Positions 1 to 64,000 of a stretch of DNA of 64,000 bases are shown piece after piece (the first letter of the stretch is position 1; each line of letters starts with the position of its first letter). Made by a program: the position numbers and the translations under genes. The DNA comes from Blastocatellia bacterium. Lineage in GTDB: Bacteria > Acidobacteriota > Blastocatellia > RBC074. The notes under the pieces were generated by a model, which was not told where the DNA came from, made no database searches, and saw nothing but the letters and a program-made list of their open reading frames with translations. Where the stretch lies: assembly GCA_035331565.1 (NCBI GenBank), contig DAOLKO010000019.1:67343-131342 (forward strand), written 5' to 3'.

Positions 1-3000
1 AATCCTCAGGGACTTGCCAGAACGAAATCTCAAAATCCTCCGCCACGGCAAGCTCGTCAGCATCTTCGTCTGCCTGCGAACCTGCGGCTGATAACGAAGC
101 TGGGGTTGTTTGTGCGGAAGTGGAGGGAACAGGGTCAGTGTCGAGCGTTGTGTTGTCGTGGGCTGCGGATTCGGATTGAGTGTCGTGATTGGTTTCGGCG
201 TTTGGCTCTGTGTCGGTAGCTTCAGCGGCGATTGCTTCCGTCGCTTGTTTGCTTTGTTCCAGCCGTTCGCAGACTTCGATGATGTTTTCGCCTAGTTCCG
301 TGTGGCAGGCTTGAACCAAATGTTCCAGATCGCTGGTCAGTTTGGCACGTTCGATTTCTTTTTTGGTGCGATTGTCGCGCGCCTGCATCAAGGCGTCGCG
401 TTCACCGCGAAGCTGTGCATCCAGTGTTTCGAGGCGTTCGCGAGCGGCAGCCAGCGCAAAGGACTTTTCTTCCAGTTCCGCCGCGCGCAATTGTTGCTGC
501 GCGACCAGCGTTTGCAGTTGTTCAGTGGTGCTGACCAGCGTCGTTTGCATTGTGCTGGATTGCTCTTCGGCTTCAATGGCTTCAAAGCGGCTGCGTTCCA
601 GACGATTTGTCAAATCGCCTGATTCGTTTTCCAACCGGCGAATGTCATTTGACAGTCCGCGCCGGCGTTCTGTTTTGGCGGCGAACTCCGCCCGACGCCG
701 CGAAAGCTCTTGAACCCTTTGCTCCGACGCCCGCCGCAATTCAGCCAATTCCGCCTGTGCCGCCTGAACCACTTGCTCGGCTTCGGCGCGCAAAGCTTCG
801 GCTTCCACTGTCTGTGCGGTCGCGTGTTGGAGCTTGGCTTCAAAATCCGCGCGTTCTTCTTCGGCCTGAGCGGTTTCCTGTTCGACCACGCGAATATGCG
901 TCGCTGTGCGCTCCATCTCGCGGGAAAGCTGCTGCAACTTTTCGCGCTGCACGGCCAATTGCTTTTCAATCTGTCGCTGTTCGGCATCAAGCCTTTTTTG
1001 ATCGTCTTCAAGCTGGGCAATACGCGCTTTGACTTCGCTCAATTCGGCTTCCAGCACTTCCTCTTGTTCCGTCAGCGCGTCCAGCTTGTCCGTTAATTCG
1101 CCTATCTCGCGTTTTAGCGCCAGCACGCCCATTCCTTTGCCTTCGCCGCCGCCGCCGGTGATGAGTCGCCCGCCGATGACGCGCTCGCCCGTTCGCGCCA
1201 GCATCATTGCTTTATGCGCATCACCGTTCTGTGCAATTGCCGCCTGAACGGCTTCGCCAGCATCGCTGACAATTCGCGCGTTATCCAAACTAGGCAAAGC
1301 AAATTTAAATGCTTCGGCAAACTCCGGCTTTAGTCCCAAGAGTGAACCCAACGTCTGATAACGAAGCCGGCTGCCGTCCTGACCATTTATCGCAGGCATT
1401 CCGCTGTTTTCATTGGAATGACCCGGTTGTTGATTCTCGTTCACCACCAGGAACGTCGCTCGCCCGGCACCTTCGGTCTTCAGGAAGTCAATGGCCTGCA
1501 ACGCGTCGTTGAAACTCGGCACAACGACAAACTGCAATTCATCGCGCAGCGCCGATTCCACCAACGATTCGTTTTCCGGCGAAACGCGAACGAAGTCCGC
1601 CAGCGTTCCCAGTGTCTTGAAATTCAAGGACGGTCGCCCAAACAACGCCTGCACCGCTTCAGAAAAGTAAGAATGTTGTTCATCAAGCTGCGTCAACGAT
1701 TTCAACCGCTGTTCCGTCGCGGTCAGTTCGCGGTGCAGGGCATTGAGCTTCGTTTGCTTTTCTTCGCGCAATCGGCGGGCGAGGGAAAGCTCCGAAGCCG
1801 TATTGGCGAGTTCTTCGCTGACCTGGTGCTGGCGTTCGGTCTGCTCTTCGACGGTGAAACTCAGTTCGGCGTGTTGCGTTCGCGCGTTTTCAGACTGCGC
1901 CATTGCGCGTTCGCGTTCATTGGCTAAACCGCGCAAACGGCTGTCGCAGCGATCCACAGAATCAGTGAACTGTCGCTTCAATTGCCGCCAGCGTTCCAGA
2001 TGCGTGCCGCTGTCATAAACCTGTTTGCGCGCTTCTTCAAGTTTGCGTTCGGCGTCTTTGTCGCGTTCGCCTTGAGAGCGATGATCGTTTTCGGCTTCCG
2101 CCAATGCTTTGCTTTCGGCGTTAATCTCCTGCTCGATGCGTTGCAACTCTTCGCGCAAACGAGCGGTTTCCTGACCGATGAACTGGCCGCGTTCGGCAAT
2201 CACCGCTTGATCTTTAGCGAACTGCGCCGCGCGCGAACCCAGCGATTGCAGTTGTTGTGTCAGGTAATTGTGTTGTTGGCGGGCGCGTTCGACTTCCACA
2301 TTGACATCGGCGGCAAGCTGCCGCGTCTCATTGAGTTTGTCTTCCGCCGAACGCGAACTCGCGGCAGCGACGGCTTGCTCTTCCTCAAGCTGCGCGAGCA
2401 AGGCTGCGATTTCCGCTTCGCGCGCCGCGCCGGATTCCAGACCGCTTTCCAGTTCGGTCATGGTTTTGGTGTTGGCGCGGTAATCCACCACGTAGACCGC
2501 GCGCATCAAGCCGCGCATTTCGTGTTTAAATTTTTGATAGCGGCGCGCGCGACCTGCCTGCCGCCGCAAACTGTTTTGCTGCCGCTCGATTTCCGCCAGG
2601 ATGTCCGTCACACGCGACAGATTTTGTTTGGACGCTTCCAGCTTCAGTTCCGCTGAATGCTGGCGCATTTTGAATTTGGAAACGCCTGCGGCTTCCTCAA
2701 TCAGCGCGCGGCGATCCGTGGGCTTGGCCGAGAGCACCTGTCCGATGCGTCCTTGCTCAATGATGGCGTAATGCGCGCCGCCCAATCCTGTTCCCGAAAA
2801 CAAATCCTGAATATCGCGCAGGCGGCACGAACGGCCATTCATTTCATATTCGCTTTCGCCGCTGCGATACAGCCGACGAGCGACCGTGATGCGTTCGCCT
2901 TCGTGGAAGACTTTGCCGATGGTGGCGGCGGTGACTCTGCGCCGTTTTTTGGTTTGTGCGGCTTGTGCTGTCTGCTCAGTAGCTTCCTGGGATTGCTCTT

Positions 3001-3442
3001 CAAGCGAAGCTGCGTCGTTTTCCGCCGGTGATTCTGTTGCTCCGTTAGCTTCGGCATTCATTTCCGCCTGATAAGCTTCGGCTTGTTCGGCGGCTTGCGC
3101 GGCCAGGTCTGCGGCTTCAGCGGCTTGCTTCTCCGCTTCGGCAGCGCCCACTTCGCCGCGAATTTCAAAGGTTTCGTGAACGACCATCGTCAACGAAACT
3201 TCGGCCATTCCGGCGGGTTGGCGGCTGCGGCTGCCTTGAAAGATCACGTCTTCCATTTTGCTGCCGCGCAGCGCCTTGGCGCGTTGTTCTCCGATTACCC
3301 AACTGATTGCATCAGCTACGTTGCTTTTTCCGCAACCATTCGGCCCAACGACGGCAGTGATGCCTTCTTCGTCAAAAATGAGTTCGGTCGGGTCATTGAA
3401 CGATTTGAACCCTTGCAGGAAAAGTTTTTCGATTCTGAGCAT
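1..3442 (-). CDS. smc: chromosome segregation protein SMC (about 1147 aa present; C-terminus runs off the left edge of the window)
   Basis: The reverse complement from 3442 downward translates MLRIEKLFLQGFKSFNDPTELIFDEEGITAVVGPNGCGKSNVADAISWVIGEQRAKALRGSKMEDVIFQGS..., the canonical SMC N-terminal Walker-A head. A long uninterrupted minus-strand frame with coiled-coil-like composition follows. It is absent from the ORF track only because no stop codon falls inside the window. Confidence 0.85.
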   Translation of the reverse strand, partial: MLRIEKLFLQGFKSFNDPTELIFDEEGITAVVGPNGCGKSNVADAISWVIGEQRAKALRGSKMEDVIFQGSRSRQPAGMAEVSLTMVVHETFEIRGEVGAAEAEKQAAEAADLAAQAAEQAEAYQAEMNAEANGATESPAENDAASLEEQSQEATEQTAQAAQTKKRRRVTAATIGKVFHEGERITVARRLYRSGESEYEMNGRSCRLRDIQDLFSGTGLGGAHYAIIEQGRIGQVLSAKPTDRRALIEEAAGVSKFKMRQHSAELKLEASKQNLSRVTDILAEIERQQNSLRRQAGRARRYQKFKHEMRGLMRAVYVVDYRANTKTMTELESGLESGAAREAEIAALLAQLEEEQAVAAASSRSAEDKLNETRQLAADVNVEVERARQQHNYLTQQLQSLGSRAAQFAKDQAVIAERGQFIGQETARLREELQRIEQEINAESKALAEAENDHRSQGERDKDAERKLEEARKQVYDSGTHLERWRQLKRQFTDSVDRCDSRLRGLANERERAMAQSENARTQHAELSFTVEEQTERQHQVSEELANTASELSLARRLREEKQTKLNALHRELTATEQRLKSLTQLDEQHSYFSEAVQALFGRPSLNFKTLGTLADFVRVSPENESLVESALRDELQFVVVPSFNDALQAIDFLKTEGAGRATFLVVNENQQPGHSNENSGMPAINGQDGSRLRYQTLGSLLGLKPEFAEAFKFALPSLDNARIVSDAGEAVQAAIAQNGDAHKAMMLARTGERVIGGRLITGGGGEGKGMGVLALKREIGELTDKLDALTEQEEVLEAELSEVKARIAQLEDDQKRLDAEQRQIEKQLAVQREKLQQLSREMERTATHIRVVEQETAQAEEERADFEAKLQHATAQTVEAEALRAEAEQVVQAAQAELAELRRASEQRVQELSRRRAEFAAKTERRRGLSNDIRRLENESGDLTNRLERSRFEAIEAEEQSSTMQTTLVSTTEQLQTLVAQQQLRAAELEEKSFALAAARERLETLDAQLRGERDALMQARDNRTKKEIERAKLTSDLEHLVQACHTELGENIIEVCERLEQSKQATEAIAAEATDTEPNAETNHDTQSESAAHDNTTLDTDPVPSTSAQTTPASLSAAGSQADEDADELAVAEDFEISFWQVPED

Positions 3443-3621
3443 GGAAAGATTCTACCGCCTTGGGACGCATCCGAGATGCTTGACGAGATACCACAACTAA
3501 TTGTGTGGCTGAAAACGAAGCGCGCACTATACGGGCGCATAGTGGCTTTGTCAAACAGGCAAAACCGCGTCAAAAGATGGGTTGGAAGAGGTCGAAACGT
3601 CGTTTTCGTCGAAGGGGAAAA

Positions 3622-3668
3622 TTGAAAAGCGTCCGCTGGAAACGCATTCCAACGGACGCTTTTCAACG
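3622..3668 (-). terminator. rho-independent terminator candidate (bidirectional-looking) downstream of the ferritin-like gene
   Basis: A perfect 11-bp stem (aaaagcgtccg at 3626-3636 pairing cggacgctttt at 3654-3664, extendable with one mismatch) is flanked by an A-tract upstream and ttttcaacg downstream. It sits 20 nt past the stop of the 3686-4477 minus-strand gene and upstream of the smc start. Confidence 0.45.
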
Positions 3669-3685
3669 ACGGAATCAGGCTGGAT

Positions 3686-4477
3686 TTAGATCGCTCCCAG
3701 TCGCTCGAAATAGGGTTCCATCAATTGAAGTCCTTCCAGGCCGGGCAGGGAAGAGATTTTGGTATCCACTTCCTTGACCAGTTTGCGCCCGGCTTCGCCC
3801 GGAAAGATTGAAGTGAACAAACGTTTGACTTCGGGCGGCGTTTTGACGCCCGCGCCGACCGGAACCCAGTTGAACTTCAATAGCCAGCGCGTCAGCAAAC
3901 GCGAGCCTTTGGATTTTTCCAGTAATTCGCGTGCGTGATTGAAATACCATGCGAAATGCCTGCGTTCTTGTTTGGCTATGCGCTCGCACAAGGTTTTGAG
4001 CGCCGGATTGCGCGTCAATCCGTGCAGGCGTTCGTATCCGCGCAAGGTCGTCATTTCCTGAATCGCGCCGAAGGATAGATACACGGCTGGGAATTGATGA
4101 TAGAAAATTTTTGAGAGTAGCGGCGCGAATAACATTTCCAGCCATTCATTGAATCGCGCCCGGCTTTTCACTTTTTCAACGCGGTTTTCCTCCAGTGGAT
4201 GGCCGCAGGCAGCCAGCAGATTCGCCAGCTCGTAACCGTGAAAAAACTCTTCGTAATTCCAGGTTGTCAGAAAAGCGGAGACTTCAGGTTTGAAGGCGAT
4301 CTTCATTTGCAGCAGCATTCGCAAATAGCGGATGGTTTGGCTTTCGATATCGGAGAAATAGGTCAGCACGAATTTTTCGTCTTCGGTCAATCCAATGTGT
4401 CTGGCTTCTTCCCAGTCAATATCCTTGGTTTCGATTTTTGCGGAGACAGAAATGTAGCGGTCAAATTCGGGTTTCAT
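3686..4477 (-). CDS. ferritin-like di-iron carboxylate protein, function unknown
   Basis: 263-aa ORF with a GGAG RBS 9 nt upstream of the ATG. It carries two E-x-x-H motifs (EEFFHGYE and AKQERRHFAW), the ferritin-like/di-iron oxygenase signature. Confidence 0.7.
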   Translation of the reverse strand: MKPEFDRYISVSAKIETKDIDWEEARHIGLTEDEKFVLTYFSDIESQTIRYLRMLLQMKIAFKPEVSAFLTTWNYEEFFHGYELANLLAACGHPLEENRVEKVKSRARFNEWLEMLFAPLLSKIFYHQFPAVYLSFGAIQEMTTLRGYERLHGLTRNPALKTLCERIAKQERRHFAWYFNHARELLEKSKGSRLLTRWLLKFNWVPVGAGVKTPPEVKRLFTSIFPGEAGRKLVKEVDTKISSLPGLEGLQLMEPYFERLGAI

Positions 4478-4694
4478 TCAATTAGCTCCAGGAGATGTTG
4501 GATTGGAACAGCAAACATCAGGCGCGCCTGCTTGTTGCTTGCCTGATGTTTGGCCTTAACTACGACTAGGCATACTGATTGGATTTCAGGCGTGATGCCG
4601 GCGAGTGCCGGGCATTTGCGTGTAAACCTTTCCGGCTTGGGGAGTCATGGAAACGTCGGATGCCGTTTCCGCCGGGTTGTGTTTGGTGAATGGG

Positions 4695-5045
4695 CTACTG
4701 ACCGAAAATACCTATCAGCACCAGCAGCGCGCCGACAACGATGTGCAGAATGTCGTCCACGCGCGTCCATTTGAAGTACTTCTTGGGAAAAAGATTGGCA
4801 TAGCTGGCGACGGCCTGGTATAGGTCAATCAAACCGAAGCCGATGTTGAATGCGCGAACCGCATCTTCGTGGCCGACCATGACGATGATGGCTCCAACGA
4901 CTCCGAAGAACAGATGAAAGATATTGTATGGTGCCGCGCCGCTGGTCAGGCTTTTGTTGGGCGGGATGACGAAACCAAGGATGCCGACCAGCACCAGAAT
5001 CGGCGCGAAGACTGCTAAGGTCAGGAAATTTAGATTTTCGAGCAT
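4695..5045 (-). CDS. small integral membrane protein (3-4 TM), unknown function
   Basis: Hydrophobic ORF. The start was chosen at the internal Met (MLENLNFLTLAV...) because an AGGAC RBS sits 5 nt upstream. The ORF track's longer version (to 5108) has no RBS. Confidence 0.5.
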   Translation of the reverse strand: MLENLNFLTLAVFAPILVLVGILGFVIPPNKSLTSGAAPYNIFHLFFGVVGAIIVMVGHEDAVRAFNIGFGLIDLYQAVASYANLFPKKYFKWTRVDDILHIVVGALLVLIGIFGQ

Positions 5046-5116
5046 TGGGCGTCCTGTGAGGAAAAGCGATCCCGGACATTGCCGAAAGCGCGGCATATCC
5101 GGGATCAAACTATTTG

Positions 5117-5683
5117 CTACTTCACGCCAAGCAATTCGACATCAAAAATCAACGTTGAATTGGGTGGAATTTTCGGCGGTGAACCGGCAGGGCCGTATCC
5201 CAGTTCCGACGGAATAATCAGGCGACGCTTGCCGCCGACTTTCATGGACATCACGCCTTCGTCCCATCCTTTGATGACGCTGCCCAGGCCAATGTTGAAT
5301 TTGAATGGTTGGACGTGCCCGAACGACGGATCCACAGAGCTATCGAACTTGGTTCCGTTTTCCAGCATGCCGGTGTAGTTGACCGTCACTTCCTTGCCGG
5401 GCGACGGGCTGTTGCCCGTACCAACGACCTCGTCTACGTATTTCAAACCGGAAGCGGTTTTGATTTCGTTGCCGTGACCTGCCGGCCAGAAGTAATACGC
5501 GGCGAAACCGACAATCACGACGATGATGGCCAGTCCCAGAATCAGATTGACCTTATCGCCGGATTTGTTTTTGTTTTGAGCGGCGGCTGTTTTGGGAACA
5601 TAGCCGTGCGCTTTCTTTTTACCGTCACGAGTTTTCGACAAGAGTAAATGCTCCTTCCTTAAAACACGGCCTGAGAAGGCCAC
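5117..5683 (-). CDS. FKBP-type peptidyl-prolyl cis-trans isomerase, membrane-anchored
   Basis: The C-terminal domain has the FKBP signature GxGxVIKGWDEGVxxMKVGGKRRLIIPSELGYG. The N-terminus has a single TM (LILGLAIIVVIVGFAAYYF). Confidence 0.85.
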   Translation of the reverse strand: MAFSGRVLRKEHLLLSKTRDGKKKAHGYVPKTAAAQNKNKSGDKVNLILGLAIIVVIVGFAAYYFWPAGHGNEIKTASGLKYVDEVVGTGNSPSPGKEVTVNYTGMLENGTKFDSSVDPSFGHVQPFKFNIGLGSVIKGWDEGVMSMKVGGKRRLIIPSELGYGPAGSPPKIPPNSTLIFDVELLGVK

Positions 5684-5741
5684 GAAGTTTTACCTGATGA
5701 TTGCGATGGCGAGCCGGAGCGGTTGGTCGGTCCGCCGGATT

Positions 5742-6287
5742 TCATTTGTCTTCCTGATTTTTTACCAGCACGGAATAGATGACCCATTTGCCGTCCAGCA
5801 GTCCGGGAATGATGGTGTATTTGTTCGGACGCCCGTCGCCGCGATAGCGAAAACTGCGCAAGACTTCGTTGGGCGGAATGCCCGGAACCTGTATGACGTG
5901 GCCGTTCTGGTTATAAATAGCATTGGCCAACTCCGCCAGTTCCGCCTCGGACGCCGAACGGCTCAGCATTTTGGGGACGAGGTTTTGAATCGTGGCGTTT
6001 TGTTTGGCGACCGTCGCGGAGTTTCTTTCCAAAATGGCGTTTTTATCAGCCAGTTCTTTTTTGACTGTTTGCAACTCGGCTTCGGCGTTGGTCGCGCGGG
6101 TTTGCGCTTCCTGTATGGTGTTGTCGGCGGAACTGTAGCGTTGATACATCAGCCCGCTCAAAACCAGGGACGCCGCGAACATCACGGTTACAACAATCAA
6201 AGTCCAGCGCAGCAGGGCGCGTTTTTCGGCCTCAATTTGCATCGTTTGACGCCGAACCATATCGTACTCTTGTTGGCTGTACATCAT
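5742..6287 (-). CDS. hypothetical membrane-anchored coiled-coil protein
   Basis: 181-aa ORF with one TM (LRWTLIVVTVMFAASLVLSGL) followed by a Q/E/A-rich coiled-coil segment. It runs co-directionally with its neighbours. Confidence 0.5.
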   Translation of the reverse strand: MMYSQQEYDMVRRQTMQIEAEKRALLRWTLIVVTVMFAASLVLSGLMYQRYSSADNTIQEAQTRATNAEAELQTVKKELADKNAILERNSATVAKQNATIQNLVPKMLSRSASEAELAELANAIYNQNGHVIQVPGIPPNEVLRSFRYRGDGRPNKYTIIPGLLDGKWVIYSVLVKNQEDK

Positions 6288-6472
6288 ATTGTTTGCACTT
6301 TACCGTCGAACTTCGTCGGAGTTTTCCCAATCGAATTTATTTCGGGTGAATCCTTTAATTGAAATTTGAGTTGGAGTTACGAACTCAAGGAGACGCATTC
6401 TAGCGTCTGATGCTTTGGCTGGCGAGTGGAAATCCTCAACAAAAAGTATTTCCACTCATCATTTTTGCCTGT

Positions 6473-7759
6473 TTACTTGCCATCCCCAGCCATCACCCAG
6501 GTTTCATTGAAGTGAGCGTGCTTGATGGATTTGCGTTTCGGTTTTCCTTCCGCGTCTTTTTCCACGTCCTTGCGATTGAGGTGATAGCTGTAAGAAGCGT
6601 GCAGCGAACCGTCGCGCGCCTGAATGATCGTTGGATAGTGATACTGACCAGCTTCCGGCCCGGGCGGATCGAATTCCAGATGGCGAGTCCATTTCCAGGT
6701 TTTTCCTTCATCGTCGGAAATGGAAACTGCCAGACTATTCCGACCAATCATTGTGTCGTTGTAAATCAATGCCCAATGCCCGTTGCGCAAAGAAATGATT
6801 TCCGCGCCCGATCCCGGATTGGGCAATTCGCTGTCAGTGACAGGCGACCAGGTTTCGCCGCGATCATGCGATTCGCTTTGATGAAGTCGTTTGGGCGCGG
6901 GGCCGTTGTCGCGCATCAAGGTGTAAAGCGAGCCGTCCTTGCGCTGCACTATGCTCGGCTGAATGTTTCCGCCGCCGATGAGCGGCGTGCTGGTTTTCCA
7001 GGTCTTGCCCCAATCGTCCGTAATCGCCATCAACGAAAACGAAAACCCATCGGAGTAAAGCGGTACGATCAATCGTTTGCCGTCCAGCACAAAGGGATGC
7101 GCTCGCGTCATCCAGCCGATGCGACGCGAAAGTTTGTCCGCAGCCATCTTGCGTATGCGAGCGATGTAGGCATCCAGCTTTTCTTTCGGTGCTTCGGGAG
7201 ATTCGGGACGACTCTTTTCCCACTCATCCATGACTTTATTGGTCGCGGCGACGAATTCTTCGCCGGGCGTTACGTGCAGGATTTCCTGAACGTCCCATTG
7301 CGGCGCTCCATCTCCCTGATAACGAGAAGAAATTTTGTATTTCATCAGGGCGGTGTGCCATTCATTGGCGAGGATGGTGGGCCACAAGAGCCAAAGCCTG
7401 CCTTGTGGATCAATGAACATGGTGCAGTTGGTGTCAGGGTAGCCGGGCGTATCAGCCAGCGTAAATCGCGGACTCCAGGTTTTCGCGCCTTTTTTTAGGC
7501 GTGAACCTTCAACTTTTACGTCGTCGGCCTGCCGTTCGCCTGAACCGTGAAACCAGCAAACCAGCAAATCGCCATTCGGGCATTCGACAACGACCGAAGC
7601 GTGATTGTGCCAATGTTCGAGCGGGAAAATCAGTTCGGATTCAAGAAATGGTTTTGATGAATCCGACGCGGACGCGGTCGGATGAATGCGTATTGAGGAA
7701 GCTGTCGCGGGCAGAAAAACGGCCAGAGCCGCAAGAAGAAACACGAATTTGTTTCTCAT
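6473..7759 (-). CDS. secreted BNR/Asp-box repeat glycoside hydrolase (exo-alpha-sialidase-like, GH33-like)
   Basis: N-terminal signal peptide (MRNKFVFLLAALAVFLPATASS). At least three Asp-box motifs S-x-D-x-G-x-T-W are present (ITDDWGKTW, SHDRGETW, SDDEGKTW). Confidence 0.8.
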   Translation of the reverse strand: MRNKFVFLLAALAVFLPATASSIRIHPTASASDSSKPFLESELIFPLEHWHNHASVVVECPNGDLLVCWFHGSGERQADDVKVEGSRLKKGAKTWSPRFTLADTPGYPDTNCTMFIDPQGRLWLLWPTILANEWHTALMKYKISSRYQGDGAPQWDVQEILHVTPGEEFVAATNKVMDEWEKSRPESPEAPKEKLDAYIARIRKMAADKLSRRIGWMTRAHPFVLDGKRLIVPLYSDGFSFSLMAITDDWGKTWKTSTPLIGGGNIQPSIVQRKDGSLYTLMRDNGPAPKRLHQSESHDRGETWSPVTDSELPNPGSGAEIISLRNGHWALIYNDTMIGRNSLAVSISDDEGKTWKWTRHLEFDPPGPEAGQYHYPTIIQARDGSLHASYSYHLNRKDVEKDAEGKPKRKSIKHAHFNETWVMAGDGK

Positions 7760-7902
7760 CGGTGTTGTTCCTGAATTGATGATTTCATTGAAAACTGGAA
7801 ATTGAAGAACTCTCTTACTCCCCGCGCATCATCGCACAGCTTCATTGAGTGGGGAAGCTGTGACGGAAATTGCGAAACGTCGTTAAGTTCTTTTCCGTCT
7901 GA

Positions 7903-7931
7903 GTGCATGAATCGTTTTCGCGGGCTATAAT
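7903..7931 (+). promoter_or_regulatory. candidate sigma70-type promoter for the membrane-fusion lipoprotein gene
   Basis: A perfect TATAAT lies at 7926-7931, 55 nt upstream of the 7986 start. The -35 element is weak (GTGCAT at 17-nt spacing). Confidence 0.25.
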
Positions 7932-7985
7932 GTCGGCTCAATCGAAAAGCCCAAATATCAAAATTAAACCCAAAACCGAATTAGG

Positions 7986-9209
7986 ATGACAAAAGTGTAC
8001 GCAAAGCCCTTCACTCTCGTTTTGTTTTTACTTTCCTTCTCGTTGCTCGCCGCTTGCAAGCAAAGCGATCCTTCGGCGGCTTCTCCGCGTGGCGGTGCTC
8101 CTGGCGCAAGTTTGCCGCCCAAACAAGTTGTGTTGGTTAGTTCCGAAGCGCGCCAGCTTCCACGCACGGTTACTGCTCCGGGTACTCTGGCTGCGGATGA
8201 ACAAGCCAGTCTTAGCTTCAAAGTTGCGGGACGCATGAATCAATTGAAAGTTGATTTGGGCAGTTCCGTGCGCAAAGGCCAGACTATCGGTCAATTGGAA
8301 ACCAATGACTTTAATGTTCGTTTGCAGCAAGCCGAAGCCGCGTTACAGCAGGCGCGTGTCCGGCTAGGCTTGCCTCCGGCAGGCGAGGATGACCGCATAG
8401 ACACGGAGAGTACCGCGACTGTTCGACAGGCGCGTGCGTTGTTGGACGAAGCCAAATCCAATTTGGAAAGAACCAGACAGTTAGTGGCGCAGGGCATACA
8501 GGCAAAAGCGGAACAGGATCGCGTTGAGTCCGCCTTCAAAGTTGCCGACAGTCGTTATCAAGATGCGGTTGAGGAAGTGCGTAACCGGCAGGCAGTCCTG
8601 CTGCAACGTCGTTCGGAATTGGCGATTGCGAAACAGCAACTGGCGGAAACGACTTTGTACGCGCCGTTCGATGGCGCTGTGCGCGAGAAGCGCGCTTCGA
8701 TGGGAGAGTTTTTGGCGGCGGGAACTCCGGTCGTGACCATAGTGCGATTACATCCGCTGCGGCTGCGCGTTGAAGTGCCGGAGCGGGAAGCGCAAGGCAT
8801 TCGCCCGGGCCAATTTGTCAAAGTGGTGGTCGAAGGTGATGAAGGCCAAAGCTACAGCGGCAGAGTCGCCCGTCTCAGTCCGGCCTTTCAGGAACAAAGC
8901 CGGACGCTGATTATCGAAGCCGAAGTGGACAATCAGCAGGGCAAGCTGCGCCCCGGCTCTTTTGCCAAAGCTGAAATTCAAACCATCTCGACTTCCGACG
9001 TGGTGATGGTTCCGGCTTCGGCTATCGTCACATTCGCCGGCATCCAAAAAATCTTCATAGTGAAAGATGGAAAAGCAGTTGAGAAAAACATCGTGGTTGG
9101 TCCTCGAAAGGATGACTGGGTTGTGATTGAGGGCGTGGAAGCCAACACTCCGGTGGTGAATTCTCCAGGCAGCCTGGTTTCAGGGCAAGCCGTGACCATC
9201 GGAAAGTAA
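7986..9209 (+). CDS. efflux-transporter periplasmic adaptor (membrane-fusion protein, HlyD/RND-MFP family) lipoprotein
   Basis: Lipobox LLAAC in the signal sequence. The body has the MFP coiled-coil hairpin (QQAEAALQQARVRL...RTRQLVAQGI), a beta-barrel and C-terminal MP domains. An alternative GTG start at 7995 has a better AGGA RBS. Confidence 0.8.
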   Translation: MTKVYAKPFTLVLFLLSFSLLAACKQSDPSAASPRGGAPGASLPPKQVVLVSSEARQLPRTVTAPGTLAADEQASLSFKVAGRMNQLKVDLGSSVRKGQTIGQLETNDFNVRLQQAEAALQQARVRLGLPPAGEDDRIDTESTATVRQARALLDEAKSNLERTRQLVAQGIQAKAEQDRVESAFKVADSRYQDAVEEVRNRQAVLLQRRSELAIAKQQLAETTLYAPFDGAVREKRASMGEFLAAGTPVVTIVRLHPLRLRVEVPEREAQGIRPGQFVKVVVEGDEGQSYSGRVARLSPAFQEQSRTLIIEAEVDNQQGKLRPGSFAKAEIQTISTSDVVMVPASAIVTFAGIQKIFIVKDGKAVEKNIVVGPRKDDWVVIEGVEANTPVVNSPGSLVSGQAVTIGK

Positions 9210-9620
9210 CTTCAAAGAAATTACGGTGGGACTGGACTATTTTCTTGACTGATTGGCACTGCCATTTTAATTTACGCGCGGTTGGCAATCACCGGCATTT
9301 GGTATCTATCCGGGACAGTTCAATCCCACCCCCGCACTTCCTAGTTTTCATGCCCCTCGAACGATTGTTCCGATTCCGACTCATTCTCGAAATGCTCACA
9401 TTGGCATCGTGCCATGAATCTATGCAAGTTTTTGATGCTGCCTCGACATGAGGTTTCCTTTAAGGTGTTGGATACGGGACGAGGTTTATTCAAGCGCCGG
9501 AAAATCCATTTGAAAAAAGAACTTGTGTAAAGTAAGCTTCGCGCCGATTCGACCCCTCTTGTTCAGCTTATCAATTCAATGATTTCACCACGCCCCACAG
9601 TTCATTAGGAGGATTCGGTT

Positions 9621-10241
9621 ATGAGAGTTCAGCTACGTAATCTTCGCAAAGCAGTTGTCTTTGTTTTGCTTTTCGCATTAGGCATTTGCGGAAACATTCT
9701 CTCCTCTTCGGCTTTTGCCGCCGGAAACCCCAAAGATGAAAAACAGGTTGTCGGACAACTCGCCGTCACGGGTTCTGTCACTGTGAATGACAAAAAGGCG
9801 ATCAATGGAACGAGCATTTTCAACAACAGCCGTTTGAATGTCGCTTGCGCGAATGGCAATCGGGCAATCATTAATTTAGGAAAATTGGGGCGCGTTGAAA
9901 TGGCACCGGGCACGCAAATGGTGCTGAAGTTTTCCGATGGGATCATCAGCGGCGATCTGACCATGGGGAAAGTTGTAGTCAACGCTCCGGCTGGCGTGAA
10001 AGTGGCGATCAGCACGCCGGAAGGTGTTTCGGCGGCGGATGGAAAAGACGCTTCGGTGGTGGCTGCGACAACACAGCGCGGAGTGCGCTGCGTTCCGGTC
10101 GTGGTTTCGAGTCAGTCGAGTTCATCGCTCGCTGTTGGCTCCGGTGCACTTGCGGCGATTTTGTTGGGAGCGGGCGGCGCGGCGGTTGCAGGGGCGGTTG
10201 TTTCTTCTCAAACCCAGGCGTCGAATGTCATTCCCAAATAG
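9621..10241 (+). CDS. secreted hypothetical protein with Ser-rich linker and C-terminal Gly/Ala-rich hydrophobic tail
   Basis: Strong AGGAGG RBS 7 nt upstream and a signal peptide (LLFALGICGNILSSSAFA). The C-terminus reads SSQSSSSLAVGSGALAAILLGAGGAAVAGAVV. Confidence 0.6.
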   Translation: MRVQLRNLRKAVVFVLLFALGICGNILSSSAFAAGNPKDEKQVVGQLAVTGSVTVNDKKAINGTSIFNNSRLNVACANGNRAIINLGKLGRVEMAPGTQMVLKFSDGIISGDLTMGKVVVNAPAGVKVAISTPEGVSAADGKDASVVAATTQRGVRCVPVVVSSQSSSSLAVGSGALAAILLGAGGAAVAGAVVSSQTQASNVIPK

Positions 10242-10413
10242 TCCGAACCCAACTCAGCCCCGAATTCAAAAAGTCCTTGAATCTTCCTGAAGAGGCCGCG
10301 GTCATCATCCGTGGCCTCGCAGACTCCCTGATAAGTTTTATCCCAACCGACCTTCCCCAAATCAATCCAGGCTTTGCCGGCGTGGTAAAGCATTCTGAAA
10401 TCGCGCTGAAATC

Positions 10414-11694
10414 GTGAGAGTTACATCCAAGACGAACAGCCTGATTAGGCAAATTGTGCTGGTAGTTTTGCTTTCTGCACTTGGAAGCGTATTTGTCAGA
10501 GTTGTTTTCCGACACTACCTTATTCGAACAATAGCGGATCGCCGAATTGTGATGAACCGCGCGGCTGCAATGGCTGCCGTTAACAGATTGCCGCATTCGC
10601 CTCGCGCTTTGTTCCGTCTGGCGGAAGCGGAAATGGCTGAACCGGCATTCAATTCGCAATTGTCCGCAAGCGCGCAAACACACGCCAAGTTGGCGATTCA
10701 AAATTCTCCCTGGGATTATCGTCCATGGAAATTGCTGGCCGCCCTGCAGGAATCTGACGGCAGACCGGATGAGGCGGAAACGTCGCTGCTGGCCGCAGTT
10801 CGATTGACTCCTAACAATGTTGAAGTGAGATGGATGCTGGCCAATCTTTTATTAAGACAGGGAAAGCTGGATGAGTCGTTGAATGAATTCAACTTTACGA
10901 CGAAGGGCCGCCCGGAGCTTTTACCAATTGCTTTTGACCTGCTTTGGCAAGCGTCAAACGGGAAAATGGAACTGTTGAAAACTGTCGCCGGCAATGAACC
11001 TAAATCCCAATTAAGTCTCGTACAATTTTTGGCTGAGCAATCACAAATGGAGATGGCCATCAGTCTCTATCGCAGCATTGACGTGGCGGAAAAGTTGAAA
11101 TCGCCGAGCGCCGCCGCATTCATTTCCTCTCTGATTCAGACACAGCAGTTTTTGACGGCGCGCGACCTTTGGATTGAGACGGTTGGTTCTTTGACAGGAA
11201 ATCGCAGCGCCGATTTGATCTGGAACGGCGGCTTTGAAATTGATTCCCGGAAGGATTTCGATCACTTTGACTGGACGCTCGCTCCCAGTAATTACGCTAG
11301 AATCGGTTTCGATCAAAGCGTCGCCCACGGCGGCGGAAAATCGCTTAAACTGATTTTCGCCGGACGGGACACCACCAGGCTCGAAGGCGAGATTAAACAG
11401 TTGGTCGCGCTCAAACCGAACACGCGCTACCGGCTGGAATGCCAGGTCAGAACCGCTGATTTGCTGACGCCCGAAGGCCCGCGCTTGGCGCTGCTCAGCC
11501 AAAATCAGATTACGACAATTTCCGAACCCGTTGCCGCCGGCACTTCGGAATGGCGGCGATTGGCGGGCGAGTTCATTTCGCCGACGCAGCCGGCGGCGAC
11601 TTACATCACCATCGCCAGACTGCCGCGATTCAGTTATGACGATCCAACGCGCGGAACCATCTGGTTCGATGATTTCAAACTGACAGAGCTATAA
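10414..11694 (+). CDS. membrane-anchored TPR-repeat protein with C-terminal CBM_4_9-like carbohydrate-binding beta-sandwich
   Basis: N-terminal TM, then TPR-like helical repeats (WMLANLLLRQGKLDESL...). The C-terminal ~170 aa has a CBM-like pattern (IWNGGFE...GGGKSLKLIF...IWFDDFKL). It lies immediately upstream of the Wzy-like gene. Confidence 0.65.
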   Translation: MRVTSKTNSLIRQIVLVVLLSALGSVFVRVVFRHYLIRTIADRRIVMNRAAAMAAVNRLPHSPRALFRLAEAEMAEPAFNSQLSASAQTHAKLAIQNSPWDYRPWKLLAALQESDGRPDEAETSLLAAVRLTPNNVEVRWMLANLLLRQGKLDESLNEFNFTTKGRPELLPIAFDLLWQASNGKMELLKTVAGNEPKSQLSLVQFLAEQSQMEMAISLYRSIDVAEKLKSPSAAAFISSLIQTQQFLTARDLWIETVGSLTGNRSADLIWNGGFEIDSRKDFDHFDWTLAPSNYARIGFDQSVAHGGGKSLKLIFAGRDTTRLEGEIKQLVALKPNTRYRLECQVRTADLLTPEGPRLALLSQNQITTISEPVAAGTSEWRRLAGEFISPTQPAATYITIARLPRFSYDDPTRGTIWFDDFKLTEL

Positions 11695-11706
11695 CGGAGC
11701 GATTGT

Positions 11707-13116
11707 TTGGTGCCGAACAAGAATTCAACGCTGAAAAAGACAGGCGAACTTCTGAATGCGTTCATCTCCGCCGGATTGCTGCTGGCAATCGCCTTCACCG
11801 CGCTGGCTTTCGGAACTGTGGAGCCGTGGTCAATTGCGGTGTTCAACTTATTGATCCTTGTGTTGTGTTTGTTCTGGGGAGGGAAATGCCTGATCGAAGG
11901 TCGCCTGACGTTGGTCATCGCTTCCGTCGCCTGGCCGTTGATGGCGCTGATTGGCTTGGCATTTTTACAGACCATCGCGCGCGCCGACGCATCCGGCAAA
12001 TGGTTCGCCATCTCGCTGGACGTTGAAGCGACGCGTCTGACGCTGGAAACTGTCGCCGTCTTGCTGACGGCGTTGCTGCTCTTTTCCACCTTTTTTGCCG
12101 AAGCCGAACGCCTTTACTGGATGAGAAACTTTCTGGTGGTTTTCGGGCTGGCGTTGGCCGTTTTCGGGTTGATTCAAAAGTTCACCTGGAACGGAAAGTA
12201 TTACTGGCTGATCGAATCCAGCGCTCCTGCGGAAGTTCCGCTCGGCCCATTCGTCAATCGCAATCATTTCGCGGGCTATTTGGAAATGATCGCGCCGATT
12301 CCGGTGGCGTTGATTTTGTCGCGGGCGGTGCGCGGTGAGCTTTCCTTCTTTTATGGATTTGCCGCTGCTTTGATGAGCGTGGCGGTGTTCGTTTCGCTTT
12401 CACGTGGCGGAATGATTAGTTTGCTGACCGGATTGTTGTTCGTTGTCGCATTCGGCGTGAAGCCGGCGGCGGAAAGATCAGGAACTCGCAAGCTGTTTGG
12501 AATTTCCCCGCGTTTTGCCGCCGTGGTGTTGATCGTGTTGACGGTCGGTGGCGGCGTCTGGTGGGTTGCCGGAGACGCCGTGATCGAGCGCGCGCAACGC
12601 ACTGATTTAAGCGCACAGGCACGAAGCGGTGCCGGCAAGGAAACCTTCTTTCAAAGCCGTGGCTGGATTTGGCGTGATACGGCGGAAATGATACGGGAAA
12701 ACTGGCTGCTCGGAATTGGGTTGGGCGCTTACGAAACGGCCTATTTTCTTTACGGCAAACGCGACGGCAGTTTGATTGTCAGTCAGGCGCACAACGATTA
12801 TTTACAGATCATGGCTGATTGCGGCATCGTTGGTGGTGGCTTGGCGATTTGGTTCATTGCGGTTTTTTTCAGGGATTTGATGCGTGCGCTCGGTCATCGG
12901 AATGAAATGATGGCCGGGTTGGCGCTGGGTTGCGGAGCAGGCGCGGTGGCGATGCTCGTTCACAGCCTGTTTGATTTCAATTTGCAGTTGCCGTCCAACG
13001 CGTTGTTGTTTCTGGTGTTGACGGCGGTTGTTTCAAATATCGGTTCCGCCGCTGTCGGCGGCAAAGTCGGCCCGGCTCTGATGAATCGGGCGGTGCGCGC
13101 GAGCCTTGCGGCTTGA
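11707..13116 (+). CDS. O-antigen ligase / Wzy_C-family polytopic membrane protein (candidate polysaccharide polymerase or ligase)
   Basis: About 11 TM segments with a large periplasmic loop. It carries the Wzy_C-type motif AHNDYLQIMADCGIVGG and has a TTG/GTG start. Confidence 0.8.
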   Translation: MVPNKNSTLKKTGELLNAFISAGLLLAIAFTALAFGTVEPWSIAVFNLLILVLCLFWGGKCLIEGRLTLVIASVAWPLMALIGLAFLQTIARADASGKWFAISLDVEATRLTLETVAVLLTALLLFSTFFAEAERLYWMRNFLVVFGLALAVFGLIQKFTWNGKYYWLIESSAPAEVPLGPFVNRNHFAGYLEMIAPIPVALILSRAVRGELSFFYGFAAALMSVAVFVSLSRGGMISLLTGLLFVVAFGVKPAAERSGTRKLFGISPRFAAVVLIVLTVGGGVWWVAGDAVIERAQRTDLSAQARSGAGKETFFQSRGWIWRDTAEMIRENWLLGIGLGAYETAYFLYGKRDGSLIVSQAHNDYLQIMADCGIVGGGLAIWFIAVFFRDLMRALGHRNEMMAGLALGCGAGAVAMLVHSLFDFNLQLPSNALLFLVLTAVVSNIGSAAVGGKVGPALMNRAVRASLAA

Positions 13117-13147
13117 GGCGCTCAAGCAATTGATGGAGGGTCTAGTT

Positions 13148-14311
13148 GTGAAAACAAAATCTGTTGCAGCGAAGCAGTTCTTAGGACGATTGTCGGTTTG
13201 GTGTTTGTCTGTTTGCGTGTTGCTGGCGTCATCGGCGTTGGGCCAGAATCCGCCGCCGCGCACCAGCGCGCAAACTCCCGCGCGAACCACTGACACGAGT
13301 GGGGGCGAAACGACCAATCAGGTCAAACCGCGTGTCGGCCCGGATGTGATTATTTCCGCCGATGAAGATTACCAACTCGCGCCCAGCGACGTGATCGAAA
13401 TCATCATTCAGGACGCGCCGGAACTATCGGGAAACTTCCGCATAGGCGCTTCCGGCAGCATTCCCATGCCTTATCTCGGACAACAGAACGTCGCGGGCAA
13501 GACCACGGAGGAAGTTGCCAAAATCATCACGGAAGGACTGAAGGGGCGGTATTTGAAAGACCCCAAAGTTTTTGTCTCCATCACCAGATACAACAGCCGA
13601 ACATTCTTCATTCAAGGCGCGGTCAAATCGCCGGGCGTTTACGTGATTGAAGGCAAGCCGTCGCTGTTCAAGCTGATTACCATCGCCGGCGGGTTACAGG
13701 AAAAGCACGGTTCCATTGCTTACGTTGTTCGCGAAACCAAAGCTAAACCGGAAAAGATCGAGATGCGCGGTCAGACAGCGGACGGCAAGCCGGAGCAGGT
13801 GAGAACGACGCCCGTTTCCGAAGCCGTGGACAATGCCAAAGGATCGAACGCCGGCATGATCGGCGAGACGGAGTATGAACTGTTGCGCGCGCAGATCGGC
13901 GGTTTGATGAAAGGCCGCTTCGATCAAAACGTGCTGATTCAGCCGGGCGATGTCGTATACATTCCTCCGGCGGAAGTTTTTTATGTCGCCGGCGAAGTTC
14001 GCGCGCCAGGGCAGTATCAATTCAAGGAAGGCATGACATTGCGCCAGGCAATCACACTGGCGCAGGGAACTTACTTCAAAGCGAAACTGGACAAAGGCAT
14101 CATCTTTCGCGAAGACCCGTTGAGCGGGAAGTTCAATGAAATCCCGGTCAACATTGCGGAAGTGATGAAGGGCGGAGGAAAAGACGATATGCCGATTTAT
14201 CCCAACGATGTGGTGCTGGTTCCGAACAGCGCGGTCAAGGGAGTGTCGGCGGCGTTGTTAATGGCGATGGCGACGGGGCTTGCGCTGCGCATTCCCATCG
14301 GGGTGCGTTAA
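13148..14311 (+). CDS. wza: polysaccharide export outer-membrane protein Wza (Poly_export + SLBB domains)
   Basis: GTG start at 13148 preceded by GGAGGG at a 7-nt spacing; signal peptide; PES/Poly_export core (GPDVIISADEDYQLAPSDVIEIIIQD), SLBB (DVVYIPPAEVFYVAGEVRAPGQY) and a C-terminal amphipathic helix. The ORF track's start (13106) overlaps the upstream gene. Confidence 0.8.
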   Translation: MKTKSVAAKQFLGRLSVWCLSVCVLLASSALGQNPPPRTSAQTPARTTDTSGGETTNQVKPRVGPDVIISADEDYQLAPSDVIEIIIQDAPELSGNFRIGASGSIPMPYLGQQNVAGKTTEEVAKIITEGLKGRYLKDPKVFVSITRYNSRTFFIQGAVKSPGVYVIEGKPSLFKLITIAGGLQEKHGSIAYVVRETKAKPEKIEMRGQTADGKPEQVRTTPVSEAVDNAKGSNAGMIGETEYELLRAQIGGLMKGRFDQNVLIQPGDVVYIPPAEVFYVAGEVRAPGQYQFKEGMTLRQAITLAQGTYFKAKLDKGIIFREDPLSGKFNEIPVNIAEVMKGGGKDDMPIYPNDVVLVPNSAVKGVSAALLMAMATGLALRIPIGVR

Positions 14312-14382
14312 TCGTAAAACTATCAACTAATCAAGACGGCAATCAATACGGCCAACTGTGAGAGGGTAAAAACAAGGATTTT

Positions 14383-16791
14383 ATGGCAGACGAAAGAACA
14401 GAGCTTGATAAACCATTAACCCCCGAAGAATCAGCCATCATGCGCCCATTCGCCACTCCCCGTTATGGTGGATCGTATGGTTACGGATATGGCCCGGAAC
14501 AAGGACCGGGCATTCACCTGCGCGAAGTTCTGCGCATCATTCGCAAGCGAAAGTGGCTGGTAATGGCGATTGCCGCCGTGGCCACGATTTTGGTGACGGT
14601 CGAAGTTTTCCGCACGCCGTCCGTTTATCGCGCTTCCAACCGCATCGAAGTGGCCAAGGACTCGCCCGTGGTCGTGACATCCAAAGATCAGGTTATCCAA
14701 TTCGAGGATTCCGACAGCCTGAACACCAAAAAAGTGATTTTCAAAAGTCGCCCGCTGCTGGAAGACATCGTGGTGCTTTTGAAGCTGGAACAGGATCCGA
14801 AATTCATCGAAAGCATGCGGAAGAAATCCGTGACTGATGCTCTGCATGAAATCGGGGATCGTTTCTCCGGCAAAGGCGCGGACGAAGAAACCAAACAGTC
14901 AGAGGCGTTGATTGCTTCGCAAACCGTTATTCTGCAAGAGCGCACGCCGGAAGAAAGTCGCCGCCTGGCACCTTTCGTCAACATTCTGCGCAGCAAGCTG
15001 AATGTCGAGACGATGGCGGAAACGAACATTCTGGAAGTTTCCTTCGAGCATACTGACCCCGCGCTGGCCGCCGCCGTCGTCAACACCGCCGCCAAGAATT
15101 TCATTGACCGCACCTTTGAACGGCGGACTTCCAATTTTTCCAGCACCTCGGATTGGCTTGATCGTTCGACGCGCGAGCTGCGGGCGAAGGTTCAACAGGC
15201 CGAGCAGGCCGTGGCCGATTACACCAAGCGCAACGGCATCTTTTCGACCGACGGCAAAGGCAATCTGACGACGGACAAACTCTCCGGCCTACACGCCGAA
15301 GCCTTGAAGGCCGAGATGGATCGTATGCTCAAGCAGTCGCTTTACGAAGAAGTCAAAAATGGTCGCGCTGCGCAATTGCCTGAAGCCTTTTCAGACGCCA
15401 GAACCGGCACGCTCAAACAAAAGCTGGGCGAACTGGAACTGGAGCAGTCGCAGTTGAGCGTCAAATACGGCCCGGAAAATCCGCAGGTCGCCGTCATCGA
15501 ACAAAAAATCAAAGTCCTGAAAGATCAACTGAAGGACAATCAGCGGACGCTGGAAGACAAGTTGAAAGCGGATTATGACCGTTCGGTGCGCGATGAGCGC
15601 GAATTCAAAATCGCGCTGGACGCGGCGAAAGGCGAGGCCGTCCAACAAAATCAGGCGGCGATTCAATTCAGCACGCTGCAAGCCGAACTCGACACCGCGA
15701 AGGCGCTTTACGCCGATTTCCTCAACAAAACCAAGCAGGCCGATTTGCAACTGGCCGAACAGCACAACAACCTGAAGATTGTCGAAACGGCCGAAACTCC
15801 CAAATCGCCGATTGGCCCGCAGCGGTTCCGCACGATTCTGATTGGCTTGCTCGTCAGCTTGATTGCCGGAATGGGTTTGGCGTTCTTCCTCGAATATCTG
15901 GACAACACGGTCAAGAGCGTGGAGGACGTGGAGCGCGTGGCCGCGTTGCCTACGCTGGCAGTGATTCCCGCCATCTCCACCATTTCGCCGCGCGCGCTGG
16001 CGGAAAAGAAAAAGAACAAAGCGGAAGTCAGCCCCAGCACGGAACTCAGTCCGAATTTCGCTTCCGCAGGTTCGGGCGAACACGGAAAGCTGACCAAGCT
16101 GGTCACGCTAGACCAACTTTCCTCCGTGGTCGAAGCCTACCGCATGCTGCGCACTTCGGTGCTGCTGTCCGCCGCCGGTAATCCGCCGAAGGTCATTCTG
16201 TTCACCAGCGGCCAGCCGGGCGAAGGCAAAACCACCACGGCTATCAACACCGCGATTTCGCTCTCGCAGCTTGGCTCTTCCGTGTTGCTGATTGACGCGG
16301 ATTTACGCCGTCCGACCGTGCATCGCGTGTTCAAGATGGGCCAGTCTCAAGGGCTTTCGACCTTCCTCTCGCGGCAGGTGGAAATTGATCCGTTGATTCA
16401 TAAATTATGGGTTCCGAATCTGTCCGTGTTACCCTGTGGCCCGATTCCTCCCAATCCGGCTGAGTTAATCAGTTCGGAGCGAATGAAAAGTCTGTTGAAA
16501 GTGCTGTCCGAAAAATACGATCACATACTGATTGATTCGCCGCCGCTGATTAACGTCACCGATCCGGTAATTCTTTCGACGATGGTGGACGGCACGATTC
16601 TGGTCGTGCAGGCCGGACGTTCGACGCGCGACATAGTGCGCCGCGCCCGTCAGGAACTGGCCAGCGTCGGCGCGAAGATTTTCGGCGTGGTGTTGAACAA
16701 TCTCGACATCAAACGAGAAGGGTACGATTCGTACCTTTCCACCTACGGCAATTACGGTTACGCGGAACGCCGCGAAGCAGGCCGCAGGTAA
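14383..16791 (+). CDS. wzc: polysaccharide co-polymerase / tyrosine autokinase Wzc (paralog 1)
   Basis: Two TM segments flank a Wzz/GumC-like periplasmic coiled-coil domain. The cytoplasmic BY-kinase has Walker A (GQPGEGKTT), Walker A' (LLIDADLRRP), Walker B (ILIDSPPL) and a C-terminal Tyr cluster (YDSYLSTYGNYGY). Confidence 0.9.
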   Translation: MADERTELDKPLTPEESAIMRPFATPRYGGSYGYGYGPEQGPGIHLREVLRIIRKRKWLVMAIAAVATILVTVEVFRTPSVYRASNRIEVAKDSPVVVTSKDQVIQFEDSDSLNTKKVIFKSRPLLEDIVVLLKLEQDPKFIESMRKKSVTDALHEIGDRFSGKGADEETKQSEALIASQTVILQERTPEESRRLAPFVNILRSKLNVETMAETNILEVSFEHTDPALAAAVVNTAAKNFIDRTFERRTSNFSSTSDWLDRSTRELRAKVQQAEQAVADYTKRNGIFSTDGKGNLTTDKLSGLHAEALKAEMDRMLKQSLYEEVKNGRAAQLPEAFSDARTGTLKQKLGELELEQSQLSVKYGPENPQVAVIEQKIKVLKDQLKDNQRTLEDKLKADYDRSVRDEREFKIALDAAKGEAVQQNQAAIQFSTLQAELDTAKALYADFLNKTKQADLQLAEQHNNLKIVETAETPKSPIGPQRFRTILIGLLVSLIAGMGLAFFLEYLDNTVKSVEDVERVAALPTLAVIPAISTISPRALAEKKKNKAEVSPSTELSPNFASAGSGEHGKLTKLVTLDQLSSVVEAYRMLRTSVLLSAAGNPPKVILFTSGQPGEGKTTTAINTAISLSQLGSSVLLIDADLRRPTVHRVFKMGQSQGLSTFLSRQVEIDPLIHKLWVPNLSVLPCGPIPPNPAELISSERMKSLLKVLSEKYDHILIDSPPLINVTDPVILSTMVDGTILVVQAGRSTRDIVRRARQELASVGAKIFGVVLNNLDIKREGYDSYLSTYGNYGYAERREAGRR

Positions 16792-16794
16792 AAT

Positions 16795-16872
16795 ATGATG
16801 GGTGAAGATGAAGGCAGAAGGATGAAAGCGGCACAATCGCTATTTCATTCTTCATCCCTCATCTTTCATCAT
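16795..16872 (+). promoter_or_regulatory. imperfect GA-rich/CT-rich inverted repeat (GATGAAG...CTTCATC arms, ~33 nt each) between the wzc paralogs
   Basis: Left arm atgatgggtgaagatgaaggcagaaggatgaaag, loop cggcacaatcg, right arm ctatttcattcttcatccctcatctttcatcat. About 75-80% of arm positions are complementary. It starts 4 nt after the wzc-1 stop. Confidence 0.35.
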
Positions 16873-16949
16873 TTCTAAAAACTACACACAATTTCTTTGA
16901 CAATTCCGTTGCTGCGTCCCTTGCCCCGGCGCAGTTGTAAGGTTCCGTC

Positions 16950-19334
16950 ATGGCTGAAGAAAAAAATAACTCTGAACTCCCTCAATTGGCGGAAGAGGCG
17001 CTGCTGCTGCGACCGAGCGGCGTGTCCAAGCCGAATTCCTTTGAACAACTGGCTTATAACTATGGCGCGGGTGGCGCGAAAGACGGCTTCGATCCGCGCG
17101 GTTTGTGGCGCAAAATCCGCAAACGGAAATGGCTGGTGGCGGCGATTGTCCTGATTGCCACGATCATTGTTTCCATCGAATCCTTCCGCACCAAATCCCT
17201 TTACCTGGCGACCACCAAAGTCGCCATCAACAAACAAAGCACGATTGTCAGAACAGGCGATCTGGTACTTGAATCCAACGACAGCGAGCGTGTCAAAACG
17301 GAAATACTAATGCTCAGCACGCATCCGCTATTGGAAGAAGTCATCGTCCGGCTCAAGCTCGACCAGAACCCGCAATTTCTGGACATCAAAAACCGCAAGT
17401 CCGTTGTTGAAGCGGTCAAAACAATTTCAGCCAAACTCAAAGGCGAACCCAATACAGGCAATTCCATTCCGCCGCCGCTCAATCTGTCGCCGGCGCAAGA
17501 CGCTCCGCGCTCAACGGCGGAAAGCGCGCGCCTGACGCCTTACGTCGAACTGCTCAAGGAAAACCTTTTCGTTGACCAGATTCCCGAAACGCGCGCGCTG
17601 GCCATCAATTATTCCCACACCAATCCGGTCATTGCCCAAGCCGTCGCCAACGGCGTGGCGCAGGTGTTTGTGGATTTCAGCTTTCAAAACAAAATCTCTA
17701 AATATTCCAGTTCCTTCAACTGGCTGGATCGCACCACGCGCGGTTTGCGCGCGCAGATGGAACAAGCCGAACGCGCGCTGGCCGATTACAGCAGTTCGCA
17801 CAACTTCTTTTCGCCGGACGAAAAGCAAAGCCTGACGGTCAGCAAACTGGCGACGCTGTACGGACAGGTGCTGAAGGCCGAGACGGATCGCATTCTGAAA
17901 CAATCGCTTTATGAAGAAGTGCGCCGCGACCGCGTGGCGCAATTGCCTGAAGCCTTTTCCGATCCGCGCATCGTGCAGTGGCAAAACGAGATGGGTAAGC
18001 TGCAACTCAAAGCTTCGGAACTCAACTCGCGGTTCGGCCCGGAAAATCCGAAAGTTCTTGAAACACAGCAGCAGATCAAGGAACTGGACGGTCTGGTTCT
18101 GGCCAGCACCAGACAACTGGCAGAGCGGTTGAAAGCGGATTATGACCGCGCCGTGCGCGATGAAGCCTTGATTCGCGAATCACTGGAACAAGCCCGCAAC
18201 GAAGCCATACAGCAGAATCAAGCCGCGATTGAATTGAACGTACTCAAACAAAACTCCGACACGGCGCGCGCGCTTTACAACGACTTTTTGCAGAAAACCA
18301 ATCAGGCGAACATACAGGTCAATGAACAGCAGAACGATCTGAAAGTCATTGATCCGGCGCGCGTCCCGAATGCGCCCGTCGGGCCGAAGCGATTGCGCGC
18401 AATTCTGATCGCCATCTTTCTTAGTCTGGTTGCCGGCATCGGGTTGACGTTCTTGCTGGAATACCTGGACAACACGGTCAAAAACGTCGAGGACGTGGCG
18501 CGCGCCACGCAGTTGCCCACGTTGGCGCTGATTCCAGCGATGGAAGGCAACACCGTTCGCACGTTGAATAAAAAGAAAAGCATCCAAAACAAACCCGTGG
18601 CTGGACTCGCTCCGCGCAGCATGCAGACAGGCACCAACGGTCTGGCCACGCTCGACGGCATGTCTTCAGTCGTCGAAGCCTACAGAATGCTGCGCACTTC
18701 CGTGCTGCTTTCCAGCGCAGGCAATCCGCCCAAAATCATTCTCGTCACCAGCAGCCAGCCTGGCGAAGGCAAAACCACGACGGCGGTCAACACAGCCATT
18801 TCACTGACTCAACTCGGCGCGAGTGTTTTGCTGATTGACGCTGACCTGCGCCGCCCTGCGGTTCACAAAGCCTTCAAACTTTCCCACGCGCGCGGCTTGT
18901 CGAATTATCTTTCCGGCAACGCTGCGCTCAGCGATTTGATCGTTGATTTGCCGATTCCGAATCTTTCGTTGTTGGCTTGTGGCCCGATTCCGCCCAACCC
19001 GGCGGAACTGGTCAGCTCTGAACGGATGAAAGAAATGTTGCGCGTACTCAGCCAGCTTTACGATCACATCATCGTGGATTCGCCGCCGCTGATTAACGTC
19101 ACCGACCCGATCATTCTTTCCACCATCGTTGACGGCACGATTCTGGTAGTGCAGGCCAGCCGTTCGACGCGCGATATGCTGCGGCGTTCGCGGCAGGAAC
19201 TGGCCGGCGTGGGTGCGAAAGTTTTCGGTGTGGTTCTGAACAACGTGGACATCAAACGCGACGGCTACGACGAGTATTACTATTACCGTTATTACTCGAA
19301 TTACGGTCAGGATGGGAAGCAAGCCGAATCTTGA
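16950..19334 (+). CDS. wzc: polysaccharide co-polymerase / tyrosine autokinase Wzc (paralog 2)
   Basis: Same architecture as paralog 1. The kinase core is about 85% identical to paralog 1 (SSVVEAYRMLRTSVLLSSAGNPPKIILVTSSQPGEGKTTTAVNTAISL...), the periplasmic domain is diverged, and the C-terminal Tyr cluster is richer (YDEYYYYRYYSNYG). Confidence 0.9.
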   Translation: MAEEKNNSELPQLAEEALLLRPSGVSKPNSFEQLAYNYGAGGAKDGFDPRGLWRKIRKRKWLVAAIVLIATIIVSIESFRTKSLYLATTKVAINKQSTIVRTGDLVLESNDSERVKTEILMLSTHPLLEEVIVRLKLDQNPQFLDIKNRKSVVEAVKTISAKLKGEPNTGNSIPPPLNLSPAQDAPRSTAESARLTPYVELLKENLFVDQIPETRALAINYSHTNPVIAQAVANGVAQVFVDFSFQNKISKYSSSFNWLDRTTRGLRAQMEQAERALADYSSSHNFFSPDEKQSLTVSKLATLYGQVLKAETDRILKQSLYEEVRRDRVAQLPEAFSDPRIVQWQNEMGKLQLKASELNSRFGPENPKVLETQQQIKELDGLVLASTRQLAERLKADYDRAVRDEALIRESLEQARNEAIQQNQAAIELNVLKQNSDTARALYNDFLQKTNQANIQVNEQQNDLKVIDPARVPNAPVGPKRLRAILIAIFLSLVAGIGLTFLLEYLDNTVKNVEDVARATQLPTLALIPAMEGNTVRTLNKKKSIQNKPVAGLAPRSMQTGTNGLATLDGMSSVVEAYRMLRTSVLLSSAGNPPKIILVTSSQPGEGKTTTAVNTAISLTQLGASVLLIDADLRRPAVHKAFKLSHARGLSNYLSGNAALSDLIVDLPIPNLSLLACGPIPPNPAELVSSERMKEMLRVLSQLYDHIIVDSPPLINVTDPIILSTIVDGTILVVQASRSTRDMLRRSRQELAGVGAKVFGVVLNNVDIKRDGYDEYYYYRYYSNYGQDGKQAES

Positions 19335-19388
19335 GTCCGTTGTACCCGGAAGCCGCTGCATTTTGATGAGTTAAAACGAAGTGACTTA

Positions 19389-19417
19389 TTGACGGACTTT
19401 GGCGTTCGGCTTATCAT
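19389..19417 (+). promoter_or_regulatory. candidate sigma70-type promoter (TTGACG-17-TATCAT) upstream of wzx
   Basis: -35 TTGACG at 19389-19394, 17-nt spacer, -10 TATCAT at 19412-19417. It sits ~125 nt upstream of the wzx start in the 200-bp gap after wzc-2. Confidence 0.35.
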
Positions 19418-19540
19418 CCGCGCGCTTTCGCCCCAGTGCCTCTTTAATCGTGGATGTGACACCTCACTGAACGTCGCGTCTTCGCATTCGCTTCGACCCC
19501 ACAACCTACAATCGTCAATTTTATTTTTCACAAGAAAGAC

Positions 19541-21046
19541 GTGTCTCGTTCTATGCCAATCAGTCGCGATGAGCAGCGCCGCAGCGCCGCCTGGGACGTT
19601 CTTGCCGGGCCGCGCAATTACCTGACGCTGGTTTTCACGCAGTTCATCAGTTCGTTGTCGGCACTGGCGACGGTGTGGCTGCTGACGCGGTTGCTGGGCG
19701 CAAGCGGCTATGGACAGGTTGCCGCACTGATTGCGGCAGCCTTTCTGATCGGCACCGCTGCGTTGAATTGGAGCGCCATGTCGCTGGCCCGCATAGGCTG
19801 CGAAGAGTTCGTCGAAACCGGTCGCCTGACCAACACCTTTTGGACGCGGACCTATCTGCTGGCACTGAACTGGCTGCTCGTTCTGGCGACCGCGCCGTTT
19901 TGGCAGCCGTTGTTGGCCAACCGGCTACACCTGACGCGCGAGACGCAGTTTCTGCTTTTCGCTTATCTGGCGGCGCTTTCCTTGTTCGGCCACGTGCAAC
20001 ACGCGCTGATGGGCGCGAAGCTGCAATCGCTGTCGGGACGATTGCAGGCCGCCGAACGCTTGCTGATTCTGACCGGTGCGGCGCTGCTGTTTTGGAAAGG
20101 CGGATCGGTTGCCGGCGTCATTGCTGTTCAAGCGGTCGGTTCGCTTTGCGCATCGCTGGTCGGATTGTGGCGACTGCGCCGGTTGATTGGCCGTCCGGTA
20201 TTGCTGAAGGCCGTTTTGTTACGCCGTGTTTTGCTGTTTTCTCTGCCGCTCATTCCGCAATCTCTGATCGGTTATTTTTCCACGAATTATCTGGATGCCT
20301 GGTTCATTCAGCACTACCTTTCGGCGGCTGACCTGGGCGTTTATTCGATTGCTTATCAACTGGCGGGAACAGTCATGCAGTTGCCTGTGCTGGTCAGTTC
20401 ACTGTTGCTGCCGATGTTCACCACACTCGAAGTCCGGCAGGGAAATCGGCAGTTGGATCGTTACATGCGAGAACTGCTGCCGGTGTTGAGTTTGGGTTGG
20501 GCGTTGGCCGGGACACTGGTGACTGGATTGACAGTCTGGCTATTGCCGTTTGTCTTCGGCAAGCAGTTTGCGGCGGCAGCGCCTTTGATGTGGCCGCTGA
20601 TGGCGGCCAGTGTGATTATCGGCCCGATGTCTATGGGTTACGGCCCGTTGCTTAACGCCAAGTCCGCCACGATGGCCATCGCCGCCGGCGCGTTGGCCGG
20701 AGCCGCAACCAACGTCTTGCTCAATTTCTTGCTGATTCCGCGTTGCGGTTTGCTGGGTTGTGCCTGGGCGACGGCTTTTTCCTATCTGGTGAATTTGCTG
20801 GTCGGCGCGTTTCTGCTCTGGCGCTTGCACGGATTGCGCGGCGGCTGGGCGCTGGATGCCGTACTGCCGCTGATGGGCGGCGCGGCGTTGGCCGGAATTA
20901 CTGAACGACACGAACTTCCGCTGTTATTGACGTTGGTACTGATTGCGGTGCTGGCGATTTCACGGCGCGAGGATTTGTGGCGCGAAATCCAACGGCTGAG
21001 TCGCAGGTTTGCGAGTAAGCCTGTTGCGAAAGCGATGGTTGTTTGA
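19541..21046 (+). CDS. wzx: Wzx-type oligosaccharide flippase (MOP/MATE-like polysaccharide biosynthesis protein)
   Basis: About 14 predicted TM segments in the MOP flippase layout. An alternative ATG start at 19553 is possible. Confidence 0.8.
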   Translation: MSRSMPISRDEQRRSAAWDVLAGPRNYLTLVFTQFISSLSALATVWLLTRLLGASGYGQVAALIAAAFLIGTAALNWSAMSLARIGCEEFVETGRLTNTFWTRTYLLALNWLLVLATAPFWQPLLANRLHLTRETQFLLFAYLAALSLFGHVQHALMGAKLQSLSGRLQAAERLLILTGAALLFWKGGSVAGVIAVQAVGSLCASLVGLWRLRRLIGRPVLLKAVLLRRVLLFSLPLIPQSLIGYFSTNYLDAWFIQHYLSAADLGVYSIAYQLAGTVMQLPVLVSSLLLPMFTTLEVRQGNRQLDRYMRELLPVLSLGWALAGTLVTGLTVWLLPFVFGKQFAAAAPLMWPLMAASVIIGPMSMGYGPLLNAKSATMAIAAGALAGAATNVLLNFLLIPRCGLLGCAWATAFSYLVNLLVGAFLLWRLHGLRGGWALDAVLPLMGGAALAGITERHELPLLLTLVLIAVLAISRREDLWREIQRLSRRFASKPVAKAMVV

Positions 21047-21047
21047 A

Positions 21048-22190
21048 ATGAAAGTTTGTCAAATCAGCACTACAGGTTTTGAGGGACACTACTACGCCAG
21101 TCTGGCGCGTGGGTTGGCGGCGGCAGGCGCTGAGCAGTTGTTCGTTTCCTTGCGCGAAACACGGCCACCATCCTGGCTGCGAGAGCTTCCAACCGCCAAA
21201 TATCTTTCGTTGAATGCCGCCAATCGCTTGCAGTATCCGGCGGCGATGCTGCGGCTGGCCGCGCTGTTGCGACGCGAAGAGGTCGCTATTCTTCAAACGC
21301 ACTTGTTCGATGCGGGGGTTGTCGGATTGCTGGCCGCGCAATTGGCCGGCACTCCCAGACGGTTTGTCGCGCGTCATCATCTGGATGAAACCTGGTTGCT
21401 CGGCACGCGCTGGCACGTGGCATTGGATCGTTGGATGGCGCGCCGCGCCGATTGCGTGATGGTTCCTTCCGCTGCCGTGCGCCAACACATGATGGCGCAC
21501 GAAGCCTTGCCCGGCGATAACGTCGAAGTCATTCATTACGGGTTCAATTTCAATTCGATGACCGCCTCTGACGAAGATGCGTTGCGCGTGCGTCGTGAAT
21601 TCGGCTTGGAGGACAGTTTCGTGCTGGGCTGCGTCGGGCGCTTTTTCAAAAACAAAGGTCACGTTTATCTCTTTCAAGCGGCCAGGGAATTGAAGCGCGA
21701 GATTCCCAATCTGCGCATCCTGCTGCTTGGTGATGGCGACCGCACGATGATCGAGGCGATGGTGACTGAACTTGGTTTGCAGGAGCAGGTAGTTTTCGCA
21801 GGGTATCGCAAGGATGTCGCGGCCTGCATGAAGGCGATGGATATTTTGGTGCATCCGTCGTTGTCCGAATCCTTCGGGCAGGTGTTGGTCGAAGCCATGT
21901 GTGTGGCCACGCCGGTCATTGCCACGCCTGTGGGCGGCGTGCCGGAAATCATTCAGCATCAGGAAACAGGATTGCTCGTGCCGCCGAAAGATTCCGCCGG
22001 CTTAACTGTCGGCATCCGCGAACTCCATGCCGATCAGCGGCGACGCAAACAACTGGCCGTCGCCGGACAGCAAAGCGTGCTGGAAAAATTCGCCGTCGAA
22101 AAAATGGTTCAGCATTACGTCGAAGTCTATCAGCGCCACGAGCGCGTTTTGTCGGACAAGGGAAGGTCGTATGTCGCAACCCAGATTTGA
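21048..22190 (+). CDS. glycosyltransferase family 4 (GT-B, Glycos_transf_1)
   Basis: C-terminal GT4 motif SLSESFGQVLVEAMCVATPVIATPVGGVPEIIQHQETGLLVPP. The ATG lies 2 nt after the wzx stop, so the ORF-track N-extension was rejected. Confidence 0.85.
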   Translation: MKVCQISTTGFEGHYYASLARGLAAAGAEQLFVSLRETRPPSWLRELPTAKYLSLNAANRLQYPAAMLRLAALLRREEVAILQTHLFDAGVVGLLAAQLAGTPRRFVARHHLDETWLLGTRWHVALDRWMARRADCVMVPSAAVRQHMMAHEALPGDNVEVIHYGFNFNSMTASDEDALRVRREFGLEDSFVLGCVGRFFKNKGHVYLFQAARELKREIPNLRILLLGDGDRTMIEAMVTELGLQEQVVFAGYRKDVAACMKAMDILVHPSLSESFGQVLVEAMCVATPVIATPVGGVPEIIQHQETGLLVPPKDSAGLTVGIRELHADQRRRKQLAVAGQQSVLEKFAVEKMVQHYVEVYQRHERVLSDKGRSYVATQI

Positions 22191-22986
22191 AGCTTCACCC
22201 GCATCGGACAAGGCTCGCGCGCAATCGCCTTACTGGGGCGAACACGTCGCGCGTTACCGCTTTGCCGCGCCGCAATTGACCAAACGGAGCGTGTTGGACA
22301 TCGCCTGCGGAACAGGCTACGGCATGCCTGTGTTGCAGGCATCGGCGCGCAGCGTCGTCGGCGTGGACATTGATTGGGAAGCCGTGCGCAAGACGCAGGC
22401 GGAAATCGCCGCGCTGGGCAATGGCCGGACTTTGGTGATGTTGGCAGACGGCTGCCGATTGCCTTTCGCCGACGCGAGCTTCGATGCAGTGACTTCCTTC
22501 GAGACGCTGGAACATCTGGAAAACCGTCCGCAGTTTCTGGCGGAGTTGCGGCGCGTGTTGTCGCCGCAAGGCGTCTGTATTCTTTCGACTCCCAACGCGC
22601 ATTACACGCAGCCGATTAACGGTAAACCCCGCAATCCTTATCACGTTTACGAATACACGCCGACGGAATTGCGCGCCGAACTGGCGGCGCACTTCGAGGT
22701 GTCGGCGATGTTCGGGCAAATGCTTGATGCGCGTTTCACCATCCCGCCGTTTTGGGACGCGCAACAACGTTTGCCGCGCACGCCCGGCGTGCAGGCGCAA
22801 TTGCTGGCCTGGCGCGCGCTCAATAAGCTGCCGGTTTCGTTGCGCGAAGGAACCAGTCGGGCCGTCTGGGGGCGACCGTTTTATCCGGCGGACACGGATT
22901 ACCGTTTCGATGCAACTACTGTCGAAACCGCGCCCGTAGTGGTGGCGATTTGCCGCGCGCGAGAAAGAGCAGGAGAAAGCCGCTGA
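22171..22986 (+). CDS. class I SAM-dependent methyltransferase
   Basis: Motif I VLDIACGTGYG and post-I VGVDID. GGAAGG RBS; the start overlaps the GT4 end by 20 nt. The ORF-track N-extension was rejected. Confidence 0.8.
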   Translation: MSQPRFEASPASDKARAQSPYWGEHVARYRFAAPQLTKRSVLDIACGTGYGMPVLQASARSVVGVDIDWEAVRKTQAEIAALGNGRTLVMLADGCRLPFADASFDAVTSFETLEHLENRPQFLAELRRVLSPQGVCILSTPNAHYTQPINGKPRNPYHVYEYTPTELRAELAAHFEVSAMFGQMLDARFTIPPFWDAQQRLPRTPGVQAQLLAWRALNKLPVSLREGTSRAVWGRPFYPADTDYRFDATTVETAPVVVAICRARERAGESR

Positions 22987-23912
22987 TGTCGCAACCGTTG
23001 GTTTCCGTCATCATTCCCAATTACAACTACGCGCGTTTTCTGCCGCAGGCGTTGGACAGCGTGCTTGGGCAAACCTATCCGCGCGTGGAAGTGATCGTCG
23101 TGGATGACGGTTCGCGCGACGATTCCGCAACGGTGCTGGCCGCTTACGGCGACCGCATAAGTTTCTTTCGACAGGAAAACAGCGGAGTGACGGCGGCGCG
23201 CAATCGCGGAGCATTTGCCGCCGCCGGCGAATACCTGGCGTTTTTGGATGCTGATGATTATTGGCTGCCGACGAAGTTGGAGCGGCAGATGGAACTTTAC
23301 AACCGCGACCCGGAGTTGGGCTTGACGCATTGCGGCGTGGAGGAGTTCGACAACGAAGGCCGCCAAGGCTGCTTGCCGGTGCGGCGTTTGGACGGAATGG
23401 ATGGCTGGGTGGCGCGCGAACTGTTGCTGTTTGAACGCGCTGTGATTTTGGGCGGCGGCAGCGGCTTGATGATGCCGCGCGCGCTGTTTGAAGAAGTCGG
23501 CGGATTCGACGAACGGCTTTCGACTTCCGCCGATTGGGAATTGTTTTATCGGCTGGCCTTGCGGCGGCGCGTGGGCTTTGTGGCTGAGCCGCTGGTTCGT
23601 TACCGGATTCACGGCGCGAACATGCACGGCAATCTGGCGGCGATGGAACGCGATATGTTGCTCGGTTACGGCAAAGCTTTTGACGATCCGACGGCGAAAT
23701 TCGCGCCGTTGCGCCGCCGCTGTTACGGCAATTTGTATATGACGCTGGCCGGTTCCAGCTTTCGCGCCGGGCAGTATAAGAAAGCCGTCGCGCAGGCTTG
23801 TCGGAGTTTCTGGTTTGCTCCGATGCGGGCGACGCATTTGTTGGGAATGCCTGCGCGTTGGTGGCGGCGGATGATGGACGGGCAACGGTTAAGGAGCGAG
23901 CACGGACAATGA
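22986..23912 (+). CDS. glycosyltransferase family 2 (GT-A)
   Basis: VSVIIPNYNYARFL...VEVIVVDDGSRDDS...FLDADD, the DxD-containing GT2 signature. Its start overlaps the methyltransferase stop (TGATG). Confidence 0.85.
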   Translation: MSQPLVSVIIPNYNYARFLPQALDSVLGQTYPRVEVIVVDDGSRDDSATVLAAYGDRISFFRQENSGVTAARNRGAFAAAGEYLAFLDADDYWLPTKLERQMELYNRDPELGLTHCGVEEFDNEGRQGCLPVRRLDGMDGWVARELLLFERAVILGGGSGLMMPRALFEEVGGFDERLSTSADWELFYRLALRRRVGFVAEPLVRYRIHGANMHGNLAAMERDMLLGYGKAFDDPTAKFAPLRRRCYGNLYMTLAGSSFRAGQYKKAVAQACRSFWFAPMRATHLLGMPARWWRRMMDGQRLRSEHGQ

Positions 23913-25171
23913 CGCACACACTTTATCTTTGTTATTTCGGCGTGCGCGAACCGCTGGTGCAAACGCAGGTGCTGCCTTACCTGCGCGAACTGGCGGCGGG
24001 CGGGTTGCGCGTCAGCCTGCTCACCTTTGAAGCGCAAATGAACGACCGTTGGAACGCCGAAACCATCGCCGCCACGCGAGCGCAGTTGCAGCAACAAGGA
24101 ATTAGTTGGCATTTGTTGCCGTATCACAAACGGCCTTCGCTGCCGGCCACACTCTATGACATCTGGTGCGGCGCGAAATTCGCGCACGCGCTGGCACAGC
24201 GCGAGAACGTGGAAGTGCTGCACGCCCGCGCGCACATCGCCGCCGCCATGGGGGCGCTGGCCAAATGGGCGATGGATAAAAAACGGCTGAAACTGGTGTT
24301 CGACATTCGCGGCTTTCTTCCTGAAGAGTACACCGATGCCGGAATCTGGCCGAAAAACGGCTGGCTTTATCGCGGCGTGAAGCGCGTTGAAAGTCGGTTG
24401 CTGGCGGCGGCGGACGCTTTTGTGGTGCTGACGAACAAGGCGCACGAGATTTTATTTGCCGGCGGTAAAGACACGCGGCCCGTTGAAGTCATTCCTTGCT
24501 GCGTGGACTGGCAACGTTTTCATCATCCGCAAAGCGGCGGAAGGGAAGCGCGACGCCGTGCGCTGGGTTTCGAGGGACGCCGCGTGCTGGTTTACGTAGG
24601 CTCTTTCGACGGTTGGTATCTGAGCGAAGAAATGCTGGATTTCTATGCCGAAGCTCACCGCCGCAACCCGCGCAGCTTCACGCTGATTCTGACGCAGCGC
24701 GGTGCAGAGCAAGTGCGCAGCCGATTGTCCGCCAAAGGCATAACGGCGGCGGACTGTCTGGTCACTTCCGTCGCACCTGCCGAAGTCGCCGAATACCTTT
24801 ATGCCGCCGATGTCGCGCTGTCGTTCATCAAACCTTGTTATTCCAAACAATCTTCTTCGCCGACGAAAATCGCCGAATATCTGGCCGCTGGACTGCCCGT
24901 CATCAGCAACGCAGGCATAGGCGATTTGGATGAGTTGATTCGCGGTGAGCGCGTCGGCGCGATTCTGCAAGACTTCACGCCGGAAGCTTACGCCCGCGCG
25001 CTGTCGGAGATCGAAGCTTTGGGCGAGCCGGAAGTCGTCCGCGTACATTGCCAAACCGTCGCGCGTGAATGCTTCGATTTGCAGAATGTCGGCGGGCCAC
25101 GTTACCGGCGGCTTTACGAACGATTGCTGAACGGAGAAGGTCATTCAGAGTTCACGCTTCAGCGTGTCTGA
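23909..25171 (+). CDS. glycosyltransferase family 4
   Basis: AAGGAG RBS with the ATG overlapping the GT2 stop (ATGA). It has a GT-B fold with the E-x7-E-like C-terminal motif (SSSPTKIAEYLAAGLPVISN). Confidence 0.8.
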   Translation: MTHTLYLCYFGVREPLVQTQVLPYLRELAAGGLRVSLLTFEAQMNDRWNAETIAATRAQLQQQGISWHLLPYHKRPSLPATLYDIWCGAKFAHALAQRENVEVLHARAHIAAAMGALAKWAMDKKRLKLVFDIRGFLPEEYTDAGIWPKNGWLYRGVKRVESRLLAAADAFVVLTNKAHEILFAGGKDTRPVEVIPCCVDWQRFHHPQSGGREARRRALGFEGRRVLVYVGSFDGWYLSEEMLDFYAEAHRRNPRSFTLILTQRGAEQVRSRLSAKGITAADCLVTSVAPAEVAEYLYAADVALSFIKPCYSKQSSSPTKIAEYLAAGLPVISNAGIGDLDELIRGERVGAILQDFTPEAYARALSEIEALGEPEVVRVHCQTVARECFDLQNVGGPRYRRLYERLLNGEGHSEFTLQRV

Positions 25172-25182
25172 ACGAAAACACG

Positions 25183-26517
25183 ATGCCGAGAGATACCGAT
25201 CTGCCATTTGCGTTGGTGTTGTTGGTTTGCCTGGCGGGGCTGGGATGGCTGTTACTGTCTTTCACCCGGCAGCACCGCGAAACCTTGCGCACGCAGGCTT
25301 ACATTTTCCTGGCGGCCTTTGTCGCGCGCTTTGTGTTGTCGGTGGTGATTTACGAATTCGATCTGGTGCGCGTGCTGGGCGATGAAGACGGCAGCGGTTG
25401 GTACAGCGGCGTGGTGCTGTTGGATTTCTGGAAGCAGCGGCATTTGGATTTGTTCGATTTGCCGGTGGCGTTGGCGCAGGCGTTTCAGGAGCAAAACCGC
25501 GGGTACGCTTATTTGCTCGGCGGAATGTTTTATTTGACGGACGCGCCCGCGCGATTGCCCGCCGCCACGCTCAATTGTTTTTTCGGCGCGTTGACCTGCG
25601 TGTTCGCTTATCGAATTGCGCTGAGTTTGTTTTCGCCCTGGGTGGCTGTGCGCGTGGGTTGGGCGGCGTGCTTCTTTCCGTCTTTGCTGGTTTGGTCGGC
25701 GCAAACGGTCAAAGAGCCTGTCGTGATTTTGCTGGAAACCGTAGCGCTTTATGCCTGCGTGCATTTGAAACTGTCCGGCTTCACAGTGCGCTACATTTTG
25801 CTGTGCGGGCTGGCGATCATCTTGTTGTTGCCGTTTCGATTTTACGCGGCGTATCTGGCCGCCGCCGCCGCGATGCTGGCGCTGGCGATGCCTGCGCTGA
25901 GCAAGCAAAAGTCTTCGGTTATCGCCGGATTGGCGATTGCCGGATTGTTGATTCCGCTGGCGATTTCTTCCGGCGTGTTGGCGCGGAACGAAGCGCAGTT
26001 CGAGCGGTTCGATGTCAATTACATTCGTACTTTCAGACGAGACATTGCTTACAAACAAGGCTCCGGTGTGACCGGTAACTACGATTTGCAATCGCCGACG
26101 GGCTTTTTGCTGGGCGTGGCGGTGGGCGGCGCGCATTTGTTGCTTGCGCCGTTTCCGTGGCAGTTGGGCGGAGCGAGTTTGCGAATGTTGCTGACGCTGC
26201 CGGAAATGCTGGTTTGGTGGTGGTTGTTTTTCTGGGGCATCGTGCCGGGCTTCTGGCTGGCTGTGCGCCGTCGCTTCGGAGAGATTCAGCCCTTGCTGAT
26301 TTTCATTTTTGGATTAGGGCTGCTCTACAGTTTGTTGTTCGGAAACGTGGGATTGATCGTTCGTCAGCGCGGGCAGTTGCTGCCCTGGCTGTTGATCTTT
26401 GCGATGGTCGGATTGGAACAGGCGATGTTGCGCCGCCGGCAAAAACAGCTCGGACGGACAGGCCGACCGCTTACGGGACTCGACGGCGAAATTCAGGCGA
26501 TGGGAAGCAGGGGATAA
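25183..26517 (+). CDS. polytopic membrane protein (~12 TM), candidate second polymerase or membrane modification enzyme
   Basis: ATG 11 nt after the GT4 stop; hydrophobic throughout, with a large loop (QFERFDVNYIRTFRRDIAYKQGSGVTGNYDLQSP). I recognise no catalytic motif. Confidence 0.6.
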   Translation: MPRDTDLPFALVLLVCLAGLGWLLLSFTRQHRETLRTQAYIFLAAFVARFVLSVVIYEFDLVRVLGDEDGSGWYSGVVLLDFWKQRHLDLFDLPVALAQAFQEQNRGYAYLLGGMFYLTDAPARLPAATLNCFFGALTCVFAYRIALSLFSPWVAVRVGWAACFFPSLLVWSAQTVKEPVVILLETVALYACVHLKLSGFTVRYILLCGLAIILLLPFRFYAAYLAAAAAMLALAMPALSKQKSSVIAGLAIAGLLIPLAISSGVLARNEAQFERFDVNYIRTFRRDIAYKQGSGVTGNYDLQSPTGFLLGVAVGGAHLLLAPFPWQLGGASLRMLLTLPEMLVWWWLFFWGIVPGFWLAVRRRFGEIQPLLIFIFGLGLLYSLLFGNVGLIVRQRGQLLPWLLIFAMVGLEQAMLRRRQKQLGRTGRPLTGLDGEIQAMGSRG

Positions 26518-26553
26518 ACAAGGAATCAGGTATTGCAAGGAATCAGGTACTGA

Positions 26554-27642
26554 ATGATGCGAGTTTTGTTTTTGACGCCCAATCCGGCAGAGGCTGCCAA
26601 CACGCGCTACCGCGTGCTGCAATTTCTGCCGTATTTGCAGGCGCAAGGATTCACCTGCGAAGTCGCGCCGTTTCTGTCGCGCGAACTATTCCAGATGCTG
26701 TATCAGCCGGGTCGTCAGGCGCGCAAAGTGTTCGGCCTGGCGCAGGCGGTGCTGGGACGTTTGCGCGATGTGGTCAGAGCCGGTCGTTACGACGTGGTTC
26801 ACATTTCGCGCGAAGCGATGTTGTTCGGCCCGCCCGTCATCGAATGGCTGATCGAGCGCGTGCTGCGGCGGCCTATCGTTTTCGATTTCGACGACGCGGT
26901 GCATCTTTCTTACGTCAGCCCGACTTACGGCTCGCTGGCCGGTTGGGTGAAGTATCCGCAGAAAACCGCAGGCATTTTGGAAATGAGCGCGCAGGTCGTG
27001 GCGGGCAACAGCTACCTGGCCGATTACGCGCGGCAGCACAATCCGCGTGTGACGATCCTGCCGACCGTCGTCAACCTGGAAAAGTTCATCGCCGAACCGG
27101 CTGCCAAAACGGCTGTCAATCCTGTTCCGGTGATTGGCTGGATCGGCACGCATTCCACCGCGCAGTACCTGGAAATCGTCGCGCCTGTGTTGCAAACGCT
27201 TGCTGCTCGGCATCGTTTCGTCTTTCGCGTCATCGGCGCGGGGGGCGAATTCAGCCTGCCTGGCGTGGAGGTTGAAAACCGTCCGTGGCGGTTGGAATCC
27301 GAAGTGCGAGATTTTCGCAGCCTGGACATAGGCGTTTATCCGATCCGAGACGATGAATGGGCGCGCGGCAAATGCGCGTTCAAAGCGATTCAATACATGG
27401 CCGCCAGCGTGCCTTGCGTGGCCTCGCCGGTGGGAATGACGGAAGAAGTCATTCGCCACGGCGACAACGGCCTGCTGGCCGCGACCGCCGACGACTGGAC
27501 GGACGCGCTGGAATTGCTGCTGGCAAACGCCGAGCAGCGCCAACGACTGGCCGAAGCCGGTCGAAAAACGATTGCGCAAAAATATTCGTTGCAGCTTCAC
27601 GCCCCAATGCTGGAACAGGTGTTACGCGCCGCCGCCGCGTGA
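26554..27642 (+). CDS. glycosyltransferase family 4
   Basis: GT-B fold with C-terminal [33 protein letters not shown]. Confidence 0.8.
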
Positions 27643-27686
27643 GTTGTCCTGGCGGCAATTACCGATAAAAGAGGTTCATTTCACCG

Positions 27687-29399
27687 ATGTACATTTTAGG
27701 ACTGACTACTTTGGGGGATTCCGCTGCCACGCTTATTCGCGACGGCGAGATTGTGGCGGCGGCGGAAGAAGAACGCTTTTCCCGCACCAAGCATCACAGC
27801 GGTTTTCCGTATCGCGCCGTGCAGTTCTGCCTGGATCAAGCGGGCATCACGATGGCGGATGTCGAACACGTTTCGCTGTATTGGCAGCCGTGGATTTTGC
27901 GCCACAAGGCGATGCAGGCGCTCAAGGCGTTGGCCATCTCGAAAGACATGTTTCGCGCTCGCGCCAGTCGCGGCGTAACGCAGGTCAGCGAAAGTTACCT
28001 GGGCATGTTCAAACTGCCGCAACGCATCCGCGAACATTTCGGGCCGAGCAATTTTCGCTTCCGCTATTTGGAACATCACCTCTGCCACGCGGCCAGCGCC
28101 TTTCTGGTTTCGCCGTTCGAGTCGGCGGCGATTTTGACGCTGGACGGCACGGGCGAAGAAACCACCACCATGTTCACGCACGGGAAGGGAACGCAGGTGC
28201 GCCCGATTAAACGCATCAAGCTGCCGCATTCGCTGGGACAGTTTTATTCCGCCGTCACGAACTATCTGGGCTTCGATATGTTCGGCGGCGACGAATGGAA
28301 AGTGATGGGTTTGGCGGCTTACGGCGAGCCTGAGTTTTACGATTTCTTTTCCAGGCGCGTGCTGACGGCCAACGGCAATCACGATTTCCATTTGAACATC
28401 CGCGTACTCGATCACCATCTGGCCAAGTGGTATCAGTTCAGCGATGAAATCCTCTCTTCACTAGGTCCCGCGCGCAAACCCGACGAACCGATCAACCAGC
28501 GTCACCAAAACGTCGCCGCCAGCGCTCAGCGCGTGGTTGAAGAAACAGTGCTGTACATGCTCGAAGGTCTGCACAAACAAACTGGCGAAGAAAACCTCTG
28601 TCTGGCGGGCGGCGTGGCGTTCAATTCGGTGATGAACGGACGCATCATCAACGAATCGCCGTTCAAACGAGTCTTCATTCAACCGGCGGCGGGTGATGCG
28701 GGCTGTTCGTTGGGCGCTGCTTTCCTGACCTGGCACGGCGCATTGAAACAGCCGCGCAAATTTGAAATGCAACACGCTTATTGGGGGCCGGGGTTCACCA
28801 ACGAAGAATGCTGCGCGGCTTTGAACGAAGCCGGTTTGAAATACGAAACCTTGCCGGACGAGCAATTGTTCCCGCGTGTGGCGCAGTTGCTCGCCGATGG
28901 CGCGATCATCGGCTGGTTTCAAGGCCGCATGGAATTCGGCCCGCGCGCTTTGGGCAACCGCAGCTTCATCGCCGACCCGCGCCGCGCAGACATGCGCGAA
29001 CTGCTCAACCACAAAGTCAAACTGCGCGAATGGTTCCGCCCGCTCGCGCCGTCCATGCTCGAAGAAGCCACTGAAACGATTTTCGGCAAGGCGTATCACG
29101 ATCCGTTTATGGTGACGGTTTTCAGTGTGGCCGAAGGTCAACGCGCGCGCATTCCGGCGGTGGTTCACATTGACCACACCGCGCGCCCGCAAACCGTCAG
29201 CCGGAAAACCAATCCCCGCTACTGGCAACTGATAAAAGAGTTCGAGCGGCTGACGGGCGTGCCCGTGCTGCTCAACACTTCGTTCAACATTCAGGAACCG
29301 ATTGTCTGCCGCCCTGCGGACGCCATCAAAACTTTTCAAAACGCGAGCTTCGATGCGCTGGTGTTGGAAAACCAACTGGTGCTGCGTCCGCAAGCCTGA
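27687..29399 (+). CDS. carbamoyltransferase, NodU/CmcH family
   Basis: N-terminal MYILGL...HDSAAT-like ASKH-fold start (MYILGLTTLGDSAATLIRDGEIVAAAEEERFSRTKHHSGFP) and a C-terminal YrdC-like carbamoyl-adenylate domain. The whole-protein pattern matches O-carbamoyltransferases. Confidence 0.85.
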   Translation: MYILGLTTLGDSAATLIRDGEIVAAAEEERFSRTKHHSGFPYRAVQFCLDQAGITMADVEHVSLYWQPWILRHKAMQALKALAISKDMFRARASRGVTQVSESYLGMFKLPQRIREHFGPSNFRFRYLEHHLCHAASAFLVSPFESAAILTLDGTGEETTTMFTHGKGTQVRPIKRIKLPHSLGQFYSAVTNYLGFDMFGGDEWKVMGLAAYGEPEFYDFFSRRVLTANGNHDFHLNIRVLDHHLAKWYQFSDEILSSLGPARKPDEPINQRHQNVAASAQRVVEETVLYMLEGLHKQTGEENLCLAGGVAFNSVMNGRIINESPFKRVFIQPAAGDAGCSLGAAFLTWHGALKQPRKFEMQHAYWGPGFTNEECCAALNEAGLKYETLPDEQLFPRVAQLLADGAIIGWFQGRMEFGPRALGNRSFIADPRRADMRELLNHKVKLREWFRPLAPSMLEEATETIFGKAYHDPFMVTVFSVAEGQRARIPAVVHIDHTARPQTVSRKTNPRYWQLIKEFERLTGVPVLLNTSFNIQEPIVCRPADAIKTFQNASFDALVLENQLVLRPQA

Positions 29400-29408
29400 C
29401 AGGCAAAG

Positions 29409-29984
29409 ATGATTGAAATTGACGGGCCATACGCGATGCTCCGACTAAATGAAGTGGAGCGGCGAGGAGTGAGTAGCGGCGATCTATTGTTGCCGCTGGC
29501 GCTGGCTTATTGCTGCTCGTCTTTTTTACGAGTGCGTTTTCCGTTTCCGGTCGGCGCGTTACGGCGAGTGGAACGCACTTTTGATCGAGTGCTGGTTGGG
29601 TTGCCGGTAAGAAGTAAAGGCATCGGCTACGAAATGGAATGCACTTCCGATGAACGCTTAAAGATGTTGGCGCAAGCGGAGTTGATCTTGACGACTGATG
29701 AATTGCCGCAGCCGTTCCATCGCCGCCCGCACCTGTTGATTCGTGGCGATGAAATCGAACGGCGATTTACGGAGCGATTGCCGCAGGTAAATTGGCCTGG
29801 GGTAATTGTTCAGGCGAAGGCGCTGGCCGGCGCGGCGCAAGTCGGCGTGCGAAAAAGCGAGTACGAACGTGAAAGGAATTGGAAAATCAGGCATGACCTC
29901 GCAGAAACAAACAAACGGCAATTGGCTCGCTTCGTTGTGCGCGGCGTTGCGTTGCCCGAAGTGCCGGGGAACCTTGCGCGTTGA
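29409..29984 (+). CDS. hypothetical protein (possibly a short real gene filling a 490-bp gap)
   Basis: Protein-like composition (not the Arg/Ala-rich junk typical of wrong frames), but the RBS is weak and the 3' end overlaps the next gene by 90 nt, so the true end and its reality are uncertain. Confidence 0.3.
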   Translation: MIEIDGPYAMLRLNEVERRGVSSGDLLLPLALAYCCSSFLRVRFPFPVGALRRVERTFDRVLVGLPVRSKGIGYEMECTSDERLKMLAQAELILTTDELPQPFHRRPHLLIRGDEIERRFTERLPQVNWPGVIVQAKALAGAAQVGVRKSEYERERNWKIRHDLAETNKRQLARFVVRGVALPEVPGNLAR

Positions 29985-30933
29985 AGCGGTGGACGGATTG
30001 CTCTGTCTGCCTTGCGCCGAACGTTATCCCGTCACTGACGGCATTCCGCGCATGTTGCCGACGGCGATGCGGCAGGCGCTGGCCGGCGAAGCACAACGCA
30101 AAGAGAACTTGGGCATAGACGAACAGCGCGTGGCCACGGCCTTGAGCTTCGGTTACGAATGGACGCACTTCCCGGAAATGCGCGCCGAATGGGAGCGGAA
30201 TTTTTGGGACTACTTTGCGCCGCATCGGCCTGAAACCTTTCGCGGCAAGCGTGTGCTGGACGGCGGTTGCGGCACAGGTCGCCACGCTTTTCATGTGGCG
30301 CGCTTTGCCGAAGAAGTCTGGGCGGTGGATTTGGGTGTGGCGGTGGAAGTGGCGCGGCGCAACAACGCCGATCACGCGAATCTGCAAGTTGTGCAAGCCG
30401 ATTTGTACGACCTGCCTTTCGAGCCGGAAAGCTTCGACTTCGTTTATTCCATCGGCGTGCTGCATCACCTGCCCGATCCCGAAGGCGCGTTTCGGAACTT
30501 GCTGCGCTACCTGAAGCCCGGCGGACAGGCGCACATTTATTTGTACTGGAAACCGGAAGGACAACCCGTCAAGCGTGCTTTGCTGGAAGCGGCGGCTGCT
30601 GCGCGACAAGTGACGACGCGCATTCCCCACCGGATGCTGCATTGGCTGTCTTACCCGGCGGCGGCAGCGGCGTTTGCCGGATTCGTTTGGCCTTACCAAT
30701 TGCTCAGCGCGGCTGGCTTGCACGGCATGGCGGAAAAACTGCCGATGAAGCAATACGCGCAATATCCGTTTCGCGTTTGCGTCAACGATCAGTTCGACCG
30801 ATTTTCCGCGCCGATTGAAAACCGCTACACGCGCGAAGAAGTGCGCGGCTGGCTGGAACGTGCGGGACTGGAAGACATCGTTGTTCGACCGAATTTCGGC
30901 TGGTGCGCAACCGGTCGCAAACCGACGGCATGA
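29893..30933 (+). CDS. SAM-dependent methyltransferase with N-terminal Trm112-like zinc ribbon
   Basis: N-terminal CPKCRG...LCLPCAERYPVTDGIPRML (a Trm112/zinc-ribbon CxxC-x17-CxxC), then the Rossmann motif VLDGGCGTGRH. AGGAA RBS. The ORF-track N-extension was rejected. Confidence 0.8.
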   Translation: MTSQKQTNGNWLASLCAALRCPKCRGTLRVEAVDGLLCLPCAERYPVTDGIPRMLPTAMRQALAGEAQRKENLGIDEQRVATALSFGYEWTHFPEMRAEWERNFWDYFAPHRPETFRGKRVLDGGCGTGRHAFHVARFAEEVWAVDLGVAVEVARRNNADHANLQVVQADLYDLPFEPESFDFVYSIGVLHHLPDPEGAFRNLLRYLKPGGQAHIYLYWKPEGQPVKRALLEAAAAARQVTTRIPHRMLHWLSYPAAAAAFAGFVWPYQLLSAAGLHGMAEKLPMKQYAQYPFRVCVNDQFDRFSAPIENRYTREEVRGWLERAGLEDIVVRPNFGWCATGRKPTA

Positions 30934-30993
30934 AATCGTAAAACCTCTGGGAGCGCACGCGGCCTCGCGTGCATTTCCGAAAATGGACTGATT

Positions 30994-32877
30994 ATGTGTG
31001 GAATCGCAGGCATTGTGACGGAAAGAGGCGGCATCAACGAAGCGCGCGTGCAGCCGATGATTGACGCATTGGCGCATCGCGGGCCGGACGCCTGGGGGGC
31101 TTGGTCGGACGGCGTTTGCGCGCTGGGCCACCGTCGTTTGTCCATTATTGATTTGTCCGAAGCCGGGCGGCAGCCGATGACGACCGAAGACGGCGGCATT
31201 CAAATCAGCTTCAACGGCGAAATCTATAACTTCCAAAGTTTGCGCGCGGAGTTGGAAAGTCTGGGCCATCGCTTCCGCACGCGCACGGACACGGAAGTTA
31301 TTCTGCGCGCCTACGAACAATGGGACGTGAACTGTCTGTCCAAACTGCGCGGAATGTTCGCCTTTGGTTTATGGGATCAATGGCGACGGCGACTGTTTCT
31401 GGCGCGCGACCGCGTAGGCAAAAAACCGCTCTTTTACGGAACCTTTGCCGGGCAATTCGTCTTTGCTTCGGAGTTGCAAGGTTTGCTGGCGCACGAAGCC
31501 GTCACACGCGAAGTTTACCCGCCCGCGATTGACGCTTATCTCAGTTATGGTTACGTGCCGCCGCCGCACACGGCTTTTCGCGGCATTTTCAAATTGCCGC
31601 CCGCGCATTACTTGACGCTCGAAGTTAAACCGGAAGAGTGGCGGCAGCGCGTCGAACGGTATTGGTCGCTGGATTACGAACCAAAATTGAAACTCGACGA
31701 GCATGAGGTCGGCGAGGCTTTACGCGAAAAGCTGAGCGAGGCCGTGCGGCTGCGAATGATTGCCGATGTTCCGCTCGGCGCATTTCTGTCAGGCGGAATT
31801 GATTCCAGCATCGTCGTCGGGTTGATGGCGCAACAGTCCACACAGCCGGTCAAGACCTTCTCCATCGGTTTTAAGGAAGCCGAATACAACGAACTCGAAC
31901 ACGCGCGGCGCATTGCAGACAAATGGAACACTGAGCATCACGAATTTGTCGTCGAACCGAACGCGCTGGAAGTCATCCCCAAACTGGTGCGGCATTACGG
32001 CGAGCCATACGCGGATTCATCAGCCATTCCGACGTTTTACGTTTCGCAGTTGACGCGCGAACACGTAACCGTGGCGCTCAACGGCGACGGCGGCGACGAG
32101 AGCTTCGCCGGCTACGAACGTTATTTGGGCAATCGTCTGGCCGAACGTTTCCAGGGAATTCCCGGTACAAAGCTGGCGGCGAAAACTTTGGGGCGATTGC
32201 TGCCGGATTCAGTTGATCCCAAAGACCGCGTGCGCAACGTGCGCCGCTTTCTAAATGTGATGACGCAGCCGATGCCGCAACGTTACGCGCGCTGGCTGAC
32301 GTATTTCACCGCCGATGACAAGGCTTCGCTTTACCGCCCGGAATTTCGCGCGCAACTCAACGGTGCGGCGCGCGCGGACTGGTTGGCCGATTTGGTGGCC
32401 GAACGGCGAGAGCTTGACCCGGTGGACGCGGCGATGTCGGTGGACATTGATTCGTATCTGCCTTTCGATTTGCTGGTCAAAGTGGACATCGCGGCGATGG
32501 CCAACAGTTTGGAAGCGCGTTCGCCGCTGCTCGATCACCACGTGATGGAATTCGCCGCGCAGTTGCCGGCCTCACTCAAATTGCGCGGCAAAAATTTGAA
32601 GCACTTGCTCAAGACGGAGTTCAGCGATTTGTTGCCGCCGGAAAACGTCAACCGGCGCAAGGCAGGGTTTGCCTTGCCCGTCGGCCAATGGTTTCGCGGG
32701 CCGTTGCGCGAACTGTTGTGCGACGCGCTGTTGTCGAATGCGAAATCGCGCCCGTATTTTCAGGCTCCGCAAGTCGCGCGCTTGGTGGACGACCATCTCA
32801 ACAGCCGCGCCGATCACTCCTTTCAGCTTTGGGATTTGATGATGCTGGAGCTTTGGCACAGGGAGTTTGGTTTATGA
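30994..32877 (+). CDS. asnB: asparagine synthase (glutamine-hydrolysing), AsnB-family amidotransferase
   Basis: MCGIAGIV N-terminal nucleophile Cys2, the glutaminase domain, and the PP-loop SGGIDSS in the synthetase domain. Confidence 0.9.
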   Translation: MCGIAGIVTERGGINEARVQPMIDALAHRGPDAWGAWSDGVCALGHRRLSIIDLSEAGRQPMTTEDGGIQISFNGEIYNFQSLRAELESLGHRFRTRTDTEVILRAYEQWDVNCLSKLRGMFAFGLWDQWRRRLFLARDRVGKKPLFYGTFAGQFVFASELQGLLAHEAVTREVYPPAIDAYLSYGYVPPPHTAFRGIFKLPPAHYLTLEVKPEEWRQRVERYWSLDYEPKLKLDEHEVGEALREKLSEAVRLRMIADVPLGAFLSGGIDSSIVVGLMAQQSTQPVKTFSIGFKEAEYNELEHARRIADKWNTEHHEFVVEPNALEVIPKLVRHYGEPYADSSAIPTFYVSQLTREHVTVALNGDGGDESFAGYERYLGNRLAERFQGIPGTKLAAKTLGRLLPDSVDPKDRVRNVRRFLNVMTQPMPQRYARWLTYFTADDKASLYRPEFRAQLNGAARADWLADLVAERRELDPVDAAMSVDIDSYLPFDLLVKVDIAAMANSLEARSPLLDHHVMEFAAQLPASLKLRGKNLKHLLKTEFSDLLPPENVNRRKAGFALPVGQWFRGPLRELLCDALLSNAKSRPYFQAPQVARLVDDHLNSRADHSFQLWDLMMLELWHREFGL

Positions 32878-34160
32878 CGCCACTGGATTTGCGCCTGCGC
32901 GTCGTTCGCATCATTGATCGCCTGAACGTAGGCGGCCCGGCCAAACACGTCACCTGGCTGACCGCCGGGATGAATTCGGAAGAATTCGACACGACGTTGA
33001 TTACCGGAACCATTCCGCCGGGCGAAGGCGACATGAGTTACTTCGCGCGCGAAGCAGGCATCCGTCCGCTCATCCTCAAAGAGATGAGCCGCGAACTGAA
33101 TCCGCGCGACCTGTTCGTCATCTGGAAACTCTGGCGCGAACTGGTGCGCTTGCAACCGCACATCGTTCACACGCACAAAGCCAAAGCCGGCGCGGCGGGG
33201 CGTTTGGCCGCGACGCTTTACAAATGGCTGACGCCCGGCACGCTTTGGCTGCGTCCGCGCCAATGCCGCGTCGTTCACACCTTTCACGGCCACATCTTTC
33301 ACAACTATTACGGCGCGGCGAAAACGGCTGCGTTTGTCGCCATCGAACGCGCGCTGGCGCGCTTCTGCACGGATCGCATCATCACCATCAGCAATCAGCA
33401 GCGCCGGGAAATCAATGAGCAATTCAAAGTCGGACGCGCAGCGCAGTTTGAAGTCATCTCGCTCGGCATTGATTTCGACGAGACCAAATCCCAACGCGGG
33501 CCATTGCGCGCGCAACTAGGCATCGGCGAAGCAACGCCTTTGATCGGTGTGGTCGGGCGTTTGTGCGAAATCAAAAACCACGCCTTGTTGCTGGAAGCCG
33601 TCGCGCGCTTGAAGCAGGAAGGTTTGGATTGGCGATTGGCAGTGGTCGGCGACGGGCATTTGCGCGCGCCGCTCGAAGCTCAAGCTGCGGCGCTGGGCAT
33701 TGCGGATCGCGTGCATTTCACGGGCTTTCGTCAGGACGCCGCCGCGCTTTACGCCGAATTCGACATTGCCGCCCTGACTTCGCTCAATGAAGGCACGCCG
33801 CTGACTTTGATTGAAGCGATGAGTTGCGGCGTCCCGGCGGCATCCACCGAAGTCGGAGGCGTGGTTGATTTGCTGGGCGAACGGCGCGAACAACGCGACG
33901 GATTCACGCTTTGGGATCACGGCGTCACAGCGCCCAGCCGCGATGCGGAAAGTTACGCTCGCGGGCTCAAACTGTTGATTGAACATCCCGATTTGCGAAG
34001 GCGTATGGGCGCGCAAGCTCAAGCCTTCATCCACTCACGATTTTCCAAGCAACGTCTGATTGCCGATATGGAAAGCCTGTATCGCGATCTGACCGCTACC
34101 CGCGTACTGCCCCGGACTCACCAACCATTCCAAGCAAAACTAAAGGAAAGAACAAAATGA
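32874..34160 (+). CDS. glycosyltransferase family 4
   Basis: ATG overlaps the asnB stop (ATGA). GT-B fold with SLNEGTPLTLIEAMSCGVPAASTEVGGVVDLL. The ORF-track N-extension runs inside asnB and was rejected. Confidence 0.8.
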   Translation: MTPLDLRLRVVRIIDRLNVGGPAKHVTWLTAGMNSEEFDTTLITGTIPPGEGDMSYFAREAGIRPLILKEMSRELNPRDLFVIWKLWRELVRLQPHIVHTHKAKAGAAGRLAATLYKWLTPGTLWLRPRQCRVVHTFHGHIFHNYYGAAKTAAFVAIERALARFCTDRIITISNQQRREINEQFKVGRAAQFEVISLGIDFDETKSQRGPLRAQLGIGEATPLIGVVGRLCEIKNHALLLEAVARLKQEGLDWRLAVVGDGHLRAPLEAQAAALGIADRVHFTGFRQDAAALYAEFDIAALTSLNEGTPLTLIEAMSCGVPAASTEVGGVVDLLGERREQRDGFTLWDHGVTAPSRDAESYARGLKLLIEHPDLRRRMGAQAQAFIHSRFSKQRLIADMESLYRDLTATRVLPRTHQPFQAKLKERTK

Positions 34161-35164
34161 AAGTCTTGATTACGGGCGGAGCCGGCTTCATCGGCTCACA
34201 TTTGTCGGAACGTCACCTGCAACGCGGCGACGAGGTTTACATCATTGACGACCTTTCGACCGGTTCCATCGAAAACATCGAACACATCAAAGACCTGCCG
34301 AGTTTTCATTACCACCTGGACACGGTGACGAATCATCGTCTGGTGGCCGAACTGGTGGATTTGTGCGACGTGGTTTATCACCTGGCGGCGGCGGTCGGCG
34401 TCAAGCTGATTGTCGAAAGTCCCGTACGCACCATCGAAACAAACATTCGCGGCACGGAAGTCGTGCTGGAACACGCCGCCAAAAAACGCAAACGCATACT
34501 GATCGCTTCGACCTCCGAAGTGTACGGCAAACGCGAACAAATCCCGTTTCGTGAAAGCGACGATTTGGTGATGGGCGCGACCAACAAAGGCCGTTGGAGT
34601 TACGCCTGCTCCAAAGCGATTGATGAATTTCTGGCCATCGCATACTGGAAAGAAAAGAAAGTGCCGACGGTCATCGCGCGCCTGTTCAACACTGTCGGCC
34701 CGCGCCAAACAGGGCGTTACGGCATGGTCATTCCGAACTTCGTCCGGCAAGCGTTGCGAGGTGAAGAGATCACTGTTTACGGCGACGGTTCGCAAAGCCG
34801 CTGCTTCACGCACGTCAACGACGTGGTCGGCGCGTTGATGAAATTGATCGAACATCCACGAGCCGTCGGCGATGTTTACAACATCGGCAGCGCGCAGGAA
34901 GTCTCCATTCTGCAATTGGCCGAACGCATCAAATACCTGACGGATTCCGATTCGCCCATCACTTTCCTGCCTTATGAAAAAGCCTACGAAGAAGGCTTCG
35001 AAGATATGCTGCGCCGCGTCCCTGACATCACGAAAATCAGCTCTTTGGTAGGGTATCAGCCGACATTTAATTTGGACGAAATCTTGATGAGTGTGGTAGA
35101 TTACGAACGTTCCAAACAATTGAATCGGTATGGTTCTCCCGCCCCAATGGAGTTCCAATCGTAA
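34157..35164 (+). CDS. NAD-dependent epimerase/dehydratase (SDR; UDP-sugar 4-epimerase-like)
   Basis: MKVLITGGAGFIGSHL Rossmann motif and the catalytic YxxxK (YACSKAIDE). Confidence 0.9.
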   Translation: MKVLITGGAGFIGSHLSERHLQRGDEVYIIDDLSTGSIENIEHIKDLPSFHYHLDTVTNHRLVAELVDLCDVVYHLAAAVGVKLIVESPVRTIETNIRGTEVVLEHAAKKRKRILIASTSEVYGKREQIPFRESDDLVMGATNKGRWSYACSKAIDEFLAIAYWKEKKVPTVIARLFNTVGPRQTGRYGMVIPNFVRQALRGEEITVYGDGSQSRCFTHVNDVVGALMKLIEHPRAVGDVYNIGSAQEVSILQLAERIKYLTDSDSPITFLPYEKAYEEGFEDMLRRVPDITKISSLVGYQPTFNLDEILMSVVDYERSKQLNRYGSPAPMEFQS

Positions 35165-35318
35165 CCTTTCACTGGTGCCTCACAGCTTCAACCGGCAGAA
35201 GCTTCATCGAAAAATCAAAACACAAAAATTCCATGCAGCGATGGATGACTGGTTCGTCCATCGCAACTGAATCAACCTGAAGCACGCTCTTTCCGGCCCC
35301 CCCAAAGGAAAGAACTAT

Positions 35319-37070
35319 ATGAAGCCTGCCGCAAGTGTAATCATTACCGCGGTGCTGAGCTTGATCTTTACATTTCTTGTTCGATCCGGCGCGCACCGAT
35401 TAGGAGTAGTCGCTGCTCCACGCAAAGACCGTTGGCATCAGAAGCCGACGGCTTTGATGGGCGGCATAGCGATTTATTTCTCCTTCCTTCTCGGCTCTTT
35501 TCTTTTCGCCCGTTCAATAAGTTGTTTCTACCCCATCCTGATTGCCGGCACGATTCTGTTCATCACCGGCGTGGTGGACGATCTGATTCAATTGAAGCCT
35601 TACATCAAACTGGTCATGCAGATTGTGGCTTCGTCCGTGATCGTCTATTGCGGCTTGTATCTGCATTGGACGGGCATTGAAGCGGCAGATTCCCTCATCA
35701 CAGTGTTCTGGCTTGTCGGCCTGACCAACGCCGTCAATCTGCTGGACAATATGGACGGTCTGGCCGGAGGCATTTCCGTCATCGCCAGTTTCTTTCTGGC
35801 GATCACCTTCTTGCTGAACGGGCAAATGGCCGAAGCCGTTCTGCCGTTGGTGCTGGCGGGCGCAGTGTTGGGTTTTCTGTATTTCAATTTCAATCCGGCT
35901 TCGATCTTTATGGGTGATTGCGGCTCGATGTTGCTGGGTTTGTCGTTGGGCGGAATCGCTTTGCTGAACGACATGGGACGGACGCGCAATCTGGCTGCGG
36001 TTTTTTCGACGCCGGTACTGATTCTGCTGATTCCCATCTTCGACACCTGCGTCGTCACCGTCACGCGCAAACTATCCGGTCGCCCTGTTTCGCAGGGCGG
36101 ACGCGACCACACGTCTCATCGTTTGGTGGCGCTGGGCATGTCCGAACGCCGCGCCGTGCTGACACTCTATTTGCTGGCGGCAGTTTCTGGAACGCTGGCC
36201 TTGCTCGTCCGGCAAATGCACATCGGCGCGAATCTGTTGCTGACTTCAGGCTTCGCGTTGACCATTCTGTTCATCGGTTTGTACCTGGGCAAAGTGCGCG
36301 TTCACGAAGGCGGCAACCCCGAAAGCAATACGCTGGTGAACGTCTTCGCCAGCCTGTCTCCGCGCCGTCGCATTTTTGAAATCCTGCTCGACCTTTGTTT
36401 GATAGTGCTGGCTTATTACGGCGCTTACCTGTTGCGCTTTGAACACGGCCTGCCGGACGAACAGTTGAAGGTTTTCATTCGCACGCTGCCGGTGGTGATT
36501 GCAGTTCAGATTTTATTGTTTCTGTTTGGCGGAGTTTATCGCGGCATCTGGCGATACGCGGGCGTGGATGATCTGGTCGTCATCGCCAAATCAGTGTTCA
36601 TAGGCGCGCTCATCAGCGGCGTAGGCGTGATGGCGCTCCACGGATTTCACGGCCCTTCGCGCGCGGTCTTTATTCTGGACGCCTTGCTGCTCTTGTTGTT
36701 TGTCGGAGCCAGCCGCCTGTCGTTCCGTTTGCTGGGGGCATTGTTCGTCGGCAAGCAAACTGCGCCTCCGAATTCAACGCCCGTCTTGATTTACGGCGCG
36801 GGCGACGGCGGAGAAATTCTGATTCGCGAATTGCTCAACAATCCCGCGCATCGCTATCAACCCGTCGGTTTCATTGACGACGACCGAAACAAAACCGGCC
36901 TGCTCATTCGCGGCTATCGCATCTTCAGCCGCGAAGATCTGCCCGAACTCATCAGCGAACACGGCGTCAGCGAAGTGCTTGTTTCCAGCTTCAAAGTCCC
37001 TGAAAGCAAGATCAACGATTTGCGCGGACTGGGCATCGGCTTCAAACGCCTGCGAATTCAACTTGAATAG
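35319..37070 (+). CDS. polyprenyl-phosphate HexNAc-1-phosphate transferase (WecA/WbpL/MraY-like) fused to a C-terminal CoA-binding-like Rossmann domain
   Basis: N-terminal ~330 aa are 10-11 TM with VNLLDNMDGLAGG and DxxD motifs, as in the MraY/WecA family. The C-terminal ~200 aa (PVLIYGAGDGGEILIRELLNN...YQPVGFIDDD) resemble the N-terminal domain of WbaP/PglF-type enzymes. Confidence 0.8.
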   Translation: MKPAASVIITAVLSLIFTFLVRSGAHRLGVVAAPRKDRWHQKPTALMGGIAIYFSFLLGSFLFARSISCFYPILIAGTILFITGVVDDLIQLKPYIKLVMQIVASSVIVYCGLYLHWTGIEAADSLITVFWLVGLTNAVNLLDNMDGLAGGISVIASFFLAITFLLNGQMAEAVLPLVLAGAVLGFLYFNFNPASIFMGDCGSMLLGLSLGGIALLNDMGRTRNLAAVFSTPVLILLIPIFDTCVVTVTRKLSGRPVSQGGRDHTSHRLVALGMSERRAVLTLYLLAAVSGTLALLVRQMHIGANLLLTSGFALTILFIGLYLGKVRVHEGGNPESNTLVNVFASLSPRRRIFEILLDLCLIVLAYYGAYLLRFEHGLPDEQLKVFIRTLPVVIAVQILLFLFGGVYRGIWRYAGVDDLVVIAKSVFIGALISGVGVMALHGFHGPSRAVFILDALLLLLFVGASRLSFRLLGALFVGKQTAPPNSTPVLIYGAGDGGEILIRELLNNPAHRYQPVGFIDDDRNKTGLLIRGYRIFSREDLPELISEHGVSEVLVSSFKVPESKINDLRGLGIGFKRLRIQLE

Positions 37071-37182
37071 CGAGTTGTTGCCCGGCCCGCCGATTCGCCC
37101 TCAGCCGCGAAACTCTTGCCCAATCAACTTTCCGCATAGAGAATGCGCCCGCTTTTCAATCTTCAACCTGCGGGAGCATCTC

Positions 37183-40100
37183 ATGACATCCACTCTCATT
37201 CGCCGAATCGCGCCGGCGCTAGTCACACTGGCGGCCGTCGTTCTACTTTGCATCCTGGGCGTCAAACGCTGGCGCGCCTATCAAGCCAAACAACCTCGCC
37301 AAACGCTCGCCATCGAAGGCGGCACAATCAGCGTGCCCGCCGGTTTCACCATTCAAAAAGTCGCCGCCGAAGACCTGACGCAATATCCAATGCTGGCTGC
37401 GCTGGATGATCGCGGGCGACTGTTCGTCACCGAATCTTCCGGCAAAAACGTTTCCGGCAAAAAGATGGCCGAAATCCCGGAATGCCGCATCAGCGTGCTG
37501 GAAGACACGGACGGCGACGGGCGTTACGACCGCACAAAAGTTTTTGCCGATAAACTCAGCTTGCCGATGGGCGTGTTGTGGCGCGGGCAGAGTTTGTATG
37601 TCGCTTCGCCGCCGGATTTCGTTCGGCTGGACGATCGCGACAACGACGGCGTTTCGGAACGTCGCGAAGTGATTTTGACCGGATGGAATGTGCTGAACAC
37701 AGCCAGTTTGCACGGCCCGTTTTTCGGCCCCGACGGTTGGATGTACCTGACGCACGGACGGCACGGCTACAAGATTCAAACCAAAGAAGGCGAACTGCTC
37801 GAAGGTTTGGCTTCGCGCATCTGGCGCAGCCGCGCTGACGGCACGGGTTTGGAGCGTGTGGTAGGCGGCGGTTTCGATAACCCGGTCGAACTGATTTTCA
37901 CACCGGCGGGCGAAATGATCGGCACGATGACTTACTTCACTGACCCGCAAGCCGGTCAGCGCGACGCCTTGCTGCATTACGTCGAAGGCGGCGTTTATCC
38001 GAAACCGCATCCCGCCATCGCCGAGTTCAAACGCACAGGCGACCTGATGCCCGTCATGACCAAATTCGCGCGCATAGCGCCGTCAGGCTTGATGCAATAT
38101 CGCGGCAAAGCTTTTGGCGAAGACTTTCAAGGCAATCTTTTCACGGCGCAATTCAATCCGCACCGCGTCCAGCGCCACAAACTCTTTCGCGAAGGCGCAA
38201 CCTTCCGCACTGAAGATTCAGACTTCATCACTTCGACTGACCCCGACTTTCATCCAACAGACATTTTGGAAGACGCCGACGGCAGTTTGATTTTGCTCGA
38301 AACCGGCGGCTGGTACGTGGACGCCTGCCCGCTTTCCAAAATCCACAAAGGCGAAAAGCGCGGCGCGATTTATCGCATTCGCAAAACCGACGCGCCGAAA
38401 ATCGAAGACCCGCGCGGCGACAAATTGAAACTGGAAACGCTGCCGCCTGCCGATCTGGCCAAACTGCTGCCCAAATTGCTGGAAGATGCGCGCCCAGCGG
38501 TTCGCGACCGCAGTTTGGAATTGCTGGTCGCGGGCGGAGAAAAGTCCGTCGCCGCGTTGATTCAAATCCGCGAACAATCGCAACAACCCGAAGTCCGCTG
38601 CGCCGCTGTCTTCGCGCTCGGCAGAATTGCCAATCCTGAAGCAGCCAAAGCCGTCCGCGCCGCGCTCAATGACGCGGACTTCCAAGTCCGCATCGCCGCC
38701 GCACACGTCGCCGGTTTGAACAAAGACGCCGAAGCCGTCGAACGTTTGAGCCGAATGGTCAAAGACGACGAAGCGCCCGCGCGCCGAAACGCCGCCACCG
38801 CGTTAGGTCAAATCGGCGACCGTCGCGCCGTCGCGGCTTTGTTGGCCGCCGCCGCTAATGCCAAAGACCGCTTCATCGAACACGCCGTCATCTATTCGCT
38901 GATTCAATTGAAAGACCAGCAAGCCTTGATCGCCGCCCTGAAAGCGCCCGCCATCGGAACCCGCAAAGCCGCCCTAATTGCGCTGGATCAGTCAAACGAC
39001 AGTCTGATAACGGCAGGAGTGGTTGCGCCGTTTTTGGGGGAAGGGGAGGCGGAGTTGCGCAAGGCTGCGTTGTGGGTGTTTGGGCATCACGCTGAAAAGC
39101 CTGAATGGGCTGCCGCCGTGCATTCGTTTTTGCGCGGCAGATTGCGCGCGGAAAAATTCGACGGCAACGAAGCCGATTCGGTCAAAGACGCTTTGCTGGC
39201 CTTCGTCGCCGACACGCAAGTGCAAGCTTTGATCGCCGAATCGTTGGACAACGAAACCTTCGGCAGCGAGCGGCAACTGTTCCTGCTGGAAGTGATCGAG
39301 CGTTGTTCGTTGAAACAACTGCCGGACGCCTGGCAAACGATCATCGCCCGCCGATTGAAGGCTTCTCAAAATGCCGCCAACAAAAATGCTGATGCCCAGG
39401 TGCGCGCGCGAACCATTGCCGTCATTCGTTCGCGCCGCATTGCCACGCTGGATGACGAACTGCGCCGGATTGCCGCAGACTCCGCCGAAGCCGTTGACCT
39501 GCGTTTGACGGCGCTCAGCGCGTTAATAACTCGCGCGCCGAAACTCGATTCACCGGCCTATCAATTCCTGCTGGAAACGATTGCGCCCGAACGCGACCCG
39601 GCCTTGCGCCTGTCAGCCGCGCAAAGCCTGGGACAATCCGAACTCGACCGCGAACAATTGCTGCAATTGGCCAAAGATCATTTGCCGAAAAGCGATTCGC
39701 TGACGTTGCTGACTTTGCTGGACGCCTTTCGCAACGCCCGCGACGAAGAAACAGGCCGCGCGCTCGTGGCCGCGTTGAGTCAGCCCGAAGTGAATCTGGA
39801 ATCCATCGGCGGCAAACGGCTGGAACAACTTTTTCAAAATTTCCCCGACTCCATCCGCGCTTCGTCAAAATCCCTGCTCAACCGTTTTGCCGAAGAAGAA
39901 GCCGCGCAATTAAAAAAGCTGCGCGAACTGGAACCGCTGTTGACGGCGGGCGGAGACGCGGGCGCTGGGCGGAATGTGTTTTTCGGCAAGCGCGCGGCGT
40001 GTTCCAGTTGCCACACCATAGGCTTGGAAGGCGGGCGCGTCGGCCCCGACCTGACTTCGATCGGCGCGATTCGTTCCGGCCACGACATTCTGGAAGCGAT

Positions 40101-40377
40101 TGTGTTTCCGAACGCGACTTTCGTCCCCGGCCACGAACCGCGCCGCGTGACGACCAAAAGCACCAATCAGATTTACACCGGCGTCATCAACGACTTTGAA
40201 TCCACGCGCGACGCCATAGTGTTGATGTCCGGCCCGAACGACAAAATCCGCATCCCGCGCGAAGACATCGCTTCGATCAAACCATCGCAAGTCTCGCTGA
40301 TGCCCGAAGGCTTCGCCGCGCAACTGACGCAAAAAGAATTGACCGATTTGCTGGCCTTTCTGAAAGCGCAGAAGTAA
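37183..40377 (+). CDS. large membrane-anchored dehydrogenase-like protein: sorbosone/glucose-dehydrogenase-like beta-propeller + HEAT repeats + C-terminal c-type cytochrome (PVC-type heme-binding domain)
   Basis: N-terminal TM; a propeller region (LFVTESSGK...DGWMYLTHG); multiple HEAT/PBS-lyase repeats (VRCAAVFALGRIANPEAA, VRIAAAHVAG, ARRNAATALGQIGD); and a C-terminal CSSCH haem-binding motif. The ORF-track 103-aa N-extension was rejected. Confidence 0.8.
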   Translation: MTSTLIRRIAPALVTLAAVVLLCILGVKRWRAYQAKQPRQTLAIEGGTISVPAGFTIQKVAAEDLTQYPMLAALDDRGRLFVTESSGKNVSGKKMAEIPECRISVLEDTDGDGRYDRTKVFADKLSLPMGVLWRGQSLYVASPPDFVRLDDRDNDGVSERREVILTGWNVLNTASLHGPFFGPDGWMYLTHGRHGYKIQTKEGELLEGLASRIWRSRADGTGLERVVGGGFDNPVELIFTPAGEMIGTMTYFTDPQAGQRDALLHYVEGGVYPKPHPAIAEFKRTGDLMPVMTKFARIAPSGLMQYRGKAFGEDFQGNLFTAQFNPHRVQRHKLFREGATFRTEDSDFITSTDPDFHPTDILEDADGSLILLETGGWYVDACPLSKIHKGEKRGAIYRIRKTDAPKIEDPRGDKLKLETLPPADLAKLLPKLLEDARPAVRDRSLELLVAGGEKSVAALIQIREQSQQPEVRCAAVFALGRIANPEAAKAVRAALNDADFQVRIAAAHVAGLNKDAEAVERLSRMVKDDEAPARRNAATALGQIGDRRAVAALLAAAANAKDRFIEHAVIYSLIQLKDQQALIAALKAPAIGTRKAALIALDQSNDSLITAGVVAPFLGEGEAELRKAALWVFGHHAEKPEWAAAVHSFLRGRLRAEKFDGNEADSVKDALLAFVADTQVQALIAESLDNETFGSERQLFLLEVIERCSLKQLPDAWQTIIARRLKASQNAANKNADAQVRARTIAVIRSRRIATLDDELRRIAADSAEAVDLRLTALSALITRAPKLDSPAYQFLLETIAPERDPALRLSAAQSLGQSELDREQLLQLAKDHLPKSDSLTLLTLLDAFRNARDEETGRALVAALSQPEVNLESIGGKRLEQLFQNFPDSIRASSKSLLNRFAEEEAAQLKKLRELEPLLTAGGDAGAGRNVFFGKRAACSSCHTIGLEGGRVGPDLTSIGAIRSGHDILEAIVFPNATFVPGHEPRRVTTKSTNQIYTGVINDFESTRDAIVLMSGPNDKIRIPREDIASIKPSQVSLMPEGFAAQLTQKELTDLLAFLKAQK

Positions 40378-40456
40378 GTTCCAGGGGACGCGAGCATCCC
40401 GTTCGCTTTAGAAAACAGTTTCAACACAAAGATTCAAAGAAGATCAACCAGGGATT

Positions 40457-40486
40457 ACCTTTCTCCGTTGCGGAAAGGTTTGAATT
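40457..40486 (+). terminator. weak rho-independent terminator candidate after the EPS operon
   Basis: acctttc-tccgttgcg-gaaaggt is a 7-bp stem with a 9-nt loop, followed by ttgaatt; it lies 80 nt downstream of the 40377 stop. Confidence 0.3.
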
Positions 40487-40660
40487 ACAGGGATCGCACG
40501 GATTTAGCTTTGACAAAATGATGCCACGGGCTTGTCCCGTGGAGATTCACGCTTGGCGCTACCGTAGCCGTGGGGGCGTGAACCTCCAACGGAGTTGCCT
40601 TTGATCCTTTGTGTTGAAAAAGGCTTGATGCCGAACTGTCCCAACAAGGAGCCAATGCCA

Positions 40661-43600
40661 ATGAGCCAAACCGAAGCACTCGACCGCATCCAACGCGCCC
40701 GCTGGCGCAACGCCAAATGGCTGAACCTTTCCAAGCTCGACCTGATCGAACTGCCGCCGGAAATCGGCGAACTGACGGAATTGCGAGTGTTGTGGCTGAA
40801 CAACAATCGCCTGACCGAATTGCCGCCGGAAATCGGCAACCTGCGCGAACTCCGCGTGCTGCAAGCTTACGAAAATCAACTCACCGCCTTGCCACCGGAG
40901 ATTGGCCAACTGCGGAAACTTCAGCGTCTGATAACGCCCGGCAATGAAATCGCGCGACTGCCGGAAGAACTGGGGCAATTGACCGAATTGCAGGAATTGA
41001 ATCTCGGCGATTGGTTAGCGAAAAAAGGTCGGTTCCGCCATTTTCATTTGCAAGGCAACCAATTGAAAGAACTGCCTACCTCCCTGGAGAAGCTGACCAA
41101 CTTGCAATACCTCAATTTATCTAGCAACCAATTGAAAGAACTGCCTACCTCCATCGAGAAGCTAACCAACTTGTGGGGGCTTGATTTATCCGGTAACCAA
41201 TTAACAAAACTGCCCATCTCCATCGAGAAGCTGACCAACTTGAAGGTACTCGATTTGAACAGCAACCAACTGACCGAACTGCCCACCTCCATCGAGAAGT
41301 TGACCAACTTGCAGGTACTCTATTTGTCCAGCAACCAACTGACGGAACTGCCTTCGGAGATCGAAAACTTAGAGCAGTTGTGGCACATCAGCCTGGACAA
41401 CAATCCACTCGGATTTCCGCCGCTGAGCATTGCCAAGGGGGGAATGGAGGAGGTTCGGAATTATCTGGCGCAGGAAGTGGTGCCGCTTTGGGTGGCGAAA
41501 ATGGTGGTGGTGGGGCAGGGGCGTGTGGGGAAGACTTCGTTGTTGAAACGGCTTCGGGATGATGACTTTGACCAGGACCTGGATTCCACGCACGGAATGG
41601 ACGTTGACAGGCTGGTTTTGCCGCATCCGTCGTTGCCGGGTGTGGAAATGACTTTGAACACCTGGGATTTCGGCGGGCAGGATTTGTATCACGCCACGCA
41701 TCAGTTTTATCTGACCGACCGTTCGCTGTATTTGATTGTCTGGAACGCGGGCGAAAACTATCAGCAGGGCGGATTGCTTTACTGGCTGGACACCGTGAAG
41801 GCGCGCGCGCCCAAAGCCAAAATCATTCTGGTGGCCACGCACGCCGATCAGCGCACGCCGGACATTCCTTTTGACGAAATCCGCAAACAGTACGAGCCGA
41901 TGATCGCCGACAGGCTGTACCTGATGGACAACAAAAACGGAGCCGGGCGCGAAGACTTGCTGCGAGCCATTGCCGAAGCCGCCGCCGAATTGAAGATGAT
42001 GGGGCAAAAATGGCCAGTTCCCTGGACGCGCGCCACCGAAGCCATACGCGAACGCGCCAAAACCGAAAACCACATTACGCCGCATCAATTGACCGCGCTG
42101 TTGACCGAACAAGGTGTGGACGAAATCGGCCAACGCACGTTGACCCGATGGCTGCATCAATTGGGCGAGATTCTGTTTTACGACGAAGACCAATACGAAG
42201 AGTTGAACGACACGGTCATGCTCAATCCGCACTGGGTGAACCAAATCATCAGCCGTGTGCTGGACAGCAAAGAAGTCGAAGATAAAAAAGGCGTCTTCAC
42301 GCGCAAACACATGGAAGAGCTTTGGAAAGAGATCGAATCGCCGTTGCGCGAACATCTGTTGCGGCTGATGGATCAATTCGACCTTTCCTACAAAATCCCC
42401 GACGAAGATTTCAAACCCAAATCAAAAGACCGTGACCGCAGTCTGGTGGTCGAAAAACTGCCGCGCGAAGAAGCTGATTACCATTCGCTGTGGGAATCGA
42501 AAGCCGGCGAACGCGAAATCTCTCGAAAGCTGGAACTGGCCACACTGCTGCCGGGCATTCCCAGTTGGTTCATAGCCCGCGCGCACCGCTTCACCACTCG
42601 AACGCATTGGCGGTTGGGCGCGCTGTTCGAGGATGGGCCGGAGCGAAAACATCTGGCGCTGGTCAGAGCTTCGGCGACGGAAAAATGGGTGGCGCTTTCG
42701 GTTCGCGGGCCGTCGCCGCATAACTTTTTCGCGCTGCTCAGCGACAGCCTGATGAAAACCTTCGAGCGATTTCCGGGACTGGATTACAAAGTGAAAGTTC
42801 CGTGCTGTTGCAGTCCGAACTGTCCGAACGAATTTGAATTGGAAGATTTGGAAAGCGCCTATTCGCAAAACGTGCTGAACATTCCGTGCCTGAAAGCCAA
42901 ACCGATCAAACAGGCTTCGGTTCCGCAAATGCTGCTCGGCCAGCGCATTTCGCCGGAAGACCCGCTGTTGCTGTTGCGGGAAATCAAAGCCGACACCGAA
43001 CAGCTCAAAGCAGGAACAGCGCGAATCGAAATCGGCGTTTCGGAAAATCTGGCCTACCAACAACGCGAATTCACCAAGCTGTTCAACGCGCTGCAATCCG
43101 GCGAGGAAACGTATTGCCCGAACGTTTTCGCGCTGCGCACGGGCGGCGGCGACGGCAACATCATAGGTTTGCTGGAACCGATTCGCTCCGCGACGATGTG
43201 GGAACGAGTCCGCGAATCCGTCTGGAAGCGCAGTGTGGAATTGCAGCTTTATTGTCAGCAGCCAGGGCATTGGCATCCGGTCGGTTGCGAACGCGGCAAG
43301 ACCGATCCCGAAAGCGGTTTGTACCAAATCGAAATTGATTCGGAGTTTTTGCAAACCGTTGGGCCGTACTTGATTCGACTGTCCAAAGTGATGAAGTACG
43401 TGTTGCCAGCGCTGGGAATGTCGCTGCCGTGGATTGTGGACAAGGAACGTTACGAGAAGCTTTATAAAGCCGACCTCGAACGCTGGACGAAATTCGCCGA
43501 CGCCGCAGCCAAGACCATGCCGGAACTGTTCGATGAATCCGCCGCGTCGAAAGCCGGCAGAAAAATGAATCCGCGCTCCGCAGGCTTGGCCAGAGGGGAC

Positions 43601-43735
43601 GAATTGCGATTGCTGCGCAGCCTGCTGGCGCAAAAAGACCCCAATGGACGCTGGGGCAAGCTGCGCAGATTTATGACCAAAGAAGGGCATTGGCTGTGGC
43701 TGTGTTCAGAGCATTGGAAAGAGTATCAGGACTGA
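40661..43735 (+). CDS. ROCO-family protein: LRR - Roc (Ras-of-complex GTPase) - COR - uncharacterised ~380-aa Cys/His/Trp-rich C-terminal module
   Basis: AAGGAG RBS 9 nt upstream of the ATG. About 11 LRRs (LxxLPPEIGxLxxLxxLxLxxNxL); Roc P-loop GQGRVGKTSLLKRL with G3 DFGGQ and G4 THAD; a COR region follows. The C-terminal part (VPCCCSPNCPNEF..., YCPNVF..., YCQQPGHWHPVGCERG..., GHWLWLCSEHW) matches no domain I recognise. Confidence 0.85.
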   Translation: MSQTEALDRIQRARWRNAKWLNLSKLDLIELPPEIGELTELRVLWLNNNRLTELPPEIGNLRELRVLQAYENQLTALPPEIGQLRKLQRLITPGNEIARLPEELGQLTELQELNLGDWLAKKGRFRHFHLQGNQLKELPTSLEKLTNLQYLNLSSNQLKELPTSIEKLTNLWGLDLSGNQLTKLPISIEKLTNLKVLDLNSNQLTELPTSIEKLTNLQVLYLSSNQLTELPSEIENLEQLWHISLDNNPLGFPPLSIAKGGMEEVRNYLAQEVVPLWVAKMVVVGQGRVGKTSLLKRLRDDDFDQDLDSTHGMDVDRLVLPHPSLPGVEMTLNTWDFGGQDLYHATHQFYLTDRSLYLIVWNAGENYQQGGLLYWLDTVKARAPKAKIILVATHADQRTPDIPFDEIRKQYEPMIADRLYLMDNKNGAGREDLLRAIAEAAAELKMMGQKWPVPWTRATEAIRERAKTENHITPHQLTALLTEQGVDEIGQRTLTRWLHQLGEILFYDEDQYEELNDTVMLNPHWVNQIISRVLDSKEVEDKKGVFTRKHMEELWKEIESPLREHLLRLMDQFDLSYKIPDEDFKPKSKDRDRSLVVEKLPREEADYHSLWESKAGEREISRKLELATLLPGIPSWFIARAHRFTTRTHWRLGALFEDGPERKHLALVRASATEKWVALSVRGPSPHNFFALLSDSLMKTFERFPGLDYKVKVPCCCSPNCPNEFELEDLESAYSQNVLNIPCLKAKPIKQASVPQMLLGQRISPEDPLLLLREIKADTEQLKAGTARIEIGVSENLAYQQREFTKLFNALQSGEETYCPNVFALRTGGGDGNIIGLLEPIRSATMWERVRESVWKRSVELQLYCQQPGHWHPVGCERGKTDPESGLYQIEIDSEFLQTVGPYLIRLSKVMKYVLPALGMSLPWIVDKERYEKLYKADLERWTKFADAAAKTMPELFDESAASKAGRKMNPRSAGLARGDELRLLRSLLAQKDPNGRWGKLRRFMTKEGHWLWLCSEHWKEYQD
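41050..41335 (+). repeat. four tandem ~69-bp near-identical repeats encoding LRR units inside the ROCO gene
   Basis: Units caaccaattgaaagaactgcctacctccatcgagaagctgaccaacttg... recur at ~85-90% identity (protein: NQLKELPTSIEKLTNL x4-5). They also create the spurious minus-strand ORF 41044-41307. Confidence 0.7.
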
Positions 43736-43772
43736 AATTTCGTGATGTGCTGCGCACAAACCGAAGCTGCGG

Positions 43773-45437
43773 TTATCTGGGTGGGAGAATTTTCCAGCCG
43801 GAGAGTGCCTGGCGGTAAATTTCCTCGGCTTTTTGTTTGTCGCCGAGAGCGGCATAAACGCCTGCCAGCAGCGCCAGTGTGGCGGCTTCACGCTCCTGTT
43901 CTTTCAGTTCCCGCCAAAGCTTCAAACCTTGTTCGAGTTGTTCGCGCGCTTTTGATTTGTCATTGAGGACTGAATTCGTTTCGCCAAGCCCGGTCAGAAA
44001 AATCGCTTGCCGGGCTTTGTCTTTCAGTTTGAGCGCAAGTTCCAAACCTTGCTGATAAAGTTCCCGCGCCTTTGTTGGTTCGCCGGACATTTGATGAACC
44101 AGTCCCAGGTTGCCGAGGGTGATGGCTTCGCCGCGTTTGTCGCCGACATTGCGGCGGAGTTCGAGCGCCGGAATGTAATGTTCTTTGGCTTTTGCCAGCT
44201 CGCCTGAATCCACGAACAGGCCGCCGATGTTGTTCAGGGTTGTGGCTTCGCCGCGTTTATCGCCGATGGAGCGTCGCAAGGGCAGCGCCTGAAGGTAGAG
44301 CTTCAACGCTTCGTCGCGTTCTCCGAGCGCCAGTTGCAAACCGGCCAGATCGCTGATGGTAGTCGCTTCGGCGCGTTTGTCGCCGAGCGATTGCCAAAGC
44401 GGCAGGGCTTTTGAATAAAACACCACGGCGTTGGTTTTGTCGCCCAGCGCATCTGAGACAAATCCCAGATTACTCAAACTGACTGCTTCGCCGCGTTTGT
44501 CGCCGACCGTTCGCCACAAAGGCAACGCTTGTTGAAACATCTGCGCGGCCTGCGGAAATTGGCCGGCGCGGGCGGTCAGTCCGCCCAGACTGTTCAGCGC
44601 AGAGGCTTCGCCCGTCAGGTCTTTGCCTTCGTGCCAATAGGCATAGGCTTTTTGGTAATGATCGAAAGCCTGTTGGGCCAGGCCTTGCTCTTCGTAAACT
44701 TTGGCGAGGTTGAACAGCATCGTCGCTTCTCGCGTGTTGGGATTGTCGTTTTCGCCAACGGGAAGCGGTCGCCGCGTCAGATTGGACGCTCGAACTATCA
44801 GCCGCGCCTGATCGAAAAGGTGTTGCGCCTGCTGTTTGTCGCCGATGGAATTGTAGATGCGTCCCATTTGCGTAAGTGTGGCCGCTTCGTCCAGACGTTT
44901 GCCGGACGCGCGCCAGAGCGGCAGGGATTGGTGGTAATAACTGATGGCCTGTTGGCGATCTCCCAGAGCATCTGAAATGGAGGCGAGTTGATTGAGCGAA
45001 CCGGCCATTTCCGCCGGTTCGCTGAACCTGCCTGCCGCGCGCCAGGAACGCAGTGATTCTTCGTATTTGAGCGCGGCTTCTCGCAAGGCAGTGGCGGAGC
45101 CTTGCGCGCGCAAGGTCTCGGCTTCTTGTTGAAAGGTTTGCGCGGCCTGTTTGTGCTGTTCCGGCAAGGATGAGCTGGGGCGGGAATCCGCTTTGGCCGC
45201 CGACGTGCGCGGAACGTTGATGCGGTAAGAATAATCGTAAAGCCCTTCGATGGACGGTCGCGTCAGACGCGGAACCACTATCCGAAAGGAACCGAGTTCG
45301 AAGGGCGTAGCTTGTCGCGCCCCAGGCTGGGTTTCGGTTTGGGCGGTCGTTTGAATAAAGGCTATAACCAGGAAAATCCCTACCCGGAGGAAACACTGAG
45401 GGATTGAAAACGGATTGTGACGGCGCGGAAGGTACAT
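43773..45437 (-). CDS. secreted tetratricopeptide (TPR_10/TPR_12-type) repeat protein
   Basis: N-terminal signal/TM, then about 10 repeats of the pattern LxxLGxxxxxLGDKxxAxxxYxxALPLWR, i.e. TPR with a recurring GDKRGEA motif. It is convergent with the ROCO gene across a 37-nt gap. Confidence 0.8.
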   Translation of the reverse strand: MYLPRRHNPFSIPQCFLRVGIFLVIAFIQTTAQTETQPGARQATPFELGSFRIVVPRLTRPSIEGLYDYSYRINVPRTSAAKADSRPSSSLPEQHKQAAQTFQQEAETLRAQGSATALREAALKYEESLRSWRAAGRFSEPAEMAGSLNQLASISDALGDRQQAISYYHQSLPLWRASGKRLDEAATLTQMGRIYNSIGDKQQAQHLFDQARLIVRASNLTRRPLPVGENDNPNTREATMLFNLAKVYEEQGLAQQAFDHYQKAYAYWHEGKDLTGEASALNSLGGLTARAGQFPQAAQMFQQALPLWRTVGDKRGEAVSLSNLGFVSDALGDKTNAVVFYSKALPLWQSLGDKRAEATTISDLAGLQLALGERDEALKLYLQALPLRRSIGDKRGEATTLNNIGGLFVDSGELAKAKEHYIPALELRRNVGDKRGEAITLGNLGLVHQMSGEPTKARELYQQGLELALKLKDKARQAIFLTGLGETNSVLNDKSKAREQLEQGLKLWRELKEQEREAATLALLAGVYAALGDKQKAEEIYRQALSGWKILPPR

Positions 45438-45515
45438 AACCGAAAAGTTGAAGGCGACAAGGTAAGGGTCGAGAGCGTGACACGCTCAGGGAAGGATGAT
45501 GAATCAATCGCGGTG

Positions 45516-45560
45516 CATAATGCGCGATTCACGACCACCGGCCGCGAATCGCGCATTATG
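45516..45560. promoter_or_regulatory. perfect 15-bp inverted repeat CATAATGCGCGATTC-N15-GAATCGCGCATTATG
   Basis: Seen directly in the sequence. It lies 8 nt past the OMP gene stop and ~80 nt upstream of the TPR gene start, with a G4T4 tract on one side only. Confidence 0.3.
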
Positions 45561-45567
45561 GGGTTTT

Positions 45568-46128
45568 CTATTGGTTGCCGAGCCGCAAAACCAGCCCGGT
45601 CGAAATCCGCAAACTGTTCTGGGTATCGTCGTCAAAACGTGTCAACACATAGTCCGTTTGTATGATTCGGACAGCCAAATTCTTGGTCAGCTTGGCATCC
45701 AGGCCGCCGCCGATGGCCATTGCAAATGCCGAGTCGCTGTCTTTGATTTTTCCGGCGATAGTCTGTGTTGAGAGATGTGCGCGAGCTGCTCCGAGCAGTA
45801 CGTGGCCGAACGGAGTCAGCCTTTCATATTTGCGTAATGAAAAACGTGGCCCGACAAGAAATAGATAACCGCTGATGTCGGCTTTCCCACCGACAAAGCT
45901 GAAATCGTCATAGTGCCCGCTGAAATCGGCGACAATGCCGGCATACTTGGTGAAGTTCACGGCCGCTGAGGCGTTCCAGCCATTCATATCGAGACTGTTG
46001 TCGGGGCCGTCCGGGTTGAAGCGTAAATACGAATACCCGCCGAAAATCTCCGCCCTCGGCGCGTCTTGAGCCTGTGCGACGAGCGGCAAGGCCAGCAGCA
46101 GCGTCGCGATAAAAAACAACTTTCGCAT
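45568..46128 (-). CDS. outer-membrane beta-barrel protein (OmpA-like/OmpW-like small porin family)
   Basis: Signal peptide MRKLFFIATLLLALPLVAQA. The body has alternating-hydrophobic beta-strand patterns and an N-terminal aromatic girdle (EIFGGYSYLRF), and the C-terminus ends RLGNQ. Confidence 0.7.
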   Translation of the reverse strand: MRKLFFIATLLLALPLVAQAQDAPRAEIFGGYSYLRFNPDGPDNSLDMNGWNASAAVNFTKYAGIVADFSGHYDDFSFVGGKADISGYLFLVGPRFSLRKYERLTPFGHVLLGAARAHLSTQTIAGKIKDSDSAFAMAIGGGLDAKLTKNLAVRIIQTDYVLTRFDDDTQNSLRISTGLVLRLGNQ

Positions 46129-46381
46129 AATGTTCCTCCTAAATGTTGCGTCTGGAGTTGAGGGGCAATCCGGGGTGTTAAAAACATCCGCAGTGTCAAG
46201 AACCAGAGGCTGACGGCAATTGAGGTACGACGACTTTATTCCGGTCGGAATATTCGAGGCAGCACCGTTGACGTTGTTTTGAGCCTCAGATTATTCGGGA
46301 TGCTTACGAGGTTTGCCAAGACTAACGGGGATTGATGGCGGGCGTATGATAAGGCATTCATTCGGGATTGCAACCGGAAAT

Positions 46382-46437
46382 CTCCGAACGGAAAAAAGGC
46401 GTTCGGAGCAGCTGCCCGCTCCGAACGCCTTTGAAAT
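46382..46437 (-). terminator. rho-independent terminator of the M20 peptidase gene with a three-arm (A, A', A) alternative-hairpin arrangement
   Basis: On the minus strand, an 11-bp GC-rich stem (ggcgttcggag / ctccgaacgcc), a 10-nt loop, then TTTTTTC. A third copy of the arm (ctccgaacg at 46382-46390) could pair alternatively. It lies 16-70 nt downstream of the 46453 stop. Confidence 0.55.
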
Positions 46438-46452
46438 CGAACCGCTTCAGCC

Positions 46453-47832
46453 TTACTTCAGCTTCGCGATTTCCTCGAAATACTTGATGAACATCTTGAT
46501 GCCGCCGGCGGTTTGCCCCCAATCGTAGTTTTCATTCTTGGCGTGATACCCGTGTTCGGGCAGGCTCAAACCGAGGAAGGTGATCGGTGCGCGCAAATGT
46601 TTTTGCATTGTGACCACCGCGCCGATGGAGCCGCCTTCGCGCGTGAACGCAGGCTCTTTGCCGAAGGCGAACTTCATTGCCACGCGCGCCGCGTCGGCAT
46701 AAGCGCCGGTGAAATCGCCGGAAAACGGTTCGAGCGATTGAATCGCTTCAACCTTCACGTCGGGATTGATCTCCTTGACGAAATCCTTGACCAGCTTGGC
46801 GATTTTGGCCGGGCGCTGATTTGGAACCAGGCGCGTGCTGATCTTGGCTTCGGCGCGATAAGGCACTATGGTTTTCACTCCCGGGCCGCTATAACCGCCG
46901 GTGATGCCGTGAACTTCAAAGGTCGGCGCGGCCATGAACGCCTTCAGCACGTCAGCTTCGGTTTTCAAATTCGGGCGCAGCGATTTGAGTTCGTGCGCTT
47001 TCATATAGCCTTTGTTGGTGAAGCCTGAATTGACGAAGCTGTTGAGTTCGTCTTTTGTCGGCGGAACCACATCATCGTAAAAGCCAGGGATTTTCACCTT
47101 GCCGGTTTTGGCGTCGTAGCATTGACTGATGACCTGCGCCAGTTCGCCAATCGGATTGCGCGCCGCGCCGCCCACCAAACCCGAATGCACGTCTTTGGCG
47201 TGCGTTTCCAGTTTGAAGAGAAATCCCTGCAATCCACGCAAGCCATACGGCACGGCAGGTTGTTTGCGCGAAATCCAGATCGTGTCGGAAACCAGAATCG
47301 AATCGGTAATGAGATGGCCTTTGTTGCGTTTGACGAAGTATTCAAAGTGCGGCGAGCCGATTTCTTCTTCCAGTTCCCAGATGAATTTGAAGTTGAGCGG
47401 CAAGCCGTTCTGCACCGCGTAACGCACGGCCAGCATTGCCGTCAGCGCGGGGCCTTTGTCGTCGGTCGTGCCGCGTCCTTCGTAACGGTCGCCGACCTTA
47501 TGAAACGTGAATGGCGCTTTGTTCCATTCCGAAGGATCAGCCGGTTGCACGTCCAGATGGTTATAGATGGTGACTGTCGGATACTTTTGATCCTTGATGA
47601 TGGAACCCATCACCACTGGAAAGCCCGGCGTCGGCACGGGTTCGGCTTTCGCGCCCAGATCGCGCAAGTATTGCGAAGCCAGATCGGCGCAACGGCGAAT
47701 GTCCGGCAAACGTTCCGGGTCGCTGCTGATGCTCGGCGTTTCGACCAGTGCGGCCAGTTTGTCTTCAAATTCGTCGCGTGAACTGCGTATGTAGCTGTCA
47801 AGGTTTTGGTAAAGTGGTGCTAGGTTAGCCAT
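46453..47832 (-). CDS. M20-family metallopeptidase (dipeptidase / ArgE-DapE-CPG2-like)
   Basis: HLDVQPAD...GRGTTDDKG metal-binding and catalytic motifs and an M20 dimerisation domain; 459 aa. Confidence 0.85.
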
Positions 47833-47845
47833 GTCTTCCTTTCGG

Positions 47846-48202
47846 TTAAAACAGGTAGTAAAAACGATTTATGTACTCGGCAGCTTCGCTCGCTTCCCAA
47901 ACCAGATACAAGCTGTTTGCCGCATGACTGACTGAGAAACTTTGTGAGACGAGAATCAATCCCGGAGATAACTGGCCGATCACGAAATTGGCAAAGTGGT
48001 TGGGCATTGTCGCGAAATCGTGTGAAACCACGATACGGCCTTCCCGCGCAGCCAACGCCAGGACTTCTTCATCCGGCACGCCCTTGTGCAAGCCAATGGC
48101 TGGGGCGGTTTGAAAATCTATTGATGGATTTAGCCGAAGTACGGCATCAATCATGTCTTGATTGAAATCATTGTCGGCCTGAAATTTGATCTTCATCGTC
48201 AA
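47846..48202 (-). CDS. DUF5615-family (PIN-like/Mut7-C-like) putative toxin
   Basis: 118 aa with ...[16 protein letters not shown], typical of DUF5615. It overlaps the upstream DUF433 gene by ~35 nt. Confidence 0.6.
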
Positions 48203-48548
48203 GTGGGCGGCGCAATGCCTGGATCAGCGTGTCCATTTTCTGGTGAATGTCAGGGTAAAGCTCCCGTGCCTTTTTGGCGAACTCTCTTTCCTGAGCCTGC
48301 ATTTGCAAAAGGTACTCATCTACTTGTTCTTGATGGTCAAGATAATAAGCGAGCGCGCCCAGGACTTGCGATAGTTTGAGAACCGGAAAGCTATGTTGAA
48401 TTGATTCCGGCGATTGTTTTCTGCGCCAGGCATAGACAATGGAGTCAAGTGAAACGCGAGTGTCCGCGACACGATAAACGCCATCACGATATTCAACATA
48501 GGGCTGCTCCAACTGCATTTCCGTTGCTTGCATTGCGTTGTCCTCCAC
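48168..48548 (-). CDS. DUF433-like putative antitoxin partner
   Basis: 126 aa. The core YRVADTRVSLDSIVYAWRRKQSPESIQHSFPVLKLSQVLGALAYYL resembles the DUF433 pattern (RI.v..vv...G.s.eeI...yP.L...i..al.Yy). It sits upstream of, and overlaps, DUF5615, which is the usual pair order. Confidence 0.55.
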   Translation of the reverse strand: MEDNAMQATEMQLEQPYVEYRDGVYRVADTRVSLDSIVYAWRRKQSPESIQHSFPVLKLSQVLGALAYYLDHQEQVDEYLLQMQAQEREFAKKARELYPDIHQKMDTLIQALRRPLDDEDQISGRQ

Positions 48549-48593
48549 TACGATTTCCGAATACAGGCAATGTAACCGCTCATCTCAAGCCAA

Positions 48594-50486
48594 TCAACGG
48601 TAAAAACGCAGATTATCGAGTTCCAGCCAACCGAATTCGCCGGCTTTTCGCGCAATCTCGAAACTGAGCATCAACAGATCGTCGCCGCGCCAAACGGCAT
48701 TCGATCCTTGTACGGGGCGCAGCGAAGCGAAGTCAATCGTGACGGTTTGCCATTGCGGCGAAGCCTTGAACGGCGCTTGAAAGGTTGCGGTTGAATAAGT
48801 CGGAACCAGCAAACGGTAATCGCCGTCGCCGCGCACATCGAACTTCAATCCGCGAAATTCGCGCACGTCCACGGGTTCAACCGCGCCGTGACTGAGCGGC
48901 AGATTGATGCGCCCGAACGGGCGATCTTTTTCCGCCATTCGCACAGTGACGGAAAACGCCTGATTGCCGGAGTCGCGCGCGATTTTGCCGAAAATCATTT
49001 TTGAAGCGTCCGTTCCGGCATCGCTGGAATTAACCCACAACGTATCAATCGAACTTCTGCCGTTCGGGTTTTCAAAATCATCGAGCGATTCGCGCACTTT
49101 GACGGCGGGAATCGGCGACAGTCCCGGCGCGGCAATGTCGCGCGCGAGCTTTTCGCGGTCGAGTTCGCGTCCGCCCAAAAAGATGTGTTTGATTTTTTCG
49201 ATGTCGGCGATGTTTTTCAGCGGCTCGCCCGCCAGCAAAACCAGATCGGCGAGCTTGCCCGGCGCGATGGTTCCGCGTTCGCCATCTACTTTGATGGCGC
49301 GCGCCGCGTTGCCGGTGGCGGCGGTGATGGCTTCAAGCGGCGTCAATCCGCCCGCGACCAGCAATTGCAATTCGCGCAAAGTGGCCCAGCCGTGATGAGT
49401 GCCCGTAACGCCAGCGTCCGTGCCTGTGCCGAATGTGATGCCCGCTTTGCGCAGCGTGGCGGTATTGCGCTGCAACACGCCCCAACGCCGAATGCGCGGC
49501 GCATCGCCGTTTTCAGCCGAACCGGCGGCAGGTTTGAGCGGCGGATTTTGCGGCGGCACGAGCGGAGGCTGCATTGCCGCCAGCGCCGCCGGGTCGAGTG
49601 TTGCCGCCAGCGTCGGCGAAAGAATGTCTCGCCCACGCGGTTCGTAAACGGCCAGCGTCGGCGCATAAGTCGTGCCTTTCTCCTTCATCAACTTCAACAA
49701 CTCTTCGTCCGCGTCTTTGTCGCCGACTCCATGTGCGATGACATCCACGCCGGAGCGCGCGGCGATCTTGGCTTTGTCGAGCGTGACGGTGTGCGTCAAA
49801 ACTTCCAGACCGTGCTTGTGGGCTTCGGCTACCAGCGCCGTCAGCGTGTCTTCGTTCATGCTGGTCATGTCGGGCGCAGCGCCGTAGCGCCAACCGTCTG
49901 TGAAAACCTTGATGACATCCGGCTGATAAGGCACAACGCGGCGCACGGCGGCGACGGCTTCGCGCGGCGAGGTCACTTCCAATGAAAAGAAATCGCCGCG
50001 CCCAGCCTCCGCGCCATGACCGCCGGGCGTACTCAACCGCGCAGCCAGACTGATGCGCGGCGCTTGGATCACGCCGGTTTTAATCAGCCGCCGCATCGGC
50101 TCGAAGGTTTCGGGATAAGTGCCGAAGTCCACAACGGAAGTGACGCCGCAATAAAGATAAGCTTTCAGATTTTTCGGCCAATCGCTGTTCGCACCGCGCA
50201 CGGAAGAGTAGGGAAGATGCGTGTGCAGATCGAAGATGCCCGGAATCAGCGTCAAGCCATCGGCATTGATGACGCGCGCACCGGCAGGAGGTTTGGCATC
50301 GGCGGCCAACACCGATTCAATGCGTTCGCCGCGAATGACGACCGTCGCCCGGCGAGATTCCGCGCCGGTTCCATCAACGACAGTTGCGCCGGTGATGGCG
50401 AAAAAATCAGTTTGAGTTCCCTGGCGCACCGTTCCGGTGGAAAAAATAGCGATGGCCAACAACGCAAATTGTAATAAGCGGTTCAT
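48594..50486 (-). CDS. secreted amidohydrolase-family metal-dependent hydrolase with extra C-terminal beta-sandwich domain
   Basis: GGAGA RBS; signal peptide [16 protein letters not shown]. Amidohydrolase motifs are present (DLHTHLPYS, ...HGV..., ...GTDAGV...HHG). The ~180-aa C-terminal domain is of unknown type (CIA30/CBM-like by pattern). The ORF-track 65-aa N-extension was rejected. Confidence 0.8.
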
Positions 50487-50664
50487 GTGATCTCCAAAAT
50501 GATGAAGTGGAAACGCAGTGGAAATTGATGCCGTCAGTTTTGGCCAAGTGTCGCTGTTCGTCAATGCACAAAACACACTCCCGCAGGGAAGATCGCTTCG
50601 CGCTTTTTGGAGCGGATGCTGCGGTGGCGAAGCCGTGCGTACGTTTCTTGGGACGGTTGAACAT

Positions 50665-53610
50665 TTAGAGTTTGGGTTCAATAACCTGTGTGATGCGTGG
50701 GATTTCCATGCTGGGAGTGGACAGAGATTGGCGTAACGCGGGCAGAGCTTCTGCCTGAAGTTCGGTCACGTTGGCGTAACGGCGAACGGGATTTTTGGCC
50801 AGGCATTTTTGCACGACGCGATTTAGCGGAGAGGTTTCCGGGATCGAACCCGGCAGTTGATAGTGTTGCTGGATGATGGCTTGGGCCAGTTCGTGAAAAT
50901 TGCGGCCTTGAAACGGACGTCGGCCCGTCAACATCTCAACCAGCATGACGCCGAGGGCGAAAATGTCGCCGCGTTCGCCGGCCGCTCCGCCCGCCAGCAG
51001 TTCCGGGGCCAGGTAATTGGGCGTTCCCATAATCATGCCGGGCGAAGTCAGCAGCAGACTTTCCGCGTTGTCCAGTTGCCGAAGTTTGGCAATTCCGAAA
51101 TCGAGCAATTTGATGACTGCTTGTTGGTCAGCCTGAAAAACCAAAAAGACGTTTTCCGGTTTCAAATCGCGATGAATGATGCCCGCGCGGTGCGCTGCAC
51201 CGACTCCTTCCAGGATTTGTCCGAACCAATCGGCAATCAACGGCGGCGGCAACGTGCCGCGTTCAGTCAGTACCTGACGCAGGGAACTGCCGCGCAAAAA
51301 CTCCATCACCAGGTAAGCGCCTTCCGCTCCGGCGCGTCCGTAATCATGCAACGCGACGATGTTCGGGTGATTCAATCGCGCGGACAAGCGGGCTTCCCGT
51401 TCAAACCGGCCCAGAGCTTCGCGGTTGCCGAACAATTCGCCGGTGATGATTTTGAGCGCCACCTGCCGATGCAGACGCAAGTCCGTGGCTTCATAAACCG
51501 CGCCCATTCCGCCTTTGCCGATCAGTTTTTCCAGTCGGTATTTGCCGTCCAGTGTGCGTTCAATCGGCAACGACAGCGTCAATGCCTGTCCGCAATCGTT
51601 GCAGTAAACCGCCGGGCTGTCGTAGCACAGGCCGCAATTCGGGCATTCTTTAATCAGGTTGATGCCGTCGCTGCTCAAATGCGCCAGCACCTGATGTTTG
51701 ATTTTCAATTCCTGATGGACTTGTTCTTTGAGCGCAAGGTTTTCGGTGACGACGGCCATTTGGCGTGCAACGGCTTGTAACAGGCCGCAGTCTTGCGCCG
51801 TGTACTCTTCTTCCGAAAGCTTTTCGCCGAGCATCAACAGCCCCAGCAATTTTTCCTCGGAACTTTTCAGCGGGACGATCAAACAAACGCCGAGGCTTGT
51901 CAGCCGGCGTTGTTCTCGCGCCGGAAATTCGCCGAATTGCGGCAAGGAAATGCCCAATTCTCCGGTTTGTCTTTCCAACGCATGCAGCAGCCCGATGCTC
52001 AATGGGATTTCCTGTTCCGGCGAGGTTTCGCCGGAACAATAGCTCAAGGCCAATTCATCTTTTCCGCCGACTCGGTGATACAGATATAACCGCGCCGGAT
52101 GAAGCGCATCCAGCAGTTGTCGGCCGACGAAGCCTGACATTTCAGGCAAGGCTTTGAATTGCTTGATCTTTTCCGACAGGCTGAGCAGCAATTGTTCGCG
52201 GTCATAAGCTTCGCGGAAAAAACGACGATCCACCCAATGTCTGACCTGTCGGCGGAATTTCAAGCTGAGTGCGGCCAACCCGATCAACAGCAGATTGGCG
52301 GGTTGTGAAAACAGCAGTTCCTTCAGAGTGCGGTTTGGATTGGCTCCGACGCTGAAAATCAGGCCGAGCAAGGGTAGCGCCAGAATCACGCCCAATACGT
52401 TTTTGGCCAGCAAGTATTGCAAGCCACGTCGTAACACCACATCCACTTCCAGCGCGCGATGTTTGAGAATGGCATACGCCCAGGCCACCGCCACAATCAA
52501 AGGCGAAATTTCTCCCAAAATGTTCAACGCCGTTACAGTCTGCCGAGCTTTGGTATCGTCCAAACCGGCGGCCAATGCCAGAAAGCGTGTTAAATACAGC
52601 AGGATGTTCGGAATGAACGCCGCCAGCGAACCGACGATCATCAATTTGATGCGATTCCGTTGATCGGCCTGCGTCACCCGGCGGTAGTTATGCAGGCAGA
52701 CCGCGCAGGTCGCCAGCAAACCCAGGACGATATAAGCATCGTTGGCCAGGCGCGTATTGCGGAAGAAAGTCAGGAGTGAGGCCGTCAGCGGAAGGCCGAA
52801 ATAGACCGCACCGACGCGGTAAAGGCCAACCGTGTAAATCGCTCCGCCCCAGGCCGGCAGTGTCCAACGGATTACTGACCAAAGTCGGGCAGACGGCGCT
52901 CCCGCCGGAAACGTGTAATAAAGATTGTAAGTCAGGGCGATAAAGAGCGTGGCACCGGAAATCAGAAACTGCGCAAACACCATCTGCAATCCTGTGCCGT
53001 CCAGCAGATAGGCCAGAAAGTCGGTGGCATTGGAATACAGATAGTTCAGCGAAAAGGTAATCATCGCGACGAAAGCCCAACGCGCGCTTCGGTCATAAGG
53101 TTTGAACAAGCCTATCAGCAGCGCCACGACGGCAAACGGAAAGGAGCAGAGAAAGGCACTGACAATTATTCGTAACCGCCTGCGTGCAAAGACGCTGCCA
53201 TCCGTTAATCGAAACGGCGTCATTTGCAGATCAACGGTTTTTTCGATTCCTTGCCGGACGATTCGCAAAGTGTAAATTGTCCCGGCGGGCTGCGCCTGAA
53301 CGGCGTATCTGACGGTTCGATCCCACTCAATCGGCAAAGTGATTGTTCCCCGGCTAACCGTAAGAACCTTGTCGTCCGGTAACAGCTTTCCCATTGCCGG
53401 CCCGTTCGGATCAATTTCCGTTACGAAAATGCCGTCTCCGCGACTTTCCAGTTGATAGCCGAATTTGTCCCATTGGCTGTATTGATACGTAATCAAAAAA
53501 TTGAACGCGAAGATACCCAAGGTCACCACGCCTGCAAGCGCGACAAACCAGAAAAACCAGGGTTGGCCACTCATCCTGGAAGGGATGTTACGAGTGGTCG
53601 TCTCAGGCAT
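50665..53610 (-). CDS. sensor Ser/Thr protein kinase: ~10-TM N-terminal membrane domain + GAF-like domain + C4 zinc ribbon + C-terminal Hanks kinase
   Basis: The kinase has GKGGMGAVY...ALK (VAIK-like), [14 protein letters not shown] and PNYLAPE. Upstream of it sits [20 protein letters not shown]. The N-terminal 400 aa are polytopic. AGGAGG RBS. Confidence 0.85.
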
Positions 53611-53772
53611 AAGGAATAGCCTCCTACAATGTCACGGATTCTAACTTTGTTGCTTGGCAACTGTTAATAGCAGAGCTATTGCCGGAAGAGAAGGCTGCGG
53701 CAGTTCAGGATGAGAATTCTGCGTCACACCGAGGCTTTGGCAAGACCGCGCGGATGCGTTTTGCCGCCAGTG

Positions 53773-54309
53773 CTAAAACGAAATGCTGTAACTCACGCCC
53801 GGATGGCGGCTGTTTGCCAGGACGAAAGAAAAGATGTGGCGTCCGCGCGCGTAATTCAGCAGCGGATGCACGCGCACGCCGTCGAAAATCACCAGTGAGG
53901 AAAAGCGTTCGGTGAAATATACGTTCAACCCGGCGACGGGCAGAAAGCGTTCGTCGTGCATGCTGTAGGCCACGCCCGCGTAAGGCGCTATCGGCAAGCC
54001 TGTGGCTTCTTTCAGATTTTTGCTGAGCGTGGCGTAAAACGATTGTCCATCCGGAGTGCCTATGCGGTCGGAGCTGGTGCCGACGATCAAGGCCGGGCGC
54101 TTGCCGGTTTCGGTCAGCAGCAGCAGGTTGGCAATCGGATTTACTTTGGCGCTGCCTTTCGCGCGCGGATTGACTTCGATTCCGGCGGTGAAGCGCGGGT
54201 GAAAGCGATAGGTCAGCGTGTTGCGAATCTGCGCGCGCGGAACCACGCCGGGAATCACTCGCAATCCGTAAGTCCACCGCTGCCGGTTTTGATTTTCTGC
54301 CCCGCTCAC
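53773..54309 (-). pseudogene. OMP-like beta-strand ORF lacking a signal peptide and ATG (possible remnant or mis-started gene)
   Basis: 178-aa frame ending ...GVSYSISF (the C-terminal aromatic typical of beta-barrel OMPs). It begins at GTG immediately after two in-frame stops that follow the TlpA-like gene in the same reading frame, and has no signal peptide. Confidence 0.35.
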
Positions 54310-54336
54310 GGCGCGGCCTTCGCCCGGTCAGAGCGG

Positions 54337-55251
54337 TCAACTCGGAACGCTGGAAGTTTGCGTCTGTTTTTTCGCGGCCATCAAATCACGTTTGGCTTCG
54401 CTGTCGGCCTGAGCAATGAGTTTGTCCAGGTGCTTTTTGATCTCTTCCTGCGTGATGACGCCGGGAAAAAGCGCGGTGATTTTGCCGTCGCGTCCGATGA
54501 TAGCTGTGCCAGGCAAAGCCGGGCCGAGTCCGAAGCTCGCCATTTGTTCGGTGGTCGCACCTAGCCAGATGGGAAAATTGATCGCGCTATCTTTGATGAA
54601 CTGGCGAACGGCTTTGACTTCGGCGAGCGTGTCCGCCGAAGCGCCGACGACTTGCACGCCCAGCGCTGCATATTGATTTTGAATCGCTGCCAGATCAGGC
54701 ATTTCTTTTTTGCACGGCCCGCACCACGTCGCCCAAAAATTCAACACGACAATGCGCCCGCGCAAACTGTTTAGGTTTTGCTCGACGCCGAACAGATCTT
54801 TCAATGCCAGTTCGGCGTCTTTGCCGATGAAGGCCGAAAGGTCTTGGCCGGGCGGAGCGGCAAGCACGTTGAGTTCATCCACTTTGACGAATTGTTTTTT
54901 CTTCGCCGCGCGTGTTGCGCCTGTGATTTCGACTTTCTTGCCGACGAATTCCAGCCAGTTTTTGCCGGGCTTTTGAAACTTGCCTTCTTCGAGTTGATAG
55001 AACGTCGTTTTGCCGGCCTCGCCCATCACTGCCAGCAAAGTCGGATCGCCTTTGGCAATGCAGCCTGCGGCTTTGGCCAGGTCGGTGGGCGTGCCGTAAG
55101 CCACTGTGCGGCGGTCGGCTTCCGCCCAGCAATCTTCGCAGCAAACGATTTGGCCAATTAGTTTGGTTGATTGCGTTGATTTGGCGGGTGTTTGTGCCGC
55201 AGCTGTGCAGGCCAGACAACAAGTCAGGAAAAGCAAAAATAGATTTTTCAT
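54337..55251 (-). CDS. TlpA-like periplasmic thiol:disulfide oxidoreductase (thioredoxin fold, WCGPC) with Cys-rich N-terminal domain
   Basis: Signal peptide MKNLFLLFLTCCLACTAAAQ. The N-terminal domain contains CCEDCW...GCIAKG. The C-terminal part has the thioredoxin/AhpC-TSA fold with the active site WATWCGPCKKEMP. Confidence 0.8.
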   Translation of the reverse strand: MKNLFLLFLTCCLACTAAAQTPAKSTQSTKLIGQIVCCEDCWAEADRRTVAYGTPTDLAKAAGCIAKGDPTLLAVMGEAGKTTFYQLEEGKFQKPGKNWLEFVGKKVEITGATRAAKKKQFVKVDELNVLAAPPGQDLSAFIGKDAELALKDLFGVEQNLNSLRGRIVVLNFWATWCGPCKKEMPDLAAIQNQYAALGVQVVGASADTLAEVKAVRQFIKDSAINFPIWLGATTEQMASFGLGPALPGTAIIGRDGKITALFPGVITQEEIKKHLDKLIAQADSEAKRDLMAAKKQTQTSSVPS

Positions 55252-55352
55252 TGCGCTGTTCTTTGTATTTTTGAAATGAAGACGGGTCGCGGACATCTTT
55301 GTCCGCGACCCCATGCGAGTGGGACGCTCGCGCTCCTGGATTTTCCCGGAGC

Positions 55353-55769
55353 TTAGGATTTGTGTTTGGCGCAGCAGGAACCGCCGGAGCAGCAAGCGCC
55401 GCCGGAGCAGCAGCTTTCGCCATTGTTGGAGGCGCTGTTTTTGGCTGCATCACCTTTCGCTTTTTTAGCGGGCTTGGAGTCGGCGTGGTGAGCGTCGGCT
55501 TTGTGTTCGCAGCAGGAACCGCCATTGCAGCAGGCCGCGCCGGGTTTGCAGCAGTCTTCGCCGTCTCTGGCGGCTTTCTGCTCACTGCAGGATTGATGGT
55601 CTTTGTCCGCCGCGCAGCAAGCGCCGCCGTCGCAGCAGGCCGCGCCCGCCGAACAGCAAGCGGCTTGGCCGTGATTGGCATGTTTATCTTGAATGGTTGG
55701 ACTGGATGCGTAAGCGATTCCCGCCAGTCCGAAAACGAGCACAACGATTGCGAGTTTGATCTTAGACAT
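55353..55769 (-). CDS. secreted Cys-Cys-doublet-rich small protein (metallothionein-like; nine xCCx motifs plus a His cluster)
   Basis: AGGAGA RBS 5 nt upstream; signal peptide MSKIKLAIVVLVFGLAGIAYA. The mature region has ACCS, ACCD, ACCA, DCCK, ACCN, SCCE, SCCS, ACCS and SCCA, plus HKADAHHAD. Confidence 0.6.
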   Translation of the reverse strand: MSKIKLAIVVLVFGLAGIAYASSPTIQDKHANHGQAACCSAGAACCDGGACCAADKDHQSCSEQKAARDGEDCCKPGAACCNGGSCCEHKADAHHADSKPAKKAKGDAAKNSASNNGESCCSGGACCSGGSCCAKHKS

Positions 55770-55856
55770 TTCAATTCTCCTGATTTTGATAAAGGCATTT
55801 TTGTTCAACCGGCGGTTGCCGGCTGTGTTGAAAAAGCGTGCGGACACACTTCGGCC

Positions 55857-56366
55857 TTAAATCAGGAAAATGCAGCAGTGCAGGTAAGTGTCTTGCTTGT
55901 GGCAGGGTTGAATGCCGTAGGTAAAGCGAGCGGAGTGTTTGGCCGGTGTTGCAGTTTGCAGAAACAGCGCGGCGTGCGCGGTTGCTGCTTGCTGCGAATG
56001 GAATTGTGCCGCACTGGGAACTTCGGCCAGCGGCGCGCTTAGAATGCAGCACTCATTGTGACAAGGTGCGGAGTTGGAATGTTCAGACTTGCTTGAGCTT
56101 TTGGAACAACAATCGTCTTCGCCGCTGACTTCGTGTGATCGAGTTGCGCAACTTTCCTCAGCGGCAGCCTGAACCGGGGCGACGAGCAACTGTCCGCAGC
56201 AAAACAAACAATTCATTCCACTGACCCAAAAGGCCAAAACTGTGACGAGCAGTCGTTTTTGCCGGAATTGTTTTGTGGAAGATTGCTTGGTCATTGCCTT
56301 GTTTGCAGTGTGCGTTGCGTCCTTTTCCCCAATTGCGAGCTTGAATCTCGAAAGAAGCAAGCTCAA
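55857..56366 (-). CDS. second Cys-Cys-doublet protein (FCCG, DCCS, ECCI, HCCI), unknown function
   Basis: ORF directly downstream of the enolase-superfamily gene on the same strand. It may start at the internal MTKQ... (56294), which gives a TM/signal-like segment LLVTVLAFWVSGM. Its reality is less certain. Confidence 0.4.
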   Translation of the reverse strand: MSLLLSRFKLAIGEKDATHTANKAMTKQSSTKQFRQKRLLVTVLAFWVSGMNCLFCCGQLLVAPVQAAAEESCATRSHEVSGEDDCCSKSSSKSEHSNSAPCHNECCILSAPLAEVPSAAQFHSQQAATAHAALFLQTATPAKHSARFTYGIQPCHKQDTYLHCCIFLI

Positions 56367-56381
56367 TGCCGAAACTTAGCT

Positions 56382-57629
56382 TCAAGCTGTGACGACGGTT
56401 GATTTGGCGATGAATGCCTGGTCAATCGCCACTCCCAGGCCAGGCCCTGTCGGCACTTTCAACATTCCTTTTTCGCTTTTCAACGAAGACGAATCGCTGC
56501 TCACGGGTAATGTGTCTTCTTCGCCTTTGTATTCCTGGTGAGCGCCGCAATTTTGTACAACCGAGGCGAAGTGCGCAATGTACAGATAACCCAATCCGCC
56601 GCCGGACATATGCGGTGTGCAATCCTTGCCCGCTACAGCCGCCATGCGCGCCACTTTCATCGAACGAATCAGTCCGCCGAAATACAACAAATCAGGCTGA
56701 ATAACCTGCGCGACATCGCGTTCGATAATCCAGCGGAATTGCCGCAGGCTCATTTCCTCTTCGCCCAGTGCAATGGGGATGGTCAGCGTGTCGGCAATTT
56801 TTTTGGTTTCCTCGTAATAATCGAAAGGCACAGGCTCTTCCAGAAACCCTAGCTTATGTTCTTCCATCAGCCGTCCGATTTTGACGGCCATCGGCACGTC
56901 GTAAGAGCCGTTGGCGTCGGCGTAAATCGCAAAGTTGTCGCCGAAGGTTTTGCGCGTCAGCGGGATCATGGCGTGGTCGCGTTTGGTGGAAGCGTCGTCG
57001 TAACGCATTCGTGCGCCGAGCCGGAACTTGATGGCGCGCGCCCCTGTTTCGGCGACGATTTTTTGCAGGTAATCAATCTCTGCTTCCGGAGTGTTGCCGC
57101 GATTGCCGCTGGCGCGGTAAACCGGAATCTCGCGGCGGATGACCTTGCCGAATAGTTCGCCCAAAGGTTTGCCGGCGGTTTTGCCTAGCAAATCCAAAAT
57201 GGCGATTTCGACCGCCGCCACGCTCACCCAAAAGGGTAAGCCCTGCCATTTGTAATTCGACTGCGCCAGATAGACTTCGTTGAGCAGGCTTTCCAAATCG
57301 CGCGCGTCTTTGCCCAAAAAACTCGGCGCGACTTTTTTGACCAGAATCGGATAGGCCGCGCTCATCACTGCGCTGTGTGCTTCGGAAAAGCCCGTCACAC
57401 CGTCCGCTGAGCGCGCGCGCACCAAATAGCTTTTGCCGTTTTTCAGCAAATCCAGCGCGGCGATTTTGATGGGTTGTTTAAAGAGTTCCCGGCGCAAGAC
57501 CGGCGCGAGCATGGCCTTTTCCAATTTGTCGGCAAGTTCGTTGTTTTTGGCCTGAGCAGTCGGCAAGGCCAAACCGGCCAAACCAGCGGCGGTGCTGGTT
57601 TGAAGAAAGTTGCGACGCTTGGGGTTCAT
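56382..57629 (-). CDS. enolase-superfamily enzyme (mandelate racemase / muconate-lactonising / sugar-acid dehydratase-like) with twin-arginine signal peptide
   Basis: N-terminal RRNFLQTSTAAGLAGLALPTAQA is a Tat motif. The enolase-superfamily barrel pattern is present (KIGRLMEEHKLGFLEEP...ADTLTIPIALGEE...IQPD). Confidence 0.8.
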   Translation of the reverse strand: MNPKRRNFLQTSTAAGLAGLALPTAQAKNNELADKLEKAMLAPVLRRELFKQPIKIAALDLLKNGKSYLVRARSADGVTGFSEAHSAVMSAAYPILVKKVAPSFLGKDARDLESLLNEVYLAQSNYKWQGLPFWVSVAAVEIAILDLLGKTAGKPLGELFGKVIRREIPVYRASGNRGNTPEAEIDYLQKIVAETGARAIKFRLGARMRYDDASTKRDHAMIPLTRKTFGDNFAIYADANGSYDVPMAVKIGRLMEEHKLGFLEEPVPFDYYEETKKIADTLTIPIALGEEEMSLRQFRWIIERDVAQVIQPDLLYFGGLIRSMKVARMAAVAGKDCTPHMSGGGLGYLYIAHFASVVQNCGAHQEYKGEEDTLPVSSDSSSLKSEKGMLKVPTGPGLGVAIDQAFIAKSTVVTA

Positions 57630-57649
57630 TTTTGCTTGCCCTGTAAGAA

Positions 57650-58345
57650 TCAGCCGACGAATTTCATCGTGGTTTCGCCCAGCTTGACCAGATCGCCGTT
57701 GACCAGCGGATAAGGTTCCTGCGGTTTCAGGCGGTTGCGTCCGTTGATGACGGTTCCGTTGGCGCTGCCCATGTCTTCGATGAAGTATTGATGGCCGCGC
57801 GTGGTGATGCGGGCGTGGCGGCGTGAAATGCGCGAGGCCGGATCGTAGCGCGACAAATCCACGTCCGGGCGAATGCCGCGATGTGGGTCGAGCCGTCCGA
57901 TCATGATTTCGCCATCGGGCAACAACGGGAAATTGGCGTCCGTGTCCATATCCATGACGATCAACATGGCTGCGGAGCGTTCAGTGCTGGGTGCGCGTTC
58001 GCCGAAATAGATACGGTACAAATCGCTCGGCGTCATTTCTCGTCCGCACTGATGGCAGGGTGAAATGGGCGAACTGCTGGTTGTGCCGACGTGCGTGGAG
58101 TACAACTCGTTTTCGCGAACCAGATTGTCCAGGAAGGATTCGCGTTCGCCTTCGGACATCACGTCCCAATCGAGCTTGCGGCTGTTGCACAGTTGGCGCA
58201 ATTGCGTGACGGCGAAATCCAGTCGCGAGGCGCGCTGCACGCGGTCGTCCTCGCTGAGCATCACCAGCAGCGTTTGTTTGTGTTCGGGCGCGAGTTGATT
58301 CACCCATTCTCGTAATTGTTCTTCGATGGAAGCCCCGTTTGGCAT
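57650..58345 (-). CDS. FHA-domain protein
   Basis: C-terminal FHA domain: GR...D...SRRHARI...[20 protein letters not shown]...[12 protein letters not shown]. The N-terminal part is unique. Confidence 0.75.
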
Positions 58346-58393
58346 TCTGTCACCTCGATTGGGATTCTAGCCGACTCGCCCGAATCGCCAAAA

Positions 58394-60775
58394 TCAGTTT
58401 TCCCTTTGTTCAGACTTGACAGCGGATTGCGGCTTCACGACCAGCGTGATGGGTTTGGCCGGAAAGTCCGAACGTTGCGGCGAAGTCGTTTCAATTCTGC
58501 CGACGACGAAAATCGGCTGTTCCATTGGCTTGACCCAGCTTTCCGCCGCCAGCGTGAATTGCTGCGTTGTTTCTTCTTCTGTGATTAAGACGCCGTTCAA
58601 CCCCACGTCGGTGACGATCACGCCGTGCGGCAGATTGCGAATGTCGAAAGGCACGCGCCCGGCAAAACCGCGTTCGCGTTTGATCTTGATCGAAACCACT
58701 GCTTTGCCGCCCGGTTCCAGTGCGACTTGTTCGGCGTCAGTCCAGACCAGCAATTCCGGCGCGGGCGCAACGGAAACCACTGCGATGCGCTCATCGGTTC
58801 TCAATTGGCGCGTGGCGGTTTTGCCGTTGATAGTCGCTGTTGCCTGAATGCGCAGCGGAAAACTCTTTTGTGCATCAGCGGCGGCTGAGAGTCTGACAAC
58901 CGTCGAAGTCTGCCCCGAACGAATCACGCCTTCGCCTGCTGCAAAGCCCGCAGGCACGTCCATCAGTTTCACCGTGATGTCGCCGTCGAAACCGTCGTTG
59001 CGAAAGGCCGTCACCGTGATCGGCAGCGAACCGCCTTGCGGCACATTCGGATTTTCAGGATCGGCGAAAAGGATGAAGTCCGGTTCCGGTTCGTGAATGG
59101 TCAGCCGGTAAGCAAAGCGTTCGCCCTGCATTCCGCGCACATCGCGAATCCGCACCAGATAATCGCCGTCAGCGGGCGCTGTGAAATTCAACTTGGAATC
59201 CTTGCCGTAAATCGGCCCGCCGTCGTCATTGCGAAAGTAAAACGTCGTTACCGGTAAGCCATTCGACGCAAGCTTCGTGTCCGGCGAATGCAAAGAGACT
59301 TTGTAAATCGTCAATCCGTTCGGATGAGCTTCGGGTGTCGTGTCTTCGTAAGTCAGACGTTGACCCTGAAAGCTTTTGAAAGAGATGTCTTCGTCAGGCG
59401 TTTTCGGCAGCACTTCGACTTGCACCAGTTCGTTGCCCGCCATCAGGTAGTCGTTGACGTGAATGCCGTTCCAGGTGTTGATGCGAAATCCGCGCGAGGC
59501 CGAATCGCGATCATTCAAGGTCATCTGCGTTTCCAGCAAGGCGCGGGCGACGATGCGCGGAATCGGATTGCCTTTCGCGTCCAGCACTTCAATTACCGCA
59601 TCGAGCGGTGAACCGAATCGCTGCGCGCCGACTTCCAGCACGATGCGCTGTCCTTTGCGCGCCTGAAAACGATAAACGTCTTCGGCATTCAGCCCGGTTG
59701 GCGCGGCGGCGGGATTGAAGATTCGCCCGTTGATCGTGACCGGCCAGGAAACGCTTTGCGGCGTGGTCAATGTAGTTGGTTTTGATTGCTCCATCACTTC
59801 GGGGTGCGCGCCGACGGCGAGCGCCAAAGTGTTGATTGTCTGTCCCGCGCCCGAACTCATCGCCAGCGGTTTGCTGTCGGCAAAACCGATTCGTAGTTGC
59901 GGCAGGACTGTCGCTTTGGGCGCGTCCAGATTGAAGCCGAACGCGGCGACTTCGGTCGCTGTGTTTTCCCGAACGCCCAGCGGAAAGGCGTGCGTCAGGT
60001 AAGGCAACTCGCCTATGTTCAGGCGATAGCCGAACGCGCCCACCTGGCCTTGTCTTTCCAGATCGCTGATGCGCAGGACGTAGCTGCCGTCTTGTTTGAA
60101 AGTGTAACCGAGCAGGGAATCGCGGCTTGCGCCGTTGTCGTTGTTGGTCGCAAGCTGCGCGCCTTTGTCATCGAACAAAGTCAGAACCGAATCGAGCCGC
60201 GAATTAAGCATTGAAGCGACGACTTCAAAAACAATTTGTTGACCGGCTCTGGCCGTGAATTTGAAAAAGTCTGTGTCGCCGCGTTTTTGTAATTCGCCGA
60301 CGATGGTCGAGGGCAGGGAAATCGTTTGCGCTTCGGCAATGGAATCGTTCGCCTCGCGCTCTTTCACTTCCGGCAGCGCGCCGACGACGATGCGCCCTAG
60401 ATTCGTTGTGCCGAGCGGCGTGCGAATGCGAAAGCCGTAAATGCCCGGCAAGGCTTCGGCGGAAATAGCGGCTTCGATGGTCAGCCGATGTTTGGTGGAT
60501 TTGTCCACGATCAACGTCGCCGTAGGGCTGGAGCGGGTGTGCGGTTCGCGCACCAATTGTGAATTGAGTTTGATTTTGGCCGCGATGCCGGGCTTGCTCC
60601 AAATCACTTCGCCGGCGTCTGTCAGGTTATAGCCATCCACGGTGAACGTCGCCGTGGTTCCGCGCTGCGCGCCCATTGGTGAAGTGGCCGTCAGATAAGG
60701 CTGCGCTACTTGCGCTCGCGCGGTGATTGCCGCAGCCATCAGCAATCCACAGAAAAGCCAGAGTTGTTTTTTCAT
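58394..60775 (-). CDS. large secreted protein with repeated pre-peptidase-C-terminal-like (PPC) / Ig-like beta-sandwich domains
   Basis: GGAG RBS; signal peptide MKKQLWLFCGLLMAAAITARA. It has repeated ~100-aa modules containing ...DxYxFxAxxGQxIxxEV... (the PPC/bacterial pre-peptidase pattern). It sits 10 nt downstream of the WD40 gene. Confidence 0.7.
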   Translation of the reverse strand: MKKQLWLFCGLLMAAAITARAQVAQPYLTATSPMGAQRGTTATFTVDGYNLTDAGEVIWSKPGIAAKIKLNSQLVREPHTRSSPTATLIVDKSTKHRLTIEAAISAEALPGIYGFRIRTPLGTTNLGRIVVGALPEVKEREANDSIAEAQTISLPSTIVGELQKRGDTDFFKFTARAGQQIVFEVVASMLNSRLDSVLTLFDDKGAQLATNNDNGASRDSLLGYTFKQDGSYVLRISDLERQGQVGAFGYRLNIGELPYLTHAFPLGVRENTATEVAAFGFNLDAPKATVLPQLRIGFADSKPLAMSSGAGQTINTLALAVGAHPEVMEQSKPTTLTTPQSVSWPVTINGRIFNPAAAPTGLNAEDVYRFQARKGQRIVLEVGAQRFGSPLDAVIEVLDAKGNPIPRIVARALLETQMTLNDRDSASRGFRINTWNGIHVNDYLMAGNELVQVEVLPKTPDEDISFKSFQGQRLTYEDTTPEAHPNGLTIYKVSLHSPDTKLASNGLPVTTFYFRNDDGGPIYGKDSKLNFTAPADGDYLVRIRDVRGMQGERFAYRLTIHEPEPDFILFADPENPNVPQGGSLPITVTAFRNDGFDGDITVKLMDVPAGFAAGEGVIRSGQTSTVVRLSAAADAQKSFPLRIQATATINGKTATRQLRTDERIAVVSVAPAPELLVWTDAEQVALEPGGKAVVSIKIKRERGFAGRVPFDIRNLPHGVIVTDVGLNGVLITEEETTQQFTLAAESWVKPMEQPIFVVGRIETTSPQRSDFPAKPITLVVKPQSAVKSEQREN

Positions 60776-60785
60776 TTTGACTCCG

Positions 60786-62138
60786 TCACTTGTTCGCCAA
60801 TTTCTTTCCGGTCTTCGGATCATAAAAGGCAATCGAACCATCGTAACGCCCCACCGCCAACCGTTTGCCGTCGGCGCTGAACGCCAGCGCGAAAACCCAA
60901 TCCGGCTGCATTTCGCCGCCGTGAAGTTCTTCGAGCTTGGAGGCGTCCCACAGTTTCAAAACCTTGTCCGCGCCGGTGGACGCCAACGTTTGGCCGTCGG
61001 GCGAAAAGGCTATGAGATTGATCGCGTCTTCATGGGCGATCAAGGATTTGATTTGCCGCCCTTCGGTTTCGCCCAATTCCCACAGGCGAATCGTGCGATC
61101 AGCGCCCGCGCCGGCCAACAGTTTGCCGGAAGAATGAAAGGCAATGGAGTTCATCGCGTCCAGTCCGTCGCTGAGCGTGAACAGTCGCTGCCCGGTCGTC
61201 ACGTCCCAAATCTTGACCGTGCGATCCGCCGACGCCGACGCCAGCCGTTTGCCGTCGGGACTGAACGCGATGCTGAACACCGCGTCGGTGTGGTCTTTCA
61301 GCGTTTTGATTTCATTGCCCGAAGCCGTGTCCCACAGCTTCACCAGCCGATCGTAACTGCATGTGGCCAGCATCTTTCCGTCGGGACTGAAGGCCACGGC
61401 GAAGATGTTGTCGCGATGACCACGAATCGTGCGCACTTCCTTGCGCGCAGCCACATCCCAAAGCTTGACTTCGCCGGATTGCGATGGATTGCCGCCCGCT
61501 GCCGCCAGCAGCTTGCCGTCAGGACTGAACGCCAGACCGCGAATCTGATTGGCGTGGCCGCTGAGCTTGCCGACGGATTGACCGTTACCGGCGCTGAGCA
61601 ATTCGACTGTTTGATAACGTCCAACGGCAAGCAGCGAATTGTCTGCGGTGAAGCTGAGCGCGGTGATCGCGGCATTGACCGGCACGGTCGGTTTCAGGTC
61701 GGGAGCGGAAATGACTTTGCTAGTCGGAGCGAGAGCGGCGACATCTTTGTCCGTCATCGGCCCCGGAGCGCCCGCGTCAATCCAGGATTTGATGAGTTTG
61801 AGTTCCTCTGCGCCGAGCGGATCGTCGAGCAGCGGCATGCGCGGTTTGACGGTTCCTTCGATCATCCTGACCAGCAGGCTCTCGGCGCTTTTTCCAGGCA
61901 CGAAGGCCGCGCCGCGCTGGCCGCCGGCTTTCAGCGACTCATAACTTTCCAGATTCAATTCGCCTCTGCGCACGACGTGATTGTGACAGGCCACGCACTT
62001 TGCCTGAAAGAGCGGTTCGATTTGTTTGGCGTAACTCGGCGGAGTTTGATTGGCCTGCGTTGCCAGGCCGGACAACGCCAGCAGCCAGCCGATCAAAGTT
62101 GCAGCCCGCGCGAGGCGGCGCGGTTGAATGTTCGACAT
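60786..62138 (-). CDS. PSCyt1 (planctomycete-type cytochrome c) domain + WD40 beta-propeller protein
   Basis: Signal peptide, then KCVACHN (CxxCH) in a PSCyt1-like domain (ESLLVRMIEGTVKPRMP). About seven WD40 repeats follow (GHxDxIxxVAFSPDGKxLAS...WD). Confidence 0.8.
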   Translation of the reverse strand: MSNIQPRRLARAATLIGWLLALSGLATQANQTPPSYAKQIEPLFQAKCVACHNHVVRRGELNLESYESLKAGGQRGAAFVPGKSAESLLVRMIEGTVKPRMPLLDDPLGAEELKLIKSWIDAGAPGPMTDKDVAALAPTSKVISAPDLKPTVPVNAAITALSFTADNSLLAVGRYQTVELLSAGNGQSVGKLSGHANQIRGLAFSPDGKLLAAAGGNPSQSGEVKLWDVAARKEVRTIRGHRDNIFAVAFSPDGKMLATCSYDRLVKLWDTASGNEIKTLKDHTDAVFSIAFSPDGKRLASASADRTVKIWDVTTGQRLFTLSDGLDAMNSIAFHSSGKLLAGAGADRTIRLWELGETEGRQIKSLIAHEDAINLIAFSPDGQTLASTGADKVLKLWDASKLEELHGGEMQPDWVFALAFSADGKRLAVGRYDGSIAFYDPKTGKKLANK

Positions 62139-62285
62139 AAATTTCTGCGATGGAAATACTGCCTGGAATTCGATAGGCCGGAGCGAAATCTCCGTCCTGT
62201 TCGTTGTGGGATGCGACGAACGAAGGGTACGCCAATTCTTTTGTCAGGTGAAGAGAAGCAGCAACGATGGCGACGCAAAAGATCG

Positions 62286-63890
62286 TCAACGCGAATTGGA
62301 CAAACGCGCTTTGGCTTCGGCCAATCCGATTTGAGCGCGCCGCGATTCCGGGCGCAATTTCAGAGCTTCGGAAAAATCGCGTTCGGCGGCGGCGTAATCT
62401 TTTTGATTCAGGCCGAGTTCGGCCAATGCCAGCGCGCCCTGAATTTTTTTCAACTCGGCGATGCGAGCGGCGACGGTTGCCGCATCCGCCGCTTGTGGAT
62501 TGTGTTTCAGATACTCGTCCAGCAGCCTGACGGCTTCGACATAAAGTTCATCCTGTTCCTTTGCCTGCGCTTGCTGCAATTGCGGATTGGCGGTTGGTGC
62601 GACGGCGGTTTCCCTCACGTGAGGCAGCGCGCCGTTGACTGACGTGCCGGTCGGAGAAGCTTGTGTATGTTGTTGCGACCAGATGAAGTAAGCCGTGCCC
62701 GCGCCTATCAAAATCAGCACAGCGACCACGGCCATTATCGGTGCGGTGCGGTTTGCGCCGGTTGCTTGGTTTACGGGCGGTAATTGCGCGGCTGCTCTCG
62801 CGGGACTTGGTTTGGCAGGCGATTGCGCGGGCGGCGTTGCCCGATTCGGTTGCGCGGGTTGAGCAGTTGGGCGGACGGCAGTGGAATTGGTCGGTTCGAC
62901 GGGCGAGGCTTCCGCCGTCAACGGCGCTAGATTGGTTTCATAACTGATCCGTTCCGTCAGCGAATGCGTGGCCACCGGTTGGCGCGCGGGCGTGAACTGT
63001 TCGGTGGGCAGATTGGCCGACGCGCTACGCTGTTCGTATTCCATCAGCGCGTCCAGAAACTCCGCCGCCGAAGCGAACCTGCGATCCGGCATTTTTTCCA
63101 GTGAGCGCATGACAATCGCCGCCAGTGCCGGCGGCACGTTCGGTTGCACGGTGACGATGGGCGGCGGCGACATTTCAATGTGGCCTCGAAACACTTCGTA
63201 TTCGGAGCCGGTTTCGGAAAAGGGAAACGGCAGCCTTCCGGTCAGGGCTTCGTAAAAGGCCACGCCCAGGCTGTACAAATCCGAGCGCGCGTCCACGTCC
63301 AGACCGCGAATCTGTTCCGGCGACATATATTCAATCGTGCCGGGATTGAAGCCCGTTCGCGTCATTGTGCGTTCGCCGGCAAGTTTGACGATGCCGAAGT
63401 CTGTGATTTTCAGATTGGCTTTGCCGTCGAGCAGCATATTGGCTGGTTTGATGTCGCGGTGGATGATGCCTGTGTGTTGGCGACCGGATTCATCCACGTA
63501 GCTGAAATTATGCGCGTAATCGAGCGCCGAGAGCGCTTGTTTGAACAGCGGAATCGCCTGATGAGGCGCGAGCGCGCCTTGCCGCTGAATCAAATCGCGC
63601 AAGCTCATGCCGTTCACGAACTCCATCACCAAATAATAGTTTTCCGGCGAGGTGAAGAACTCATAAACGCGGACAATGTTCGGATGATCGAGTTGCGATT
63701 GAATGTAGGCTTCGCGGACGAAGCGCGCTTTCAATTGTTCCTGCGCTTGCGGCGGGAAAGAAGACAGCAGAATGGATTTGACGACGACTTCGCGCGGCAG
63801 TTTTTGGTGACGCCCGCGATAGACAGCGCCCATACCGCCTTGTGCCAGTTCGCTGTTGATTTCGTAATTGCCGATGATTTTTCCGATCAT
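62286..63890 (-). CDS. Ser/Thr protein kinase (N-terminal Hanks kinase, Pro/Ala-rich linker, TM, C-terminal TPR-like domain)
   Basis: GGMGAVYRGRH...VVKS, HRDIKPANML, DFGIVK and TIEYMSPE. A TM segment (IMAVVAVLILIGAGTAYFIW) and C-terminal TPR-like helices follow. Confidence 0.85.
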   Translation of the reverse strand: MIGKIIGNYEINSELAQGGMGAVYRGRHQKLPREVVVKSILLSSFPPQAQEQLKARFVREAYIQSQLDHPNIVRVYEFFTSPENYYLVMEFVNGMSLRDLIQRQGALAPHQAIPLFKQALSALDYAHNFSYVDESGRQHTGIIHRDIKPANMLLDGKANLKITDFGIVKLAGERTMTRTGFNPGTIEYMSPEQIRGLDVDARSDLYSLGVAFYEALTGRLPFPFSETGSEYEVFRGHIEMSPPPIVTVQPNVPPALAAIVMRSLEKMPDRRFASAAEFLDALMEYEQRSASANLPTEQFTPARQPVATHSLTERISYETNLAPLTAEASPVEPTNSTAVRPTAQPAQPNRATPPAQSPAKPSPARAAAQLPPVNQATGANRTAPIMAVVAVLILIGAGTAYFIWSQQHTQASPTGTSVNGALPHVRETAVAPTANPQLQQAQAKEQDELYVEAVRLLDEYLKHNPQAADAATVAARIAELKKIQGALALAELGLNQKDYAAAERDFSEALKLRPESRRAQIGLAEAKARLSNSR

Positions 63891-63895
63891 ATTCA

Positions 63896-64000
63896 GGAGT
63901 TGACGATGGAAGACTTGACCGCGTTGATGACCGCTTCCGAAGCGCCCAGACTGCGCAACTGGCTGATTGCTGCATCGCGCGGTTTGAATTTAATGCCGTA
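63896..64000 (-). CDS. 3' end of an upstream co-transcribed gene (partial, 34 codons), unknown function
   Basis: The minus-strand frame ...YGIKFKPRDAAISQLRSLGASEAVINAVKSSIVNS* ends 5 nt before the kinase ATG, and the body continues beyond the window. Confidence 0.35.

Follow-up and report, generated by a model that had tools for sequence, protein, structure and literature searches.

Within the 64,000-nucleotide stretch of Blastocatellia DNA analysed here (the window), two adjacent genes that are now called as a TlpA-family protein (C) and a hypothetical protein (D) most likely form one gene for a 492-residue selenoprotein, which is predicted from its sequence to comprise a signal peptide, a 4-Cys domain, a TlpA domain, a Sec-Pro-Leu-Sec motif and a barrel. 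We favor this reading because both intervening UGA codons are conserved, relatives carry CxxC in their place, a conserved hairpin follows them, and the barrel has no signal peptide of its own. The features of this gene, hereafter C-D, are as follows:

53773..55251, minus strand: proposed selenoprotein gene C-D, 492 codons plus stop, now called as a 304-aa TlpA-family protein and a 178-aa hypothetical protein
54859..55167, minus strand: N-terminal domain of C, residues ~29-131, beta-rich, defined by invariant alignment columns
54457..54819, minus strand: thioredoxin-fold domain of TlpA/ResA/DsbE type, active site WCGPC at 54712-54726
54328..54339, minus strand: TGA-CCG-CTC-TGA, putative Sec305-Pro-Leu-Sec308 (UxxU), from conservation and the CxxC alignment
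54299..54317, minus strand: candidate SECIS hairpin, from pairing, covariation and frozen synonymous sites
53773-54309, minus strand: gene D as called, in frame with C
53776..54309, minus strand: C-terminal 12-stranded outer-membrane beta-barrel, from the structural model, ending ...YSISF

Two conserved UGA codons in one reading frame

The C-D frame is broken by TGA-CCG-CTC-TGA only. All related loci whose sequence covers this point (~90 loci, with 77 distinct junctions plus duplicates) carry both TGAs, and between them only the second residue varies, being Leu, Val or Ser. The ~490-codon frame holds exactly two stops, namely these TGAs, in 31/31 related loci. Since the length of the spacer block never varies, the shared frame of C and D in all loci does not count as independent evidence per locus; it is the CxxC homologues, together with the absence of a signal peptide from D, that carry the argument for a fusion. 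The two TGAs align with the CxxC of relatives encoded by a single ORF (CALC in P0026; CAGC in P0120, P0155, P0110 and P0125), and only the first Cys is retained in the single-ORF relative P0150 (CVGW).

All public annotations call C and D as separate genes, the best 120 database relatives of C all stop at the TGA, and at least 579 metagenomic stretches are called as a short TlpA-like protein plus an orphan hypothetical protein. If these calls were right, the TGAs would be true stops and the conserved block a hairpin that acts in regulation or translational coupling and contains the GTG start of D; a GAAGG 8-13 nt before this GTG might act as a weak ribosome-binding site. We regard this as very improbable, however, since the outer-membrane barrel D would then lack a signal peptide, since relatives carry the CxxC within one ORF at exactly both TGA positions, and since coupling leaves two stops 9 nt apart, kept in ~90 loci, unexplained. 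Moreover, the same hairpin occurs after a single UGA inside the HMA-like CxxC-type motif of another gene.

With C-D read as one selenoprotein, Sec would be inserted at both UGAs. UxxU selenoproteins, one of them metal-binding, were predicted earlier (PMC13188914). No selA, selB, selC or selD was detected in the 64-kb window or in 0.9 Mb of related-locus sequence, with the exception of selD in L121, where a fragment lies 4.7 kb from a Cys-form relative; tRNA-Sec was likewise absent from the window and these related loci. A literature search on Sec in Blastocatellia found nothing relevant.

A candidate SECIS hairpin downstream of both UGAs

The candidate SECIS hairpin, GGCCGCGC-CGUGA-GCGGGGC, consists of 3 bp, a G.G mismatch, 3 bp and the loop CGUGA. 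Its stem begins 10 nt past the second UGA and 19 nt past the first, and the GTG called as the start of D falls inside the loop. In the alignment, 100% of cells were paired and one pair covaries (C-G in 69, U-A in 8), possibly through one single evolutionary event; this was matched by 0/500 shuffles. Synonymous sites are invariant within the hairpin and vary freely just upstream of it. On the same contigs, a second selenoprotein family also has a hairpin of this shape and loop after its UGA, whereas the element is degraded in the Cys-form relative in L121.

The folding energy of a 31-nt piece (z = -1.7) did not clearly set it apart from shuffled sequence, and folding energies were not used as evidence because they were not significant against shuffles for any version of the hairpin. 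An Rfam search of the junction returned nothing even at E <= 10. A larger hairpin (CCGCUC...GAGCGG) was also considered as the SECIS and was dropped because it showed no compensatory change, tolerated mismatches (94% paired) and had paired third-codon positions that vary freely.

The TlpA-like part of the protein

The preliminary description had recognized a TlpA-like WCGPC protein with an extra CCEDCW N-terminal domain, and this identification holds: C, on the minus strand, contains WCGPC and IVCCEDCW, and, having a thioredoxin fold with a CxxC active site, it exceeds the Pfam thresholds of both Redoxin and AhpC-TSA. That description took the ORF at face value and missed D, which lies just outside the piece it covered, whereas the evidence above indicates that the frame continues through two Sec codons into an outer-membrane barrel. 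Against the NCBIfam equivalog cut-offs, C reached 100.4 bits versus 170 for ResA, 61.9 versus 230 for TlpA and 39.1 versus 123 for DsbE. As these scores are far below the cut-offs, C is, judged by its profile scores, a distinct subfamily and not TlpA, ResA or DsbE proper.

The N-terminal domain of C holds four invariant Cys (C37, C38, C41 and C64) in the motif VVCCxDCW...C, and a PDB sequence search with this domain gave no match. The model of C was of moderate confidence (pLDDT 72), and the fold search with it was dominated by matches to the thioredoxin domain and uninformative on the 4-Cys domain. Compared with the TlpA/ResA/CcmG(DsbE)/ScsD reductases, C differs by this additional domain and, if read through, by being joined via UxxU to an outer-membrane barrel; a CcdA/DsbD-type partner was not present among the called genes adjoining the cluster.

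An outer-membrane barrel with small-porin neighbors

Modeled separately from C, the D segment forms a 12-stranded outer-membrane barrel (pLDDT 95.7). It lacks a signal peptide of its own and gave no match to any Pfam or NCBIfam family, including Pfam Autotransporter and the sequence model of the KdgM/NanC family; searches of plasmid collections for the barrel also gave no matches. The best structural matches were the small porins KdgM and NanC, and the fold also resembles that of the autotransporters EstA and NalP (scores of 13.7 and 13.6). Sequence identity of D to KdgM/NanC, FapF and autotransporter beta-domains is 8-15%, and these proteins are without CxxC/UxxU or a thioredoxin passenger. 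PcoB is also among the structural neighbors, and it, too, has a metal-binding N-terminal extension, in line with a link to metals, but its similarity to D is weak and the PcoB/CopB type has no thioredoxin domain. The PcoB extension is Met/His-rich and not of CxxC/UxxU type.

An alternative role for such a barrel is that of an autotransporter- or FapF-type translocator, which would export its own TlpA passenger, or unfolded reduced protein B (described below), to the surface for Cys-pair cross-linking or ligand binding. We think this improbable given that small porins are the best structural matches and that Pfam Autotransporter was not matched. In a classical (type Va) autotransporter, a pore-spanning linker helix is joined to strand 1; in C-D, ~27 residues separate the predicted helix (268-296) from strand 1 of the barrel, and the minimal members of the barrel family have only ~20 residues, with CxxC, ahead of the barrel and hence no passenger. 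B is, moreover, absent from most C-D loci.

A conserved pair of Cys-pair genes upstream

Two further genes and a hairpin precede C-D on the same strand:

55857..56294, minus strand: gene A, 145-aa bitopic membrane protein, from homologue conservation and linkage
55353..55769, minus strand: gene B, 138-aa secreted protein, from homologues, composition and signal peptide
55284..55311, minus strand: terminator-like hairpin directly after B, 12-bp stem with 9 GC pairs, then a T-rich tail

Gene B has AGGAG ~8 nt 5' of its ATG and a signal peptide, MSKIKLAIVVLVFGLAGIAYA, followed by SS. Its mature part of 116 aa contains 19 Cys, 18 of which lie in nine CC doublets, a number that was reached by 0/200,000 shuffles of mature B (shuffle maximum 8). 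The doublets are arranged as three hexa-Cys modules of the form CC-x4-5-CC-xGGx-CC, the C-terminal one (CCxGGxCCxGGSCCAKHK) being the most conserved, and the linkers between them are Lys/Ala/Asp-rich; a His cluster, HKADAHHAD, is also present. B has 20 homologues in a set of 5.8 billion proteins, and species-representative genomes contain 26 loci. Profile searches of B against Pfam and NCBIfam returned nothing at E <= 1, nor did B carry the metallothionein signature of SmtA/BmtA type; a PDB sequence search found nothing below E = 0.1. Literature searches on periplasmic Cys-Cys metallothionein-like proteins also found nothing relevant.

Gene A, for which the ATG at 56294 (145 aa) is better supported as the start than the TTG at 56366, encodes a short, basic N-terminus, a TM helix ending NCLFCCGQ, and a predicted periplasmic part with DDCC, ECCILSAPLAE and the C-terminal TYLHCCIFLI. 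Four CC pairs are thus present (FCCG, DCC, ECCILSAPLAE and HCCIFLI), and no Pfam or NCBIfam family was matched. In homologues, the Cys positions of both A and B are conserved, and differences between orthologues fall preferentially on third codon positions of the proposed frames, so A and B are real genes rather than chance ORFs.

These results agree with much of what had been read from the sequence alone, namely a clean RBS and signal peptide on the ORF at 55353-55769, nine CC doublets and a His cluster in its mature part, with a GxCC periodicity known from no characterised bacterial family, and a same-strand upstream ORF with four more doublets. The Cys spacing, whose lack of conservation had been named as grounds for dismissing the idea, is kept in the homologues of both. 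Both CC proteins are genuine, B being secreted and A membrane-anchored.

A and B are adjacent in ~25 Blastocatellia species genomes with otherwise differing neighbors. The family of gene A in these pairs is always immediately 5' of B, and A-like genes also lie upstream of C-D in ~30/43 metagenome loci. Gene A is the constant partner of both B and C-D. One could read A-B as a bacteriocin-like peptide with its immunity protein, or as some other secreted peptide system that is strain-specific and has no relation to C-D, in view of the small membrane protein, the secreted Cys-rich peptide and their own terminator. We give this only the slimmest chance: the pair is usually single-copy (one MAG has two copies, L016 and L017) and holds conserved chromosomal positions beside housekeeping genes across two Blastocatellia orders, B is roughly net-neutral as counted from its composition, and A-like genes are also found beside barrel and TlpA modules without B.

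The link between the A-B pair and C-D is looser than that between A and B. All loci examined have a strong terminator-like hairpin between B and C, and an equivalent strong one followed B in all 17 other loci examined, without sequence conservation. C-D lies downstream of A-B in 10/24 judgeable species genomes and is missing from 14/24. Together with the absence of B from most C-D loci, this suggests a weak functional coupling between B and C-D. The trio, which the preliminary description proposed to be one functional unit, is not an obligatory one, and the suggested co-occurrence of CC proteins with TlpA recurs in a subset of genomes without being constant.

Genomic context suggests a probable role with soft metals

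Cys-form relatives of the barrel are fused to YHS/TRASH domains, and in one locus (L120) the barrel has a small CC-rich protein on one side and, as a gene of its own, a TlpA-like protein on the other. Adjoining C-D are paralogous modules in which A-like and TlpA-like genes are combined with an HMA-like CxxU domain that is fused to a COG4313 barrel. Related loci also encode MerP-like HMA and PCYCGC proteins, and a P-type ATPase lies directly 5' of C-D in L111. Because of the YHS fusions and the HMA-like CxxU, MerP-like and PCYCGC neighbors, handling of soft metals is favored, and a role with thiophilic metals appears to be the best-supported reading of the Cys-pair/barrel system. The neighbors of the cluster in the window itself are an FHA protein, an enolase-superfamily enzyme, a Ser/Thr kinase and an amidohydrolase, and no metal sensor, efflux pump or mer/cop gene was found near the cluster within the window. 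A role with arsenic was also considered, from an aquaporin and an LMW-phosphatase/ArsC-like gene upstream in L003, and was set aside because this arrangement occurred in that one locus.

This local context without metal genes would also suit a redox rather than a metal system, in which UxxU and TlpA form an envelope thiol/selenol oxidoreductase (such as a relay that detoxifies peroxide or hypochlorite, or one for disulfide exchange) and A and B are its substrates or sacrificial thiol buffers. The TlpA/ResA-type fold with WCGPC argues in the same direction, as does the fact that Sec is mostly found in redox-active UxxC, CxxU and UxxU motifs of thioredoxin-fold proteins. Examples of such motifs are listed in PMC13188914. 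The CxxC/UxxU motif belongs, however, to the barrel family and not to the thioredoxin fold, the fusion partners and neighbors of that family are metal-binding domains (YHS, HMA-like, MerP-like and PCYCGC), and an outer-membrane barrel has no obvious purely redox role. A redox system therefore seems unlikely to us, and soft-metal handling remains the preferred reading.

Proposed mechanism

In the scheme we infer, including its topology, metal specificity and direction of transport, the locus would consist of two linked units of a thiol/selenol envelope system, with one UxxU selenoprotein, that picks up soft thiophilic ions, for example Cu(I), Hg(II) or Cd(II), and moves them; we put the chance of this at about even. 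The first unit would be the A-B pair with its own terminator, in which A, anchored in the inner membrane, presents Cys pairs at the outer helix end and on its periplasmic part, and B, secreted and largely disordered, may act through its three hexa-Cys (3 x CC) modules as a high-capacity periplasmic metal binder or buffer. The second unit would be the single selenoprotein, comprising a signal peptide, the 4-Cys domain, a TlpA-type reductase, a long helix, Sec-Pro-Leu-Sec and the 12-stranded barrel, with one SECIS hairpin just downstream serving both UGAs. UxxU, which would sit at the periplasmic entrance of the barrel, could be a metal-binding or redox gate, and the tethered TlpA domain might keep UxxU and partner Cys pairs reduced. 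Diselenides are harder to reduce than disulfides, so the TlpA domain may not keep UxxU reduced. A more specific version, to which we hold only tentatively, is that a Sec-gated outer-membrane channel with a reductase in cis, together with A and B, forms a selenium-dependent trans-envelope relay for soft metals in soil Acidobacteriota.

Comparison with known metal-binding systems

In the MerP-MerT system, metal passes from a periplasmic CxxC-type binder to two vicinal Cys at a membrane helix. In gene A, a CC pair similarly marks the outer end of the TM helix, and MerP-like HMA proteins occur in related loci; here, however, merA, merR and merT are absent, A with a single TM helix cannot itself be a transporter, and B does not have the HMA fold. 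High Cys content is common to B, the C-termini of plant HMA4/HMA2, and metallothioneins (SmtA/BmtA, MymT), whereas B is secreted and not cytosolic, has the regular CC-x4-5-CC-xGGx-CC module, and shares no sequence with them. CC dipeptide repeats of HMA4 are reported to be used for Zn/Cd binding (PMC6394093).

Among the closest parallels to C-D are predicted selenoproteins for metal handling with UxxU or other Sec motifs (for example NF041115 UxxU_metal_bind, Sec MerT-like proteins and Sec P-type ATPases; PMC13188914), which share the two-Sec CxxC-type motif with Cys-form homologues, would likewise depend on one downstream hairpin for both UGAs, and have a proposed role as soft-metal ligands. 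C-D has no sequence match to them, its motif would lie at the N-terminal entrance of a barrel rather than in an HMA or thioredoxin fold, and its lineage is that of aerobic soil Acidobacteriota.

Implications

Overall, C-D is probably an undescribed selenoprotein, common in soil Acidobacteria, that takes part in soft-metal handling in the envelope. If this is true, hundreds of pairs annotated as "TlpA family" and "hypothetical protein" genes are mis-split, and a systematic annotation error would be corrected. The fusion of a thioredoxin domain, UxxU and an outer-membrane barrel would be an undescribed selenoprotein architecture, and the HMA-like CxxU domain fused to a COG4313 barrel in related loci would be a second one, both in a soil phylum that is abundant, mostly aerobic and not known to use selenocysteine. 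The new families A and B, with their regular Cys-pair modules, may bind Cu, Hg or Cd at high capacity, which would be of interest for metal biology and bioremediation. Moreover, these findings would place selenium chemistry in the outer membrane and would point to selenium-dependent metal or redox homeostasis in soil; in the more specific version above, the channel would be, as far as could be found, the first Sec-gated outer-membrane metal conduit.

Gene organization of the locus

Four genes follow one another on the minus strand between 53.7 and 56.4 kb of the window:

55857-56294, minus strand: gene A, Cys-pair protein, 145 aa counted from ATG
55353-55769, minus strand: gene B, Cys-pair protein, 138 aa
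54340-55251, minus strand: gene C, TlpA-like protein, 304 aa
53773-54309, minus strand: gene D, predicted barrel protein, 178 aa, just beyond the stretch covered by the preliminary description

The gene A product has a basic N-terminus and then a hydrophobic helix with NCLFCCGQ at its end, and three more Cys pairs follow (DDCC, ECCILSAPLAE, and the C-terminal HCCIFLI), giving the four CC pairs already ascribed to this ORF. Homologue alignment supports a predicted start at the ATG at 56294 (window 55857-56366); the public annotation (PLQ88_08170, 119 aa) begins at MNCLFCC, within the conserved transmembrane helix. Gene B has the ribosome-binding site AGGAG and encodes a type-I signal peptide (…AYA/SS) and a mature part of 116 residues, in which 18 of the 19 Cys fall within nine CC doublets, a number reached in 0 of 200,000 shuffles. 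These form three CC-x4-5-CC-x-GG-x-CC modules separated by Lys/Ala/Asp-rich linkers, plus a His cluster. In the gene C product, which has a signal peptide, IVCCEDCW belongs to an N-terminal domain and WCGPC to a Redoxin/AhpC-TSA domain. The preliminary description of these ORFs was accurate. The gene order across window 46453-63890 is common to other Blastocatellales loci (L001, L006): PSCyt1/WD40 protein, PPC-domain protein, FHA protein, A-B-C-D, amidohydrolase, and M20 peptidase. Relative to this order, the window has an extra TAT-signal enolase-superfamily gene (56382-57629) and an extra 981-aa Ser/Thr kinase gene with many transmembrane segments (50665-53610).

Genes A and B as linked Cys-pair families

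Searches of 5.8 billion proteins returned 20 homologues of gene B, the named ones all from MAGs of Blastocatellia or Pyrinomonadaceae, and column conservation among them falls on the Cys doublets; the conserved Cys spacing in other genomes that had been proposed as a test is therefore present. Gene A has few homologues in the databases because it is often left uncalled, and it lies directly 5' of B in essentially all loci. A scan with one genome per species yielded 26 loci, all except two in Acidobacteriota. The two are weak B-like genes from a Chthoniobacterales MAG and an Armatimonadota MAG (L026:5328-6201 and L028:5472-6270), encoding short proteins made nearly entirely of CC-x-GG-x-CC repeats, each preceded by a small CC-pair protein with a hydrophobic N-terminus; A-like/B-like pairing may therefore reach beyond Acidobacteriota. 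In the proposed frames of the CC genes, orthologues differ mostly at codon position 3. Neither Pfam nor NCBIfam yielded a match to A, B, or D at thresholds as loose as E = 1-10; for B, this agrees with the earlier remark that no characterised bacterial family was known with its GxCC periodicity. We have little doubt that families A and B are real, that they are linked, and that they are novel.

Genes C and D as one predicted selenoprotein

Gene C stops at a TGA, a second in-frame TGA follows nine nucleotides later, and the annotated GTG start of D, which shares this frame, lies 18 nt past the second TGA. Read as one frame (C-D; 53773-55251, 492 codons), the two genes would be joined through TGA-CCG-CTC-TGA, a UxxU segment. 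The C-D frame (~490 codons) contains exactly two stops, namely both TGAs, in 31/31 loci. The block GTN CCN AGY TGA CCN CTY TGA CCN GGN GAR GGY CGC GCC GTG RGC GGG RC occurs in all 77 distinct junctions of the combined genome and metagenome collection. Only three variants depart from it, either by one changed loop base or by Val or Ser in place of the Leu between the two TGAs. The gene D product lacks a signal peptide and was predicted by AlphaFold2, with an alignment of 47 relatives, to be a 12-stranded beta-barrel (mean pLDDT 95.7).

Among 225 relatives of D (HMMER, 1.84 billion representative proteins), those encoded in a single ORF carry CxxC immediately before the barrel, at the columns of both TGAs. 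At these columns P0026 reads …LVPSCALCPSPTVSGV…, P0120 and P0155 read …PTCAGCAGEAR… following a signal peptide, and P0110, P0125, and P0172 have this same motif following YHS domains. On alignment, CxxC at the TGA columns is the classical Sec/Cys-homologue criterion for a putative selenoprotein. The alternative is that C and D are separate genes and that the hairpin is regulatory; the best 120 database relatives of C are all ORFs of ~301-309 residues annotated as TlpA-family. We consider it very probable that C-D is one UxxU selenoprotein.

A candidate SECIS element lies 3' of the second UGA:

54317-54299, minus strand: candidate SECIS hairpin GGYCGCGC-CGUGR-GCGGGRC, from column invariance and a covarying pair

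Third-codon positions vary freely 5' of alignment column 32, with up to four different bases. Within columns 32-50 they are invariant, with column 33 as the single exception: it forms a perfectly covarying pair with column 49, C-G in 69 sequences and U-A in 8. The hairpin is defined by these two features. The U-A variants are probably one clade, so a single compensatory event is likely. In the candidate, a G.G mismatch separates two stem segments of 3 bp each, the loop has five bases including GU, and the stem begins 10 nt past the second UGA and 19 nt past the first. The SECIS distance in E. coli fdhF is about 11 nt, and by analogy a single element at such a distance could serve both UGA codons. 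The corresponding nucleotides of a Cys-form relative (L121) no longer fold into this hairpin. A larger alternative hairpin was rejected, Rfam gave no match for the candidate, and folding energies were uninformative for a sequence so rich in GC. UxxU selenoproteins, a metal-binding one among them, were predicted earlier (PMC13188914); nothing in the review table of that paper or in NCBIfam matches a TlpA-UxxU-barrel architecture. The Cys-form (CALC) barrel gene has a selD (selenide, water dikinase) fragment (L121:5795-6059) at a distance of 4.7 kb; genes for a TonB-dependent receptor and a two-component system adjoin the fragment.

A second apparent selenoprotein family, comprising a signal peptide, an HMA-like domain, and a COG4313/Phenol_MetA_deg outer-membrane barrel, occurs on C-D contigs:

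L034:2342-3828, minus strand: apparent selenoprotein
L063:~6378-7805: apparent selenoprotein
L113:~5850-7337: apparent selenoprotein
L112:~5668-7113: apparent selenoprotein
L085, L087, L098, L109: further members

Its HMA-like domain reads …G-Y-L-C-G-N-UGA-V-F-N-I-Q-K… (CxxU), and its annotation is cut off at the UGA. The hairpin AGAAGGC-CGUGA-GCCGUCU begins 13 nt after this UGA. Its 3 + mismatch + 3 layout and its loop match those of the C-D hairpin, with different stem bases, which independently supports the C-D candidate. In L034 and L063 the neighbours of this selenoprotein gene on its two sides are an A-like gene (C-terminal ...CCVFLI) and a TlpA-like redoxin gene; in L112 and L113 only the redoxin accompanies it. 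Directly after this barrel-plus-redoxin module, the latter two loci (L112:7651-7938 and L113:7834-8340) encode a secreted MerP/CopZ-like HMA protein (GMHCKTC) and a PCYCGC-family protein.

Linkage of A-B with C-D

To the preliminary description, A, B, and C looked like one functional unit. A-B is a constant pair, surrounded in Pyrinomonadaceae by unrelated housekeeping genes; C-D follows B in only 10 of the 24 species genomes that allow judgement. A strong GC-rich hairpin with a T tract lies 3' of B in the window and in 17/17 other loci folded, present every time without sequence conservation; A-B is therefore either transcribed separately or subject to attenuation ahead of C-D. In a locus without C-D, B is directly followed by a remnant of 54 codons (L004:6506-6670) similar to the C-terminal helix of C, which may be a sign of secondary C-D loss by deletion in that lineage.

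C-D is much more widespread than B. A metagenome scan with D gave at least 579 stretches, and in each of the 80 soil loci retrieved D was directly preceded by C; B was present in only three or four of these loci. By HMM hits and by-eye inspection together, ~30 of the 43 loci with enough sequence have an A-like gene directly 5' of C, encoding a transmembrane helix with C-x3-C-x2-H, a DCCP motif, and a C-terminal PPLERLxxLRI. Gene A is thus the partner that B and C-D have in common. One locus carries the whole C-D gene in two tandem copies (L083:346-1809 and 1945-3408), each with TGA-x-x-TGA and the hairpin. A single Pyrinomonadaceae genome has genes for an aquaporin (MIP) and an LMW-phosphatase/ArsC-like protein immediately 5' of A-B-C-D (L003:4188-5341), with PhoU/PHO4 on the 3' side, a possible arsenic or phosphate link that occurs just once.

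Proposed function and novelty

The proposed order of C-D is signal peptide, 4-Cys domain (C37, C38, C41, and C64 invariant), TlpA/ResA-type reductase domain, a predicted helix of roughly 29 residues, Sec-Pro-Leu-Sec, and barrel. Because the number of barrel strands is even, the UxxU segment would lie at the periplasmic side or within the pore. The core of the barrel family is CxxC plus barrel and nothing more. Other lineages attach three YHS/TRASH metal-binding domains to the barrel, or encode secreted MerP-like HMA and PCYCGC proteins beside it. The L120 locus has a small Cys-pair-rich protein 5' of the barrel gene and a separate TlpA-like gene 3', paralogous modules unite an A-like gene, an HMA-like-CxxU/COG4313 barrel, and a TlpA-like gene, and a P-type ATPase lies directly 5' of C-D in L111. 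Vicinal Cys pairs serve Hg(II) hand-over in MerT and MerA. In plant HMA4, Zn/Cd is bound by CC repeats (PMC6394093).

EgtB-like (DinB_2 + FGE-sulfatase) genes also occur near barrel genes (L036:3024-5422, L037:149-2547, and L120:298-2519). Their partner is an EgtD-like methyltransferase in L120, as in ergothioneine synthesis, and a glycosyltransferase in L036 and L037, a pair that we take to resemble the senB/senA selenoneine arrangement.

A purely redox role, or protein translocation in an autotransporter or FapF manner, would be alternatives to a thiol/selenol relay that handles soft metals across the envelope. The fusion partners and neighbours of the barrel and the metal chemistry of Cys pairs lead us to favour the relay, tentatively and at even or slightly lower probability. 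In such a relay, the gene A product would be a membrane-anchored acceptor or donor, the gene B product a high-capacity binder in the periplasm, and UxxU the gate of an outer-membrane channel, with the tethered TlpA domain as the reductant keeping sites free of disulfide or selenylsulfide bonds.

None of the component folds is new. No earlier description appears to exist for families A and B with their Cys pairs, for the CxxC/UxxU barrel family, or for the predicted joining of a thioredoxin reductase domain and an outer-membrane barrel via a selenocysteine pair. The same applies to outer-membrane Sec, which abundant soil Acidobacteriota apparently use.
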